The notes under the pieces are model-generated. The model worked only from the letters and a program-made list of their open reading frames with translations. It made no database searches and was not told the DNA's origin. From assembly GCA_963812605.1 (NCBI GenBank), contig CAWEWF010000005.1, positions 352,001 to 416,000 on the forward strand: DNA of 64,000 nt. The letters run 5' to 3'. This document shows positions 1 to 64,000 of this stretch, one piece after another (positions within the stretch are counted from its first letter, which is position 1; every line of letters begins with the position of its first letter). The translations under genes and the position numbers were made by a program. This stretch comes from an uncultured Verrucomicrobiae bacterium (GTDB lineage Bacteria > Verrucomicrobiota > Verrucomicrobiia > Palsa-1439).

Positions 1-2
1 GC

Positions 3-1442
3 CTGTCGCCGCCGGAGCAGCGCCGCATACAGAACGAGAAACTTCATCGCTATTTTACGGAAGTCATTGGCCCGTTCAGTCCGTACTACAAGAAGTTCTT
101 CGCCGAGCATAAGGTCGACCCGCGCCAGATCAAGACGGTCGATGATTTACGACATCTGCCGTTCACCAGGAAAGCCGATTTGCTCCCGACGCCGGAGCAG
201 CCGGAAAAATTCCGCGACTTCATTATCACTCCCGACGCGTCCGTGCTCAAGCATCGCCCGCGCGTTGTCGCGGAGGCGTTATTGCGCGGTCGCAGCGCAG
301 TGGAACGGCGTTTCGAGCGCGAGTATCGCCCGATTTTCCTGACCGCGACCACGGGCCGCAGCTCGGCGCCCGTGGCCTTCACCTACACCGACCACGATAT
401 GCGCAATCTCCGCACAGCCGGCGCGCGCATCATCCAGGTTTTCGGCGCCACGACGAAGATGCGCGCCGTGAATATGTTTCCTTACGCGCCGCACCTGGCG
501 TTCTGGCACGTCGTGTTGGCGGGATTGGAGTTTGGGATGTTGGTCGTCAGTTCGGGCGGCGGCAAGGTGATGGGCACCGACGGCAACATCGGTCTCATTG
601 AGAAGATCAAGCCCGAGGCGATTGTCGGCATTCCGACATTCGTCTATCACGTCATCCGCGAAGCGCACGAACAGGGGCGCAAATGGCCGCAGGTTTGCAA
701 GATCATACTCGGTGGCGAGAAGAGCCCGGAGGGGATCCGGCGCAAGATGGTTTCCATGCTGCAGGAGATGGGCGCGGGCGATGTGCGGGTTTGCGGCACG
801 TACGGTTTTACGGAGGCGCGTCTCGCGTGGGGCGAATGCCCGACGCCTCCGGATGTATGGAGCGGTTATCATTTTCTTACCGATCTCGGTATCATGGAGG
901 TGATCGATCCCGAAACGGGTGAAGTCAAGGGCGAGGGTGAGCCGGGCGAATTGGTGTACACGCCGCTCGACGCGCGCGGCACGGTCGTGCTGCGCTATCG
1001 CACCGGCGATTATGTGGACGGGGGGATAACCTGGGAACCGTGTCCGTATTGCGGGCGTACGGTGCCGCGCATTGTTGGCAAGATTGGGCGGGCTTCCAGC
1101 ACGCAGGAATTACGACTGGAAAAACTGAAGGGCACGCTTGTCAATTTCGACTCGCTCCAGCAGATTCTCGACGACATGGCGGAGATTGGCGAGTGGCAAT
1201 TGGAAATTCGCAAGGCCCACGACGACCCGCATGACGTGGACGAACTAATTTTGCACGTTGCGCCCGAGAACGGCGCCAACCTGGAGCGGCTCAAGGAAAA
1301 GATCCGAACGCGGTTCCAGACCGAGATTGAAGTGACACCCAATCGCATCGAGATCCATTCGCTCGACGACATGCTCAAACGCATCAAGCTGGAAAGCGCG
1401 TTGAAGGAAGTACGGGTGTTAGATGCGCGACCCAAGGAATAG
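3..1442 (+). CDS. Phenylacetate-CoA ligase (PaaK)-like AMP-binding enzyme, 5' end outside window
   Basis: Frame is open from position 3; motifs SPYYKK, LPFTRKADL, TATTGRS, YGFTEA, GELVYTPL, LRYRTGD. Confidence 0.8.
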   Translation: MSPPEQRRIQNEKLHRYFTEVIGPFSPYYKKFFAEHKVDPRQIKTVDDLRHLPFTRKADLLPTPEQPEKFRDFIITPDASVLKHRPRVVAEALLRGRSAVERRFEREYRPIFLTATTGRSSAPVAFTYTDHDMRNLRTAGARIIQVFGATTKMRAVNMFPYAPHLAFWHVVLAGLEFGMLVVSSGGGKVMGTDGNIGLIEKIKPEAIVGIPTFVYHVIREAHEQGRKWPQVCKIILGGEKSPEGIRRKMVSMLQEMGAGDVRVCGTYGFTEARLAWGECPTPPDVWSGYHFLTDLGIMEVIDPETGEVKGEGEPGELVYTPLDARGTVVLRYRTGDYVDGGITWEPCPYCGRTVPRIVGKIGRASSTQELRLEKLKGTLVNFDSLQQILDDMAEIGEWQLEIRKAHDDPHDVDELILHVAPENGANLERLKEKIRTRFQTEIEVTPNRIEIHSLDDMLKRIKLESALKEVRVLDARPKE

Positions 1443-1495
1443 GTCACTGCTCCCGGATTGCACGAGAGAATGGCGCGTGTTAGCGTGAGGAAACT

Positions 1496-2269
1496 ATGAA
1501 GACCAAACTCGCAATTCTAATTGCAGGACTTTTTGCCATGAACTCATTTGCTGCGCTGCACACCGAGACCATTGAGTACAAACAAGGCGACACGACGTGT
1601 GAAGGCTATCTCGCTTACGATGACGCGGTGAAGGGGCCGCGGCCGGGCGTGTTGGTCGTGCACGATTGGCTGGGATTGGACAGCTATCCGAAGATGCGGG
1701 CAGATATGCTTGCCAAGCTGGGTTACGTCGCGTTCGCGGCTGATATTTACGGCAAGGGGGTACGTCCCAAGGGGCCAGCCGAAGCGATGGCGCAGACGAA
1801 AATATACAAAGGTGATCGGGCGCTGCTCCGCCTTCGGGTCAACGCCGCTCTCGCCGTGCTGAGGAGCCAGCCGGAGGTCGACCCGAAACGCCTTGCGGCC
1901 ATCGGTTACTGTTTTGGCGGCACCACGGTGCTCGAACTGGCGCGCAGTGGAGCGGAGATTGCCGGGATCGTCACGTTCCACGGCGGACTTGACACACCGA
2001 CGCGCGATGCGAACAACATCAAGTGCAAGGTACTTCTCTGCCACGGCGCGGACGATCCGTACGTGCCGGCGGCCGATGTGACAGCCTTGCAGGATGAACT
2101 ACGCTCCGCAAAAGTGGATTGGCAGATGATTTATTACAGCGGGGCGGTGCACAGTTTCACGCGGCCCGATGCCGGCAACGACAACTCGAAAGGCGCGGCC
2201 TACAACGAACACGCCGACAAGCGGTCGTGGGAAGCGATGAAGGAGTTTTTCGCAGAAATCTTCCGATGA
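1496..2269 (+). CDS. Dienelactone hydrolase family protein with signal peptide
   Basis: GYCFGG nucleophile, HGADD and AVHSFT motifs; N-terminal signal peptide. Confidence 0.9.
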   Translation: MKTKLAILIAGLFAMNSFAALHTETIEYKQGDTTCEGYLAYDDAVKGPRPGVLVVHDWLGLDSYPKMRADMLAKLGYVAFAADIYGKGVRPKGPAEAMAQTKIYKGDRALLRLRVNAALAVLRSQPEVDPKRLAAIGYCFGGTTVLELARSGAEIAGIVTFHGGLDTPTRDANNIKCKVLLCHGADDPYVPAADVTALQDELRSAKVDWQMIYYSGAVHSFTRPDAGNDNSKGAAYNEHADKRSWEAMKEFFAEIFR

Positions 2270-3507
2270 CCCGACTCGCGATCATCGAGGGGATTCGGAC
2301 GCCGTTCTCCAAGGCGGGAACGGATCTGAAATCCCTCCCCGCGCAGGAACTCGGTCGCATTGTGGTGAGCGAGTTGCTGGAGCGGACGGGATTCGATCCG
2401 GACCGGATTTCGCAGGTGATCTTTGGCTGCGTCGCGCAACCGCCGGAGGCGGCGAACATCGCACGGGTGATTGCGCTCAACGCGGGCCTGCCTCAGGAGA
2501 TTCCCGCCTACACGGTGCACCGCAACTGCGCGAGCGGTTTTGAAGCGGTCACCAGCGCGTACGAGAAAATGGTCGCAGGCCAGGGGGACGCTTTTGTGGT
2601 GGGCGGCACCGAGAGCATGTCGAACATCCCGCTGCTGTTTTCCACGACAGCAGCGAACAAGTTCGCGGCGCTCGCGCGAGCGAAATCCTCGCTGAAGAAG
2701 CTCGGCGCGATGCTGGCTTTTCGTCCGCGTGATTTCAAACCCCGCATCGGGGTGATGCTCGGGCTGACGGATCCGGTGTGCGGTCTCAACATGGGCCAGA
2801 CGGCGGAGGTGCTCTATCGCGATTACGGTATCACCCGTGAACAACAGGATGCGTTTGCACTCGACTCGCACCAGAAAGTGGCCAAGGCGCGGGCGAAGCT
2901 GGCGGAAGAGATTGGCACGGTTTATCTGCCGAAGGGCCAGTACGTGGACAAGGACAACGGTGTGCGTGAGAACCAGACCATGGAAGCGCTGGCGAAACTG
3001 CGGCCGGTGTTCGACAAGCACAACGGGACGGTGACCGCCGGCAACTCCTCACAGATTACCGATGGCGCGGTGGCATTGCTGGTCATGGACGAGGAAAAGG
3101 CGCGCAAGCAGGGCTTTCAGCCACTGGGATATCTGCGCGGCTACGCCTATGAAGGAGTGGATCCGCGCCGGATGGGGATCGGGCCGGCGTACGCGATACC
3201 GAAGGCGCTGGAGGAGACGGGCGTGAAGTGGAAGGATATCCAACTCCTGGAGATCAATGAGGCATTCGCGGTGCAGGTGTTGGCGGTGGAACTGGTGATG
3301 CGCAAGGAATTCGGCATGGAGATTAATCGCGACCTGCTCAACGTCAACGGCGGCGCGATCGCGCTCGGCCATCCCGTGGGGGCGACGGGCGCTCGGCTCG
3401 TGCTTACGCTGCTAAAAGAGATGAAGCGCCGCAACCTGAAAACGGGCATCGCTTCCGCCTGCGTGGGCGGGGGCCAGGGTGGGGCGCTGATTTTGGAGCG
3501 TGGCTAA
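2266..3507 (+). CDS. fadI: Acetyl-CoA C-acyltransferase (thiolase, FadI-like)
   Basis: Starts MTRLAIIEGIRTPF overlapping previous stop (ATGA); NCASG, NEAFA, GHPVGATG, CVGGGQG. Confidence 0.85.
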   Translation: MTRLAIIEGIRTPFSKAGTDLKSLPAQELGRIVVSELLERTGFDPDRISQVIFGCVAQPPEAANIARVIALNAGLPQEIPAYTVHRNCASGFEAVTSAYEKMVAGQGDAFVVGGTESMSNIPLLFSTTAANKFAALARAKSSLKKLGAMLAFRPRDFKPRIGVMLGLTDPVCGLNMGQTAEVLYRDYGITREQQDAFALDSHQKVAKARAKLAEEIGTVYLPKGQYVDKDNGVRENQTMEALAKLRPVFDKHNGTVTAGNSSQITDGAVALLVMDEEKARKQGFQPLGYLRGYAYEGVDPRRMGIGPAYAIPKALEETGVKWKDIQLLEINEAFAVQVLAVELVMRKEFGMEINRDLLNVNGGAIALGHPVGATGARLVLTLLKEMKRRNLKTGIASACVGGGQGGALILERG

Positions 3508-5513
3508 TGGAATCGCCACGAGTTGAATACGATGCGGAGGGGACCGCGTGGGTGGTGTTCGATGACCCGGATTCGAAGGTCAACATTTTGGGATTCGGGC
3601 AAATGCAGCGGCTTGACGGGATTTTGGATGAACTTTCCAAGCGCAGGCCCAAGGGCGTCGTTTTCATCAGCGGCAAACCGGGGATTTTCATTGCGGGCGC
3701 GGACATCAACGAACTGGAAAAAATCCGCGACGCCAGCCATGGAGAACTGCTCTCGCGGGAGGGGCACCGGATTTTCGCCAAGATCGAGCTGCTGGGGGTG
3801 CCGACGGTCGCCGCCATTGACGGCGCGTGCCTGGGGGGTGGGTGTGAGTTGGCGTTGGCGTGCCGCTACCGGGTGGCGACGGACCATCCGAAAACGCAGA
3901 TTGGATTGCCGGAGACGCAACTCGGCATTATTCCGGGCTGGGGCGGGACGCAACGGCTGCCGCGGCTCATCGGATTGCAGGCGGCGCTCGATATCATTTG
4001 CAAGGGCAAGAGTGTCGGCGCGGACAAGGCGCGGCGGATTGGTTTGGTGGACGCGGCGGTGCCGAGCGTGGTTTTGCGGGACACGGCAAAACGGTTCGCG
4101 GTCGGTCAGCAACGCGCGTCCCGCAAATCGGTAAAGCTGCAGAACATGTGGCCGTTACGCCCGATTGCCTGCCGGTTCGCGCGCAAGAAGGTGTCCGCGC
4201 TCACGCGAGGCCGGTATCCGGCGCCGCTGCGGGCCATTGACGCGATGGAAGAGGGCCTGGCAGGGAAGAAGCTCGACGCGGGGTTGGAGGGCGAGGCGAA
4301 GATCTTCGGCGAAGTAAGCGCGACGCCGGTATGCAAGAACCTCATTCGCGTCTTCTTCTTGCGCGAAAAGTATTCGAAGCTGACCTTTGACACCGGGCGC
4401 GTGGAACGTACCGGACCGATCGCGGCGCGCGTTATAACGGCGCCGGTCGAGAAAGTCGGGGTTTTGGGCGCGGGCGTGATGGGTGCGGGCATCGCGCAAT
4501 TGTGCAGCGCGCGCGGGTTGACGGTGCGATTGAAGGACATCAAGCCCGAGTTCGTCGCGACCGGCGTCAAGCGCATTGCGGACGCGTACCGCGAGGGTGT
4601 GAAGCGGCGGAAGTTTTCCGAATTGGACGCGCAACACGGTTTTGCGCGGGTGCATCCAACGACAGAGTACACCGGGTTTGGCGATTGCGACCTGGTCATC
4701 GAGGCGGTCCTTGAGAAAATCGAGGTCAAGCGGCTGGCGTTCGGCGAGTTGATTGACCGCCTGCGCAACGATTGTATTATCGCCTCCAACACTTCGGCGA
4801 TTCCCATTGATGACCTGGCGGAAGCCAGTGGCCGCCCCAAGCGATTTATTGGCATCCATTTTTTCAATCCCGTGCACAAGATGCCGCTGGTGGAGATCGT
4901 GTACGGAACCAAGACCGCACCGGAAGTGATTGCGGCGGCGGTCGATTTCGCAAAAAAACTGAAGAAAATTCCGATTATCGTGAAAGGCGCGCCGGGGTTT
5001 CTGGTTAACCGCCTGCTCATGCCCTATTTGAACGAAGCAGGCGTGCTGCTGGGCGAAGGCGTCAGTGTCGAGTCGATCGACAAGGCCATGCTCGATTTCG
5101 GGATGCCGATGGGGCCGCTGCGGTTGATCGACGAGGTTGGGATCGACGTTGCGTACGACGTGGCGCGCGAACTCGCGGAGGCTTTTCACAACCGGATGAC
5201 GGTCGCGCCAATCCTTCGCCAGGTTTACGAGCGCGGATTGAAGGGACGGAAGAGCGGGGCGGGATTCTACGTGTATAAGGGCAAGAAAGAGCGACTGAAT
5301 TCGGAATTGAAGCTGCCCAGTGGAAAAACGCTGAGTCCCGCCGAGATCCAGACGCGATTACTGGGCGTGATGATCAGCGAAGCGCAGCGCTGCCTCACCG
5401 AAGGAGTGGTGACCTCCGAGGACGACGTTGATGTGGGCATGATTTTTGGCACGGGTTTTCCGCCATTCCGCGGCGGGCTGGTCAAATATGCGCGCGACGC
5501 GGGGAAATGGTGA
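3507..5513 (+). CDS. fadJ: Fatty acid oxidation complex alpha subunit (enoyl-CoA hydratase/3-hydroxyacyl-CoA dehydrogenase)
   Basis: FIAGADI, CLGGGCELAL, GAGVMGAGIA, SNTSAIPI, HFFNP, PGFLVNR, GTGFPPFRGG. Confidence 0.9.
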   Translation: MESPRVEYDAEGTAWVVFDDPDSKVNILGFGQMQRLDGILDELSKRRPKGVVFISGKPGIFIAGADINELEKIRDASHGELLSREGHRIFAKIELLGVPTVAAIDGACLGGGCELALACRYRVATDHPKTQIGLPETQLGIIPGWGGTQRLPRLIGLQAALDIICKGKSVGADKARRIGLVDAAVPSVVLRDTAKRFAVGQQRASRKSVKLQNMWPLRPIACRFARKKVSALTRGRYPAPLRAIDAMEEGLAGKKLDAGLEGEAKIFGEVSATPVCKNLIRVFFLREKYSKLTFDTGRVERTGPIAARVITAPVEKVGVLGAGVMGAGIAQLCSARGLTVRLKDIKPEFVATGVKRIADAYREGVKRRKFSELDAQHGFARVHPTTEYTGFGDCDLVIEAVLEKIEVKRLAFGELIDRLRNDCIIASNTSAIPIDDLAEASGRPKRFIGIHFFNPVHKMPLVEIVYGTKTAPEVIAAAVDFAKKLKKIPIIVKGAPGFLVNRLLMPYLNEAGVLLGEGVSVESIDKAMLDFGMPMGPLRLIDEVGIDVAYDVARELAEAFHNRMTVAPILRQVYERGLKGRKSGAGFYVYKGKKERLNSELKLPSGKTLSPAEIQTRLLGVMISEAQRCLTEGVVTSEDDVDVGMIFGTGFPPFRGGLVKYARDAGKW

Positions 5514-5522
5514 AGGCGACAA

Positions 5523-6077
5523 ATGGGATTTGAATTTTCAGAAGGCGGGTCGCTGACGGGGTTGGTACTGGCGGCGTCACGCGACCTGCTCGACCCGAAT
5601 TTTAACCGGACGCTCGTGTACATCGCCGAGCATGGTCCTGAGGGCACGCTCGGATTGGTGATGAACCGTCCGCTCGACAAGAAACTCGGCGAGGTGGCAC
5701 TGTCGGCAGACCTGCCGAAGGCGTTGCGGCAGATTTCGGTGTTTCAGGGCGGGCCGGTGAAAACGAACGCATTGCTGTTCGCGCGGTTCCAACGCGGAAA
5801 GAACGACGAACAACTGCGCTGCCAGATTGTGGCCAACCCGCAAGAGTTGATCGAATTGCCCAAACGCGAGTGGGTGCGGGCGTTTGCGGGTCATGCGGGC
5901 TGGAGCGAAGGACAACTGGAGCGGGAATTGAGCGAAGGCTCGTGGCTGGTTTGCCGGCCGCATACGGCGATGCTGGAAGAATCGGCGCCGAATGCCATGT
6001 GGGAGGCATTTGTCGGGAAGGACCAGCGCTGGAGGAAACTCCAACCACTCCTGCCGAAGAACACCGGGCTGAATTAG
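5523..6077 (+). CDS. YqgE/AlgH (UPF0301) family protein
   Basis: DPNFNRT, GLVMNRP, FQGGPV, GHAGWSEGQLERE. Confidence 0.9.
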   Translation: MGFEFSEGGSLTGLVLAASRDLLDPNFNRTLVYIAEHGPEGTLGLVMNRPLDKKLGEVALSADLPKALRQISVFQGGPVKTNALLFARFQRGKNDEQLRCQIVANPQELIELPKREWVRAFAGHAGWSEGQLERELSEGSWLVCRPHTAMLEESAPNAMWEAFVGKDQRWRKLQPLLPKNTGLN

Positions 6078-6104
6078 CCAGACGCGCGCCGAGCATTTCC
6101 AGAG

Positions 6105-7946
6105 ATGATCGCCGACAACTCTCCCGCGTTGCGCAGGCTACTCGCGTTGTTGATTGTCGTCGCCGGTCTTCGGGCATACCACAACAGTTTTCAAGGGCCG
6201 TTCATTTTTGATGACCTTCCCTCGATTCCTGAAAATCCCCATATTCGCCATCTTTGGCCGGTTTGGCGGGCGATGTCCGCGCCTCCCAGCAGCCCGGTCG
6301 CCGGGCGTCCGGTGGTTTGCCTGACGTTGGCACTGAACTATGCGCTGGGTGGATTGAATGTCCAGGGATACCACGCGTTCAATTTGGCGATACATTTGGC
6401 GTCGGCGCTGGTGCTGTTCGGAATTCTGCGCAGAACGCTGGAGGGCGAGAAACTTCGCGGTCGATTCGGGCCCGCTACTGTCTGGCTGGCGGCAGCGATT
6501 GCGCTCATCTGGGAAGTGCACCCGATACAAACGGAGAGTGTTACCTATATTGTCGAGCGCACCGAGTCGATGATGGGCCTGTTCCTGCTGCTGACATTGT
6601 ATTGCGCGCTCCGCAGTTCCCAATCCTCCCATCCGCGCGCGTGGCAGGCAGGGACGATCATGTCCTGTGCGTTGGGGATGGGGAGCAAGGAAGTTATGGT
6701 TGGTGCTCCCCTGATCGTATTGCTGTACGATCGGGTGTTTCTGGTCTCGTCGTTTAAGGAATTGTGGCGGCGGCGTGCCAGCTTGTACGCCGGGTTGGCA
6801 GGGACGTGGCTGATCCTGGCAGGATTGGTGGCGACGACTTCCCGCGAGATGTCCGGTTTCGGAATCGGAAATGTGACGGCCTGGGACTATCTCAAGACCG
6901 AGGCCGGGGTACTCATTTACTATTTGCGACTTTGTCTCTGGCCCCACCCGCTGGTGATCGATTATTCCGACTGGCCGGTTGCCGGACCGCTGAAAGACTG
7001 TCTGGTCCCTGTCGTTGCTGTGGTTGGCCTGCTCGGGGCGACATTGTGGGCCTTTCGTCGCCAACCCTGGTTGGGTTTTCTGGGCGCCTGGTGGTTCCTC
7101 ATTTTGGGTCCGACATCCAGTTTTATGCCGAGCGTTGGTGAAGCCGTCGCCGAACGGCGCATGTATCTGCCGCTAGCGGCAGTAGCGGCGCTGATCGTGG
7201 GCGGAGGCTGGCGGTTGTTGGCCGGTTTGCCTGATAACCAACGTGGTGCCCGGACGATACGGCGACTGGCAGCGGCGGCGCTGATGGCCATTATCCTGAC
7301 CCTGGGGTTGCTGACAGTGCGGCGGAACGAGGATTATCGCAGCGACGTTTCGATTTGGTCCAGTGTTGTCGACCATCGCCCGCGCAACACGCGCGCCCTG
7401 GTCAATCTCGGCACCGTCTTGATGAGAAGCGGGCGGCCGGACGAGGCGCTGGCGCGTTACGACGAAGCGGTGCGGATTGACCCGAACAATTCCGAGGCGC
7501 AGTTTAACCTGGGCCTGACCCTGGCAGGGCGCAACCAATTGGATGGGGCCGTGGTTCATTTGCAAGAAGCCACACGGCTCGTACCGCAAAGCGCCATGGC
7601 CCAGTATGATCTCGGCACCGTGTTTGCCCAACGGGGCGACCTCGCCCCCGCAGCGGCGCATCTCGCCGAGTCGTTGCGGCTCGACTCCCGAAATGCCGGG
7701 GCGCACAACGCCCTTGGGAGCGTCCTGGCGCGACAGGGCAATCTGGCAGAGGCGGTGCGAGAATTCAGCGAGGCGTTACGATTGCAGCCCGATTACGCCG
7801 AGGCCCACGCAAACTTCGGTCTTACGCTGGCGCAATTGGGCCGGCTGGACGAGGCGGCGCAGCATTGGGAAACAGCGCTGCGCCTCGACCCGAAACAGGA
7901 GACGGCACGGCGTGGACTCGAGAGTATTCGCAACGTCGGAAAATAA
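6105..7946 (+). CDS. TMTC-like membrane protein (GT-C fold, putative protein O-mannosyltransferase) with C-terminal TPRs
   Basis: FIFDD, HPIQTESVTYI, SKE, AERRMYLP motifs; multiple TM helices; TPR repeats. Confidence 0.8.
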   Translation: MIADNSPALRRLLALLIVVAGLRAYHNSFQGPFIFDDLPSIPENPHIRHLWPVWRAMSAPPSSPVAGRPVVCLTLALNYALGGLNVQGYHAFNLAIHLASALVLFGILRRTLEGEKLRGRFGPATVWLAAAIALIWEVHPIQTESVTYIVERTESMMGLFLLLTLYCALRSSQSSHPRAWQAGTIMSCALGMGSKEVMVGAPLIVLLYDRVFLVSSFKELWRRRASLYAGLAGTWLILAGLVATTSREMSGFGIGNVTAWDYLKTEAGVLIYYLRLCLWPHPLVIDYSDWPVAGPLKDCLVPVVAVVGLLGATLWAFRRQPWLGFLGAWWFLILGPTSSFMPSVGEAVAERRMYLPLAAVAALIVGGGWRLLAGLPDNQRGARTIRRLAAAALMAIILTLGLLTVRRNEDYRSDVSIWSSVVDHRPRNTRALVNLGTVLMRSGRPDEALARYDEAVRIDPNNSEAQFNLGLTLAGRNQLDGAVVHLQEATRLVPQSAMAQYDLGTVFAQRGDLAPAAAHLAESLRLDSRNAGAHNALGSVLARQGNLAEAVREFSEALRLQPDYAEAHANFGLTLAQLGRLDEAAQHWETALRLDPKQETARRGLESIRNVGK

Positions 7947-7947
7947 C

Positions 7948-8457
7948 TCAGGACTGTGCCCCGGAACGCCGGGCGCGGAAAAAACTTTGCAACAAGTCGC
8001 GCGCTTCGTCTTCCTTGACCCCCACCGTCACCTCAATGACGTGATTCAATCCCTTGGCTGAGGTAATCGGAAAGACAGAACCCGCGCCGCCAGCGCGATC
8101 GTCGCGGACGCCAAATACGAGGCGTTTCAGGCGCGCGAGCATGAGGGCGCCGGCGCACATGGGACAGGGTTCTTTCGTGACGAAAAGCGTGCAACCTTCC
8201 AGCCGCCAATCCCCGAGGGCATGAGCGGCCTGCGTGATGGCGAGAATCTCCGCGTGCGCGGTGGCGTCTTTGAGCAGTTCCACCTGATTGTGGGCGCGCG
8301 CGATGATTTTGGCATCGCGGACGATGACCGCGCCGACGGGCACTTCATCCGTGTCGTAAGCCACGCGCGCCAAACGTAGCGCTTCGCCCATGAAGTAATC
8401 ATCGCTCGCCCGGTCAATGGGCTTGGGAGTTGTCTCGGGCTTCGTCGGTCGACTCAT
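7948..8457 (-). CDS. tadA: tRNA adenosine(34) deaminase
   Basis: EVPVGAV, TAHAEI, EPCPMC, LQSFF. Confidence 0.92.
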   Translation of the reverse strand: MSRPTKPETTPKPIDRASDDYFMGEALRLARVAYDTDEVPVGAVIVRDAKIIARAHNQVELLKDATAHAEILAITQAAHALGDWRLEGCTLFVTKEPCPMCAGALMLARLKRLVFGVRDDRAGGAGSVFPITSAKGLNHVIEVTVGVKEDEARDLLQSFFRARRSGAQS

Positions 8458-8566
8458 AACGCAGAGGCTAACAATTCTGCAGCCACTCGGCAAGTTACTA
8501 TCAAATCCAAGGTGATTTGCGTCGATTGATTTGCCAGGGACGGGTTACGCGGCTAGGATTCGACAT

Positions 8567-9553
8567 ATGGACGGCGAGACGTTGATTGCTGATTTGTCGA
8601 AGATACGAAGTCGACTGCGAGTAACGGGTGCGGATCGTGTCGAGTTCCTGCACGGCCAGTGTACAAACGACATCTGTAAATTGCGCACAGGCGAGAGTTG
8701 TTATGCGGCGTTTTTGAATGCCAAGGGCAAGATGCGGGGGGAGGGGCAAGTGATTTGCCTCGCTGACGCGTTTCTGTTGGAGGTAAACCCCGGGCTCGCG
8801 CCATCGCTGGAAAAGTTCATTATCACGGAAGACGTGACGGTTGAAGACGTGAGCGCATCAATGGTCGAATGGCTCGTGGTTGGCGGCGAGGCTAGCATGT
8901 TGCCGCCGCAGATCGTGACGTTCCAGCATCCACTCGGTTGCGGAGTGATCAGCGATGGCCCAGCGCCTTGGGAGGTTATGGCAAAAGCGGAGGAACTATC
9001 TCGGATCGAGCCGCCTGTGCCAGACGAAGCGGCGCTTTTTGGCGAAACCTCAATTATTAATCACGTGACGACGATAATCCCTGCCGAAGCGCTGGAAGTG
9101 CTGCGCATCGAGGCGGCGGTGCCGAAGTGGGGCGTGGATATGGACGAGAACACGATTCCCAACGAGGCGGGCCTTGAAGCACGGGCGATCAGTTATGACA
9201 AAGGGTGCTACATCGGGCAGGAAACCATCGCGCGCATTAAGACATACGGGCACGTGAATCGCCGGCTGGTGCAGATTGCCATTGGATCACAGGCCCCGAA
9301 AGCGTTCGGGGTGCCACCGATACCGGGACGCGGCGACAAACCGTCGGCTGGGACTTTGCCAGCAATACCGGCGCGCGGCGATAAGATTTTCGCGGAAGGA
9401 CGTGAAGTGGGACAGGTGACCAGCGCGGCGCGGTCGTTGCGGCTTGGCAAACCGCTGGCGCTCGGCTATGTTCGGCGCGAGTTCGCAACGGCGGGAGCCA
9501 AACTCAATTGGAACAATGAAACGGCGGAGGTCTTGAGAATATGCGGAGAATGA
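8567..9553 (+). CDS. ygfZ: YgfZ/GcvT-like folate-binding protein
   Basis: FLHGQCTND and KGCYIGQE signature. Confidence 0.85.
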   Translation: MDGETLIADLSKIRSRLRVTGADRVEFLHGQCTNDICKLRTGESCYAAFLNAKGKMRGEGQVICLADAFLLEVNPGLAPSLEKFIITEDVTVEDVSASMVEWLVVGGEASMLPPQIVTFQHPLGCGVISDGPAPWEVMAKAEELSRIEPPVPDEAALFGETSIINHVTTIIPAEALEVLRIEAAVPKWGVDMDENTIPNEAGLEARAISYDKGCYIGQETIARIKTYGHVNRRLVQIAIGSQAPKAFGVPPIPGRGDKPSAGTLPAIPARGDKIFAEGREVGQVTSAARSLRLGKPLALGYVRREFATAGAKLNWNNETAEVLRICGE

Positions 9554-10131
9554 TTGGATTGGTTGGTTTGATGGCAGCGGCATTTCTACTGAAAGGAACA
9601 ACCCTCATGGCGGCAGATACGGATCAAGTGGCGGTGGTCGAAACGAAATTTGGCAAGATGGTGATCGAATTTTACAGCGCGGATGCGCCGAAGACGGTGG
9701 CCAACTTCATCAAGCTTGCGAAGGACGGTTATTACAACGGCACGACATTTCATCGCGTCATTCCCGGCTTCATGATCCAGGGCGGCGATCCCAACAGCAA
9801 AAATGCGGACCGCAGCACACATGGCATGGGCGGGCCGGGCTACACGATTGAGGCAGAGATCAAGCAGGACCACAAACGCGGCACGGTGGCCACGGCGCGT
9901 ACCGGTGGTCCGTCCAATCCCGAGAAGCGGTCGAGCGGCAGCCAGTTTTTCATCAACGTGAAGGACAACGTTTTCCTCAATGGCGACTACACGGTATTTG
10001 GCAACGTGATTGCGGGCATGGATGTGGCCGACAAGATCGTGGCTGTTCCGCGCGACGGCAACGATAATCCGAACGAGAAGGTGGACATGAAAGTAACCAT
10101 CACGACGCGGGCGGAAGCCTTGAAGAAGTGA
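9550..10131 (+). CDS. Cyclophilin-type peptidyl-prolyl isomerase, exported
   Basis: FHRVIPGFMIQGGD, GSQFFI, YTVFG; signal peptide; start codon uncertain (9541 or 9550). Confidence 0.92.
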   Translation: MIGLVGLMAAAFLLKGTTLMAADTDQVAVVETKFGKMVIEFYSADAPKTVANFIKLAKDGYYNGTTFHRVIPGFMIQGGDPNSKNADRSTHGMGGPGYTIEAEIKQDHKRGTVATARTGGPSNPEKRSSGSQFFINVKDNVFLNGDYTVFGNVIAGMDVADKIVAVPRDGNDNPNEKVDMKVTITTRAEALKK

Positions 10132-10172
10132 CGGCTGGGCCGATATTTTACAATTGGATTGCTTACAATTGA

Positions 10173-10210
10173 TACCCCTCACCTTGATCCTTTCCCCGGA
10201 AGGGAGAGGA
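10173..10210 (+). repeat. REP-like hairpin (ACCCCTCACC..ATCCT(C/T)TCCCC..GGGAGAGG family)
   Basis: Related copies at 38971-39009 (+) and 46381-46418 (-). Confidence 0.7.
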
Positions 10211-10264
10211 GAACAATGCATACAGCGGCAAGCGGGACGCTCGCCCTACTTATAAGACTGACCA

Positions 10265-10471
10265 ATGACCCTTACGGAACTTGCCGGCACGTTGGAACGA
10301 CTCGGCTGCCCGCGCGAGAAATCGGCGTCCATGGCCTCGCAGCTTGATCGTCGTGCCCGCATGGACGCCGAACGTGATGGGACCTCGTATGAAGCTGCGC
10401 TGAATCGTCTCTTGGGCCTGATGGCACAAGGCTGGGCGACACAAGCCCCGCCACAAAAACCCGCCGAATAA
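10265..10471 (+). CDS. Small hypothetical protein
   Basis: 68-aa ORF, ATG start, co-oriented with neighbours. Confidence 0.6.
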   Translation: MTLTELAGTLERLGCPREKSASMASQLDRRARMDAERDGTSYEAALNRLLGLMAQGWATQAPPQKPAE

Positions 10472-10684
10472 TCCTTCGCTTCTTAACGCTTTCGCCGTCG
10501 TTTTGTAACATTTCCAAGCCAGTCTGGGCGTGCGAGATAGGAAAATAATACTTGTGCAAAATCCATTCACAATAAAGTCAAGAAAAGTCTTGCGTTAAAG
10601 GCTTTCATCTCTATGATGAAAATCGGAGAAGCGAACAGGTCCACTCGCGAGGTGGGCTCTAAAACAACGGAGAGGGGTAAGGAC

Positions 10685-11485
10685 ATGAAGAAGAGGGTAT
10701 TCTTGGCGAGTATAGTGGCGTTTACTTTAGCTGCGGTTAGTGCGAGAGCGCAAAGCACCATTTCACAATGGACTTTTGAGACGCCGGGGGACACTAATGG
10801 GTTGGTTCTTGCCCCTGGTGCTGGTAATTCCCCTGGCTCTGTTGTAGCCGATAATGGAGTCAATTCGGCTGGTAGTACTGCCACTGGGCTTCACGCAACG
10901 ACATCAACATATAGCACCCCGGCGGGAGATGTGGATCCTGTCATCGGCGTTCTCGCTCCCCCTGCTTCTCCTTTTTACGGTACTGGGCTTCCCAGTTCCG
11001 CTCAAGCGAGCAATAGCCCTTCCCTTCACGCATTCAGTGCCAATGGCTGGTCTGTCGGCGATTACTGGCAATTCAAAACCAGCACGTTGGGGTATACGGG
11101 CGTCAATGTCTATTGGGACCAATCGGGCAGTGCCACCGGCCCACAGTTTTTCTCGCTCCAATACAGCAATAGCCTAACCGGCGGAGCTTTCGTTACACTA
11201 GAGGGTCCAATGTCTGTAGGCACGGCCGCAAGTACTTGGAACACCACGACGGTGGGGGGGCTTAGCACCAACGCACTAGGCGGGGGCGCCCTCGACAATT
11301 CGTCCGTCATTATCTTCCGCTTGGTGGATACCTCGACAACCAGCATTAATGGCGGAACTGTTGCGTCGGGGGGCACCGACCGCCTTGACAACTTCACCGT
11401 AATAAGCGTGCCAGAGCCGTCTACAGTGGTACTGGTTGGCGCGGGCTTGATCGGTATGTTGGCGATGCGTTGTCGTCGCTCATAG
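10685..11485 (+). CDS. PEP-CTERM sorting domain protein (Ser/Thr/Gly-rich)
   Basis: Signal peptide; C-terminal VPEPST, TM helix and RRS. Confidence 0.9.
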   Translation: MKKRVFLASIVAFTLAAVSARAQSTISQWTFETPGDTNGLVLAPGAGNSPGSVVADNGVNSAGSTATGLHATTSTYSTPAGDVDPVIGVLAPPASPFYGTGLPSSAQASNSPSLHAFSANGWSVGDYWQFKTSTLGYTGVNVYWDQSGSATGPQFFSLQYSNSLTGGAFVTLEGPMSVGTAASTWNTTTVGGLSTNALGGGALDNSSVIIFRLVDTSTTSINGGTVASGGTDRLDNFTVISVPEPSTVVLVGAGLIGMLAMRCRRS

Positions 11486-11515
11486 TCAAGGCGAATACTG
11501 GTTTGCTTCACCCTT

Positions 11516-11554
11516 GCGGGTCGTCCTGAGGGATCAGGGCGACCCGTTTGCTTT
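11516..11554 (+). terminator. Probable intrinsic terminator
   Basis: GCGGGTCGTCCTGA/TCAGGGCGACCCGT stem followed by T-rich tail. Confidence 0.6.
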
Positions 11555-11609
11555 TGCCCATGACGTTTGTTTCCTTGGATTGATTCCTCGTTCGACGATC
11601 TGATATACC

Positions 11610-13232
11610 GTGGATGTCATGAGACAGCGTAATCGAGGGGGTTTGGTCTGCGGTCTACTGATACTTCTTGCGTCGCGGCTCTCCGCCCGTGAAGTGCCGA
11701 TCACGATTCTTCATACCTGCGACCTTCACGGGAACGTGTTGCCCACGGAGAGCTACGAGGGGAAGACGAATGTGGGCGGCATCGCGCGCTGCGCCACGGT
11801 GATCCGCCAAATACGCGCCCAGGAGAAGAATGTCCTGCTCGTGGATGCCGGCGACACCATGCAGGGTACTCCGGTCAGTTTTCTCAGTGACGGGCAGGTG
11901 ATGGTGAAATGCCTGAACCAGTTGCACTACGATTCGTGGACATGGGGGAATCATGAGTTCGACTGGGGACTGGAAAAGCTGGCCGCCCGCGCCGAGCAGG
12001 CCGAGATCCCGATTGTGGTTGCCAATATGCGAGAAGCCGGCAACGGGAGCAATCCCGCTTCCCGACGGATCACCTCGCGGGTGAAGCCGTACATCATACG
12101 GGAAATCGACGGCGTGAAGGTGGGTATCATCGGGTTGGACACGCCCGACATTCCAAGCTGGAGCCGCCCGCGATTGATCGCCGGGTTGGAGTTCATGGAT
12201 TCGGTCGAGACATTGCGACGAATCATTCCCGAGGCGCGCGCGGCGGGGGCGCAGGTCCTGGTCCTGGTATGCCACCAAGGCTACCGGGAGGGAGGGGATG
12301 ACCATGCCAACCAGATTAATGCCATCGCGCGCAATTTCCCCGAGTTGGATGTGATCATCGGCGCCCACACGCACCGCAACTTTCCCGAATTCAAGGTTGG
12401 CAATGTCTTGTACAGCCAGGCCGACTATTATGGCATTTATCTTGGCCGGGTGGACCTGGTGTTTGACACGGAGAAGGGCCGCGTGGTCAAGCGCCAGTCC
12501 AGCACGCTGCTGATGGATGAACACATCCCGCTCGATGGCGAAATCCTCAAGCTCACGGGCGCGGAACTTGAGCGCGCCGAGAAACTGTCGAGCACCTATC
12601 TTGGCCGGGCCACGGACGATTTCTGGATTCGCGCTCTGCCACACAAGGAGACACCGATCCACGATCTTATCTTCAAGGCGGTTGCCCATGCGCTCGGCGA
12701 GCAAGGCGCCGAGGTGGACGTGATCGTGCATGGGATCAACGAACGCCGGCATGGATTGAAGAAGGGCTCGATCACCGTGGGGGATGTCTGGAAAATCGTG
12801 CCATACGAAAACACCGTGGGTATTGTGCAATTGACGCCGGCGGAACTGCGTGAGGTCCTGGATGAAGACGCGGAGACCTATAATAATCCAGCGTTTCGGG
12901 GGATCTGGGGATTGAAGTGGACGTTTGATCCGGAGGCGAAGTCGGGTGAGCGGACCACGGCCCTGGTACATGCCGATGGTTCTTCTTTGAACGAAACGAA
13001 AAGGCTCGCGGTGGCGTTCAACAGTTACGACCTGGCCAGCGGCGGGCAGCGGTGGAAGAAGTTACGGGAATTGGTGGATCGGCCCGAGGCGAAACTGGTT
13101 GAATACAACTTTCAAACGCGCGAAGCCGTCATCAACTACATTCGCAGCCGCGGCACGATTACACCAACCATCGGTGACTGGTGGGCGGCGAAACGCGGCT
13201 CCAAGCCGGAGCAGGCTTCCGAAACCAAGTAA
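11610..13232 (+). CDS. Bifunctional UDP-sugar hydrolase/5'-nucleotidase family
   Basis: HTCDLHG, DAGD, GNHEFD, GAHTH; 5'-nucleotidase C-terminal domain (PYENT). Confidence 0.88.
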   Translation: MDVMRQRNRGGLVCGLLILLASRLSAREVPITILHTCDLHGNVLPTESYEGKTNVGGIARCATVIRQIRAQEKNVLLVDAGDTMQGTPVSFLSDGQVMVKCLNQLHYDSWTWGNHEFDWGLEKLAARAEQAEIPIVVANMREAGNGSNPASRRITSRVKPYIIREIDGVKVGIIGLDTPDIPSWSRPRLIAGLEFMDSVETLRRIIPEARAAGAQVLVLVCHQGYREGGDDHANQINAIARNFPELDVIIGAHTHRNFPEFKVGNVLYSQADYYGIYLGRVDLVFDTEKGRVVKRQSSTLLMDEHIPLDGEILKLTGAELERAEKLSSTYLGRATDDFWIRALPHKETPIHDLIFKAVAHALGEQGAEVDVIVHGINERRHGLKKGSITVGDVWKIVPYENTVGIVQLTPAELREVLDEDAETYNNPAFRGIWGLKWTFDPEAKSGERTTALVHADGSSLNETKRLAVAFNSYDLASGGQRWKKLRELVDRPEAKLVEYNFQTREAVINYIRSRGTITPTIGDWWAAKRGSKPEQASETK

Positions 13233-13244
13233 GGTCCTGTCCGG

Positions 13245-14048
13245 CTATGGCCCGAGTTTCACGGCACCCGCTGCATCGGGAACGATCTGTCGCGTTCCAT
13301 TCTCCAGTTTGACCGGGCCGGTGATCGTGACGACACGGCCCGGTTGAAGTTCTGCGACAGACAAACCTGACAGCGCCTTCTCTCCAAGCACAACTGTAAT
13401 TTCGCCGGTGGCGTCCTGGACGCTGAGTCGCTGGGGTTTGTCAGCACTGTCCGAGGTGGCGATGGTGCCGGAAATGATCACGACGCGGTCAGCCCAATCC
13501 GCCTTGATCGCCCCGATGACTGTCGCGGCGGGCGACGCTGCCAGACCCGTCGACGACATCGGAGGGGGTGAAGCAAGGGTGGCCGTCGCGGGTGTTGCGG
13601 CGCCAGCGGCGTCACTAACGACGACGACCGAGGCCGCGTTGCGAAGAAGTAACTGGAGTTGATCGTGATAGATATTTACGGGGGCTGTCACACGGATGGT
13701 GTTTCCCACTTTCACTTTCCCTGCGAGTTGCGGCTGCATGTCCGACCAATACACGAGCGGGAGTGTCGCGCCGCCTTCCGTGAGGCTGACGATGTAAGGA
13801 GCGCGTCCGCTACTCGGCTCGGCCACGTTCGAGATGACGGCTTGGACGGTGACTACTTGGTTTGACAAGGACTTGCTGACGCTGCCGATGGGAGTGAGAG
13901 AAGCATCGTTCGCCAGCGTGATGGCGGGATTCGCCATATTCGTACAAAGAACCATGACAAAAAAGGACAACAGCCATCGCAAATGGAACTTCCCGCCGCG
14001 AGGAGTGCGTTTGTCCGTTGGAAAGTGGCTGGCAAATGTCAGTAGCAT
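13245..14048 (-). CDS. Exported protein with two OB-fold nucleic-acid-binding-like domains
   Basis: Two OB-like repeats (VTVQAVI..; VIISGTI..QDATGEI..VTITGPV) with Pro/Ala linker; start uncertain. Confidence 0.6.
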   Translation of the reverse strand: MLLTFASHFPTDKRTPRGGKFHLRWLLSFFVMVLCTNMANPAITLANDASLTPIGSVSKSLSNQVVTVQAVISNVAEPSSGRAPYIVSLTEGGATLPLVYWSDMQPQLAGKVKVGNTIRVTAPVNIYHDQLQLLLRNAASVVVVSDAAGAATPATATLASPPPMSSTGLAASPAATVIGAIKADWADRVVIISGTIATSDSADKPQRLSVQDATGEITVVLGEKALSGLSVAELQPGRVVTITGPVKLENGTRQIVPDAAGAVKLGP

Positions 14049-14163
14049 GTTTTTTCCTTTTTACGGGGCTTTAGGGCGTATCCGCCAATGACCGCCTTGA
14101 TTCTTCCAATGAAACGCGGGCGCGGCAAGAAAAAATCTTGACGAACCAAACGGAAACTCGCAA

Positions 14164-14179
14164 TGGCATATTAGTTGCT
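14164..14179 (+). promoter_or_regulatory. sigma54 -24/-12 promoter upstream of pilC
   Basis: TGGCATATTAGTTGCT (GG-N10-GC). Confidence 0.75.
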
Positions 14180-14230
14180 CGGTTCTGCGTAGGATTGTTG
14201 GCGATGGCATTTGGATACTGACAAGCGTTT

Positions 14231-15439
14231 ATGGCGAATTTTACCTATCAAGCGCGCGATACCTCGGGGAAACCGAAGGGTGGCGATATCGAAGCCGAGG
14301 ACCAGCAGGCGGCGTCGGTGCTGCTCATGGATCGCGGACTGATGGTCATTTCCATTCGGGCCACCCCCGGGCGCAAAGGCGGGCGCAAGCGCCGTCAAGG
14401 CAAGGTCAAGTCGCAGGACCTGGTGGTTTTCACGCGTCAATTGGCAACCATGATGGATGCCGGGTTGCCGCTTGTCCAGACATTGACAGCCCTGGAAGAA
14501 CAGACCGATAATCCGGTTTTCAAGCCCGTGTTGCGGCATGTCACCACGAAAGTGGAGCAGGGCCATTCGTTTTCCGAGGCGTTGGCCGAACATCCCAAGG
14601 TGTTTACCAAGCTCTACGTAAGCATGGTGGAAGCGGGGGAAACCGGCGGCTTGCTGGCGGAGATTCTGGATCGCCTGGCGAGCTATTTGGAGTCGACGGC
14701 CCGCTTGAAGAAGAAGGTCAAGTCGGCGATGTCGTATCCTGTGATCGTGTGTTTCATTGCGCTGTCGATCGCGCTGTTCCTGATCGTCAAGGTCATCCCG
14801 ATTTTTGCCGGTATCTATAAAGATTTCGGCGCGGCGTTGCCGGCCCCGACGCAGATCCTGATCGACATCAGCGACATTATTCGCTCGTACTTCCTGCTCG
14901 CCATCGGCGCGGTGGCCGGAGTGATCTTTGGCTTTGTGAAGTTCAAGCAAACCAAGCAGGGAATGGCAATTTGGGACCGTACCAAGTTGCGGATGCCCGT
15001 ATTTGGAAAACTGATCCACAAGATCGCGATTTCACGCTTCGCGCGCACGTTCGCGGCGCTGTTGCGGAGTGGCGTGCCGATTTTGGAAACCCTGCGCATT
15101 GTGGGGCAATCGGCGGGAAATACCGTCGTGGAAAGGGCCGCCGAAAAGATCGCCAACAGTATTGAGCGCGGCGACAATCTCGCGGTGGCGCTGGGACAAC
15201 ATCCGATTTTCCCACCCATGCTGGTCCGGATGGTTTCGGCCGGTGAACAAACGGGCAAAGTGGACGTGATGCTCGAGAAGATTTCCGATTTCTATGATGA
15301 AGAAATTGAGGCGACACTGTCGGGGCTGACGTCGCTGATCGAACCCTTGTTGATCGTATTTCTCGGCGTGGTGGTCGGCAGTATCGTGATATGCATGTTT
15401 CTGCCGATCTTCAAACTGAATCAAATCGTGCAATTCTAA
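14231..15439 (+). CDS. pilC: Type IV pilus platform protein PilC (GspF family)
   Basis: FTRQLATMMDAGLPL, AGETGG, AMSYP, GEQTG, IEPLLI, MFLPIF. Confidence 0.92.
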   Translation: MANFTYQARDTSGKPKGGDIEAEDQQAASVLLMDRGLMVISIRATPGRKGGRKRRQGKVKSQDLVVFTRQLATMMDAGLPLVQTLTALEEQTDNPVFKPVLRHVTTKVEQGHSFSEALAEHPKVFTKLYVSMVEAGETGGLLAEILDRLASYLESTARLKKKVKSAMSYPVIVCFIALSIALFLIVKVIPIFAGIYKDFGAALPAPTQILIDISDIIRSYFLLAIGAVAGVIFGFVKFKQTKQGMAIWDRTKLRMPVFGKLIHKIAISRFARTFAALLRSGVPILETLRIVGQSAGNTVVERAAEKIANSIERGDNLAVALGQHPIFPPMLVRMVSAGEQTGKVDVMLEKISDFYDEEIEATLSGLTSLIEPLLIVFLGVVVGSIVICMFLPIFKLNQIVQF

Positions 15440-15520
15440 AAGCGGCGCCGCCTGGCAGCGGGCTGGCGCCGGTGAAGTAAAACCAGGGGGCTGCCAGGAG
15501 TGAGCGCAGAGGAGGATTTC

Positions 15521-17047
15521 ATGGCGAAAATAATTATAGTTGATGACGATCCCGCGATGGTGTCCGTGCTATCGGAGGTGTTGCGGGAGCATCGGCATGA
15601 AGTGATTCCGGCGAGCAGCCCGGAGCGCGCACTTCAACTCGTGAAGGACAGCGCTCCCGATCTTGTCTTGTCCGACATCGAGATGCCGGAAGGCAAGCCC
15701 ATGGGCCTGAAGTTGTTGCAGCAGGTCAAGGAGTACAATCGTTCCATCCCCGTAGTGATGATTACCGGGCAGGGGACCAAGGAGCGCGCCGTACAAGCGC
15801 TTCGCGCTGGCGCGCAGGATTTTGTCGAGAAACCTTTCCAGATCGATGAGCTGGTCAAGCGCATCGACAACGCGCTCCTCCAGCAGAAAGCCGTGCATGC
15901 GCTCGAGGAAAACGTCGAACTCCGCCGTCAACTCCAGGATAAATTCCGTTTCGATTCGATGATTGGCTCGAGTCCCCGGATGGAGGCGGTCTATCGGCTT
16001 ATCGAGCGCGTAGCCAACACCGAGTCCACCGTGCTGATCCTTGGCGAAAGCGGAACCGGCAAGGAACTCGTGGCCCGGGCGTTGCATTACAACAGCCGTC
16101 GCGCCGCGATGCCCTTTGTCGCGGTGAATTGCAGCGCGCTCCCCGAGCACCTGCTCGAGTCCGAACTCTTCGGTCATCGCAAAGGCGCGTTTACCGGCGC
16201 AGCCTTCGACAAGATGGGGCTTTTCCAGCACGCCGATGGCGGGTCGATCCTGCTCGACGAAATCGGCTCGATGGCGCCGAGTTTGCAGAGCAAACTCTTG
16301 CGCTTTCTTCAGGACCGGGAACTTCGCCGCGTCGGTGACACCGACACGATCAAGGTCGATGTCCGCGTGCTGGCGGCGACCAATGAACCGCTGCAGCAAA
16401 AGATGCTGGACAAGACGTTCCGTGAAGACCTGTTTTACCGGATCAGTGTCATCCCAGTGCAACTGCCGGCCCTGCGCGAGCGGGTCGAGGACATTCCGCT
16501 GTTGGTGAACCATTTCGTGCAACAATGCGCGGAGCGACAGGGCACGCCGCCCCCGCGCGTCTCCGACGAGATGATGAGCGTGATGAAAGCGTACCGCTGG
16601 CCCGGTAACGTGCGCGAACTGCAGAATGCGATCGAGCGGGCCTTCGCGCTTTGCGACAATGGTGTGTTCCTGTTGAAAGATTTGCCCGAGCGCGTCCTGG
16701 AAGCCGTCGCGGGTGTCAATGGGGCGTCGTCGACTGCTCTTTCAAGATTGTCCGCGTCAACGTCCGGCACCGGACCGAATACGCCGGAGGCCGCCATCGA
16801 CGCAACGTTGGCCGAAATGGCCGCGGGCGCTGCCCAATGGAGCCGCGGCCTGCCGCCGATGCAACTCAAGGAATTCCTGCACGGGCAGGAAGTCAACTAC
16901 ATCGAGCAAGTCATCCAGTCCGTTGGCGGCGACAAGGAGAAAGCCGCGCAAATGCTCGGTATCAGCATGGCCACGCTCTATCGCAAACTCGCGCCGAGTT
17001 CCGAAGAAATGCCCTCCGTGGTTGAGAAGTCTCTGCCGCAGGCGTAA
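15521..17047 (+). CDS. sigma54-dependent response regulator (REC-AAA+-Fis HTH), PilR/NtrC-like
   Basis: VDDD receiver, [33 protein letters not shown]. Confidence 0.92.
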   Translation: MAKIIIVDDDPAMVSVLSEVLREHRHEVIPASSPERALQLVKDSAPDLVLSDIEMPEGKPMGLKLLQQVKEYNRSIPVVMITGQGTKERAVQALRAGAQDFVEKPFQIDELVKRIDNALLQQKAVHALEENVELRRQLQDKFRFDSMIGSSPRMEAVYRLIERVANTESTVLILGESGTGKELVARALHYNSRRAAMPFVAVNCSALPEHLLESELFGHRKGAFTGAAFDKMGLFQHADGGSILLDEIGSMAPSLQSKLLRFLQDRELRRVGDTDTIKVDVRVLAATNEPLQQKMLDKTFREDLFYRISVIPVQLPALRERVEDIPLLVNHFVQQCAERQGTPPPRVSDEMMSVMKAYRWPGNVRELQNAIERAFALCDNGVFLLKDLPERVLEAVAGVNGASSTALSRLSASTSGTGPNTPEAAIDATLAEMAAGAAQWSRGLPPMQLKEFLHGQEVNYIEQVIQSVGGDKEKAAQMLGISMATLYRKLAPSSEEMPSVVEKSLPQA

Positions 17048-17261
17048 CGGCAGCGCCGAACCAGGTGATGAAGTCGCAGCCGGCCCTGCGCCATTCGATG
17101 GACAGAGATGTCCAGTCTACCGCGCAATTGTGTTCATCAACGCGCCTTCTCCTGCTGGAGCAGCTTGCAAAACTGCAAGAATTCTCAATTCCTCGCGTGG
17201 CAGGGTGGCAAAAACTCAGAAATGACTGGTCGATTTGGGGGATCGTGCGGGCCATGGGCAC

Positions 17262-17277
17262 TGGCATTCTGCGTGCT
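17262..17277 (+). promoter_or_regulatory. sigma54 promoter upstream of major pilin
   Basis: TGGCATTCTGCGTGCT (GG-N10-GC). Confidence 0.7.
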
Positions 17278-17328
17278 TAACATGCTGCCGTGGAAGCTAG
17301 GAAATCCCATAAGAGGGAGGTGAATCAG

Positions 17329-17715
17329 ATGATTAAGATTAACAAGATCCGCAAGAACCGTTCGGCGTTCACCCTGGTAGAAATCATGATCGTGGTTGCC
17401 ATCATTGGGTTGCTCGCCGCTCTCGCGATCCCGGGTTTCGTCAAAGCCCGCAAACAGTCCCAGGGCCGCCGTATTCTCAATGACGCGCGTCAGATGGATG
17501 CCGCCATTGACCAGTGGGCTCTGGAGACAGGCCAGACGGATGGTAATACCATCAATACGACCTCCGCATCGACGTACTTGAAGACGGCGTGGAGAGTGAC
17601 CGACTTGCTCGGTAATACCTACAACCTTACCTTGGTGGGTTCTACCCAGATGTCGGTCAGTTCCGCGACCAAGAGTTCGTTGGCCGGTGTTGGTATCGAC
17701 TGGGGCGCCTACTAA
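17329..17715 (+). CDS. Type IV pilin (probable major pilin)
   Basis: GGGAGG RBS; basic leader then A|[22 protein letters not shown]. Confidence 0.9.
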
Positions 17716-17757
17716 GGGCGAGCCCGGTGCAAGCGTGCAAACGCTTTTTGAACACGA

Positions 17758-17788
17758 TAGAGGCAGGAGGGCAGCCCTCCTGCCTCTA
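17758..17788. repeat. Perfect 15-bp inverted repeat between the pilin genes (terminator or mRNA stabiliser)
   Basis: TAGAGGCAGGAGGGC-A-GCCCTCCTGCCTCTA. Confidence 0.7.
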
Positions 17789-17848
17789 CCGCAAAGAAGA
17801 GGTGGCGTTAAGCAGGAAAAGTCATACCGCGGAAGGGAGGTGAGTGTG

Positions 17849-18232
17849 ATGCGAAGACAATCGCTTTGTGGGCAGCAGGCGTTCACGCTCGTGGAGATCA
17901 TGATCGTGGTGGCCATCATTGGGCTGCTTGCGGCGCTGGCGATTCCCAGTTTCATCAAAGATCGTAAACAATCGCAAGGTCGCCGCATCGTCAATGACGT
18001 CCGTCAGATCGACGCCGCCATTAACGCCTGGGCTGTTGAAGTCAACGCCGCCGACGGTACCCCCGTGGATCTCACAGCCGCCGCCCAGTACATGGAGTCA
18101 GCCAGCATCAGCACCACCGACCTGCTCGGCAACGCGTACCTAATCGGCCCGGTTGGTGATACGCAGATGGCAATTTCGGCCGTGACAAAATCGGCTTTAT
18201 CAGGGGTGGCAATCGATTGGGGCGCCTATTGA
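17849..18232 (+). CDS. Second type IV pilin, paralog of the preceding gene
   Basis: A|[22 protein letters not shown]; shares RKQSQGRRI and C-terminal IDWGAY. Confidence 0.9.
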
Positions 18233-18331
18233 TAAGTGGTTCCGGAGGAGACGGATCCGCGCGCGGAACTTTCGACCCGGCTTCGTAATCCCAGAAGTAC
18301 TTTGCCCACGGATGAAACCTCCGCCGGGTGA

Positions 18332-18347
18332 TGGCACATGAGGTGCT
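18332..18347 (+). promoter_or_regulatory. sigma54 promoter upstream of pilM
   Basis: TGGCACATGAGGTGCT (GG-N10-GC). Confidence 0.75.
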
Positions 18348-18372
18348 AGTTTATTGGATTTGGCAAACACAT

Positions 18373-19533
18373 ATGCTCTTTCGACGCAACAAACAACATA
18401 AACGCGACGTGGCCCTGGGTATCGACCTGGGCGCGAGCCAGATCAAGGCTGCCGTTATCCGACGCCAGAAGGAGAAGCTGGAATTGGTCGAGTACGCCGT
18501 TCGTCCGCTTCCCGCGGGCGTGGCCAAGGCGTACAAGGGTCCGGAATTCGCCGCAGAACTGCAGCAGCTTGTCGACGGCCTTAAAACTTCGGAACGCCAC
18601 GCCTTCGTGACGATCAGTTGCAGTTCGGCGATGGTGTGCCAGGCCGAGTTCCCGCCGGCGCCGCTCGCCGAAATCAAGACCGCCCTGAAACTCAACAGCT
18701 CCGGCTACCTCCGCCGTGATTTCTCGGCGTATTACCTCGATGCGTTCGAGTTGCAGAAGGGTGTCGAGGAACCCAAGGGAAAGGCCAAGGCCAAAGACAA
18801 GAATTCAGATCCGGCCAAGGATGCTGCCAAGGCGAACGGCGCCGCGAACGCCAAGGACCCGGCCAAGTCCAAAGATGCGGCGAAGACGAAGGACGCAGCC
18901 AAAACGAGCGTCCTCGTTGGCGGCGCGAGCAAGGAAGAGGTGGATGCCTGCCGTGAAGCGCTGATGGTCGCCAAGATCAAGCCCGAAGTGATCGAGCTGG
19001 CGGCGATCTCCGTCATCAACGCGTTTCAAGTGGGCCACGCCCACGGCAAGAACGAAGTCGTGGTGCTGATCGATATTGGCGCGCGCATGACCAGCATCAA
19101 CTTCCTGCTCGACGGCATGCCCCTGATCACACGCATCATGCATTTCGGCGGCGCCCAACTAAGCGACTACATCAGCCAGATCCTCGTGCTCAAGCCGGCT
19201 GAGGCCGAGGAAGAGAAACGAAAAATGTCCGGGCCAATCCAGGAGTTGGTGAAGACGGCCATCTCCCCGCTGGCCCGGGAAATTCGGTCTTCCATCGATT
19301 TCTTCGAACGGCAGAACGACCTCCACGTCAGCCAAATCTATGCGTGCGGAGGGTCCGCTTCTTCGCCGCAGGTCCTCACCATCCTCGGCGAGGCTGTGGG
19401 GACGCATGTCGAATGTTGGAACCTGATCGAAAGCCTCAACGTCAGCCACTTCAATGGCGAGACGCAACGCGTGCTCGCCCTGGGACCGTCCCTTGCCGCC
19501 GTTGTGGGCGCGGTCATTCCCCGACTCTCATGA
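18373..19533 (+). CDS. pilM: Type IV pilus assembly protein PilM
   Basis: LGIDLGASQIK, IDIGA, EIRSSIDFF, CGGS actin-like motifs. Confidence 0.85.
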   Translation: MLFRRNKQHKRDVALGIDLGASQIKAAVIRRQKEKLELVEYAVRPLPAGVAKAYKGPEFAAELQQLVDGLKTSERHAFVTISCSSAMVCQAEFPPAPLAEIKTALKLNSSGYLRRDFSAYYLDAFELQKGVEEPKGKAKAKDKNSDPAKDAAKANGAANAKDPAKSKDAAKTKDAAKTSVLVGGASKEEVDACREALMVAKIKPEVIELAAISVINAFQVGHAHGKNEVVVLIDIGARMTSINFLLDGMPLITRIMHFGGAQLSDYISQILVLKPAEAEEEKRKMSGPIQELVKTAISPLAREIRSSIDFFERQNDLHVSQIYACGGSASSPQVLTILGEAVGTHVECWNLIESLNVSHFNGETQRVLALGPSLAAVVGAVIPRLS

Positions 19534-19549
19534 ACAGGGATTTGCGACA

Positions 19550-20218
19550 ATGACAGCCATCACCCTTAATCTCCTGGCCGAAGAACAGCAGGCCCAGGTC
19601 GAGCGCGCCCGTGATCCGATCAAACTCTTTATCGCCGTCGGGCTGGGGGTGTTGACAGCGGCCGTCGCCTGGGGCGGCGCCTTGTCGGCAATCCTCTCGG
19701 AACGGCAGGTGGAGTTGCAGGGATTGGAGGCGCAGTGGAAAAAGATGAACGACGTTGGCCAGGGAGAAAGTGACTATCAGAAGGACAGCGACTACGCCGC
19801 GGGAATCGTCGCCATGAACCATTCGCGGACGGTGATGGCGCCACAGTTGGCAATGGTCAAGGACATCATTCCTTCCTCGGTTAAGCTGACCCATATTAAT
19901 TTTGCGCTGGCCACCGAAACAACGGGCGGCGATAGCGGCGGCGAGGAAGGCGCGGAGGGCAAGCATCCCGCGCGTCCAAAGCAATCCCGGCATCTGGCAT
20001 TGGAGTTGGATGGCGTGGCGTACGACGCCCATCCGGAATTGGAAGTGGACCGGTTTCTCAAGTCGCTGCGCAATGACACTCGCTTCGGCCCACTGGTGGA
20101 GGACATCCAGTTGCGTTCGATTGCGCGGACGACCGGCGAGGCCGACAAGTCCAGCGGCGCGCTACCCGCGGTGACCTTCGTCATCGAGTGTTCGTACAAG
20201 GAACAGGTGAAGAAATGA
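19550..20218 (+). CDS. pilN: PilN-like protein
   Basis: N-terminal LNLL (INLLP-like), one TM helix, coiled coil; follows pilM. Confidence 0.7.
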   Translation: MTAITLNLLAEEQQAQVERARDPIKLFIAVGLGVLTAAVAWGGALSAILSERQVELQGLEAQWKKMNDVGQGESDYQKDSDYAAGIVAMNHSRTVMAPQLAMVKDIIPSSVKLTHINFALATETTGGDSGGEEGAEGKHPARPKQSRHLALELDGVAYDAHPELEVDRFLKSLRNDTRFGPLVEDIQLRSIARTTGEADKSSGALPAVTFVIECSYKEQVKK

Positions 20219-20814
20219 CGCGTGGCTATTGGCGAAAGCTGCCGAAAGACAAGCTGCAAAAGATCGTGTTGATCTGTATGACGACACTGATCGCGCTGGT
20301 GGCCACGGTCGAATGCTATGCGCTCAAGAATTGGAGCGCGCTCAACGAAACGAAGAACCAGATCGCAAAACTCAATGATCAGATTCGCCAGGGCGAACGC
20401 AAAACCCGCCAGGCGACCCAGGATGTGGCCCGCCGCGCGGAAGTAAAAGCATTCGTCGAGACCCAGCGCGCGGCCATGATCAGCGGCGACCCGTTCGCCT
20501 GGGTCGTCCGCGAGCTCAGTCTGTTGGCGGAGCAGGAGCCGGTGCACATGGGCGGCTTGCACCCCGCCGGCAAGGTTGAAATAAAATCAGGAGTGGCGTC
20601 CTATTCCACACGAATTGAGTTCTCCGGCACGTACGACCAGATCGGCGCCTACGTCCGCGATCTGGAGAACAGATTCCCGACCAGTGAAATACAATCCGTC
20701 ACCGTGGCCGGCAGTTCCGATGACAAGGGCCGCCACGAAGCCGCGTTGGAGATTGCGCTGCGGGTGCAGCCGACACATGCCAGCGAGAAATTGGAGGCGA
20801 AAAAAGCATCATGA
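20215..20814 (+). CDS. pilO: PilO-like protein
   Basis: TM helix, coiled coil, GTYDQIGAYVRDLE motif. Confidence 0.7.
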   Translation: MTRGYWRKLPKDKLQKIVLICMTTLIALVATVECYALKNWSALNETKNQIAKLNDQIRQGERKTRQATQDVARRAEVKAFVETQRAAMISGDPFAWVVRELSLLAEQEPVHMGGLHPAGKVEIKSGVASYSTRIEFSGTYDQIGAYVRDLENRFPTSEIQSVTVAGSSDDKGRHEAALEIALRVQPTHASEKLEAKKAS

Positions 20815-21422
20815 AATCACCGGCTCAGCCAGCGATCTGGTCACAACGTGCCTGGTCCAAGGACGGCGTCTCGGTTGGTGAGTGTCGCGAGGCCGCGAAA
20901 GCCGCCGCGGCGGCCGAAATGGAAAACGAGGCGATGGTTTACCGGCAGACGGCCAGCGGCAGTCTCACCACGCCCCTGCGGATCGTCGGGATCCTCGCAT
21001 TTTGCCAGGCGCTCGCTTTTGTTGTGCTGTTCCTTTTCCTCTGCGCCCGAGCAGGCGCGGCGACCGAGGCGAAACCGACCTCCAGTCTCGAATTGAATCC
21101 GTCCGTCTATCTACCGCAAAACGCGCGGGATCCATTTGGATCAGAAGTTCCGAAAGCCACAGACGGGACAGCGGTCACGTCCCGACTCGCGGGACCCGAC
21201 ATGTTGAAACTCCAGGGGATTGTGTATGACAAAATCAATCCGTCCGCGCTGGTCAATGACCAACTCGTGGAATTGAACAAGACGGCCAAGGTGCAGACCG
21301 CACAAGGCGAAGTGGAAATCAAGGCGCTGGAGATTACCCGTGATCTGGTGTTGTTGGACGTGGGGGGCCAAAAGATCGAGTTGCGTCTCGGTGGGAATGA
21401 GCGCAAGCCGACGGACAAATGA
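20811..21422 (+). CDS. PilP/GspB-like protein
   Basis: RDPF and LKLQGIV..ALVN motifs; lies between pilO and the secretin; start may be 20932. Confidence 0.6.
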   Translation: MKSPAQPAIWSQRAWSKDGVSVGECREAAKAAAAAEMENEAMVYRQTASGSLTTPLRIVGILAFCQALAFVVLFLFLCARAGAATEAKPTSSLELNPSVYLPQNARDPFGSEVPKATDGTAVTSRLAGPDMLKLQGIVYDKINPSALVNDQLVELNKTAKVQTAQGEVEIKALEITRDLVLLDVGGQKIELRLGGNERKPTDK

Positions 21423-21470
21423 GTGGACAAGTCTACTGGCCCAGATGCTGCTCATGATAAGGAGGATAAC

Positions 21471-23066
21471 ATGACGAAGACACTACGATGCTTCATCCCT
21501 GGCGCGGTTGGCGCGCTGGCGATGTTCACACTGGCCTACGCGAACGACGGCGCCGCGGCAACAAACGCGGTTATGTCGAACATCGTCTCCGCCCCGGCGA
21601 CGATGACGGTGGCGCCCACCAACACCGTGGCATCCCCGAACATGCCGGTTGTCGTCGATGCGCAGCCGGTTTCCGACGAACCGATCGAAATCGGCTACAT
21701 CGAGGCTGATATCCAGAATGTCCTGCGCACGCTGGCGGCCAAGGCGGAAATCAACCTGATCCTTGGTGATGAAGTGACCGGCAAGGTCACAGTGAATTTG
21801 AAGGGCGTCTCCTATGAGCAGGCGATGCAGTTGATCGCGGAGTCCAAGGGCTATGCCTACGTGAAGGACAAGAACATCGTCAAGGTGAAATCCAAGGAAT
21901 CCCTGGATACCGAGGCGGTGGAACTGCGCGTCGTCACGCTGAATTACGCGAAGGCGGACGATATCAAAAAGACGCTCGACGGTGTGCTGACGAAGCAGGG
22001 CAAGATTCAAATCGATACCCGCAGCAATACGCTGGTGCTTTCCGATACGCCGTCCAATCTGTCGAAGATGATGCCGCTGATTCAAGCGCTCGACACGCAA
22101 ACACCACAGGTATTGATCGAAGCGAAATTCGTGGAAACCACGAAGAATCCCCAGAAAGACCTGGGGATTAACTGGAGCGGCACGCTGTTGAACCATCAGG
22201 TGATCGCGGGCGGCGCGGCCACGATCACCCCGGGCACGGCTCCGATCATTCCTGTTAACACTCAGAACCAACCCGCTGGCGGCTTTCAGTTTTCAAAGCC
22301 GCCGGGTGGCTCCTTGATTACGCCATGGGGGGCCGGGTCCGCACTGCTCGACGTAGGCCAGGCCAACATTGTCTTCTCTTTTTTGAGCCAGGACACGGAC
22401 ACGGAATTGCTGGCCAATCCGCGCGTGGTGACCACGGACAACGTCAAGGCGCGGATTTCGATTGCGGAACAGTTCCCGATTCCAAATTTTTCCTTCAGCG
22501 AACAGACCGCGTCGCTGCAGATCAATGGGTTTGAGTACAAGGACATCGGCATCATCCTGAGCGTGTTGCCGCGGGTGAACAAAGACGACTTCATTACGCT
22601 CGAAGTAGCGCCCGAAGCCAGCAGTTCCACGGAGAACGCGACGTTGCAGAGCGGCGGCGGCTCCTCCGTCCTGATTCCAATCATCAATACCCGCACGGCG
22701 ACCACGACGGTGCTCATCAAGAGCGGCAACACACTGGCGATTGGCGGGCTGATGCGCCAGGACGCGAGCGACAGTTACTCGAAAGTCCCGGTAATCGGCG
22801 ATGCGCCACTGATCGGTTCCTTCTTCCGCAGCAAGAGTCTCAACAAAACGAAACGCGATCTATTGATTTTCCTGACGCCGACCATCGTGCGTGGAGATTC
22901 GCAGGCAACGGGCTACGAGAAGTACGCCAAAGGCCTGCCGAATAAAGAAGTGTACACCGATGACAAGTGGATGCCGAGGGACAACGCGAAGCCGCGTCCG
23001 GTATTCGGCCTGTTCGGTGCCCCGGCAAACAACAATCCACCCGCGCAGAATTTCAGCCCGCAATAG
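21471..23066 (+). CDS. pilQ: Type IV pilus secretin PilQ
   Basis: STN and N domains (LNYAKA, DTRSNTL), QVLIEAKFVE, LANPRV, IGGL, LLIFLTPTI. Confidence 0.88.
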   Translation: MTKTLRCFIPGAVGALAMFTLAYANDGAAATNAVMSNIVSAPATMTVAPTNTVASPNMPVVVDAQPVSDEPIEIGYIEADIQNVLRTLAAKAEINLILGDEVTGKVTVNLKGVSYEQAMQLIAESKGYAYVKDKNIVKVKSKESLDTEAVELRVVTLNYAKADDIKKTLDGVLTKQGKIQIDTRSNTLVLSDTPSNLSKMMPLIQALDTQTPQVLIEAKFVETTKNPQKDLGINWSGTLLNHQVIAGGAATITPGTAPIIPVNTQNQPAGGFQFSKPPGGSLITPWGAGSALLDVGQANIVFSFLSQDTDTELLANPRVVTTDNVKARISIAEQFPIPNFSFSEQTASLQINGFEYKDIGIILSVLPRVNKDDFITLEVAPEASSSTENATLQSGGGSSVLIPIINTRTATTTVLIKSGNTLAIGGLMRQDASDSYSKVPVIGDAPLIGSFFRSKSLNKTKRDLLIFLTPTIVRGDSQATGYEKYAKGLPNKEVYTDDKWMPRDNAKPRPVFGLFGAPANNNPPAQNFSPQ

Positions 23067-23269
23067 TATTGTCCGGGATGAGGTGTTGGTTCCCGACGGG
23101 TGAGGGCGGGAGCCATGGTAGGGAGGGGCGTCCCTCGATGGACGCCCCTCGCACTACCGAGAGTGATCCTCGATTCTGAAAATCAGGCAAAGCCGTCTGG
23201 CAACGCGCGACCTTGGGAATCCCTCGAGAATTCGCGTGGTTTTCACTTCTTTCACGAAGCCGTCATGAC

Positions 23270-23285
23270 GGGTATAGCAACTGCT
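23270..23285 (+). promoter_or_regulatory. Possible sigma54 promoter upstream of the minor pilin operon
   Basis: GGGTATAGCAACTGCT (GG-N10-GC, weaker match). Confidence 0.5.
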
Positions 23286-23323
23286 TTTATGGAATTGAAA
23301 GGTGTGCGGCCGGCACGGGAGAG

Positions 23324-23716
23324 ATGATGATGCGGAAGTCATTCCAGGCGCGAGAGGGGTTCACGCTGGTCGAGTCCGTGATGGCCGTCATAATCCTTGG
23401 CGTTGCGCTTGGCGCCTGCATCCTGAGTTTCAGCATGGCCATGCGGACGGTCAATACCGCGACCAATCAGATGGCCGCGGTGCATGCCGCCCGCACCGAA
23501 CTGGAGGGCCTGCGAACGTACAGCCTTACGAATGCCTCGTCCTTGACGAGCGGCACGCACTCGTTCACCAACAACCTCACCGGTACGTATGTCGTGAGCA
23601 ATGTAAATACCTGGACGAGCATTGTCACGGTGAGCGTCCCCTACACCAATCATATCCACGGCAAGTTCTCGACAAACACATTGGCGACGACACTCGTCTC
23701 CACGTTGCACCCATGA
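23324..23716 (+). CDS. Minor pilin (PilV-like)
   Basis: G|FTLVESVMAVIIL prepilin motif. Confidence 0.8.
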   Translation: MMMRKSFQAREGFTLVESVMAVIILGVALGACILSFSMAMRTVNTATNQMAAVHAARTELEGLRTYSLTNASSLTSGTHSFTNNLTGTYVVSNVNTWTSIVTVSVPYTNHIHGKFSTNTLATTLVSTLHP

Positions 23717-24204
23717 AAATCCCGCGAATCAATCTACGGAGATCGTCCGGTGGCTTTACGCTTGTCGAGATGTTGATATCGGTGTCGGTCCTTACCATTG
23801 TCGTTGTCGGCACCTTCAACGTGTTCGTCCAGACCATCCGCTCGTATAACGCGACGACCCTGATGCGGACTTCCGCGACGCGCGCCAGCCTCGCCTTGGA
23901 TCGCATGGTGTACGGCGTGGGCACCAATAATGGGTTGCGGGAGGCCGCCCGGGCCAGCGTGACGGTGAGTAACGTGAGTTCCACCTTTTGGCGGCTCTCC
24001 TTTACCAACAGCGCCTATTTTCAATGGTCATCGACCACCAAGTGCATCACCGATCAATCGGGGAAAACAATCGGCACGAATGTTATTACCTCGACACTGA
24101 GCACCAACGGGAGCGGCTGCACGATTTCGCTTTCGGTCGCGGAGAGCGGGGGCGGCCGCATCATCACCAACACCATGGCCACCTTCGTACAATTCAGGAA
24201 TTGA
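23713..24204 (+). CDS. Minor pilin (PilW-like)
   Basis: G|FTLVEMLISVSVL; ends in FRN. Confidence 0.8.
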   Translation: MKIPRINLRRSSGGFTLVEMLISVSVLTIVVVGTFNVFVQTIRSYNATTLMRTSATRASLALDRMVYGVGTNNGLREAARASVTVSNVSSTFWRLSFTNSAYFQWSSTTKCITDQSGKTIGTNVITSTLSTNGSGCTISLSVAESGGGRIITNTMATFVQFRN

Positions 24205-24251
24205 GTTTTGGAACAAGCATGTCGGCAGCATTTCCAGAGGAAGGGGTAGTC

Positions 24252-25601
24252 ATGAAGAGAATCAAGCAGGGTTGCCGGAGTCAGCGGGGTTCCGTTCTGG
24301 TGGTCGTGATGGCCATTCTGTTCATCACCGTGGGGTTGGTGCTAGGGATTCTTGACGTGGCCAGCAACACCCGCAAGGCGGCGCAAGAACAGGCCGCCAT
24401 GGAACAGGCGATGTTTGTGGCCGAAGGCGGCATGGAGATCGGCGCTCGTTTCGTCGAGTCCAACGTCGTCACGCTGGTCTCCTCGGCCACCGGTGCCACC
24501 AACGGCACCGGGACCATCAGCACGGGCACAGGCAATACGGGGACGTACAGCTATTACATCACGAGAACCAATGGCAGCAGTTTCAGTGTCGTCTCTACCG
24601 GCAGCGTCAATGCCGTAATTCACGCGGGAACAGTTACCCGCGTGGTCAGCCTGATGCGCGTCTATCAGCCTTCCTACGCGCAGTATTCCTTCTGGGCCGC
24701 CACCAACGGCGGGATCTCCTTCGCGGCCACCGATGTCTTCAGCGGAGCAGTCCACACGGACGACCAGATGACTTTTATTACTTCCGGTGGAGTCGGCGCG
24801 ACCTTCGAGTCCACCTGCACGTCCCTGGCGACGACGTATGCGGGAGACGATTCCGGGTGCACCTTTGCGGACGGTCTGGGCCTGGGGGTTTACGAAGGCA
24901 CGATGGCCTCGATTGATTTTAATTCCGCGGCGTCGACGTCACTCAAGAGCACGGCATCAAGCATTGGAAACAGTGGAACACTGCTTTCCGGCAGCACGAC
25001 CATCACGTTCAACGGCGGCACCATGTCGATCAGCAATGACCGCAGAGGCTGGACCAATCAGTCGGTCAACATTACTGGCACGGCGATCATCTACGTCCAG
25101 ACCGTCGCGACGGGTCCAGTCGGCACTCAGCCCGGTACCGTCTATCTGAATGGCGGGAAGGTGACGGGCCAACTGACCATCGCCAGTGAGTCAGATATGA
25201 CCGTCGGCGGCAGCATCACCTACACGACCGATCCGCGTGTTCATCCCACTTCCACGGATGCGCTGGGATTGCTTTCGGAAGCCGATGTCTATGTCGGCAC
25301 CACCGCGCCCAATAATGAGGAGATCGACGCGGCCGTCATGGCAACAGGCGAAGCCAGCGGCACCCCTGGCAGCTTCGGCGTCAACAACTACAACAGCGGG
25401 TCGCCGCGCGGCACCCTGACCGTTTACGGCGGCATCGTGGAAGAGAACCGTGGCGCGGTCGGTACGGCCAGCGGCGGCGTTATTAATCATGGATTTAGCA
25501 AAGCGTACAGCTACGATCCGCGATTCATCACCACCCCGCCCCCGTACTATCCGACGGTATCCGGTGTGCTGAAGTTCACGAACTGGGCGGAGGGACATTA
25601 G
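24252..25601 (+). CDS. PilX-like minor pilin with large Thr/Gly/Ser-rich C-terminal domain
   Basis: RG|SVLVVVM (no Glu5), AEGG, GAVHTD, YDPRF..PPPYYP. Confidence 0.75.
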   Translation: MKRIKQGCRSQRGSVLVVVMAILFITVGLVLGILDVASNTRKAAQEQAAMEQAMFVAEGGMEIGARFVESNVVTLVSSATGATNGTGTISTGTGNTGTYSYYITRTNGSSFSVVSTGSVNAVIHAGTVTRVVSLMRVYQPSYAQYSFWAATNGGISFAATDVFSGAVHTDDQMTFITSGGVGATFESTCTSLATTYAGDDSGCTFADGLGLGVYEGTMASIDFNSAASTSLKSTASSIGNSGTLLSGSTTITFNGGTMSISNDRRGWTNQSVNITGTAIIYVQTVATGPVGTQPGTVYLNGGKVTGQLTIASESDMTVGGSITYTTDPRVHPTSTDALGLLSEADVYVGTTAPNNEEIDAAVMATGEASGTPGSFGVNNYNSGSPRGTLTVYGGIVEENRGAVGTASGGVINHGFSKAYSYDPRFITTPPPYYPTVSGVLKFTNWAEGH

Positions 25602-25603
25602 GA

Positions 25604-26038
25604 ATGAGTATCAGGTCCCTGGACACGGATTCCAAGCGCTGGCTTGCCGTTCTGGGCGCAGCTTGCCTGGTTTCGATGGCCATGCTTGGGCATTCATTTA
25701 TGAACGCCTTGTCTCCAGTGGAAGAGAACAGTGTCACCATCCAAAAACCAGCCGCGACCACGGACGAGGCGCGGACCCGAAGCGAACCCGCTTGGAGCGC
25801 CCCCCAACAAATCGCTGCGACCGAAAATCACGAGGCGGCCGTTCGAGTTTCGCCATTCGACGGGAAAAACAGGTTACTGACCAAGAAGGATGAGATAGCG
25901 GCGCAACAGGAAGAGGTCCACCGCCAAGCCGACTACCTTCGGAAGCTTATTGCCGACGGCAAGCTCCCGGCCGGATTAGCCCCTCTCACGAAGGAACAAG
26001 TCGATGAGATGGAAAGAAACGGCGAAACCATCCAGTAG
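25604..26038 (+). CDS. Hypothetical membrane-anchored protein
   Basis: N-terminal TM helix; last gene of the minor pilin operon. Confidence 0.6.
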   Translation: MSIRSLDTDSKRWLAVLGAACLVSMAMLGHSFMNALSPVEENSVTIQKPAATTDEARTRSEPAWSAPQQIAATENHEAAVRVSPFDGKNRLLTKKDEIAAQQEEVHRQADYLRKLIADGKLPAGLAPLTKEQVDEMERNGETIQ

Positions 26039-26056
26039 GTTGGCCGTCGTCGCCGC

Positions 26057-27485
26057 TTACTTCACTTCCAGCCGCTTGGCGATCCGGAATTTCTCGATGC
26101 GTTTGCGCAGCGTCGCGCGGGTGATGCCCAACAGCCGCGCGGCCTGGACCTGGTTGCCGTTGGTTTCCACGAGGGCCCGCGCGATCAACTCGCGCTCCAC
26201 CACCGCCATGATCTTCAGTTTCGGGTCCTTCTTCGCGAGCGCATAGAGCGGGCGTACCGCCGCGTCGATCGCCGCGGCCAGGTCTTCCGGCGGCACGGTC
26301 ATGGCCCGCGGTTCGCGGACCTCCGTCGGCAGATCCTTGGGCAGGATCGAATCGCCGCGAGCCACCACCGCGGCGCGCTCGATCACGTTCTCCAATTCCC
26401 GCACATTGCCTGGCCAGGGAGACTTATCGAGGATCCGGAGGGCTTCCGTCGAGATTTTGGTGACCTTCCCGGGGAGGGTGCCCGACTTCAGGAACTGCTG
26501 CAGAAAATAGTCCACCAGCAGACGGATGTCCTCGGGACGCTCGCGCAACGGCGGCAGGTGGATGCGGACCACATTCAAGCGGTAATATAGATCCTCTCGA
26601 AACTTTTTCACGGCGATGAGTTGTTCGGGATGCTTGTTCGTCGCGGCGATGACGCGCACGTCCACGTGAAAGGTTTGATTACCACCGACGCGCTGGAATT
26701 CGCCGTTCTGCAACACGCGCAGGATTTTCGTCTGGGTCGAAAGCGGCATGTCCCCAATCTCATCGAGGAAAATGGTCCCCTGGTCGCATTGTTCGAATTT
26801 GCCGATGCGGCGTTCGACGGCGCCGGTGTACGAACCTTTTTCGTGGCCGAACAATTCGCTCTCCAACAGGTGTTCGGGAATGGCCGCGCAATTGATGGCC
26901 AGGAAGGGATTCTCGGCGCGCCGGCTGATGATGATAAATCGCGCGGGCGACCAATTCCTTGCCCGTGCCGCTTTCGCCGGTGATGAGCACCGTTGCGTCC
27001 GATTGCGATACCTGGCCGATGAGTTTGAAGACCTGCTGCATCGGCTCGCTCTTGCCGACGATGCCTTCGGCATAGTCTTCGCTCGCCAGCAGCGGCTGGT
27101 AGCTCACCACCTCGCGCATGTCGCGGGCGGCCTTCAGCGCGGATTCAATGAGCGCTTTGAGTTTCGGCACTTCGAGGGGCTTAAGGACGTAGTCATAAGC
27201 GCCCAGCTTCATCGCCTCGATGGCGGTTTGTGTCGTCCCGTAGGCGGTCATCATGATGATGAGCAGTTTTGGATCGAGCTCGCGCAGCTTGCGCAAGGTG
27301 TCGAGCCCGCTGGTCGCGCCCATGCGGATATCCATGACCACGAGATTCGGGCGCTCCTTGGCAATCATCCGGATCGCTTCCTCGCCGTTGCCCGCGTCGA
27401 CCACTTCCAGCGTGTCACTGGCGAGGTTGCGATGGAAGGCGCGCCGAATGTCCGCCTCGTCGTCGACAACCAGTATCTTATCCAT
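26057..27485 (-). CDS. sigma54-dependent response regulator (frameshift near 26930, probably sequencing error)
   Basis: REC and GESGTGKE in one frame; [24 protein letters not shown] in another. Confidence 0.85.
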
Positions 27486-27564
27486 GGCGCGGCATCTTAG
27501 TCGCGCCAGGCTTGGAGGGCAAGCGTTCCGCTAACCGAACGAAAAAAAGCGGCGCCATCGAACA

Positions 27565-28956
27565 TCAACCAGGCGCACCGTCATGATGCTGCGCCTGCGC
27601 CGCGACGCGGGAGCGGGCGAACTCCAGGGCTTCCGCACGTGATTTCAGCCGTTCTTCCAGTTGCAACTCCTCTACTTCGTGTAGAATCCGCCCGACCGAT
27701 GGCCCGGGCTTGAGACCCAGCGCCAGCAAGTCGTGCCCGGTCAGCAGGGGCGCGGGCTTTAGGACTTCCGGCGGCATCTCGGCGGCTTTCGCTTTCAGGA
27801 ATTCGTAGTTTTCCAGATTGCGATGGCTGGAGGCGCAGTCGATCCGGTGCAGTTCCAACTCCTCGGGAAAGGTTTCGCGGGCGAGGAGGCGTTTCAATTT
27901 TGCCGGCCGCATCTCCTTGACGAACTGAAACCGCATATGCTCGCGGACGCTGAGGACGATCTTCTCGATCTCGTCATTCGAGAAGCGCAGCCGGCGCAGA
28001 ATGATTTCGGCCATTTCCGCCCCGACGCGGTCGTGTTCATTGAACCGGATTCGATCCGGCGCGCGCACAAACGTCGGCGGCTTGCCCACGTCATGCAGCA
28101 ACACCGCAAACGCCAGTACTACGCTTGGGTTTGCGGGCAGCGTATCCAGCATCAATCGCGTATGCACGAACACATCGCCCTCGGGATGGAACTCCGGAGG
28201 TTGTTCCACCCCTTTCATCGCCGCGAGTTCAGGTAAAATTTCGCGCAAGAGTCCGCTGGCATCCAGGAGTTCCAGGCCGCGCCCGGCATTTGCCCGTGTA
28301 AAGATTTTCACCAACTCATCGCGAATGCGCTCCGCGCTCACCACGTGAATCTGTGCGGCCATTTCCTTTACCGCGTCGAAGGTTGCGGTTTCGATTGCGT
28401 ATCCAAGATTCGCCGCGAAGCGCACGCACCGCAGCAACCGCAGCTTGTCTTCCGTGAACCGTTCGCGCGGTCCGCCGATGGTCCGCACCAATTTTCGTTC
28501 GATATCAGCGCGTCCGCCGACGAAATCAATGATTTGTCCTGGTAGGGCGGGCTGGCCGGCCCAGCCCAGGCAGGGACGCCTGCGCCACGTCGGGGAGAGG
28601 AAGGGGTCGAAGAACAATCCGTTGATCGTGAAATCGCGCCGTCGCGCGTCTTCTTCGGGAGAACCGTACCGCACCCCGGTCGGTCGCCGGCCATCGACGT
28701 ACGCTTCGTCCGAGCGAAACGTCGCCACCTCGAATTGATGTCCACCCTCCAGCACCAAAACGACCCCGAAAGCCGCGCCGACCGGCACGGTCCTGGCAAA
28801 CAGCGCCTGAACTTGTTCAGGTGTAGCGCTCGTCGCAATATCGATGTCGTGCGGCTCAACCCCGCGCACCATGTCGCGAACGCAACCACCATTGAAATAA
28901 GCCATGTGCCCCGCTTCGCGCAGGCGTTTCACGATGCTGATGGCAGCTTGTTTCAT
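27565..28956 (-). CDS. cca: CCA tRNA nucleotidyltransferase with HD domain
   Basis: GGCVRD, DIDIAT, RRDFTING, EDKLRLLR, SAERI, HPEGD, LLHDVGK. Confidence 0.85.
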   Translation of the reverse strand: MKQAAISIVKRLREAGHMAYFNGGCVRDMVRGVEPHDIDIATSATPEQVQALFARTVPVGAAFGVVLVLEGGHQFEVATFRSDEAYVDGRRPTGVRYGSPEEDARRRDFTINGLFFDPFLSPTWRRRPCLGWAGQPALPGQIIDFVGGRADIERKLVRTIGGPRERFTEDKLRLLRCVRFAANLGYAIETATFDAVKEMAAQIHVVSAERIRDELVKIFTRANAGRGLELLDASGLLREILPELAAMKGVEQPPEFHPEGDVFVHTRLMLDTLPANPSVVLAFAVLLHDVGKPPTFVRAPDRIRFNEHDRVGAEMAEIILRRLRFSNDEIEKIVLSVREHMRFQFVKEMRPAKLKRLLARETFPEELELHRIDCASSHRNLENYEFLKAKAAEMPPEVLKPAPLLTGHDLLALGLKPGPSVGRILHEVEELQLEERLKSRAEALEFARSRVAAQAQHHDGAPG

Positions 28957-29239
28957 GTATGGACACACTAATTGAGCGGTTTGGCAGGTGCAAGCATTGG
29001 GCGGAAGTTGTGGGAACGTCGTGCCGAGCGCGTGGCTGTTTATCGCTCCAAGCTTCCCCAAAAGCCTTCAGAGCCTGTTAACGGGTCTCTGCAACGCTAC
29101 GCTGCACGGTTAGGAAACGTTTGATCGACGCCAAGAGAATAGTGCTTGCCTTTCGCAGTCAGAATCGCACTCTGCTTGATGAGGAGCGGTCGGATGGCCT
29201 GACAGGGCGAATCCGAAGCCGCGGAGGAAATGCAAATGA

Positions 29240-30675
29240 ATGTTTTTCATAGTGAGTAAAGCCTTGAGCGTACAAGAAAAACAAATCGATCGGTCTAGGA
29301 GCTTGAACAGGCCGAAAGCCGGTCGAGTTCACCCCAGCCGGATACGTTACATCATCGCCGGCGCTGCGGCGTCGTTCCGCGACGAACCTGACGGCGACCT
29401 GACCACGGCCCAAAGCGATTCTGCCGCCCGCAGCCGCACCTACGGGGTCTTCATTGGTCTGTTCGTCCTTCTCAGCCTGTTTTTCTCGTTCGTGCCGGTC
29501 CATAACAGTCTCAAGAACCGGACGAAGGACTACGACCTCTGGTACAACGTGGGAAAGATTGTCCTCCGCGGCGGCGATATTTACCAGAAAGGCGCGGACG
29601 GATATTTCCAGTTCATGTATCCGCCCACCGCGGCAGTCTTGCTGGCGCCAGTGAGCGCGTTGGGACAGAATCCGCTCATCGTCGTCCTGGATGTCATCAA
29701 CGTCGTGGCCTGGATGGGCAGTGTGCTGATGGGAGTGTACCTGATCACGGGGCGAGCCGTACGACAACATCCGTTGCTCTATCTCGTGCCGACGGTATGC
29801 ACCGCGCCCTACGTGTGGGACATCTACCTGCTGGGACAGGTCAACCTCCTGTTGTTGGCGCTGATGCTCGGCGCATTCGTCTGTCTCCGCCTCCGTCGCG
29901 AATGGGGCGCCGGCGCGCTGATCGCATTGGCGGTGGGTCTCAAGGCTTTCCCCATTCTCTCGATCGCGTATCTCGTGTATCGGCGACACTGGACTGCGGT
30001 GTTGTCTACGATTGTGTTCCTCGTCGCCTTCCTCGTGCTCTTGCCGGCGCCGTTCCGGGGGTTTCAACGCAATCTGCAGGACCTCAAGACGTGGACTCAG
30101 GGCATGGCGTTCCATTACGATGGGAACTCCATCGCGCAGCGTCCGCGCCGCGGATACAGTTCGAAAAATCACTCGTTGCTGGCCGTGGCGAATCGCCTCC
30201 TGCGGCCGGTGCCGCGCTCGATGGGCCCGGCGAGCCGCGCTACGTCAACATCGCCGATCTTTCCTTCCACCAGATCAACCTCATCGTGGCGATCGTCGGG
30301 TTGGGGTTGTGCCTCTTTTACGTGACCTCGATGCCGCGTTACGCGCAGCGCACCGGGGAATCTGACTCGATTGAATTTGCCATGCTGCTGCTGATGATCC
30401 TGATGTTTTCACCGCTGTCGTTCACGTACTTCTACGTCTGGCTGCTCTACCCGCTGATGGTGGCGTTGCACATCGTTCTCGCGACGGCCGGCCCGTCGCG
30501 GGAGCGGACGTTGAGATGGGTCTGGTTTGTGGTCGTGCTGGTGTTACTGGGCCTGAATCTGCCATGGTTCAATCGCGCGCAAGCGTTGGACGCACACTTG
30601 TGGGTGTGCCTGACGCTGTTGTTCGGGTTGGGCTGGAAACTGCGGCAACTGAAACCTGCCCCGCTTCCATTGTAG
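29240..30675 (+). CDS. GT87-family membrane glycosyltransferase (frameshift near 30225)
   Basis: FMYPP, GQVNLL, LKAFP, NHSL; TM helices continue in the second frame; start uncertain. Confidence 0.75.
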
Positions 30676-30941
30676 GGCGCGAAGTCCAGAGGGTTTCGCG
30701 CCTTCTCGGTTCGGAGGAGCGCAGTCTATCGCGTTCATTGCAATATCGCTGTCACAGGGCTCAACGCCGCATCATGTCACGAAGGCAACTCGAGGTGGGG
30801 ATGGAAGTCTGAGCGTGGAAGGCTAGAATGGAAGGACTGCAAAACATGTTTCCGTGCTGAGTACAGCTTGGCTATGATTTGTTGGAATAAGAGCAATGAG
30901 GTGATTGCGAAGATGTTGTTGGTCTATTATCATCAGCGGTG

Positions 30942-31212
30942 ATGAAACCGGACACTGTCACTGTTTCCCATCTCTTCGATAGCCACGTGTATCTGATACT
31001 ATCTTTCAGCGAGGCTACGTCTGGACTCTCGAAGGGCAATGGAAACCTCTTTGGCAGGACATTTTGAACAGGCTGAGGCGCTACGAACGCACGATCCGGA
31101 ACAGAAACGGGAGATTCGAAAACATTTTCTTGGAGCGTTTGTTCTTAATCAGGCAAACATGGGAGTTCGACACGTAGCTACTCAGAAGTCATCGACGGTC
31201 AGCAGCGGCTAG
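30942..31212 (+). pseudogene. Truncated, frameshifted DUF262 (GmrSD/ParB-like NTPase) gene remnant
   Basis: Across frames: MKPDTVTV..FQRGYVW..W..LWQDI..HFLGAFVL..EVIDGQQRL, then ends. Confidence 0.75.
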
Positions 31213-31419
31213 GGCAATTTCGCTCTCCACTGTTCCTTCACTGCCTGCCAGTTCACAGGGTCATTAGTGGCGTGAATCGCAGTTGTGCGTCGTTGTGGAT
31301 TGGCGACGGAGTCGCCAGCCTGATTTAGGAATCAGCACAAAACACCAGAGTGTGGGGATGAGAGATGAATTATGAAGAATGAAGGGACAGAGGAATGGAT
31401 TGAGGGATCGCTGCGAAGA

Positions 31420-31955
31420 ACCCACCCCTGTATCTCCTCCGAGGAGGGGAACCGACGGACTGCGCCTCGACAGAGCGAGGCGGCTACATCGAATCCCCGC
31501 CGCGTGGGGGCACGCGGCCTACAACACGGACCGACGGCAGACGAAGACGGGCCTGCGCTTCACAGAAGCGCAGCTACAAAGAGCAGGCGGGATCGGTTAT
31601 CGTTTTACGATAAATTTGCTGGACTTGGGGTGGTGGGAGACGTATAGTCTTTGCGGTTCTTTGAAAAGCTGAAGGAGGGTAGAATTCAGGATCCAGAAGG
31701 GAGCTTGGATCCGAGGGGTGCAGAGCCTTCCGCCTTCGCGAGGCTGCTTCGGCGGACGAGCTTGTCGAAAACAGGGACTCTAAAAGCATGTGTTTCTGCG
31801 AAACGAACCGGATTGGATTCGGTAGATTTTATGGTGCATCCGTCGTAACCAGAACAGGTTATGGCTTTGAGAGATGAAATTTGATCCGGTTCGTTTGGGG
31901 AAACAGAACCCATTTGAGGCCACAAGCGAGTGGAGTTGGGAACGGATTAACGCTC
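31420..31955 (+). repeat. Composite non-coding repeat copy 1 (REPs, promoter, boxA-like motif, long stem)
   Basis: Colinear with the reverse complement of about 45850-46420; core shared with 38899-39120. Confidence 0.8.
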
Positions 31956-32156
31956 GACCCCGAAAAGGATTCGGGGCAGGCAATGCAACGCTGAACTGGA
32001 AGTAGCGACTGGCGGGCTGTTCAACAATGTGGTTCGCCGGGAGGCTCGCCCTCCAAGGGAGTATTTAAGACAAGGGTTGCGACGCTGAGGGCCCCGACGT
32101 TTCAGGCGATTACGGGCTGGCTGTTTTGCTTGGGGCAAAGTCCTGAACGAACTCCA

Positions 32157-32867
32157 TCAGCTCTTTTTAGTTAAATCCGAAACAGCCCAAAAAGCCATTC
32201 CGCCTCCGACCAATGGATCAGATTGTAGCCTGGTTGGGCGTGAACGAGGTGGGTTTCGAGTCTTTCCTTTGTGGGCCAAATGAAAAGATTGATGAAATGT
32301 TTGTGACGTTGAAAGACGAGCGCGGCACGCTGCGTCCGCAGATAATCGAGCTGCGCGATGAGCGGGAACTCTTGTGCGAAATTTGAGGGGGAGAAGCGAG
32401 TTTGCCGTTGAACCACGGTTTGACGGTATGCTGGTCGTCAATGCCCCATCGGTCAGATGATTTACCATTAGCGAGCGCACGTGGCTGGAGATGAGTTCCT
32501 GGGTCAGGAGCGCTTCTGAAGCAGGGCGCGAGAACCGCGGCGCCAGACTGACGATCAGGACAACGACGGCGGCGGCCGCGAGAAGTGGAGCGCCAATGGA
32601 CAGCCAGCGCCAGGAGAACACGGGCACTTTCGCTTCTGCACCACATTCCCGTCGCACCGCCGCGCGAAGGCGTTTGCGCAGGCTGGCTGGAGCCTCAGCG
32701 TAAAGCGAGGCGTTTGAGATAGCAGACCGCAAGGCGAGTTGATTCTCGAAGGCCTTCGCGCAGGCCGGGCAATCTTTCATGTGTCGCTCGACCTCGGTGC
32801 TTCCGAGCGGGTCCAGTTCAGCGTCGAGGTAGCCGTGCAACCGAAGTTGGAAATCTTCGCAAGGCAT
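32157..32867 (-). pseudogene. zf-HC2 transmembrane anti-sigma factor, multiple indels
   Basis: YLDAEL..HMKDCPAC, SHVRSL, DQHTVKPWFNGKL, AVSDL across frames. Confidence 0.75.
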
Positions 32868-32868
32868 T

Positions 32869-33394
32869 TTACGTTTCCTTCTCCATCATTTCCATCAGCC
32901 GTTTCTGAAGCTCTTTACGTACCTGGGTGAGCCGCGACATGACGGTGCCCAACGGGATGTCGGCGATGTCGGCGATTTCCTTATAGGACATCTCCAGTTC
33001 GCGCATGACGAGGCGTTTCACGAAACTCGATGAGGCAATTCTTTCATATGGGCTCTCCGCACCAACTGGCTGTCCGCCTTCTGACGAGGACTGTTTACGG
33101 GCTGACGTCTCGCTCTCCACCGATGAAGCTGTTCGTCAAATGGCTGGGAGATTTGCTGCATTCGATTCTGTTGCGCCTAGGTGTAAAACGTGTTGCGCAC
33201 GATCTTCAACAACCAGGTTGGCTGTTGCCGCCGCGATATCCGCCGAAGAATTTGAAGGCCCGCAAGTAGGCGTCTTGGACGACGTCTTGGGCGTCCTGCT
33301 CGTTGCGGGCCAGCCAGCGCGCCAAATTATAGGCAGCATCCATATGTGGCAGGATGGCTTGTTCGAAATGTGAGAGCTTTTCGTGTTCTTCCAA
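32869..33394 (-). pseudogene. ECF sigma factor, multiple indels
   Basis: AYNLARWL..AQDVVQDAYLRA (sigma2); MSYKEIA..PLGTVMSRL (sigma4). Confidence 0.8.
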
Positions 33395-33433
33395 CCGCGT
33401 GTCTCTCCATCGCTGTCATCCCATTCATTATCC

Positions 33434-33511
33434 AGACTGACTGCGCAGCGATTTTATTCCCGGGAAAAGATTAGCACAGGGGCTGGGAATAAACAGGGAA
33501 GAAATGGGTCT
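33434..33511. promoter_or_regulatory. Back-to-back ECF-type promoters GGAATAAA-N14/15-GTCT
   Basis: Minus strand 33460-33434 toward the sigma gene; plus strand 33486-33511 toward the phosphoesterase. Confidence 0.65.
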
Positions 33512-33566
33512 GATTGATTGAAGATGAGCGTACCAGACAGCAGACGAACATATAAGGAGATACAAC

Positions 33567-34543
33567 ATGTCAGACTATATCAATCACGATCACAATCATG
33601 ACGGCATCGACCGTCGTGGATTCCTCAAATGCATGGCGTGGGTTGGCACGGGAGTGCTTTTTACCATGACGGGAGGAATTCTGCGGTCAGAGACCATCAC
33701 CCAGATCACCGCGGGAGCGGGCGCGCTCAAGGGGGCGCTGGCGCAGCCCAAAGGGGCCTTGAGCTTTGTCCAGATCAGCGACAGCCACATTGGCTTCAGC
33801 AAAGAGGCGAATAAAGACGTGGTCGGCACGCTGCAAGCGGCCATCGAACGGATCAACGCGCTGCCGACGCCGCCGGCGTTTATCCTGCACACGGGCGATC
33901 TCAGCCATCTGTCGAAGGCGGCTGAATTTGATGCCGTGGACCAGATTTTGAAGAGTGCCAAAACGGGGCAGGTGTTTTACGTGCCGGGCGAGCACGATGT
34001 TCTCAACGATAACGGCAAGCAGTATCTCGGACGCTACGGCAAGAACACCAGGGGGACGGTTGGTACAGTTTCGATCACAGCGGCGTGCACTTCATCGGCC
34101 TGGTCAATGTGCTCAACCTCAAGGCGGGCGGCCTGGGGGCGCTTGGAACCGAGCAACTGGAATGGCTTGAGGATAACGTGAAGGGCCTCTCCAGTGATAC
34201 CCCGATCGTCGTCTTTGCGCACATCCCGTTGTGGACCATTTACCCCGAGTGGGGTTGGGGGACGGACGACGGCGCGCAAGCGTTGTCGTATTTGAAACGG
34301 TTCGGCTCAGTGACCGTGCTCAACGGTCACATCCACCAAACGATGCAGAAGGTCGAGGGCAACATCACATTCCACACCGCGATGTCTACGGCCTTTCCGC
34401 AGCCCGCACCGGGCACGGCTCCATCACCGGGTCCCCTGAAGGTGCCAGCGGAGAAACTGCGCAGCGTGTTGGGAATCACCGATGTGAATTACATCGAAGG
34501 CAAAAGTTCGCTGGCGATTATCGATTCGCCCCTGGCGAGCTAG
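33567..34543 (+). CDS. Tat-exported metallophosphoesterase (frameshift near 34055)
   Basis: DRRGFL, SDSH, GD, PGEHD, AHIP, GHIH. Confidence 0.8.
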
Positions 34544-34577
34544 AAACAGCAACCGTCACCTGGAAAGGAAGAACACA

Positions 34578-34925
34578 GTGAAGAAAACACTACTCGGTTA
34601 CGTCGGGGCCATCGCGCTGATGGTGTTGGCCATCCACACATCCACCGCCGGCGAGAAGCGGCGTCTAATGTAGTCACCATCGACAACTTCAGTTTCCTGC
34701 CGCAGACGCTGATCGTGCACGCCGGCACGACGGTCACGTGGATCAATCGCGACGACATCCCGCACACGGTGCTCAGCGTCGACAAGACGACCATCGTTTC
34801 ACCGGCATTGGATACGGATGAGAAGTTTTCCTACACGTTCACCACGGCGGGGACGAATGACTATTACTGCTCCGTGCATCCGCACATGAAGGGAAAAGTC
34901 ATCGTGCTACGGCGGAAACAACCAA
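34578..34925 (+). CDS. Cupredoxin (amicyanin/plastocyanin-like), frameshifted; ends approximate
   Basis: IDNFSF, TVTWIN, IPHTV, YYCSVHPHM type-1 Cu ligands. Confidence 0.75.
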
Positions 34926-35378
34926 ATGAACGTCTTCGATCCCAAAAGCGCGCTGCTGGCCAAACACGCGCAGCATGTCGTGCTGGTCCACTTCCCGATC
35001 GCGCTGACCGTCATGAGCTTCGTGTTCGATGTTCTGGCGGTCTGGAGGCGGAAGGCGGCGCTGGCGACGGCGGCCTTTTATAATCTCGCAGGGGCGGCCA
35101 TCACATCGGTGCCCACCGTCGCCACGGGCCTGTTGGCGTGGCAGTGGCAGCTCGCCGGGGCGCGATTGAAAGGGGTCCTGCGGCTGCATCTGATTTTTGC
35201 CGCGACCGGCACGGCGCTGATTTGGGTTCTTTGGGGGATGCGGTGGCGGAACCGTAAACGGTCGACACCATCGCCGGGACCGCTGTGCTTCGCTCTGGGC
35301 GCGATTACTCTGGTGATGATCGCGCTGACGGGGCACCTCGGCGGATTCTTAAGCGGGGTCAATGTGGTGGGTGACTAA
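34926..35378 (+). CDS. DUF2231 membrane protein
   Basis: HVVLVHFPIAL..TGHLGG; four TM helices. Confidence 0.8.
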   Translation: MNVFDPKSALLAKHAQHVVLVHFPIALTVMSFVFDVLAVWRRKAALATAAFYNLAGAAITSVPTVATGLLAWQWQLAGARLKGVLRLHLIFAATGTALIWVLWGMRWRNRKRSTPSPGPLCFALGAITLVMIALTGHLGGFLSGVNVVGD

Positions 35379-35393
35379 CACGTGAGCAACACC

Positions 35394-35745
35394 ATGAATT
35401 GAAAAGAAATCGAAGTGCGGATCGAAGAGATCGGCGAAGAGAACTTCAATTGGGAAGTGGTCCAGTCGAAGGTGCCCGTCCTGGTGGGGTTCCTGGCTCC
35501 CTGGAGTCAGCCTTGCCAAATTCTCAGGCCGGTTCTTGACGAAGTTGTGACCAGGGCGCCGGAAGCGATGTAAAGTCGCCTGGGTAAACGCCGACGACAA
35601 TCCGAATTCAGCAGGTGGTATCGGATCAAATCCACTCCAACTTTCTCTATTTCGTTGACGGACGTCCCCGCGCCCGAGTGGTCGGGACAGCAGCAAGGAA
35701 GGCGATTCTTTCGCAGATTGAAACCCTTTACGGAAACAGCATGGA
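35394..35745 (+). pseudogene. Thioredoxin-like fragment (WSQPC active site)
   Basis: FNWEVVQSKVPVLVGFLAPWSQPC..IKSTPT across frames. Confidence 0.6.
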
Positions 35746-36282
35746 GGCAAGAAGACAACCTATGAAAAATTCACATCTGGTCATGCACACAAGACCTGAA
35801 GATCCGGAAAAGCGACAGTACGAGCCACCGAACGTCCGTTAAAAATCCGCGTCGTCTTTGATGATGATGTCAGTGCCCGCGGCGCCGAAGTCCTGATCAA
35901 GCACGTGACCGCAGATCTCGAATGTGACACGCGATCGTTCGACTTCGATGACCTGGATTCGCCAGGGCCTGGCATAGAGGCAGCCCGGAGTGCCTCCGAT
36001 ACCGATATCCTGGTAGTATCAGTAAGTGACGATGGAATTTACCGCGTCATGTGAAGGCGTGGCTTGACCTGTATCTCGGCTTGGCGACCGAGACCGGAAG
36101 AACTGCAGGTAGCGTTGATCGGGCAGCCCGCGGAAACAGCCCATCCGGAACCGTCGCTGGAGGAGTACATAGAGACCGTGGCGGCCATCGGGGGTCTGAC
36201 ATTTATCTAGAGAGGACGACGTATCGCCTCCGTGCATCCGCATATGGAGCGCGGAATCATTGTGCAATAAGGAGACATTCGC

Positions 36283-36780
36283 GTGAGCAAAGGCTTTCTG
36301 GGAACCGCGGCCTCACTGGCGGCTGATCGCACACTGGTGATCGAGACGGCGATGGGTGTCGCGCTACTCATTGGAACGGTCTTGGCCCGACGCCGGCATT
36401 ATCGCGCACACGGTTGGTGCCAGTCTGCTGTTGTGGTACTGAACTTGTGGGTGATCGCGCAGTTCATGGTGCCGTCATTTCGCCGCCAGATCGCCCCGGA
36501 AATCCCTGCAAGTCTTAATGAGGTACACTACGCCATTGCCGCAATCCATGGCCTGTTGGGGACAGTTGCCGAGTTGCTCGCGCTTTACGTCGTCCTGGTT
36601 GCGGGGACCAACATCCTCCCGAAACGGCTTCGTTTCTTGCGATACAAGCGGTGGATGCGCCTGGCGCTTGCCTTCTGGTGGATTGAGTTAATTCTGGGAC
36701 TGGCGATGTACATCCAGTGGTATGGGTTGCCGCGTCACGTCAGCACGAGCCGCTCGTTAACCATATCGGTGCGGCCGTGA
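36283..36780 (+). CDS. DUF420-like membrane protein
   Basis: Four TM helices with conserved His residues. Confidence 0.6.
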   Translation: MSKGFLGTAASLAADRTLVIETAMGVALLIGTVLARRRHYRAHGWCQSAVVVLNLWVIAQFMVPSFRRQIAPEIPASLNEVHYAIAAIHGLLGTVAELLALYVVLVAGTNILPKRLRFLRYKRWMRLALAFWWIELILGLAMYIQWYGLPRHVSTSRSLTISVRP

Positions 36781-37179
36781 GAATCAAATGCAGCTTCTCG
36801 ACCGTCACGTACGGCGTCAAGGTGCGGATACTTACGGAGCGCCTCGTCGGAAGCCGCCGCGCAGCAGAAGACCAGACGCTTATGACCAACGCGTTCGATC
36901 AGAGGAGCAAATGCCAGAGATGCCCACGCTACGACGGGCGAGTTTATGAGAATCAAGATCAGGTTCACGATGACAACGCGGTCACGGTGGGCTTTGGCCC
37001 GATCGGCTGCCGTGTTTCCCAGCCGTCCGTTTGGGGCAGGCACGCTACCCGATGCTTCACGATTCATTTTGTTCCACCGGGGTATAAAGTTCCGTGTGAT
37101 TGGTCATATGATACAGAGAGTGTTGAAAGGAAACACTAACGAGCCAACAACAAACATGCGAGAAGAAAAGGAGAGAACA

Positions 37180-38298
37180 ATGAAGGAATACGGAGGTTTA
37201 TTTGGAATCGTTCGAATCGGCGCGCGTTTCTAAAGAACGGAATCGTGGTGGCAGGCGCAGCGACAGTCGGCGCTGGGCTGGTTGGAAACGACGCTCTCCG
37301 CTTTCGGTCGGGGAGAAAGACGCGATCTTACGCGGGGAGACGTGGCCATTCTCAAGCTCCTGGCTGCAGCCGAGCTGATCGAGGCCGATCTGTGGCAGCA
37401 ATATAATGAACTCGGAGGAATCAATGCGCCAACGTACAGGCTATACGGCTGCCCTCCTAATTCTGGATGGCGATCAACTCCAGTATATCTCCGATAATAC
37501 CGATGATGAGATGAGCCACGCGGCCTTCCTGAACGCCTATCTGAAATCCAAGGGCCAAGAGCAAGTCGATCTCAGTCATTTCGCCAAACTACAACCCAGC
37601 CAAGTATCGACCGTGCCCCAAACCGGACGGCTGACAAACCTAATGCAGCTCACAGTGGATACCAGTTGGTGGACGCGGTACCGCAGCACGACCAACCCGG
37701 ATTTCGGTGCCATCTTCGCGGAGGCGGTTCCGAGCCTGAATTCCGGGCAGCATACGGCCATCCCCAGAAACAACGGCGAATTGGGCGACCCGAATAACCC
37801 CAGCGACCACGTCAAAGCGATCGCGTTCACGGCAGGATTTCACTTCGCTTTCATCGAGCAGGGCGGGACGAGCCTCTACGCCACACTGGCTCAAAAGGTA
37901 ACCAGTCCGGAAGTTTTACGAATCCTCCTTGGTATTGGCGGATCGGAGATTATGCACTTCCAGACATGGCAGGACAAGGCCGGCAACGCGACTCCATTGA
38001 CTGACTTTGACTCCGGTGAACAATTCGTCAGTGACGTTTCACGGACCTCGCCACTGGCCAGCCGGAGACGATGCAGGCTAACCTCATCATGCCGGAGCTG
38101 TGCGAGTTTATCAGCCCGCAACTCCCCTCCCTGCGCCATCATTCGCCCGACCGGCACGGGACAGTTGGACGCGGTGGGCGCCATCAACAGCTTCATCACC
38201 GACGGCCTTTTCGTCGGTCAGCCGAAAGCCTTTACAGACATGCTCCTCGCCATGGCGGCGGAGAGCCGATGAGGCCAGGCGTGACATGTAAGAAATAG
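37180..38298 (+). CDS. Tat-exported ferritin-like domain protein, several frameshifts
   Basis: NRRAFLK, AAELIEADLWQQY, DDEMSH, FIEQGG, EIMHF. Confidence 0.7.
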
Positions 38299-38338
38299 CG
38301 CGAACCGGAGCGAATGTCCGGCTCGTCAGGAGAAACCT

Positions 38339-38551
38339 ATGGCACCTGTATTAGCTATTATAAGTGAGTGGCACATCTTCCTTGTGCTGATGTCGTTTTC
38401 CTGCTGTTTGGAGGCAGGAAAATGCCGAAGTTGGCCCGTGGTGATCGGCGAGGCCATGAGGGAGTTCAAAAAAGCCTCTCGCGATGTTCACGATGATTCA
38501 CCACGAACAGCTTCTCCTCCTGCGCCAATTGAGCCGAAAAGAAGCCCATAA
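38339..38551 (+). pseudogene. TatA-like subunit, degenerate or indel-damaged
   Basis: LLFGG..K.P in an alternative frame followed by GEAMREFKKA. Confidence 0.6.
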
Positions 38552-38574
38552 CCGACTTAAGATTGTCTCTTGTC

Positions 38575-38860
38575 ATGAGGCAAGCATGCCAGTTCGATTA
38601 CGGAACATGTGACGTTTCGACTCAACGCCCCCCGGGCGCAGGAGGTGCAGGTGATCGTCTGTTTAGTCAAAGACGATGCAAAACCAGTAATTGGTGCCCT
38701 GCGTAAGGGCCTTGATGGCAGTCTGGAGTCTGCGAATGGAACGGGCACGCGGGCGATACGTCTATCGTTTTCTCGTGGACGGCAGTCCCACGCTGGATCC
38801 CTCTGCGCGCTACAATGTGACGGATGATCAAGGCGGCAGGTGGAATATGCGCGAAATGGG
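38575..38860 (+). pseudogene. Glycogen-binding (CBM48-like) small protein remnant
   Basis: VTFRLNAP.AQEV..RYVYRFLVDG..LDP across frames. Confidence 0.45.
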
Positions 38861-38898
38861 GTATTGAATTCCTTATTGGGACGCTGCCTACGAAGCTG

Positions 38899-39120
38899 TT
38901 GCTGTTCGGGAAAAGTTCTGATATGATTGTCGGGGCGGTTCTTTGAAAAGCGTGCTCGCGAGGGCGCAATACCCCTCACCTTTAATCCTCTCCCCCAAGG
39001 GGAGAGGAGGGGGTGCGAAACATGGTTTCTGCGAAACGAACCCCCCAGTTAACCAGCGATTTTCCAAGGACTTAGAGAGACGGGGGGTAGAAGAATGAGG
39101 GCGAAATTGGGTCGATTGAG
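38899..39120 (+). repeat. Composite non-coding repeat copy 2
   Basis: TTGCTG-17-TATGAT, GCGGTTCTTTGAAAA, REP-like hairpin, TTTCTGCGAAACGAACC. Confidence 0.7.
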
Positions 39121-39207
39121 GCAGTTGGCAAGGGCATGAGGCGAAGAGACGACGGCAAGTGGGGCGTTTGCCCTACAATTCCGGAGAGAGGGGAACCGCG
39201 CTTAGCA

Positions 39208-40677
39208 CAGCCTGTCGGACTTAAGTTGAACGCGGGAAGCAATCGGAGTTCTAAAGGGACATGAGCGCTCGCTTCGTCAATATTGACCGTTGTACCCCCA
39301 TGCTGTTGCCACCGGATCTGCGCGAGTGGATTGCCGATGATGACCTTGCCCACTTCGTGTTGGAAGCCGTCGAGAGCAGCGATCTGGGCTTGGCCGCCGT
39401 CAACGCCCGCGGCACGGGCAGCGAACAGTATCCGCCCTCGATGATGCTGGCGGTGCTGTTGTACTGTTATGCTAGCGGCCTGTTCAGCTCGCGGCGCATC
39501 GAGCAGGCGACGTATCGGCATCTGTCCGTGCGCTATCTCAGCGGCAATACCCATCCCGACCACGACACCATCGCCAAGTTTCGTCGAGAGAACACGCCGC
39601 TGATCGAATCGGTGTTCGTCCAGGTGTTGGAACTGGCGCGCGAGTTGGGGCTGTTGCGGTTGGGCGTTGTGAGCCTGGACGGAACCAAGCTGCGCGCCAG
39701 CGCCAGCAAACGGGCCACGCGCACCGAGGCGGAAGTGCAACAGGAACTGGCCGCGCTGCGCCAGCAAGTTGATCAACTGCTGGATCGAGCCGAGCAGGCC
39801 GATGCGACCGAGGGCGACGACGGCACGCGCTTGCCCCCCGCCTTGGCTTGCCGTCGGAGCCGTCGGGCGCAACTGGAGGCCGCGCGCCAACGACTGGCCG
39901 AGCGTACCCGCCAACGAGCTGCGCAGCGTCAAGCCGAACAAGACTACCCGCCCGACCAACCCGGTCGTCCGCCTCGTCGGTTGCCCGCCGAGCCACGACC
40001 GACGGATCGTGTCAACACCACCGACCCCGACAGTGGGCTGATGCCCACGGCCCGCGAAGGATTCATCCAGGGCTACAACGCGCAATTGGCCGTGAGCACC
40101 GACGGCGGCTTGATTGTGGCCGCCCGTGTCACCGATGAACCCGGTGACCGACGCCAACTGGCGCCCACCGTGGCGGCGATTGCGCCCTCGCTCGGCTGCC
40201 CCTTCGCCGTGCTGGCTGACACCGGCTTCGACAACCAACGGCAGATCGCCCAGGTCGAGCGCCAGGGACGCACGGTGGTGTACTGTTCTCCCCAGTCCGC
40301 TCCATCACAACCACCGAGCGGCTGGCAACCGCGCGGCCATCAACGGCGCACCGCCCAAGCGCGAGCGCGGATGCGGGCCCGCTTGGAGAGCGCCACGGGT
40401 CGCGCGTTATATCGGCTGCGCGCCATCACCGTCGAACCGGTTATTGGGATTCTCAAAAGCGTGCTGGGCTTTCGACAGTTTCACTTGCGGGGACTGCGCA
40501 AGGTACAAACCGAGTGGCAACTCTTGGCGTTGGCCTTCAATTGTCGGAGACTGGCCAAGCAGAGTCGCGGCAATTGAGAGGGTTACGCCTCAACCTTCGC
40601 ACCAACAGGAATCCTTGGCAACCGAACCCGCCCATGCCACCTTCCATCGTATGATCTACAATAAGTCCGACAGGCTG
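39208..40677 (+). mobile_element. IS1182-family insertion sequence
   Basis: Perfect 16-bp IRs CAGCCTGTCGGACTTA (39208-39223 and 40662-40677); 5-bp direct repeat TAGCA on both flanks. Confidence 0.92.
39261..40577 (+). CDS. IS1182-family DDE transposase
   Basis: LLPPDLREW, SSRRIE, PDHDTIAKFR, DGTK, TDPDS, GYNAQ, ADTGF, VEPVIG. Confidence 0.92.
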   Translation: MSARFVNIDRCTPMLLPPDLREWIADDDLAHFVLEAVESSDLGLAAVNARGTGSEQYPPSMMLAVLLYCYASGLFSSRRIEQATYRHLSVRYLSGNTHPDHDTIAKFRRENTPLIESVFVQVLELARELGLLRLGVVSLDGTKLRASASKRATRTEAEVQQELAALRQQVDQLLDRAEQADATEGDDGTRLPPALACRRSRRAQLEAARQRLAERTRQRAAQRQAEQDYPPDQPGRPPRRLPAEPRPTDRVNTTDPDSGLMPTAREGFIQGYNAQLAVSTDGGLIVAARVTDEPGDRRQLAPTVAAIAPSLGCPFAVLADTGFDNQRQIAQVERQGRTVVYCSPQSAPSQPPSGWQPRGHQRRTAQARARMRARLESATGRALYRLRAITVEPVIGILKSVLGFRQFHLRGLRKVQTEWQLLALAFNCRRLAKQSRGN

Positions 40678-40743
40678 TAGCAAGCGGGGCCACAGTTCGG
40701 CGGGCTTACAACGGCGGCCTATCATGTTTTTAGAAATTCTGGT

Positions 40744-43186
40744 ATGATTGCGGGTGTGAAGAAGAAATTAGAATTGATTGCGCCGGCGGGGAATATGGAA
40801 TGCGCGCGGGCGGCGGTGGCGAACGGCGCGGACGCGGTGTACTTCGGCCTGGAAAAATTCAATGCGCGGATGCGCGCGGACAATTTCACCGAGGAGCAGT
40901 TGCCGGGCTTGGTCCGCTTTCTGCACGAGCACGGCTTGCGGGCGTTCTGCACGGTCAACACGCTGATTTTTACGGACGAGTTGGCGGAGGCGGAGCGTGA
41001 GTTGATGCTGCTCGACCAAGCGGGCGTGGATGTGATCATCGTCCAGGACCTCGGGTTGGCGGTGCTGGCTCGTGAACTCGGTGTGCGAATGGACGTGCAC
41101 GCCTCGACGCAGATGACGATCACATCGCCGGAGGGCGCTAAATTCGCTGCGCGTCTTGGCGTCAAGCGCGTGGTGTTGGCGCGGGAAGCGTCGATGAAGG
41201 AGATCGCAAGTTCGGCAACGAGCGCGGAGATCCCGGCGCTGGAGGTCTTTGTCCATGGAGCGCTCTGCGTGGCGTATTCGGGTCAATGCCTGACGAGTGA
41301 AGCGCTCGGGCAGCGCAGCGCCAACCGCGGTGAATGCGCGCAGGCTTGCCGTTTGCCGTATGAACTGGTCGTCGATGGCGCGGTGAAGGATTTGGGCGAC
41401 CGACGCTACCTGCTCTCGCCGCAGGACCTCGCGGCAGTTCGTGAGATTCCTGAACTGATTCGTCTGGGTGTGACCGGTTTCAAGATCGAGGGGCGGCTCA
41501 AATCGCCGGAGTACGTCGCGGCGACTTGCCAGGTTTATCGCAAGGCCATTGACGCGGCCCTTGGCTCCCAGTCCACCACTCCCGACGAGGCGGACAAGTA
41601 CAAGCTGGAAATGACGTTTTCCCGCGGTTTGTATTCGGGGTGGTTGCACGGCGTGAATCACCAGGAGTTGGTGCATGCCCGCTTCGGCAAGAAGCGCGGG
41701 CCATTCGTGGGGCCCATCAAACAAGTGGGCGCCGATCATGTCGAAGTGGACGCGCAGACGCCGTTGCAGGCTGGTGATGGCGTGGTGTTTGATAACGGCG
41801 GCGACACGGATCATGAACAGGGCGGACGCATCTGGGAGACACGGGGGAACAGCCTTTACTTCGAGCGAGGGCACATCGATTTTGGCAAGCTGAAGCCCGG
41901 CGACCGCGTGTGGAAAACCAGCGACCCGCAGCTCCAGCGTGAATTGAAACGCACGTACAAGAACGATATTCGGCGCCCAAAAACCAGGATCGACCTGACG
42001 GTGAAGGGCGAGGTCGGGAAGGCCATGACGATCGAGGCGAACGGGGTGCGGGTCAATTCATCCATGGCTTTGCAGACGGCGTTTCGGCGGCCGTTGACGG
42101 AGAAATTGTTGCGCGAGCAACTGGGACGAATGGGGGAGACAAATTTTGAGATGGGCGAGCTTCACAACAAGCTCGTCGGCCAGGCGATCCTGCCCGTGAG
42201 CGAGCTCAATCGCCTGCGGCGCGATCTGGTGGAGAAGATTGTTGCCGCGCTGGAGGCCGGGACCATCCCGCGGACGGGATTGACGTTCCGTCCTTCCTGA
42301 ATTGCTCGCGAATATTCCCGAACGGCAGACGGCCGCAGCGACTCAACTTGTCGTCTTGTGTCGCACGATGGAACAACTGGCGGCGGCGCTCGATTCCGGT
42401 TGCGCGACTGTTTATGTGGATTTTGAAGATATTCGTCGCTACGACGAGGCGGTGGCGTGCGTGCGAAAGCGGACGGGAGCACAGATATTTCTGGCAACAC
42501 CACGGATTCAAAAGGCTGGCGAGCAGGGATTCTTCAAACTGATCAATGACTCCAGGCCGGATGGGGTGCTGATTCGCAACTTGGGCGGCCTGGACTATTT
42601 TCGCGAGAGCTCGCTGCGCAAGATTGGCGATTTCTCACTCAACGTTGCCAACCCGCTGGCCGCCGAGGTTCTCATGCGCGAGGGATTGGAACGCCTCACC
42701 GTTTCGTATGACCTCAATGCGCAGCAAGTCCTTGATCTGTTGCGCGCCGCATCACCCGACTGGTTTGAACTGACCGTTCATCAGCACCTGCCGATGTTTC
42801 ATATGGAGCACTGCGTTTTTGCCGCGTTTCTTTCCAACGGCACCGACGCCTCCAATTGCGGGCGCCCTTGCGATAGTCATAACCTGAAACTGCGCGACCG
42901 CGTCGGTGTGGAACACCCGGTGAAGGCCGACGTGGGCTGTCGCAACACCGTTTACCACGCGAAAGCGCAAAGCGGGGCCGATTACCTGCAATCGTTCCTG
43001 AAGGCCGGCGCCCGCGTGTTTCGTGTCGAACTCCTGGAAGAAGATGCCGCGAAGACCCGTGCGATCGTGCAGGGCTACCGGGACTTGATCGACGGGACGG
43101 CCGCAGATTCATCCGCTTTGTTCCGCCGACTGAATGTGGTGAAACAACTGGGCGTCACCAGCGGAACGCTCACCGTCTTGTCCTGA
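40744..43186 (+). CDS. Peptidase U32 family protein with DUF3656 (RlhA-like rRNA hydroxylase); frameshift near 42285
   Basis: ELIAPAG, HASTQM, HGALCVAYSGQC, NRGECAQACR, KIEGR; C-terminal MEHC..C..C in the second frame. Confidence 0.82.
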
Positions 43187-43197
43187 CCCGCCTGCCG

Positions 43198-44403
43198 CTA
43201 CTCATCCTGGTCCATCTGGTCTGTGGGCGGGAGTTCCTTCCGATGGGTCAGGAAAAATGCGCCGCCGACAATGCTCCAGAACAGCGACGCGAGATAGCCC
43301 AGCAACGACATCACCAGCGCCACTGGCTCCGCCACGCCGACCTCGTGAAACATCTTGATGTACATGCCCTCGCGCACACCAAAACCCGAAATGGTGATCG
43401 GCACGGCCGTCACGGAATTAATGATCGGCAGGTAGAGAAAGTAGTCGGTGAAACTCGCGGAGGTAACTCCCAAACCACGGCCCACGCACCAGATGCTGAG
43501 CATGGAGAAGAAGTGGACGACAAATGAGATCACCAGCGTCTTGGTCAGAATCACCGGATGAGAGGCGTAGACGCGATACGCGTCCACCATGCGTCGCATC
43601 GTGGCGTAATGCGGCATCCGCTGCAGCCACGACCGTAATCCCGGAAGCTTGTCCGCAAATCCGCGCCATAAACCAACGACCGTGCCGACAACCGTAAACA
43701 CCACCACGCCGAGCGTCGCCATCGAGAACCAGTACAGCTTGGGGTCATTGAACACGCGCGTGTGGTACAGCGCCATCATGAACAGCGCGATGACGAACAG
43801 CGCCAACAACCCGATCAACCGGTCAACGACGACCGTCGCGATCGCCTCGGCTTTTTTATGATGCGTCTCGTGCGCCACGTACCAGGCCTTGATCACATCG
43901 CCGCCTGTCGACCCGAGCATGAACGCATTGAAGAACAGCCCGATAAATGAAATCGAAAAGAGCCGCGAGAATTTTACCTCCAGCCCCTGCACATGCAAAA
44001 TCCACTGCCACCGGAGAATACCGAGAAGGGCCGGCATTCCCGCGCAGATAACGGCAGCCGCCAACCACAAGGCGCTGATTTTCCGCAGCGCTTCCCACAA
44101 GGCCCGCGGGCCGATGGTCCAGACAAGTGGAAAACGCTCGGACCAAGTGAGGTTCTTGAGGTTGACAGTCGGAACAACTTTTTCTTCCACTTGCTCTTGC
44201 ACGATGCCCTTGGCGCGCACGAGTTCCACTTGATCCGGACGAAGGCGCAGATCATGGGCCAGATCGGCGACGCTCGCATTGGGTGAGTCGGCGATCTTCC
44301 CCAAGGTCTGCGTCACTTCTTTTTGGAAAATGCCGTTGAACAGGTAGGCGAGAATGCCCACGCTGACCACCACCCGCACCAACGCGCCGAGTTTTTTCTT
44401 CAT
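43198..44403 (-). CDS. Lysylphosphatidylglycerol synthase TM-domain (UPF0104 flippase-like) protein
   Basis: LRW, GSTGGDVIK, DRLIGL, PITISGFGVRE. Confidence 0.8.
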   Translation of the reverse strand: MKKKLGALVRVVVSVGILAYLFNGIFQKEVTQTLGKIADSPNASVADLAHDLRLRPDQVELVRAKGIVQEQVEEKVVPTVNLKNLTWSERFPLVWTIGPRALWEALRKISALWLAAAVICAGMPALLGILRWQWILHVQGLEVKFSRLFSISFIGLFFNAFMLGSTGGDVIKAWYVAHETHHKKAEAIATVVVDRLIGLLALFVIALFMMALYHTRVFNDPKLYWFSMATLGVVVFTVVGTVVGLWRGFADKLPGLRSWLQRMPHYATMRRMVDAYRVYASHPVILTKTLVISFVVHFFSMLSIWCVGRGLGVTSASFTDYFLYLPIINSVTAVPITISGFGVREGMYIKMFHEVGVAEPVALVMSLLGYLASLFWSIVGGAFFLTHRKELPPTDQMDQDE

Positions 44404-45323
44404 ACAGTGACAGGCTTTCTCAGCAAGTCGTGCACCCGTTTCAGGTTTTTAACGATTTGGTCCGGCTTCCATTCGGGATGAATTTCCCAAGCCAATACCA
44501 TGTCATCAGTCACGAACGGCGCCAGCCGGCCAAAATCAAACGTCCCAAATCCCGGCGGCTGATGGTCTTCGGCGGGTGGAGAAAAATCCTGCAAGTGCAT
44601 TCCTGCTGTCCGCCCGCGGAACCGCCCCAGGATGGTTTCCAGGTGCATCAGGCCCAGCGTTTCCTTCACCGCCGCGTGCCCCACGTCGTGCCAGTACAGG
44701 ATCGACTCGGTGCCGAATCGCTTCAGGATCTCCTCCGCCTCGATCTCCGTCGGGATTTCTTCAATGCCGAAACGCGTTTCCATCCCGAGCTTCACGTTCA
44801 CTTCCTTCGCGTGCGGCAAGACCTCCTCCAACGTCCGATAGACCTGCTCAAGATGCTTTTGGCGCTTCTTATCGCGCATGGTTTGCGCCTTGTCTCGCAA
44901 CCGCTGGAACTTCGGCGTCTCGCCGCGACCATCCGCGCACAACCCCAGCAGCCGCATCGTGTAATCCCGCATCGGCACCCGGCCCAGGTGCAGCACCACC
45001 GCCTTCGCGCCGAGCGTCGCTGCGCAATCGATCGTCCGCAACGTGTGCCGCACCGCGCACTGCCGCTCATCCTCGTCCCGCGAGCTGGGTAAATAATAAT
45101 CCGGTGCCGACCCCATCACGCCGAGGGGCAGGGGACAAAAATTGTGGAGGGAACAAATCTTGATCTCGCCCGCCGCCACCGCCTGCAGCACGCCGTCCAG
45201 AAGCGACAGCCGCGTGCCGTGCCCCAACTCGGCGTACTCAAACCCGAGCGCGCGCACTTCATTGACCATCGCGCGCCCGTCCGTATGGCGCTGGGAATTC
45301 CAGCAAGTTGAAAAGGCGAACAT
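44400..45323 (-). CDS. Sugar phosphate isomerase/epimerase (TIM barrel)
   Basis: SLHN, VLH, METR, WHDVGH, HLQD, DHQPPG, EIH. Confidence 0.8.
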   Translation of the reverse strand: MFAFSTCWNSQRHTDGRAMVNEVRALGFEYAELGHGTRLSLLDGVLQAVAAGEIKICSLHNFCPLPLGVMGSAPDYYLPSSRDEDERQCAVRHTLRTIDCAATLGAKAVVLHLGRVPMRDYTMRLLGLCADGRGETPKFQRLRDKAQTMRDKKRQKHLEQVYRTLEEVLPHAKEVNVKLGMETRFGIEEIPTEIEAEEILKRFGTESILYWHDVGHAAVKETLGLMHLETILGRFRGRTAGMHLQDFSPPAEDHQPPGFGTFDFGRLAPFVTDDMVLAWEIHPEWKPDQIVKNLKRVHDLLRKPVTV

Positions 45324-45403
45324 GAATTGAAGGGGCCAGCCCAAAAATTGTCGGGGCCAGCGTGCGCATCGCGGCGCTGGCCCCGCTGATTGTCTATGCT
45401 CGT

Positions 45404-45580
45404 TTAGAATCCGATGAAGGTGCGAGGCCCACGGGCTTTACGCCGACGCTTCTCGCTCGGCTTCTCGTAGTGACGATGGGCCCGCGCCTCACGCAAAGTC
45501 CCCTCGCGATCCAGCTTCTTCTTCAGCCGGCGCAGGGCCTTTTCCACAGGCTCACCTTTTTTTAGTCTGACTTCTGACAA
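45404..45580 (-). CDS. rpsU: 30S ribosomal protein bS21 (58 aa, absent from ORF track)
   Basis: TTG start; [48 protein letters not shown]. Confidence 0.92.
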
Positions 45581-45663
45581 TTCCGATTCACACCCCTCTC
45601 AAACGCTTCTGCCCCGCATACTTACGTGAGACAAGAACTCTCAGCGTTACGAAAACTCCGCCC

Positions 45664-45692
45664 ATCATAACCGCCCCACCACGCCCTGTCAA
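45664..45692 (-). promoter_or_regulatory. sigma70 promoter of rpsU
   Basis: TTGACA-17-TATGAT. Confidence 0.8.
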
Positions 45693-45849
45693 TGCACACT
45701 CAAATTTGGCACTTCCCGCGTTGAACAGGCGTCCCGCCTGTTGGAGAGGGTTCGCCCCCAAGCAAATGCGGGAGCGACCTCAGCGTCGCGACTCCAGCCG
45801 TCTCCTTCCCAATTCCCTATTGAAAGTTGCGCGTTCAGCGTTGAATGTT

Positions 45850-46420
45850 GGACGTTGATCCGTTCCCACCCCCTCTCTTGCGGCCTCATTTGGGTTCGTT
45901 TTCCGGAAACGAACCCAAATAAAAACTCGCCTTCTAAAGTGCTAACCCTTTATCCCCATGATGGATGCGCACAAAAGTCCGCGTCGGCAATTTGGGTTCG
46001 TTTCGCAGAAAGCATGTTTTGTAAGCCCCCATTTTTCCACCAGGCTTCTCGCGCCGACGTGTCCGCCAGAGCTTTAGCACGGTGGAAGCGGCCTCGCGAA
46101 GGCGGATCTGATTTTCCGCTCTGCGCTCCCCGCTTTCCCTCTCTCCCAATGTCAAAGAACCGCCCCGACTATACCCCTCTTGCCACACCGCGTCCAGCAA
46201 AATTATCGTAAAACGATATATGATCCGCCCTGCCCATTCTAGCTACGCTTCTGTGAAGCGCAGGCCTGTCTTCGTCCGCGATCGGTCCGCTTTGTAGGCC
46301 GCGTGCCCCCACGCGGCGCGGATTCGGGTGCGCCACCTCCCTCCGTCGAGGCGTCCGTCTTGATTTCCAGCCCGTAAATCTCCTCTCCCCTTGGGGGAGA
46401 GGATTGAGGTGAGGGGTATT
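45850..46420 (-). repeat. Composite non-coding repeat copy 3
   Basis: TGGACG-17-TATAGT, GCGGTTCTTTGACA, 15-bp stem 45906-45920/45990-46004; colinear with copy 1. Confidence 0.8.
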
Positions 46421-47019
46421 CGTGTCACCAGGAAGGCAAGCCTCGCCCCATTGTAGGGCGCGCGGCCCGCGTGCCGTCGTCCTCCGCCTGCTTTTCCGAT
46501 CCTGTCACCCTGAGCGAGGCGAAGGGTATTGCCCGCCAGCATGGAACCCATACAAATAATAGAGGACGGCCCAGCCACACATTTTTCTCTGCCTCCGCCC
46601 GGAATCTCTCAATCCGCCATCCCCGTCCCATTGTAGCCGCAGGCTTCAGCCTGCGTGCACTCAATTCAATGACGAAAAACAGGAAGTGTGACAAAAAATT
46701 TGGCACACCTAGAAAGAATTTTGGCACAGTTGGAGCAATTTGGCACGACTGCTAATGAGCCGCGCGGGACCGATTCAATTTATTTAACATTCGATTGCGG
46801 AACTCGCATTAGATCGCGTGTACACTCCGGTTCCTGATGATATAACCCTTGTAGGGTTATAGAGTGCTTATGGTCGGAGTGCAACTCTCATATAACCATG
46901 CTGATCAGCAAGGCCGGTACGATCCATTGGCATATCCAATGCAGTATCCCGCGCCCAACGCCGCTGTGACACACATGGTGTGGGGCCTGTGGCAGTAGCA
47001 CATGGGAAATTGAGCATCC

Positions 47020-48378
47020 ATGAATAGTATCATTTTAGCCGAGTCTGATCTTCGAAACTTGATGTTCATCAGCTATGGTTACGAGGATCAGGTGTTCGCG
47101 AAGTGGTTGGCTCGGAAACTGGCGTTCTATGGTTACGGCGTCTGGATCGACCAAATTGAAATTCTTGGCGGGGAGTCGTGGGTTAAAGACGTTGATCTAG
47201 CTATTAAGGACCGCTCCTTTCGTGTGCTAGGGCTTCTCTCCAAGGCCTCCATTGGGAAGGACAATCCGCGAAAAGAGCGTACACTTGCACTTCAGTTGGG
47301 TAAACAGCGCGACACGGATGACTTTCTGATTACTTTGAACCTCGATGGCGCTCAGCCGGATTGGTCGATATCGGATATCTCGTGGATTTCATTTCGGGAA
47401 AGCTGGGCGGATGGCCTGCGCCGGCTTCTAAAGAAGCTCGAATCGTTGCACGCGCCGAGGATTCATGCAGGGAATTCGGCCATCGCGAAGGCGGCGTTGG
47501 AACGAGGTGCTTCGTTATTGTCGAAAAAAACAGAAGCTCTCACGACGAATTGGATACCATTCGTTCAGGTGCCCGAAACCCTTCAGGTATTCGACACGTT
47601 GGGCCTGAGCAAAGAACAGGGACAGGCCTGTTATGATCTCTGGCCACACTGTCGGCTCGAATCTGGAAGAGCGGCAGCCTTTTCACCTCCTCCAGCTGAG
47701 TTCACGAGACTTGTGAAACAGACCAAAGAGGTTGTCCACTGGCCATCCTTTGATTCGATCCATGGCACGTCGGCGCACAACATCGTATCTCGGCTTTTGA
47801 ACCGCTCTGTCCATTTGTGGCTTATTCGAGCGGGCTGCGTCCTCACTGCTGACTACCGCACGTACTATTTGCCCGATCCGTTTCGAGGAGAATCCATCTT
47901 CCGCTTCAAGGATGTGGACGACAAACAGGTTTACATCAGAGTCGCGGGCTGCATTCGGCTTTACCGGCCTAATTCCGTGCCGGAAGAAGTCATTCACCAC
48001 CCAGCGGTTAGCTATGTGATTCGCAAGACGGATTTAGGAAGTTTCGTAATTCAGCTTCGTCCCGGAGTGGCTTTGTTCGATGGGGCGCATAAACCCATCG
48101 TGGGTAGAAAAGTTGGCCCGCGAACCAAGAAAGTCACGCGATCTTACTTCAATGACAAATGGCGCAAACGATTGATGGCGTTTTCGCAATTGCTCGCGCA
48201 ATCGGCGAGCGAAGACAAGGAAACAACTTTGCGGCTCGGAACACTTATTACTTTGACCACCGATTGGTGTCTGGATGAAACATCCCTCTCGGTCACGGCA
48301 ACTGCTGAGGTTGAGGAGCCGGCTCAGGTCGATGTGCAGGTCAGCGCGGAAGAGATGGAGGAATTACAGGATGAGTAA
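47020..48378 (+). CDS. TIR-APAZ effector of a SPARTA-type system
   Basis: TIR motifs FISY, FAKWLARKL, GYGVWID, catalytic-like RKE; APAZ region (NWIP); acidic C-terminal tail; overlaps the pAgo start. Confidence 0.88.
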   Translation: MNSIILAESDLRNLMFISYGYEDQVFAKWLARKLAFYGYGVWIDQIEILGGESWVKDVDLAIKDRSFRVLGLLSKASIGKDNPRKERTLALQLGKQRDTDDFLITLNLDGAQPDWSISDISWISFRESWADGLRRLLKKLESLHAPRIHAGNSAIAKAALERGASLLSKKTEALTTNWIPFVQVPETLQVFDTLGLSKEQGQACYDLWPHCRLESGRAAAFSPPPAEFTRLVKQTKEVVHWPSFDSIHGTSAHNIVSRLLNRSVHLWLIRAGCVLTADYRTYYLPDPFRGESIFRFKDVDDKQVYIRVAGCIRLYRPNSVPEEVIHHPAVSYVIRKTDLGSFVIQLRPGVALFDGAHKPIVGRKVGPRTKKVTRSYFNDKWRKRLMAFSQLLAQSASEDKETTLRLGTLITLTTDWCLDETSLSVTATAEVEEPAQVDVQVSAEEMEELQDE

Positions 48379-49875
48379 GGCATTTCCGAATGTTGAGCTT
48401 TTGCCCGAGCCTGAACTGGAATTCGCCTCGCGGCAGCAAATCGAGCATCCAGTTTCGGGGCTAGGACTGTTCGGTCCGGTAGACAGCAACGGAATCGAGA
48501 AGCCAAACCGCATCAATTACGCCGTTATCGGTCGACCTGATGGCATTGTCGAGTTCAGTGCGTTTGCGGCGCGGCTAAATTCGCCGATTGATCCTCCACC
48601 TGAACGAAGTGAAATCCTCTGGCCGCATTACCCGGGTTTCGAGGAAGCGATGCACGCTGTATTTCCGAAATCCGCGCCGCTGTCTGAACCGCTGGATTCG
48701 AGAGAAATAGGAGTGCAGTTAATCAAGGCGATGACCACAAGAGAGTGTTCGATGTTACAAGTCTGTATCTCCACGCAATCCAGGCGCTCGCACGAAAGGA
48801 CACCGCCATTGACGTGACGATCTGTGTGGTGCCTGAAATCATTTACACGAATTGCCGATCACTATCGAAAGTCTCGAATGGGACGGGAAAGCGGCTTTCG
48901 GGGAAGGAGGTCAGACTCCGAAGGCAGACAGCCGATCTCTTCGGCGGATATGATTCTGAGCAGTATGATTTTTCATTGGACTTTCGTCGCCAAATTAAGG
49001 CACGCGCCATGGAGTGCAAGATGCCGATTCAGATTGTACGGGAATCTACCCTGAATCTATCGAACGAAGCGCCACCATGGGGGCAGCGCGTTTTGACTCC
49101 ATTATCTGACCGGGCGTGGAATTTGTCTACGGCGCTCTATTACAAGAGCGGCCGGAAACCTTGGAAACTTCCAAGCGCGCGGGATGGAGTTTGCTATGTG
49201 GGTATCGCATTCAAGCGAACCGATGAAAGCGGGCGAACCGCTTGCAGCGCTGCGCAGATGTTTCTGGATGACGGAGACGGAATTGTCTTCCTGGGTGATT
49301 ACGGCCCATGGTATTCCCCGGATTCCAAGCAGTGTCATCTTACGCGTTCCGCTGCACAAAGGCTTCTCGCGGGTGTGCTCAAGACCTATGAGGAGCAGCA
49401 CGGGAAGACACTACGCGAAGTGTTCTTGCATTGCCGCTCTACAATTGATGAGGAAGAATGGTGTGGCTACCAGGAAGCTTGCCCAAAGGGCGTGAAGCTG
49501 GTGGGAATTCGTGTTGCTCCCGACCGGCGAGGGCTTCGTGCTTACCGCGGTGGCACACGTCCAGTTGTTCGCGGCACTTTTTGGAAAGCCTCAGTGCGGG
49601 CGGGTTACCTTTGGGCATCAGGGTTTAAACCGGTCTTGAGAACCTACGATGGATGGGATGTTCCCGAACCGCTGCGTATTGAGATTCAGCACGGGGATGC
49701 GGACATCAGGCAGGTCGCTGTCGATATTTTTGCTCTAACCAAGTTGAATTACAATGCATGCAAGCTCGGTGAGAGCCAACCTGTAACCGTGCATTTCTCA
49801 GATGCGGTTGGAGAAATCCTAGTTGCCAACCAAGGGGCAAAGACCTTTTTGCCAAATTTCAAATACTACGTGTGA
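48371..49875 (+). CDS. Short prokaryotic Argonaute (MID-PIWI), one-base deletion near 48710
   Basis: EPELEF..P..GL.LFGP; IQIVRESTL; AWNLSTALYYKSGRKPWKL; VCYVGIAFK; LTKLNYNAC; PVTVHFS; ends FKYYV. Confidence 0.92.
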
Positions 49876-49905
49876 AAATGCGTTCTGGTGCGACCTTCAC
49901 ATCGG

Positions 49906-50643
49906 TCACTTGCTCTCCGCCACCCGCGCACTCGCATTCGACTTCACCAATTCCGCAAACGGCGCCAGCAACTGCTGGTCGTCGGCGGACATTTGTCCAA
50001 TGTCATCGAGGAGTTTCTGCGGGTCGGATTGCGCTTTTTCGCTCAACTGGACCGGGTTGCGGATCACCTTCGCGAAATGCTTGTCCACCGTTCCGCGCAG
50101 GAACACGGAGAACATCTGGGCCATTGTCGCGAGCACCGCGTTGTCCACCTTCACAAAGGCCGCGCGCGTGTACTCGATCTCGTCACCTGACTTGGCGCGA
50201 TAATCCACGATCGCCACGCCGCGTCCGCTCGCGTCGAACAGTCCATGCTGCGTGCCGGCCACGTAGATGACGCGTTTGCCGTCGCTGGCGTAAATGTTGA
50301 CCATGAAACCCGCCGCGCCGTCGTGGTCGTCCGCGTGCAGCCATCCCTCCGCGTCCCGCGTTGCGCGATATGTGATCAATCCTTCCTTCTCCGCCAGCGC
50401 CGAACAGGAGTCCATGTGATCGAACAAATACTCGAACACCGGGATCTGCGCCTTGAATGCCTCCGCCGGATACTCGCAATGCAAAGTCGGATGGTCCGTC
50501 GCCTCATGCGCCAGGGCGCGGTTCGTCACGGTCATCGACTCGAAGGGAATCAAACGTAAAGCGACCGGGTCATCCTCCGCGCGCACAGGAATCGCGCATA
50601 AGATGAAAAGGAATACCCACGTAGCGCCAACCAACCGCCTCAT
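49906..50643 (-). CDS. Hypothetical exported protein
   Basis: Signal peptide, host-like codon usage, downstream of uvrC. Confidence 0.65.
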   Translation of the reverse strand: MRRLVGATWVFLFILCAIPVRAEDDPVALRLIPFESMTVTNRALAHEATDHPTLHCEYPAEAFKAQIPVFEYLFDHMDSCSALAEKEGLITYRATRDAEGWLHADDHDGAAGFMVNIYASDGKRVIYVAGTQHGLFDASGRGVAIVDYRAKSGDEIEYTRAAFVKVDNAVLATMAQMFSVFLRGTVDKHFAKVIRNPVQLSEKAQSDPQKLLDDIGQMSADDQQLLAPFAELVKSNASARVAESK

Positions 50644-50664
50644 ACCGCAACCGTACGACAGCCC

Positions 50665-52119
50665 TCACCGATTGGCGAGAAAATCTTTCAACGCCCCTGC
50701 CATCTTCGGGCCGATGCCGGTGACCTGCGCAATTTCCTCGGCGGTCGCTTCGCGGAGACGCTGGATCGAACCGAAATGCTGTAGCAGCGCCAGCTTGCGT
50801 TTCGCGCCGAGACCGGAAAATTCATCGAGCACTGACTCCTGCACGCGACGTTTGCGCAGCTTCTGGTGATAGCTGTTGGCAAAACGGTGCGCCTCGTCGC
50901 GCAGGCGCTGAATCAGATGCAGGGCAGGGGAGTTGCGCGGCAGACGGATCGGCAACGTCTGGTCGGGCACATGGATTTCCTCCATCTGCTTGGCCAGGCC
51001 AATCACGCGAAGCTCGCGAATGTCCAGTTTCCACAAGGCATTCAACGCGGACATGAGTTGGCCTTTGCCGCCATCGACCATCACCAGATGCGGCAGCGAA
51101 CCGCCCTCCGCCCGCACCCGCGCGTAACGCCGTCCCACGACCTCCGCCATGGACGCAAAATCGTCGCTGCCTTCGACCGTCTTGATGCGGTAATGGCGAT
51201 AGTGTTCCTTGTGCGGCCGGCCATCCTGGAAACAAACGCTCGAAGCCACCGACAATGTGCCGCTGATGTTCGAGATATCAAAGCCTTCGATGTGCTGCGG
51301 CAAGGTAGGCAGGTTGAGCACGCGCTGCAGTTCTTCCATCTCGCTTTGCCATTCGATCTTGGGCGACAAATCGCGCGCGAACTTGCGTTCCCGCGACGCG
51401 CGCCCGATTTCGCGAATACTGGTGATCACATCGCGCAATTCGGCGGCCCGCTCGAATTTCCTCGCGCCCGCCGCAACGCGCATTTCTTCTTCGAGTTGAA
51501 GGACCGCTTCCTTGTTCCCTCCGTCGAGAAACACGCAGGCTTGATCGACGAGGCGCAAGTACTCTTCGTGCGGTATGTCCGCCAGCGGCACCGGCACAAG
51601 ATAGGTCGAGTACTTCAGGTCTTTCGCCTTGGGCGCCCCCGTGCCTTGCACCAAGACGCCGTACTTCTTGCGAATCCACTGCATCACCAGCCGCACCGCG
51701 CCGGCGTGCGCAAACGGCCCAAAATACCGCGCCCCATCGTCCTTCTTCAGCCGCGCAAATTTAAATCGCGGATACTCCTCGTTCAAGCTGACCTTCACCA
51801 TCAGGAACCGCTTGTCGTCCTTGAACATCGCATTGTAGCGCGGCTTGTATTCCTTAATGAGCTTACCTTCGAGCAACAGCGCCTCGGGTTCGCTCTTCAC
51901 CACCACCGTCTCGAAATCGGCAATCGACTCGATGAGAGCCCGGACCTTCGGGTCCCACCTTATCGCGCGCGACGGATGAAAGTACTGGCCGACCCGCTTG
52001 CGGAGCGAGCGCGCCTTGCCGACGTAGATGACGCGCCCCAGCTTGTCGCGCATCAAATAAACGCCCGGCTTGTTCGGCAGATCGCGAACCTTCGATTTAA
52101 GTTGTGGCCCTTCGCTCAT
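50665..52119 (-). CDS. uvrC: Excinuclease ABC subunit C
   Basis: PGVYLM..YVGKA GIY-YIG, FERAAELRD, FDIS, DGGKGQ, RDEAHRFA, HhH. Confidence 0.95.
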   Translation of the reverse strand: MSEGPQLKSKVRDLPNKPGVYLMRDKLGRVIYVGKARSLRKRVGQYFHPSRAIRWDPKVRALIESIADFETVVVKSEPEALLLEGKLIKEYKPRYNAMFKDDKRFLMVKVSLNEEYPRFKFARLKKDDGARYFGPFAHAGAVRLVMQWIRKKYGVLVQGTGAPKAKDLKYSTYLVPVPLADIPHEEYLRLVDQACVFLDGGNKEAVLQLEEEMRVAAGARKFERAAELRDVITSIREIGRASRERKFARDLSPKIEWQSEMEELQRVLNLPTLPQHIEGFDISNISGTLSVASSVCFQDGRPHKEHYRHYRIKTVEGSDDFASMAEVVGRRYARVRAEGGSLPHLVMVDGGKGQLMSALNALWKLDIRELRVIGLAKQMEEIHVPDQTLPIRLPRNSPALHLIQRLRDEAHRFANSYHQKLRKRRVQESVLDEFSGLGAKRKLALLQHFGSIQRLREATAEEIAQVTGIGPKMAGALKDFLANR

Positions 52120-52182
52120 CGATATGGAGAATAATAGCCGATTTGCACCAGAATTTGGAGTGCGGCAACTCATAACTCTCCG

Positions 52183-52206
52183 GTGGCACAGGCGTCCCTG
52201 CCTGTG
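52183..52206 (+). repeat. REP-like hairpin
   Basis: GTGGCACAGGCGTCCCTGCCTGTG; near-identical copy inside cca. Confidence 0.65.
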
Positions 52207-52217
52207 TGCGGATTGGA

Positions 52218-53829
52218 TCAACCACCCGCTTGCTTCGACCCGAATCGCAGCACCGCCAACGTTTCCCCCAGTTCAGTAACACGAAGCACCTTGCAGGACG
52301 CGCCGAAAACAACGACAGCGACCGCCATCGACACGAGCATGTCGAGGTATCGGTTGAATTCACAGAGATGATGCGTGCTGTAAGCCGCGGCAGTCATCAG
52401 CGCCGAGGCGACGACAAGCTTTCGCCAGCGAACGCAGCAGAGCGGACACCTCAAGGCGGCCGATTTTGCGACGCATCAGCGCCAGGAGCAGGAAAAAGTT
52501 GCAAAGCGCCACGCACGATGTCGAAAGCGCCAGCCCGGCCGTCTTCATCCCAAACGTAACGGCAAACAGGTAATCCGTGCCGGCGTTGACGACGACGGAA
52601 GCCATCGTCACGTACATCGGGGTGCGCGAATCCCCGAGCGCGTAGAACGTCGGCGCGATGATCTTGATGGCGGCGTAAGCCACGAGCCCCACCGCAAAGG
52701 CGCGCACACAATTCGCCGTTTGCGCCGTCGCGAACGCGTCGAACTTGCCGTGCTGGTAAATCGCCGCGATGATGGGCGTGGCCAGGACCCACATGCCGCA
52801 CGCCGCCGGCAAGCACAGGAAAAACGCCAGCCGGATCGAACGGGCCAGCGTCTTGCGGAATTCGACCATGTTCCCGCGTACTGCGTGGGCGCTCACCGTC
52901 GGCAGCGTGGCGACGCTGATGGCCACGCCGAATACGCCAATCGGGAATTGCATCAAACGAAACGCGCAATTCAGCCAGGTCACCGCGCCGCTCCCGTTCG
53001 CGCCCGACATTTGCGGCCAGGAAGCAAACCATTGGTCAACGAAGATGTTCACCTGGACGGCCGCCGTGCCGAGGACCGATGGGCCGAGCAATCGCAGGAC
53101 CTGGCGAAAGCCGGGATCGTGCCAATCGAGAATGGGCTCATAGCGATAGCCCACCTTCCGCAGGCTCGGGACCTGGATGATCCATTGCAGCGCGCCGCCG
53201 ATGAGCGTGCCGATGCTCATGCCCACCATGGCGCGGCCCGCCAGCGCCGGGTTGTGCAGGAATCCCGGCGCCAGCAGAAACGCGAAGGCCAGGCCGCCGA
53301 CGATCGAGCCAATATTAAACATCATCGACGCGCTGGCGGGCACTCCAAAGCGATGTTTCGCGTTGAGCATCCCCATCGCGAGCGCCGCGAGCGCGACCAT
53401 GAGCAGGAACGGGAACATGATCCGGGTCAACGTCGTGGTAAGTTCCACTTTGCCCGGAATCTCGGTGAACCCCGGCGCAATCATGCGCACGAGCCAGGGA
53501 GAAATGATAACCCCAATCAGCGTGGTCATCGCGAGCACGAGAATCAGCGCATTGAGGACGAGATTCGCCAGACGCCACGCCGATTTGTCGCCTTCCGCCG
53601 AGAGCTTCTGCGAGAATGTGGTCACGAAAGCGGCCGACAACGCGCCTTCGGCGAACAGGTCGCGCAGCAGATTCGGGATGCGGAAGGCGGTGACGAACGC
53701 GTCGAACTCGCGATTGGCGCCGAAAAGCGCGGCCAGCACCTGCTCGCGGACAAGCCCGAGCACACGGCTACAGAGGACCGCAAGGCTGACCGTGCGCGCC
53801 GAGCGGGCGACGTTGTGCTCTTCGCTCAT
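52218..53829 (-). CDS. murJ: Lipid II flippase MurJ (frameshift near 52420)
   Basis: SRVLGLVRE, AFRIPNLLRDLFAEGALS, RLMQFPIGVFG, FYALGD. Confidence 0.92.
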
Positions 53830-54942
53830 GCTGGCGCCGGGTCGCGCTCCTCGACGCCGAGTTGTTTCAGCACGGCCTTGACGACTTCATCCACCTGGAC
53901 GCCCGTCATGCAACGAAAATCGATCGGGCATTCACGCAGAAAACAAGGACTGCATTCGACAGGCTGGCGAATCACCACGCTGCGGGAAGAGAGCGGTCCG
54001 GTGAGTTCGGGCGACGTCGATCCCCAGATGCTGATCACCGATGTGCCGATGGCGGCGGCGATATGCATCGGGCCCGTATCGTTTGTCAGGAGCAGCTTGC
54101 AGAACCGGAGCAGGGCGCACAAATCCAGCAGCGTGGTCTCGCCCGCGACGTTGATGATGGAACTGTCTCCCAACCCCGCGTCGCGAAGTTTCGCTTCGAT
54201 CTGGCAGGCGATCTCGGTATCGCGCGGCCCGCCCAGGATCAGCCAGCGGGTATTGGCGTGATAGGAGACCTTGATTGCAGTCTCGGCAAAGCGCTCGGCC
54301 GGCCAGCGTTTCGCGGGGCCATATTCCGCGCCGGCGTTGATGGCGATGACGGGGCGACCGTCGTCTCGCAGGAATTTATTGAGCGGCGGCATCTCTTCCA
54401 GGGCAAGATAGATTCGGGGAGGAACCGGTTGGCTGTTGCCGCCAAGGCGCGAGATGATATCAAGATATTGCTCGGCCTGGTGCCGCGACGAAGGAAAGAC
54501 CTTTACTTGAAACGTTTTGTCCGGCGACGGTCTTGTTTTGGTAAATGGCACGCTCCCCGGGCGGCTGACCGACAACATCAGTCAGGAGGAAGCGGCGCCA
54601 GTGCCCGGCAAAGCCGACCCGGCGGGGAATTCCAGCGAGCCGGCATTCCCACGCCGACCGAAAGGAATTCGGAAAGATGACGGCCAGGTCGAATGCGCCT
54701 TCGCGAAGGACGCGCACATCGGGCCGGTCCCCGAAGGGAATGACCTCATTGATGAACGGATTGTGCCGCCAGAGGTCCGTCAGCTTGCCGGGGCAGAGCA
54801 GGGCAATATGGGCGTCCGGCGCCAGTTCGCGCAGGCGCTGGACGGCAGGCATGGTCATCACCGAGTCGCCGATCCAGTTGGTCGCGCGAATCAGGATGCG
54901 CGTCCCGCCGTTATCGGTGGCAGATCCTGGCGACTGCGTCAT
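53826..54942 (-). CDS. waaF: LPS heptosyltransferase II, GT9 (frameshift near 54518)
   Basis: NWIGDSVM, PNSFRSA, GAEYGPAKRWP, NDTGPMHIAAA. Confidence 0.88.
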
Positions 54943-56071
54943 CAAAGTCCTTTGCGCCGGAGATGATGCGGATTTCCACCCGCAAGTAGTAAATGGGAAT
55001 GTCGCGGCGGTCAATCTTTGGAAAACGGACCGCGTCCTTTTCCGTCGTGAGAATGGCATCCGCGCCGCGTTTGAGGCTGCGGTTGATCATATTGATGATC
55101 TCCTGCTGCGAGTAGCGATGGTGGTCCGCGTAACGTTTGGCGTAAATGACCTCCGCGCCCAGCCCGCGCAGCCCATCCTCGAAGCTTTCCGGCACGGCGA
55201 TACCGGAAATGGCGGCGACTTGCAGCCCTTGCAGCGTTTCCAACGGATGACGCACGCCGGTGAAGACATCCTGCAAGTAGAGCGGCTGGTGCGAGCACTC
55301 GATGATTTCGGCCTTCTCATTGAACTGGCGGATGGCCTTGCGCAGTTTTTTTGCGCCGAGCTCGCTCGATTTGGTGATGAAGATGTAATCGGCGCGCTTG
55401 AGATTGGCGATGGGTTCCCGCAAGGTGCCCCGGGGCAGGAGATAATGATTCCCGAAAGGGTCATTGCGGTCGATCAGGCAGATGTCGAGGCGGCTCTTGA
55501 GCGCCAGATACTGGAAGCCGTCGTCGAGCAAAAGCGTGTCGCACCCAAACTTGGAGATGGCGTAGCGCCCGCTCTTGACGCGGTCCTTGTCGACGAGGAC
55601 GACAACATCCTTGAGATTGGACGCCAGCATGTACGGCTCGTCGCCCGCCTGGCCGCTATCGAGCAGCAACGACCGGCCGTCGGACACGATCTTGGGCGGG
55701 ACCCGGTCCTCTTGAAAGGTGACCTTGGCGACGATCCGTTGCCAGAGCGGGCGCGGCGTGCTCTTGTAACCTCGCGAAAGAATGGCGACGCGACGCCCGC
55801 GTTGCTGCAGCGCCCGGGCGAAGACCTCCACCACGGGCGTCTTGCCGGTGCCGCCGACGCTGAGGTTGCCGATGCTGACAACCTGGCAGCCGAGAGTATG
55901 GTCGCGGAAGATGCGATGCTGCCAGAGATACAAACGGGCTTGAATGGCCACTTCGTAGACCTTGGACAACCCCAGCAGCGCCGCGCTCGTGAGCCGCGCA
56001 GGCCAGTCACGGCGCCGTTCGAAGATGACGTCGAGCACATACTGCTCGACGTTTTCAGTCCATTGCCACAT
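54911..56071 (-). CDS. lpxK: Tetraacyldisaccharide 4'-kinase
   Basis: [38 protein letters not shown]. Confidence 0.95.
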
Positions 56072-56176
56072 GTCCAATGTATAGTGCCGCAGCGTGGGAT
56101 GAGGGTCAAGCCAGCCGCGGGCTCCATGACGACTTGATCAACTCTTCCCAGACGAAAAAGCCCGTGCGCGGCGGAT

Positions 56177-56914
56177 CTACTTCCGGCGCTTGAGGAACAT
56201 CAAGGTCGCGAGACCGGCGAAAGAAAGGAGCAGGGTGCTCGGCTCGGGAATTTGCGAAAAAGTTTGGTCGATGATCGAGATCAGCGCCATGTTTTGACCG
56301 CCAGCCGCACCACCACCGAAAATAATGTCTTTTTGAATATAAATCTTCTGCATCGGAGTCGGGAGGTCGGCAGACGCAGTAAGTTGCTGATTGCTGCCGC
56401 CCAGCAGATTAAAAACATCGATCTGTTTGACCAATACGCCGCCGAAGCCGCCGGTAAAGACATCCTCGGTCACCGACGAGAAGCCCGCGCCAAAGACCAG
56501 CCCATCGTAGTCCAGATGAACGTCCGAAATCAGCTGGCTCGAATTGGTCACGGTGACGGAGAAACGAACCACGGCATCTTCCGTGATGTTGCCGATGGCT
56601 GTCATGGCGCCCGTGAACGAAATGCCAAACCCGAACAGGTTCGAGAGCGCCGTCAACTCCAGATCGTCGCCTGTAAACAAGTTCGTGTTGCCGCTCACGA
56701 CCGAGAACTCCCCAAAAACCTTGTCGCCGATCTGCACGGACGACACATTGTTGCTCAGGAGTAACGACAGACCGATGGATTGGCCGGGATTAAGATTGGT
56801 GACTTGAGAATCACCCAGGCAGGCGGAATTGTTTCCCAGAAAAACCGCAGCGGCCACCACGCAGACACACAACCCCCCCGAAAACGACAAATGACGTCCC
56901 CATCCCCTTAGCAT
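56177..56914 (-). CDS. PEP-CTERM sorting domain protein
   Basis: GGAGGAGG RBS, signal peptide, C-terminal IPEPST, TM helix and KRRK. Confidence 0.88.
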   Translation of the reverse strand: MLRGWGRHLSFSGGLCVCVVAAAVFLGNNSACLGDSQVTNLNPGQSIGLSLLLSNNVSSVQIGDKVFGEFSVVSGNTNLFTGDDLELTALSNLFGFGISFTGAMTAIGNITEDAVVRFSVTVTNSSQLISDVHLDYDGLVFGAGFSSVTEDVFTGGFGGVLVKQIDVFNLLGGSNQQLTASADLPTPMQKIYIQKDIIFGGGAAGGQNMALISIIDQTFSQIPEPSTLLLSFAGLATLMFLKRRK

Positions 56915-57095
56915 TTGACTTCCTCCTCCTTGTACGCCCCAACTTCTTTGACTGACCTCGCCCACACCACCAGCAGTCAAATGCTCTACCGCCGCGCACT
57001 GTAGACGAATGATGGGTTGTGTGTCAAGCAGCACCTCGATGGCTTGAGGTGGCCGGCTCTAAGGCTCTCTGGCTTAGGAGAATGGCCGGAATGCG

Positions 57096-59249
57096 TCAGG
57101 AAGGGAATGGTCGCGCATCGGAAACGACGCGAAAGTCGATCTGGCGCTTAAGAACATCGACGCGCGCCACTTGTACGCGGACCTTGTCCCCGATCTGGAT
57201 CGCCCGTTTGGTGCGTCGTCCGACCAGTCGCTCCAGCCGCTCGTCGTATTGGTAGAAATCGTCCTCCAGCGTGGAGATATGGACGAGACCCTGGACGAGA
57301 CTCTCTGGCAGTTCAACGAAGATCCCGAAATTCCGCACGGTGCACACGACCGCATCCATGACCGCCAATTTGCCCCGCGCCAATTGCTGCTGGAAATACT
57401 CCAGCTTCTTCAATTCAACCGACTCTTCCTCCGCCTCGGCCGCCACGCGTTCCGTCTGCGAGATGTGCTCGGCGGCGCGGGTCAACTCCTGGAGACTGTA
57501 GCGTCGGGGCGCGGTCTTTCCCTTCGCCAGCAACGTCAGCAGCGTGCGATGAACGATCAGGTCGGCATACCTTCGGATCGGCGAGGTAAAGTGGGTGTAA
57601 AATTTCTTGGCGAGTCCGAAGTGGCCCACGGGAACGGGCGAGTAACGGGCCCGCTTGAGCGAACGCAACAGCGCCAGGTTGATCGCGTATTCTTCCGGTT
57701 TGCCTTCGACCTGCTTCAGGAGTTTTTGCAATTCCTGGCGATGCGCCACATCGCCGACTTTGTAACCAAAACTCTGCGCGTAGCGCCGAAAGTCCCGCAA
57801 CTTTTCCAGGTCGGGGTCGTCGTGGATCCGGTAGATGCACGGGATCTGCAACTGGCAGATGTGCTTGGCGACCGCCTCGTTCGCTGCCAGCATGAACTCC
57901 TCAACAAGTTGATGCGAGATGTCATAGTAGATCTTCTCGATATGCGTCGGTTTGCCTTGCTTGTCGAGACGAACCTTGACTTCGGGGAACTCCAAATTGA
58001 GCGAACCGCGCTCGAAACGCTGCTGTCGCAGGCGCGAAGCCAGCCGCCACATCTTTTTCAGCTCGCGGGTGAGTTCCTCGCGCTCATCGCGCGATTGCAG
58101 GCGCGCAAACGCTTCCTTGTACGTCAGCCGGTGCCGGGAACGGATGACGCTGAGCGCGAACTCCATCTTGCGGACCACCATTTTGGGCGTGAATTCGATG
58201 AACACCGACTGCGTGAGGCGGTCTTCGTCGGGCCGCAAGCTGCACAGGTTATTCGAAAGCTTCTCGGGCAACATGGGCAGGACGCGATCCACAAGATAAA
58301 CGCTGTTGCCGCGCGCGTGGGCCTCGCGGTCGAGCGGGCCGTCGGGCTGGACGTAGTGCGAGACGTTGGCGATGTGCACCCCAAGGCGCCAACCGCCACC
58401 GGCCAACTCGTCCACATTCACCGCGTCGTCAAAATCCTTCGCGTCATCGGGATCGATGGTGACGATGAATTTCCCGCGCAGGTCGAGCCGCTGCCCATAT
58501 TCCGCCGCGCCGATTTTTTCCGGGATGCGTCCGACTTCCGCGAGGGTCTGTTCCGAGAAGCCGATCGCCAGGCGATGTTTGCGAATGATGGCCATGATAT
58601 CCACGCCCGGCGCATCGGATTTGCCAAGCACCTCGACGATTTCGCCCTCGGGGCTCGTGTGGCGCGACTTCCATTCAAGCAGCTTGACGACAACCTTGTC
58701 ACCCACCTGCGCGTTGAGCGCGGGCCGGGTATAAACGTCATGCGGCATGCGCGGGTCATCCGGGATGACATAGTGAACGTGCTGGCCTTTCTGCAGGGTG
58801 CCCACAACAATTTCGCTCGCGCGCTCGAGGATACGAATCACCACGCCGGCGGGTTTGTCGGCCGCCTTGAATTTCCGCCGGTCGCGATGCAATCGGACGA
58901 CCACCTTGTCTTCATGCAACGCAACCCCGGTATCTTCTCCCGCAACGTAGATGTCGGGCCTCGGCTCGGTGGGGGTCGTTGTTTCCGGGGGCGGTTCAGG
59001 TCGCAAAAAGGCAAAACCCTTCTCATTAAACTCGATTCGTCCGACGACCAAATCGGCGTCGTGTGGCAGGACAAACCGATCGGTGCGAACGCGGACGACT
59101 TCGCCTTTGTCCAGCATCTCGGCCAGGACCCGGCGAAAGTCGCGGCGCTCGGTGGCATTCAGGCGGAGTTTTTTGGCCAGATCGTCGCGGCGGAGCGGAT
59201 GATAATTCGGGGTGGCGAGAAGCGTCTGGATTTTCTGGCGGATGTCCAT
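57096..59249 (-). CDS. rnr: Ribonuclease R
   Basis: TIDPDDAKDFDDA, EEFMLAAN, HFTSPIRRYADL, S1 domain. Confidence 0.95.
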   Translation of the reverse strand: MDIRQKIQTLLATPNYHPLRRDDLAKKLRLNATERRDFRRVLAEMLDKGEVVRVRTDRFVLPHDADLVVGRIEFNEKGFAFLRPEPPPETTTPTEPRPDIYVAGEDTGVALHEDKVVVRLHRDRRKFKAADKPAGVVIRILERASEIVVGTLQKGQHVHYVIPDDPRMPHDVYTRPALNAQVGDKVVVKLLEWKSRHTSPEGEIVEVLGKSDAPGVDIMAIIRKHRLAIGFSEQTLAEVGRIPEKIGAAEYGQRLDLRGKFIVTIDPDDAKDFDDAVNVDELAGGGWRLGVHIANVSHYVQPDGPLDREAHARGNSVYLVDRVLPMLPEKLSNNLCSLRPDEDRLTQSVFIEFTPKMVVRKMEFALSVIRSRHRLTYKEAFARLQSRDEREELTRELKKMWRLASRLRQQRFERGSLNLEFPEVKVRLDKQGKPTHIEKIYYDISHQLVEEFMLAANEAVAKHICQLQIPCIYRIHDDPDLEKLRDFRRYAQSFGYKVGDVAHRQELQKLLKQVEGKPEEYAINLALLRSLKRARYSPVPVGHFGLAKKFYTHFTSPIRRYADLIVHRTLLTLLAKGKTAPRRYSLQELTRAAEHISQTERVAAEAEEESVELKKLEYFQQQLARGKLAVMDAVVCTVRNFGIFVELPESLVQGLVHISTLEDDFYQYDERLERLVGRRTKRAIQIGDKVRVQVARVDVLKRQIDFRVVSDARPFPS

Positions 59250-59290
59250 TAGAGTGCGCGGCACGTTAGCATGGGCCGATAGGCCCACCA

Positions 59291-60763
59291 ATGAAAAAGT
59301 TTCTCTTCAAGCTCGCGTTTCTGGCGTTGTTCCTTGCGCTTGGCTTTCTTGCCTGGCGCAATTTCGTGTTGGAGCGAACGGTGAACGACCTGCGGGGCGA
59401 GATCACGCAACTCGAGAAGGAGCGGCGAGACTTGCAGGGCAAGGTTGCCGCCGCGCAGCGCGCCCCAAAACCGGAAGAGCAGGTCGGAGATCGCCAGCAG
59501 ATCGAGCAACAAACCAGTGAATTGCGCGGCCTGCCGTTCAAGAACCCGGTGAATTACAAAATCATCGACCGCGCGGAATTGCGCCGCGTGCTCGTGGGCA
59601 AGGTGAAGGAACAGTATACCGAGCAGGAAATGCGCGATTACAGTCGGACGCTGGCGGCGGTTGGATTGATTCCCGAAGGCACGGACCTGCTTAGCGTCTT
59701 GGTGAGCCTTTACAACGAGCAGGTGGCGGCTTTCTACGTTCCCGAGGAGCACGCGCTCTACACGTTCAAGGACCTCGTCTTCTCCAGCAATCTCGACAAG
59801 ATGTTGCTTTCGCATGAACTCACGCACGCATTACAAGACCAAAACTTCGACTTGCTCAAGTACCCGCTCAAGGTGAAAACCAACGACGACCTTGCGCTGG
59901 CCACTTCCGCGCTCGTCGAAGGCGACGCCACGGTGCTGATGACACGTTGGTACGTGGAGAACGTCGATCCGGGCAAAATGTTGGGCGATCTCGGGGCGAT
60001 GTTCAGTCAGAACACGGCCAAGCTGCGCGAAGCCCCCGCGTACTTGCGCGAGTTGCTGATGTTCCCCTACCAGGAGGGCCAGCAATTCGCGACGGCGCTG
60101 TATAGCACCGGTGGCACGGCGGCCATCGACGCGGCGTTTCGCGACCCTCCAACGACCACGAAGGACATCCTGCATCCCGACAGGTTTTTGCACCAACGCG
60201 CTACGCCGGAACATCTGGATCTTCCCAGGCTCGAAGCCGGGGATTGGCGTTTGATCGGCAATAATACCCTCGGCGAGTTCGGCACACGCTTCGTCCTGCA
60301 GCAGGACATGGGAATCTACGAGGCGCATGTTCTGGGGGAAGGGTGGAACGGCGATCGTTATCAGGTTTACGAGCGGGGCACGAACGGGCCGACCGCGCTC
60401 GTGTGGGTGACCGCCTGGGAAACCGAGCGGCAAGCCACCGAGTTCGCCGGGGCCTACAAAAAGGTGGTTGAGAAACGAGCCTCGACTCCCACTCCAACCC
60501 TGCGCATTCACCGCGACGGCAAACACGTCACAGTCATCCAATCACCCGACCCCGCCTTCGTCGATTTGTGGGAATCAGCCCATGTCGCCATTATCAAGGG
60601 AGCACTGTCACCATCGGACGAGAGGCCTTCGTCGATTTGCAGGAATCAGCCCATGTCGCCGGCAAGACCAACTAACGCCGGCACTCTGAAGATTGGGCGT
60701 GCTGCCAGGCTTTATCTTCGCGCAGATGGTTTTCGAGTTCATCCAACGGCACGGGAGTCTTGA
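59291..60763 (+). CDS. Membrane-anchored putative zincin (HEXXH) protein; C-terminus probably extended by a local duplication
   Basis: N-terminal TM helix and coiled coil; HELTHALQDQ, EGDA, FPY..G, GWNGD. Confidence 0.7.
   Translation: MKKFLFKLAFLALFLALGFLAWRNFVLERTVNDLRGEITQLEKERRDLQGKVAAAQRAPKPEEQVGDRQQIEQQTSELRGLPFKNPVNYKIIDRAELRRVLVGKVKEQYTEQEMRDYSRTLAAVGLIPEGTDLLSVLVSLYNEQVAAFYVPEEHALYTFKDLVFSSNLDKMLLSHELTHALQDQNFDLLKYPLKVKTNDDLALATSALVEGDATVLMTRWYVENVDPGKMLGDLGAMFSQNTAKLREAPAYLRELLMFPYQEGQQFATALYSTGGTAAIDAAFRDPPTTTKDILHPDRFLHQRATPEHLDLPRLEAGDWRLIGNNTLGEFGTRFVLQQDMGIYEAHVLGEGWNGDRYQVYERGTNGPTALVWVTAWETERQATEFAGAYKKVVEKRASTPTPTLRIHRDGKHVTVIQSPDPAFVDLWESAHVAIIKGALSPSDERPSSICRNQPMSPARPTNAGTLKIGRAARLYLRADGFRVHPTARES
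60554..60660 (+). repeat. Two 36-bp direct repeats (34/36 identical) separated by 35 bp
   Basis: GCCTTCGTCGATTTG(TG/CA)GGAATCAGCCCATGTCGCC at 60554-60589 and 60625-60660. Confidence 0.8.
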
Positions 60764-60818
60764 TCCCAGCGGCCAGCATCTGCCGCCATTCTGAAATTGC
60801 CTGGTCGAGGTTGAACAT
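60672..60818 (-). pseudogene. Truncated paralog of the permease-prefix-domain gene
   Basis: MFNLDQAISEWRQMLAAGIKTPVPLDELENHLRED matches the N-terminus of 60829-61551. Confidence 0.75.
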
Positions 60819-60828
60819 ATCGCGATGT

Positions 60829-61551
60829 CTATCTGGCATGATGCAGCAGGACCGGCGCGGCGACGAGCGCCGAAATAACCATCATGGTAATTGAAATGAG
60901 AACTGTGGCGTTGAGCAGAAAGGCTCCAATGCCGATGGCCGCCCGGCGATAGCGTGGCCACTGGCTGGAGCGCCACTCCAACAGAATGAACGTCAAAATG
61001 ATTGCGCCAGTGATGAGTACACCGTATCGCGTCAGCAACAGCATGGACCGGCCAACGACGGCGGTGGTTCTAAAGACAGCGGGAGCGCCGGAAAAATCAA
61101 AAAGAGAAGTACCCGCCAGTTGGCAGATTTCCGTAAGTTTCGGGAGTAAAAAAATGGCTGAGAATACCCAGAAAAATGCCGCCGGAATAGTGAAGGCCGC
61201 CGCTTTGAGGTAGGTGACCCAGGCCGGTTCGATGTTTGCGTTTGGATGAGATGTATTCATATTGGTGGCTAGTTGGGAGTTGGGTATTGCGGCGAAAGTG
61301 AAGACAAGATCTTTCACCTGCTTGTGGATCGTTCCGCCGACTTTCGTGAATTCACTTTTCAAAACGCTGGCTTGGCCAATTCTTTGGATTGCACATTCAA
61401 ATGCTTGCTGTGCCTTCACACCGGATTGAATTTGCCGTTCGATGTCCTCACGCAGATGATTCTCGAGTTCCTCCAACGGCACGGGAGTTTTGATCCCGGC
61501 GTCCAGCATCCGTTGCCGCCATTCTGTGATTGATTGCTCAAGGTTAAACAT
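60829..61551 (-). CDS. Permease prefix domain 1 membrane protein
   Basis: ELENHLRE..AIQRIG..L..EF motif plus TM helices; follows PadR. Confidence 0.75.
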   Translation of the reverse strand: MFNLEQSITEWRQRMLDAGIKTPVPLEELENHLREDIERQIQSGVKAQQAFECAIQRIGQASVLKSEFTKVGGTIHKQVKDLVFTFAAIPNSQLATNMNTSHPNANIEPAWVTYLKAAAFTIPAAFFWVFSAIFLLPKLTEICQLAGTSLFDFSGAPAVFRTTAVVGRSMLLLTRYGVLITGAIILTFILLEWRSSQWPRYRRAAIGIGAFLLNATVLISITMMVISALVAAPVLLHHAR

Positions 61552-61873
61552 AATTGTCTCCCCACAGGCCGGTCAGAACCGAATGGACTTTCATCCACTG
61601 TTCGCGCTGTTCGTCCAGCGCGCGTTTTCCGTCCTTCTTGAGCGAGTAATACTTCCGCTTCCGCCCGTTCTCCATTTCCACCCAGCGGGACTTGATCCAG
61701 CCGTTGTTCTCCATCCGATGCAGGACGGGGTACAGCATCCCGTCCGTCCATTGGATGTCTTCCTGGGAGCGCGCCTTGAGGTCCTGGATGATCGCGTAAC
61801 CGTAGCTCTCCCCCCGTGAGAGCAGCGACAAAATGAGCGGCTCCGCCGAGGCCGCGACGAGTTCCTTCTTCAT
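61544..61873 (-). CDS. PadR-family transcriptional regulator
   Basis: ILSLL..SYGYAI..GMLYPVLHRME..RKYY. Confidence 0.92.
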   Translation of the reverse strand: MKKELVAASAEPLILSLLSRGESYGYAIIQDLKARSQEDIQWTDGMLYPVLHRMENNGWIKSRWVEMENGRKRKYYSLKKDGKRALDEQREQWMKVHSVLTGLWGDNYV

Positions 61874-61882
61874 TGTGGGAGT

Positions 61883-61911
61883 AATATGCATAGCCACGCT
61901 ATGTATGTCAA
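61883..61911 (-). promoter_or_regulatory. padR promoter with palindromic operator in the spacer
   Basis: TTGACA-17-CATATT; CATAGC-N3-GCTATG at 61889-61903. Confidence 0.65.
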
Positions 61912-61992
61912 GGGTAAAGTAAACACCACGTTTTCCACTGATTGACCAACGCCGGGCGCTGGGCTATGCTGGTCGGGCTCTGAGGATGGCGA

Positions 61993-62577
61993 ATGCCCAA
62001 CCACACGACAATTGACGAAAAGAAGATTCGCGAAGCGGTGCGTCTGTTGCTGGAAGGTATCGGCGAAGACCCAAACCGCGACGGTTTGCGCGAGACGCCG
62101 GACCGTGTCGCGCGCATGTACGGCGAGATCTTTGGGCAGGGGGAACAGGATCCACACGTCGCCCTCAGTAAGAAGTTCGATGAGCATCACCACGAAATCG
62201 TGCTCGTCAAGGACATCACGTTTTTCTCGATGTGCGAGCATCATCTGATGCCGTTTTTCGGCAAGGCGCATATCGCCTACATCCCCAATGGTTATATCGT
62301 CGGGATCTCCAAGCTGGCGCGGGTGGTCGAAGCCTTCGCCCGCCGTCCGCAAGTGCAGGAGCGCATGACCAGCCAGATCGCCGACATGATCAATCACGAA
62401 CTCAAGGCCGATGGCGTGGCGGTCGTCTGTGAGGCCGTGCACACCTGTATGACGATGCGCGGCGTGAAAAAGCCCGGCGCGTCGGTCATCACTTCCGCGA
62501 TGCGCGGCGCGTTCGAAAAGAACGTCACCAGCCGCACGGAACTGATGGCGCTGATCTACGGCAAGTCGAACGGCTGA
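61993..62577 (+). CDS. folE: GTP cyclohydrolase I
   Basis: ETPDRVA, CEHH, GISKLAR, QVQERMT, HTCM.MRG. Confidence 0.96.
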
Positions 62578-63957
62578 TGAAGACGGTTTACATCAAGACC
62601 TACGGCTGCCAGATGAACGAGCGCGACAGCGAAGCCGTGGCCGCGATGCTGCGCGCGCGCGGCTACGCCATCAGTCCCTCCGAGCGCGAGGCCGATGTGA
62701 TCCTGCTCAACACCTGCAGCGTGCGCGACCTCGCCGAGCAAAAGGCCATCGGTAAAATGACCGCGCTCGCGCATCTCAAGCGCCGCAAGCCGGACCTCGT
62801 CCTGGGCTACCTCGGCTGCATGGCCCAAAGCCGCGGCGGCGCGCTCGCCGAGAAACAGCCCGCGGTGGATCTGGTCGTAGGCACCCAGCGGTTTCATCAC
62901 GTCCCCGATTATCTCGATCAGATTTTTACGCATCGCCGCGCGGAGGCGGATTCGTATGACGAAGAGCTGAAGGCCATCGTGGACGTGGCGGAAGAACCGG
63001 GTAGCGAATCCACCATCAAGGACCACGTCCTCTGCGCGAACGGCAATGGCCAGGTCACCGCATTCGTCAGCATCATGCAAGGCTGTGACATGTACTGCTC
63101 GTTTTGTATCGTGCCCTATACGCGCGGCAGTGAACGGAGCCGGCCCATTGCGGAAATCGTCGAGGAAGTCCGGCATCTCGTCGGCCAGGGCGTAAAGGAA
63201 GTAACTTTGCTGGGCCAGATCGTGACCAGCTACGGACGCAAAGACATTCACAAGAAAGACGGCAAATCCGCCTTCGTCCAACTCCTCGAAGCCGTGCACG
63301 AGGTGAAGGGGCTGGAACGCATTCGTTTTACGTCGCCGCATCCGAAAGGTTTCGGTGACGATCTCGTCGAGGCCTATCGCGATTTGCCGAAGCTCTGCGA
63401 GCACGCGCACCTGCCCGTGCAGAGCGGCTCGAACCGGCTGCTGAAGGCCATGAATCGCGGGTACAGCCGCGAGTGGTATTTGCGTATCCTCGACAAACTT
63501 CGCGAGGCGCAACCCGATATCGCGATCAGCACCGACGTCATCGTGGGCTTTCCTGGCGAAACCGAGGAGGACTTCGAGCAAACCGTGTCGCTCATGCGCG
63601 CGGTGGAATTCGACCAGGCCTACATCTTCAAGTACTCGCCGCGTCGCGACACGCCCGCCGCCGAGTTGCCCGGCCAACTCAGCGACGAGGAGAAGGAACG
63701 GACGCAATCAGATCGTGCTGGAAATCCTCAACGAACGCATGGCGCGCAAGAACCAGGAACTCGTCGGCCAGACCGTTGAAATCCTCGTCGAAGGCCGCAG
63801 CGAGAAGGCCGGCAAACGCATGTTCGGTCGCACGCGCACCAACAAGATCGTGCTTTTTGACGGCGACGAGCGTCACCAGGGCGAATTGTTGCCGGTGCGC
63901 ATCGAGCGCGCCACAACCATCACCCTTTACGGCGACCCAGCCATCCACAATCTATGA
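62577..63957 (+). CDS. miaB: tRNA-2-methylthio-N6-dimethylallyladenosine synthase (frameshift near 63700)
   Basis: GCQMN, NTCSVR, GCMAQ, CDMYCSFC, IVGFPGET; TRAM domain in the second frame. Confidence 0.93.
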
Positions 63958-64000
63958 CACGACTAGCCATTACTTCGACCATCATCGGCGCCGTCATCAT

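Follow-up and report, generated by a model that had tools for sequence, protein, structure and literature searches.

Closest described systems

The closest described relatives of the locus analysed here are the SPARTA systems of clade S2A, i.e. MapSPARTA from Maribacter polysiphoniae, CrtSPARTA from Crenotalea thermophila and BabSPARTA (PDB 8fex, 8ifk, 8isy, 8qlo and others; Koopal et al. 2022, PMC9097488), in which a TIR-APAZ gene precedes the gene of a short Argonaute (pAgo). That report describes MapAgo and CrtAgo as non-cleaving and the E77A mutants of MapTIR-APAZ and CrtTIR-APAZ as having lost their NADase activity (PMC9097488). According to two other accounts, the C-terminal tail fills the nucleic-acid cleft of inactive SPARTA (PMC10899771), and the C-terminal carboxylate of the SPARTA Ago helps to hold the metal ion in the guide 5' phosphate pocket of the MID domain (PMC10474274). 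The other short-pAgo systems, SPARSA (SIR2-APAZ), SPARDA and SPARHA (nuclease-APAZ), share with the present locus a short MID-PIWI pAgo, an APAZ-bearing effector and guide-directed activation by the target with oligomerisation, but their effector is a SIR2 domain or a DREN/HNH nuclease, not a TIR domain.

The window, i.e. the whole stretch of 64,000 nucleotides that was analysed, carries two overlapping genes whose products resemble those of SPARTA, the second being interrupted in the assembly by one missing base. In the reading that we consider probable, this is a two-gene, translationally coupled SPARTA operon that a soil Verrucomicrobiota acquired horizontally, at a variable spot lying between rpsU and uvrC; the break would most likely be an assembly error and the real organism would most likely carry an intact operon.

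Identity of the operon

The TIR-APAZ gene (47020..48378, + strand) encodes 452 aa from its first ATG, although the true start may lie a few codons downstream, and its ORF ends in GAT GAG TAA. The pAgo gene starts with the ATG at 48371, its product beginning with MSKAFPNVELLPEPELEF, and the TIR-APAZ stop and the pAgo start overlap by 8 nt (48371-48378, ATGAGTAA). The TIR-APAZ gene is directly upstream of the pAgo gene in 40 of 44 related loci, and in two of the four others the locus ends just upstream of pAgo. As assembled, the pAgo gene consists of a 5' part (48371..48709, + strand, frame 2), which encodes residues 1-113 and corresponds to the N-terminal part of the MID domain, and of a 3' part (48712..49875, + strand, frame 1), which includes 387 open codons and the stop and encodes the rest of MID and the PIWI domain.

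Among the PADLOC profiles, pAgo_I matches both the 3' part (3.9e-137, model positions 119-493 of 493) and the 5' part (8e-20, positions 3-109); the two parts abut on this model and jointly span it, giving a domain content of MID and PIWI only, devoid of N and PAZ. The profile Aga_TIR-PNTD1-PNTD2 matches residues 12-438 of the TIR-APAZ protein (4.1e-57, model 3-425 of 430). With such scores, the operon signal cannot be due to chance. General family collections were less informative, as no Piwi domain was found in either pAgo part by a Pfam scan at E values up to 0.1, and no NCBIfam family was found for either protein at 1e-5. In a sequence search of the PDB, the nearest solved structures were all SPARTA for both proteins, with values of 4e-18 to 2e-15 for the TIR-APAZ chains and of 5.5e-83 for the pAgo 3' part against 8ifk_B. 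The pAgo aligns end to end with the solved SPARTA Ago, its 5' part with chain residues 7-112 and its 3' part with residues 116-507. The AF2 model of the TIR-APAZ protein (pLDDT 81) matches SPARTA TIR-APAZ chains over its full length, with about 445 aligned columns and an E value of about 1e-23.

It is very improbable that the pair belongs to another short-pAgo system of the SPARSA, SPARDA or SPARHA type, or that the TIR protein acts apart from the Argonaute. The APAZ part of the AF2 model does also match the APAZ domains of SPARDA and SPARHA, and PADLOC gives weak matches to SIR2-APAZ models (1.9e-4). Nevertheless, the effector carries a TIR domain, the best profiles and all the top structures are TIR-APAZ/SPARTA, ahead by at least 30 orders of magnitude, and the pAgo matches the SPARHA Ago 9om4_B (9e-42) and the SPARDA Agos (1e-28 to 5e-37) far more weakly than it matches SPARTA. 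The overlap of the two genes and their co-occurrence in the related loci argue against a TIR protein acting alone. To the extent that sequence and fold can decide, both possibilities are refuted. Profiles, PDB sequence search and fold search confirm that the operon is a SPARTA of clade S2A, made of TIR-APAZ and a presumably catalytically inactive MID-PIWI short pAgo. A preliminary description of this DNA had called it SPARTA-type and had suggested the PADLOC search; the overlap of the two genes and the MID-PIWI-only pAgo lacking the first catalytic Asp, which it had also reported, were found as described.

The TIR-APAZ protein

The TIR (NADase) domain occupies residues 16-137 (47065..47430, + strand; Pfam TIR_2, 6.8e-20, model 2-122 of 122). 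Its putative catalytic glutamate, Glu86 (codon 47275..47277, + strand; motif RKE), aligns with the glutamate of the LKE motif of the SPARTA TIR-APAZ chains from the PDB and, by our own count on the aligned chain, corresponds to Glu77 of MapTIR-APAZ and CrtTIR-APAZ. Both Glu86 and Asn177 are invariant in the 37 aligned TIR-APAZ sequences.

The APAZ domain covers about residues 165-420 (47510..48280, + strand). Its fold in the AF2 model (pLDDT mostly 88-96 over residues 171-410) matches the APAZ parts of SPARTA, SPARDA and SPARHA structures, with TM scores on the target of 0.62-0.69 for APAZ-only chains. The protein ends in an acidic C-terminal tail (48292..48375, + strand) that is apparent in the sequence and modelled with low pLDDT; by analogy, it may be the counterpart of the SPARTA tail that occupies the cleft.

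The short Argonaute

The 3' part of the pAgo is 85-91% identical to intact homologues of 500-501 aa, and the 5' part shows 72-83% identity to the corresponding N-terminal portion in six close relatives (L004-L008 and L044). In the motif CYVGIAFK, an Ala is found at the first PIWI catalytic position, the sole DEDX position examined, and Asp is absent from this position in all 45 aligned sequences. We take this column to be the catalytic one, given that the protein can be aligned residue for residue with MapAgo and CrtAgo, which do not cleave.

The C-terminus reads FKYYV-COOH and falls exactly on the last residue (Ile507) of the solved SPARTA Ago chain in the alignment, and the ending F[KR]xY[IV]-COOH is kept in 44 of the 45 aligned sequences. 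In the MID domain, the pAgo has FRRQIKAR where 8ifk_B has FHDQLKAR, a position that presumably binds the 5' phosphate. The Lys of QIKAR is conserved, and where the solved chain has the His of FHDQLK, 42 of 45 sequences have an Arg.

The one-base break in the pAgo gene

Frame 2 runs from 48371 to ...DSREI (to 48709), and frame 1 resumes at 48712 as SAVNQGDDHKRVFD... and stays open until the stop codon at 49875. Only two bases (48710-11) separate the Ile codon from the Ser codon, a place at which homologues carry a full codon (IES, IDS or IEA). A DNA alignment with six close relatives shows a 1-nt gap in the window copy only, the base being present in 6/6 relatives, whose proteins are intact at 500-501 aa. 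The missing base shifting the frame can be placed anywhere within 48710..48715 (+ strand). The pAgo reading frame is therefore not intact as assembled, whereas the TIR-APAZ gene shows no lesion.

It is hardly credible that the split serves a purpose, with the pAgo being produced through programmed -1 ribosomal frameshifting or in the form of two polypeptides (a 148-aa N fragment and a MID-PIWI restarted at the GTG at 48745). The two frames do overlap by about 130 nt (48688-48817), and the GTG at 48745 opens the downstream ORF. Yet a scan of 48700-48720 found neither a slippery heptamer X XXY YYZ nor any homopolymer longer than 2, the break falls inside the MID domain, and the solved SPARTA Agos are all single chains. 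Moreover, the pAgo is encoded in a single frame in all six close relatives and in 40 of 41 other loci, its parts lying in different frames in the remaining one, so there is no conserved sign of recoding. Programmed frameshifting was rejected on the absence of a slippery site and on the absence of the break from the six close relatives.

The break has rather to be read against the quality of the assembly. With continuous ORFs of relatives as queries, five other frame junctions were found in 32-35 kb of conserved coding sequence of the window. They affect genes encoding an NtrC-like regulator, a U32 peptidase, MurJ, a GT9 glycosyltransferase and a MiaB/RimO-like enzyme, all being broken inside Pfam domains and, like the pAgo gene, outside long homopolymers. 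The five sites lie at about 26913-26928, 42286, 52418-52420, 54510-54520 and 63678. Between two and four independent relatives (2-4) reveal four of these junctions, and a single relative (G006) reveals the remaining one; four of the five were also recovered by aligning the DNA, each as a 1-nt indel. The whole genome shows 38 junctions in 174 kb. The window alone amounts to about 0.14 frameshifts per kb; a rate of 0.14-0.22 per kb gives 0.4-0.6 breaks expected in the 2.86-kb operon, and a probability of at least one break of 0.34-0.46. The other same-genus genome assembled in very few contigs (G009, 10 contigs) displays a similar excess, with 60 junctions in 181 kb. The control comparison, G006 versus G012, is itself not clean (1-2 junctions per 29 kb), so that the excess in the studied assembly is about 2.5- to 5-fold. 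The number of contigs and the error pattern suggest an assembly from long reads; lying outside any homopolymer longer than 2, the pAgo gap is not the most typical error of such reads.

Since this assembly breaks several conserved housekeeping genes alike, the pAgo break is most likely an indel error too. Indeed, assembly error by itself would be expected to produce about one break in 2.9 kb, so that the break is not readable as gene decay. The preliminary description had located a single-base deletion near 48710 and proposed that the operon is probably intact; the deletion is there, and the abundance of single-base indels splitting conserved genes supports the proposal. More generally, apparent pseudogenes in this genome should not be taken at face value, as in its conserved coding sequence the frame is broken roughly once every 5-7 kb.

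A real frameshift would make the gene a recent pseudogene and the locus a decaying SPARTA system, with an intact TIR-APAZ left without its sensor and regulator. We judge this unlikely, although several observations agree with it: the deletion is present in the assembled sequence, defence genes are often lost and pAgo is sporadic in the genus, and the break site is not in a long homopolymer. Public reads do not contradict it either, as three soil-metagenome runs of one study (shares 0.16, 0.13 and 0.06) yielded ten contig pieces of 151-311 nt with zero differences from the window, positions 48376-49179, and hence the break, being uncovered. No RNA data set was among the matching runs. Against it, MurJ, the MiaB/RimO-like enzyme and three more conserved genes are likewise split in the same window, so the pAgo break carries little information. 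Furthermore, the 1.5-kb pAgo gene bears this one lesion only, with no further stops in its 113 + 387 codons, and its dN/dS versus relatives is 0.03-0.04, the same as among intact homologues; a very recent frameshift would, however, leave this ratio unchanged because dS to the nearest relative exceeds 1. Finally, a TIR-APAZ gene next to a dead pAgo should decay too, and this one shows no lesion. According to the published work, CrtTIR-APAZ on its own has unregulated NADase activity, and MapTIR-APAZ is not stable when its Ago is missing (PMC9097488); if the pAgo were dead, the intact TIR-APAZ next to it would therefore be toxic or useless.

Genomic context and origin of the cassette

On the left, the conserved flank is rpsU, encoding ribosomal protein S21 (45404..45580, - strand; TIGR00030, 1e-19). 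On the right, synteny identifies a conserved ORF of 245 aa (49906..50643, - strand), convergent with pAgo and without any Pfam or NCBIfam family, which is followed by uvrC (50665-52122, - strand; TIGR00194, 3e-122). Between them, a segment including the cassette (46500..49900) has a GC content of 0.50-0.55 versus 0.58-0.63 in its flanks. The lower-GC two-gene cassette between rpsU and uvrC announced by the preliminary description is therefore real. Its guess of a Verrucomicrobiota host receives weak support from UvrC, whose best organism-labelled match is a 'Verrucomicrobiota bacterium' (77% identity).

Synteny with relatives ends at about 45700 and resumes at 49893-49903 in three of them (G004, G006 and G012). 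Except for short repeats, the interval 45700-49897 has no counterpart in these genomes or in G009. The same spot in relatives holds other cargo, or no more than 157 bp. In G006, the gap between rpsU and uvrC encodes a Fic/DOC protein, a trypsin-like peptidase and subunits of a 2-oxoacid:ferredoxin oxidoreductase; with such cargo, considering this spot as a defence hotspot is unsupported. The left portion of the interval (45700..46660) is a non-coding patchwork of short dispersed repeats that is native to the genome, since blastn finds 51 more matches to it, 27-211 nt long, spread over many contigs of this genome. A pAgo gene was found in one of 17 other same-genus genomes, that copy being 61% identical.

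The low GC content, the sporadic occurrence of pAgo in the genus and the differing cargo at this spot are jointly best explained by horizontal acquisition of the cassette. No integrase or transposase gene was found between rpsU and uvrC, no tRNA gene in 40000-56000 and no Rfam match in 44000-51000. The search for flanking direct or inverted repeats gave nothing convincing, only pairs of 14-27 nt at chance level. Similarly, promoter and terminator scans of 46400-50100 remained at chance level (2 promoter-like sequences versus 2.3 expected, 5 terminator-like versus 4.1 expected).

Proposed mode of action

By homology with MapSPARTA, CrtSPARTA and BabSPARTA, the TIR-APAZ protein and the pAgo would form a 1:1 heterodimer, the pAgo being expected to load small 5'-phosphorylated guide RNAs. 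Once the guide pairs with complementary ssDNA of an invader, i.e. a plasmid or phage that is highly transcribed, the pAgos would dimerise with each other and the complex would go on to tetramerise. Assembly of the TIR domains would follow and, through Glu86, they would hydrolyse NAD(P)+, so that growth of the invaded cell would stop. The copy is probably functional.

Comparison with known systems

The operon shares its gene order with the solved SPARTA systems, and its proteins, of 452 aa and about 500 aa, match theirs in size. It also has in common with them the catalytic Glu of the TIR domain, the fold of the APAZ domain, an acidic tail at the C-terminus of TIR-APAZ, the C-terminal KYY[IV]-COOH and the lack of Asp at the first PIWI catalytic position. 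It differs in its host, a soil Verrucomicrobiota MAG, in its pAgo gene being frameshifted as assembled, and in its TIR-APAZ, which is far diverged from the solved ones (about 20% identity in structural alignment), the sequence search finding mainly the TIR domain. Furthermore, it belongs to a subclade on which there are no experiments.

Operons of this kind are frequent among the public MAGs of Verrucomicrobiota, which account for 15 of the 44 loci fetched. These operons (e.g. L004, L006, L007, L008 and L044; P0001-P0009) have the same architecture and overlap region, with pAgos 85-91% and TIR-APAZ proteins 69-83% identical to those of the window. Over the 3' part of the pAgo, P0001-P0003 reach 89-90% identity. 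Their pAgos are intact at 500-501 aa and they lie in other genomic contexts, whereas the window copy is one base short. The earlier suggestion that both host and variant may be undescribed stands only in part: no member of the subclade has been characterised, but intact operons with 85-91% identity are already public in Verrucomicrobiota MAGs.

The subclade with the MID Arg occurs in MAGs of Verrucomicrobiota, Planctomycetota, Chloroflexota and Latescibacterota, and even in some of archaea. There is a slim chance that this large uncharacterised SPARTA subclade differs from the solved systems in its preference for the guide 5' end or guide type, or in its activation threshold. A SPARTA caught losing its sensor while keeping its NADase, i.e. 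a real frameshift, is less likely than such a difference. The Arg-type subclade is widespread in soil and freshwater Verrucomicrobiota and in neighbouring phyla, with no member yet tested, and might supply variants for tools that use SPARTA to detect nucleic acids. SPARTA being well characterised both structurally and biochemically, and near-identical intact operons being already public, the operon is, as biology, an ordinary member of a known defence system, with low novelty.

Organisation and genomic surroundings of the operon

The operon comprises two overlapping genes on the forward strand. The first one (47020-48378) is an ORF of 452 aa encoding TIR-APAZ, whereas the second one, encoding the short pAgo, is read in two parts: a frame 2 part (48371-48709, ATG at 48371, ending in ...PLDSREI) and a frame 1 part (48712-49875, beginning with SAVNQGDDHKRVFD, its stop codon ending at 49875). 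As stated in the preliminary description, the stop codon of the TIR-APAZ gene (TAA, 48376-48378) overlaps the start of the pAgo gene (ATG, 48371) within the string ATGAGTAA. The other sequence features given in that description are correct as well.

The same description had pointed to a lower-GC cassette lying between rpsU and uvrC, which holds: the GC content is 0.50-0.55 over ~46500-49900 versus 0.58-0.63 in the flanks on either side. On the left, rpsU (45404-45580, reverse strand) matches TIGR00030 (1e-19); on the right, a conserved ORF that matches no known family (245 aa, 49906-50643, reverse strand) is followed by uvrC (50665-52122, reverse strand; TIGR00194, 3e-122). The UvrC proteins of the window and of all relatives are short (~485 aa) and match UvrC models in two stretches (positions 1-229 and ~400-645), as would be expected if they lacked a central region.

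Synteny with related genomes is kept to ~45700 and is restored at ~49895. The region 45700-46660 is a non-coding patchwork of short repeats (27-211 nt) that recur across many contigs of this genome and are also present in two related genomes, G006 and G012. The low-GC part is foreign and starts at ~46500-47000. Neither a tRNA or integrase gene nor an att-like repeat or Rfam element was found at the cassette borders. In G006 (L087:5033-14311) and G012 (L090/L091), the rpsU-uvrC gap harbours ~9 kb of other genes, which in G006 encode a Fic/DOC protein, a trypsin-like peptidase and the alpha and beta subunits of a 2-oxoacid:ferredoxin oxidoreductase, and in a third relative, G009, 157 bp separate the rpsU-side and uvrC matches. 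This differing content indicates that the spot is variable; the G006 cargo does not support a dedicated defence island. Elsewhere in the window, an accessory stretch of ~11.8 kb (28956-40756) has no counterpart in G006, G012 and G009; its ORFs encode GT87, anti-sigma zf-HC2, DUF2231, DUF420 and ferritin-like proteins, and it includes an IS (39261-40577) with DUF772 and DDE_Tnp_1 transposase domains.

Assignment to the SPARTA family

The assignment to SPARTA, already proposed from the sequence, is borne out by PADLOC models. TIR-APAZ matches Aga_TIR-PNTD1-PNTD2 over its full length (4.1e-57; residues 12-438 on model positions 3-425 of 430), its residues 16-137 corresponding to a TIR domain (Pfam TIR_2, 6.8e-20). 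The 5' and 3' parts of pAgo match pAgo_I at 8e-20 (model 3-109) and 3.9e-137 (model 119-493 of 493), respectively; as they abut on the model, the loss is confined to the reading frame.

A sequence search of the PDB retrieved SPARTA as the closest solved structures for both proteins. The 3' part of pAgo matches 8ifk_B, 8j8h_A, 8fex_B and 8qlo_B (~1e-81 to 5.5e-83, chain residues 116-507), the 5' part aligns with residues 7-112 of SPARTA Ago chains, and TIR-APAZ matches SPARTA TIR-APAZ chains at 4e-18 to 2e-15. Since the APAZ half is barely visible to sequence searches, TIR-APAZ was also analysed by an alignment of 37 sequences, structure prediction and a fold search of the PDB. The predicted structure (mean pLDDT 81.1, 88-96 across most of residues 171-410) has SPARTA TIR-APAZ chains as its top matches (~445 columns, E ~1e-23). 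The global TM-score against these chains is only 0.40-0.45, with a high rmsd, which we attribute to a different orientation of the TIR and APAZ domains, and the APAZ-only chains of SPARDA and SPARHA reach TM-scores of 0.62-0.69 on target.

Key residues and proposed mechanism

None of the 45 aligned pAgo sequences carries an Asp at the CYVGIAFK position, which we take to be the first catalytic column of PIWI; on that assignment, the absence of the first catalytic Asp noticed earlier extends to the whole alignment. The C-terminus of pAgo (...FKYYV-COOH) aligns exactly with that of the solved SPARTA Ago, whose C-terminal carboxylate helps to hold a metal ion at the guide 5' phosphate (PMC10474274). 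In TIR-APAZ, Glu86 of the RKE motif falls on the LKE glutamate when aligned with solved SPARTA proteins and is invariant, like Asn177, in all 37 aligned sequences. The equivalent residue is Glu77 in the TIR-APAZ proteins of Maribacter polysiphoniae (Map) and Crenotalea thermophila (Crt), where E77A abolishes the NADase activity as well as the cell death triggered by plasmids (PMC9097488). [quoted passage not shown]

By analogy with the SPARTA family (PMC9097488, PMC10899771, PMC10474274), from which the whole mechanism is carried over, we infer that TIR-APAZ and pAgo would form a heterodimer auto-inhibited via a TIR-MID contact and the C-terminal tail, and that its pAgo would take up small guide RNAs with a 5' phosphate. 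Pairing of the guide with complementary single-stranded DNA from an invader would promote pAgo-pAgo dimerisation and then formation of a tetramer of heterodimers, in which the TIR domains would assemble and convert NAD(P)+ into ADPR(P) and nicotinamide, the hydrolysis of NAD(P)+ leading to growth stop or cell death.

The frame break in pAgo

That pAgo, as assembled, is divided by a one-base deletion near 48710 was confirmed, frames 2 and 1 meeting at 48709/48712. In homologues that are intact (500-501 aa; identity over the 3' part 86-90%), the sequence is ...D[SA]K[EG]I[ED]SAANQGDDHKRVFD..., whereas in the window two bases separate ...DSREI from SAVNQGDDHKRVFD. When aligned at the DNA level with its six close relatives (L004-L008, L044), the window alone shows a 1-nt gap; the aligner places it within GGAGT-GCA, its exact position being ambiguous within 48710-48715. 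Both pAgo parts were found in 41 of 44 related loci from GTDB species genomes and lie in the same frame in 40 of these 41. Hence the frame change does not represent conserved recoding, and programmed frameshifting is rejected; moreover, the site has no slippery heptamer and its longest homopolymer is 2. Among the related loci, L039 (a Thermoplasmata archaeon MAG) has its pAgo parts in different frames, as in the window, and L035 (a Latescibacterota MAG) has a stop inside the TIR-APAZ match. L041 and L042 (Dehalococcoidia MAGs) match only residues 94-387 of the 3' part (63% identity), with no 5' part and no TIR-APAZ within 6 kb upstream; these loci could be remnants left by truncation, or their architecture could differ.

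The source genome, a MAG with 90% completeness, totals 4.17 Mb in 15 contigs. Three soil-metagenome runs from one study yielded 10 pieces identical to the window, covering no part of 48376-49179. As public reads thus gave no cover at the break, the gene-break rate of the assembly was measured instead. Uninterrupted ORFs (150 aa or longer) in 400 kb of G009, a genome of the same genus, served as tblastn queries; over 174 kb of matched sequence, the frame of the source genome in which a query matched changed at 38 places, and the reverse comparison gave 60 such changes in 181 kb of G009; both few-contig assemblies are thus rich in frame breaks. Under strict criteria (each piece at least 50 aa and at least 70% identical), ORFs from the window-orthologous regions of G006, G012 and G004 (UvrC 92-93% identical) reveal 5, 5 (each in 32-35 kb) and 2 (in 6.3 kb) breaks in the window, versus 1-2 per 29 kb for the control pair G006/G012; G009 has 7 per 26-31 kb.

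Five conserved genes of the window, continuous in orthologues, are split by single-base frame breaks inside Pfam domains. These affect an NtrC-like sigma-54-dependent response regulator (~26913-26928; Sigma54_activat positions 1-50 and 46-168 in separate frames; seen with G006 and G012), a U32 peptidase (~42286; G006, G012 and G009), the last 65 residues of MurJ (~52418-52420) and a GT9 glycosyltransferase (~54510-54520), both seen with G004, G006, G012 and G009, and a MiaB/RimO-like UPF0004/radical-SAM/TRAM methylthiotransferase (~63678; G006 only). At the DNA level, four of the five appear as 1-nt insertions in the window when it is aligned with two or more relatives. A true loss of MurJ and ~15% of conserved genes in a free-living 4-Mb bacterium is implausible, all the more as both halves of each broken gene are still ~75-96% identical to orthologues, and assembly error is the simpler reading of these breaks.

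In conserved coding sequence, the break rate of the assembly is thus ~0.14-0.22 per kb. At 0.14 per kb (5 per 35 kb), 0.41 breaks are expected in the 2.86-kb operon, with a probability of 0.34 for at least one; the genome-wide 0.22 per kb raises it to 0.46. By contrast, 1 of the 41 other pAgo loci is broken. We consider an artefact clearly the more probable origin of the pAgo break; a real mutation, which would make the split genuine, appears rather unlikely. The lesion is single in 500 codons, which agrees with an artefact without being decisive. The dN/dS ratios (0.03-0.04 for the 3' part of pAgo, 0.07-0.09 for its 5' part, 0.08-0.11 for TIR-APAZ) are the same as between intact homologues, which likewise agrees with an artefact without being decisive, as a dS above 1 would hide a recent event. 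Furthermore, an intact TIR-APAZ beside a dead pAgo would, by analogy, be an unregulated NADase or an unstable protein: free CrtTIR-APAZ is an unregulated NADase and MapTIR-APAZ alone is unstable (PMC9097488).

Distribution and comparison with known systems

The pAgo query matched 2 of the 41 genomes searched, including the source genome. Among the other same-genus genomes, 1 of 17 (G014) has a match, 61% identical. G014 carries two matches (G014:C48:178956-180086 and G014:C95:72209-73078; L002, L003), one 61% and the other 33% identical to the query, the latter probably being another short-pAgo type. For the host UvrC, the best organism-labelled relative is a 'Verrucomicrobiota bacterium' protein (77% identity).

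In the founding survey (PMC9097488), a figure legend names Acidobacteria, Bacteroidetes and Proteobacteria as SPARTA hosts and the main text does not mention 'Verrucomicrobia'; judged by that text, the phylum is not among the hosts described there. Verrucomicrobiota labels were found on 15 of the 44 fetched loci. The closest copies (85-91%) belong to MAGs labelled Limisphaerales, Verrucomicrobiales, Methylacidiphilales, Chthoniobacteraceae and Verrucomicrobiota; one Bifidobacteriaceae-labelled record looks misbinned. Copies 54-63% identical come from Planctomycetota, Chloroflexota, Latescibacterota, Poribacteria, Gemmatimonadota and two archaeal MAGs; outside this range are a Kiritimatiellia MAG (76%) and a Bacteroidales locus (34%).

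Intact, near-identical operons are already abundant in public MAGs. The sole variant feature worth testing is an Arg-type MID motif common to the whole subclade. Judging from the HK/YK/RK motif types, its position may line the 5'-phosphate pocket. This motif reads [DN]FRR[QH][IL]KA... in 42 of 45 sequences, as against FHDQLKA in chain 8ifk_B of a solved SPARTA Ago.
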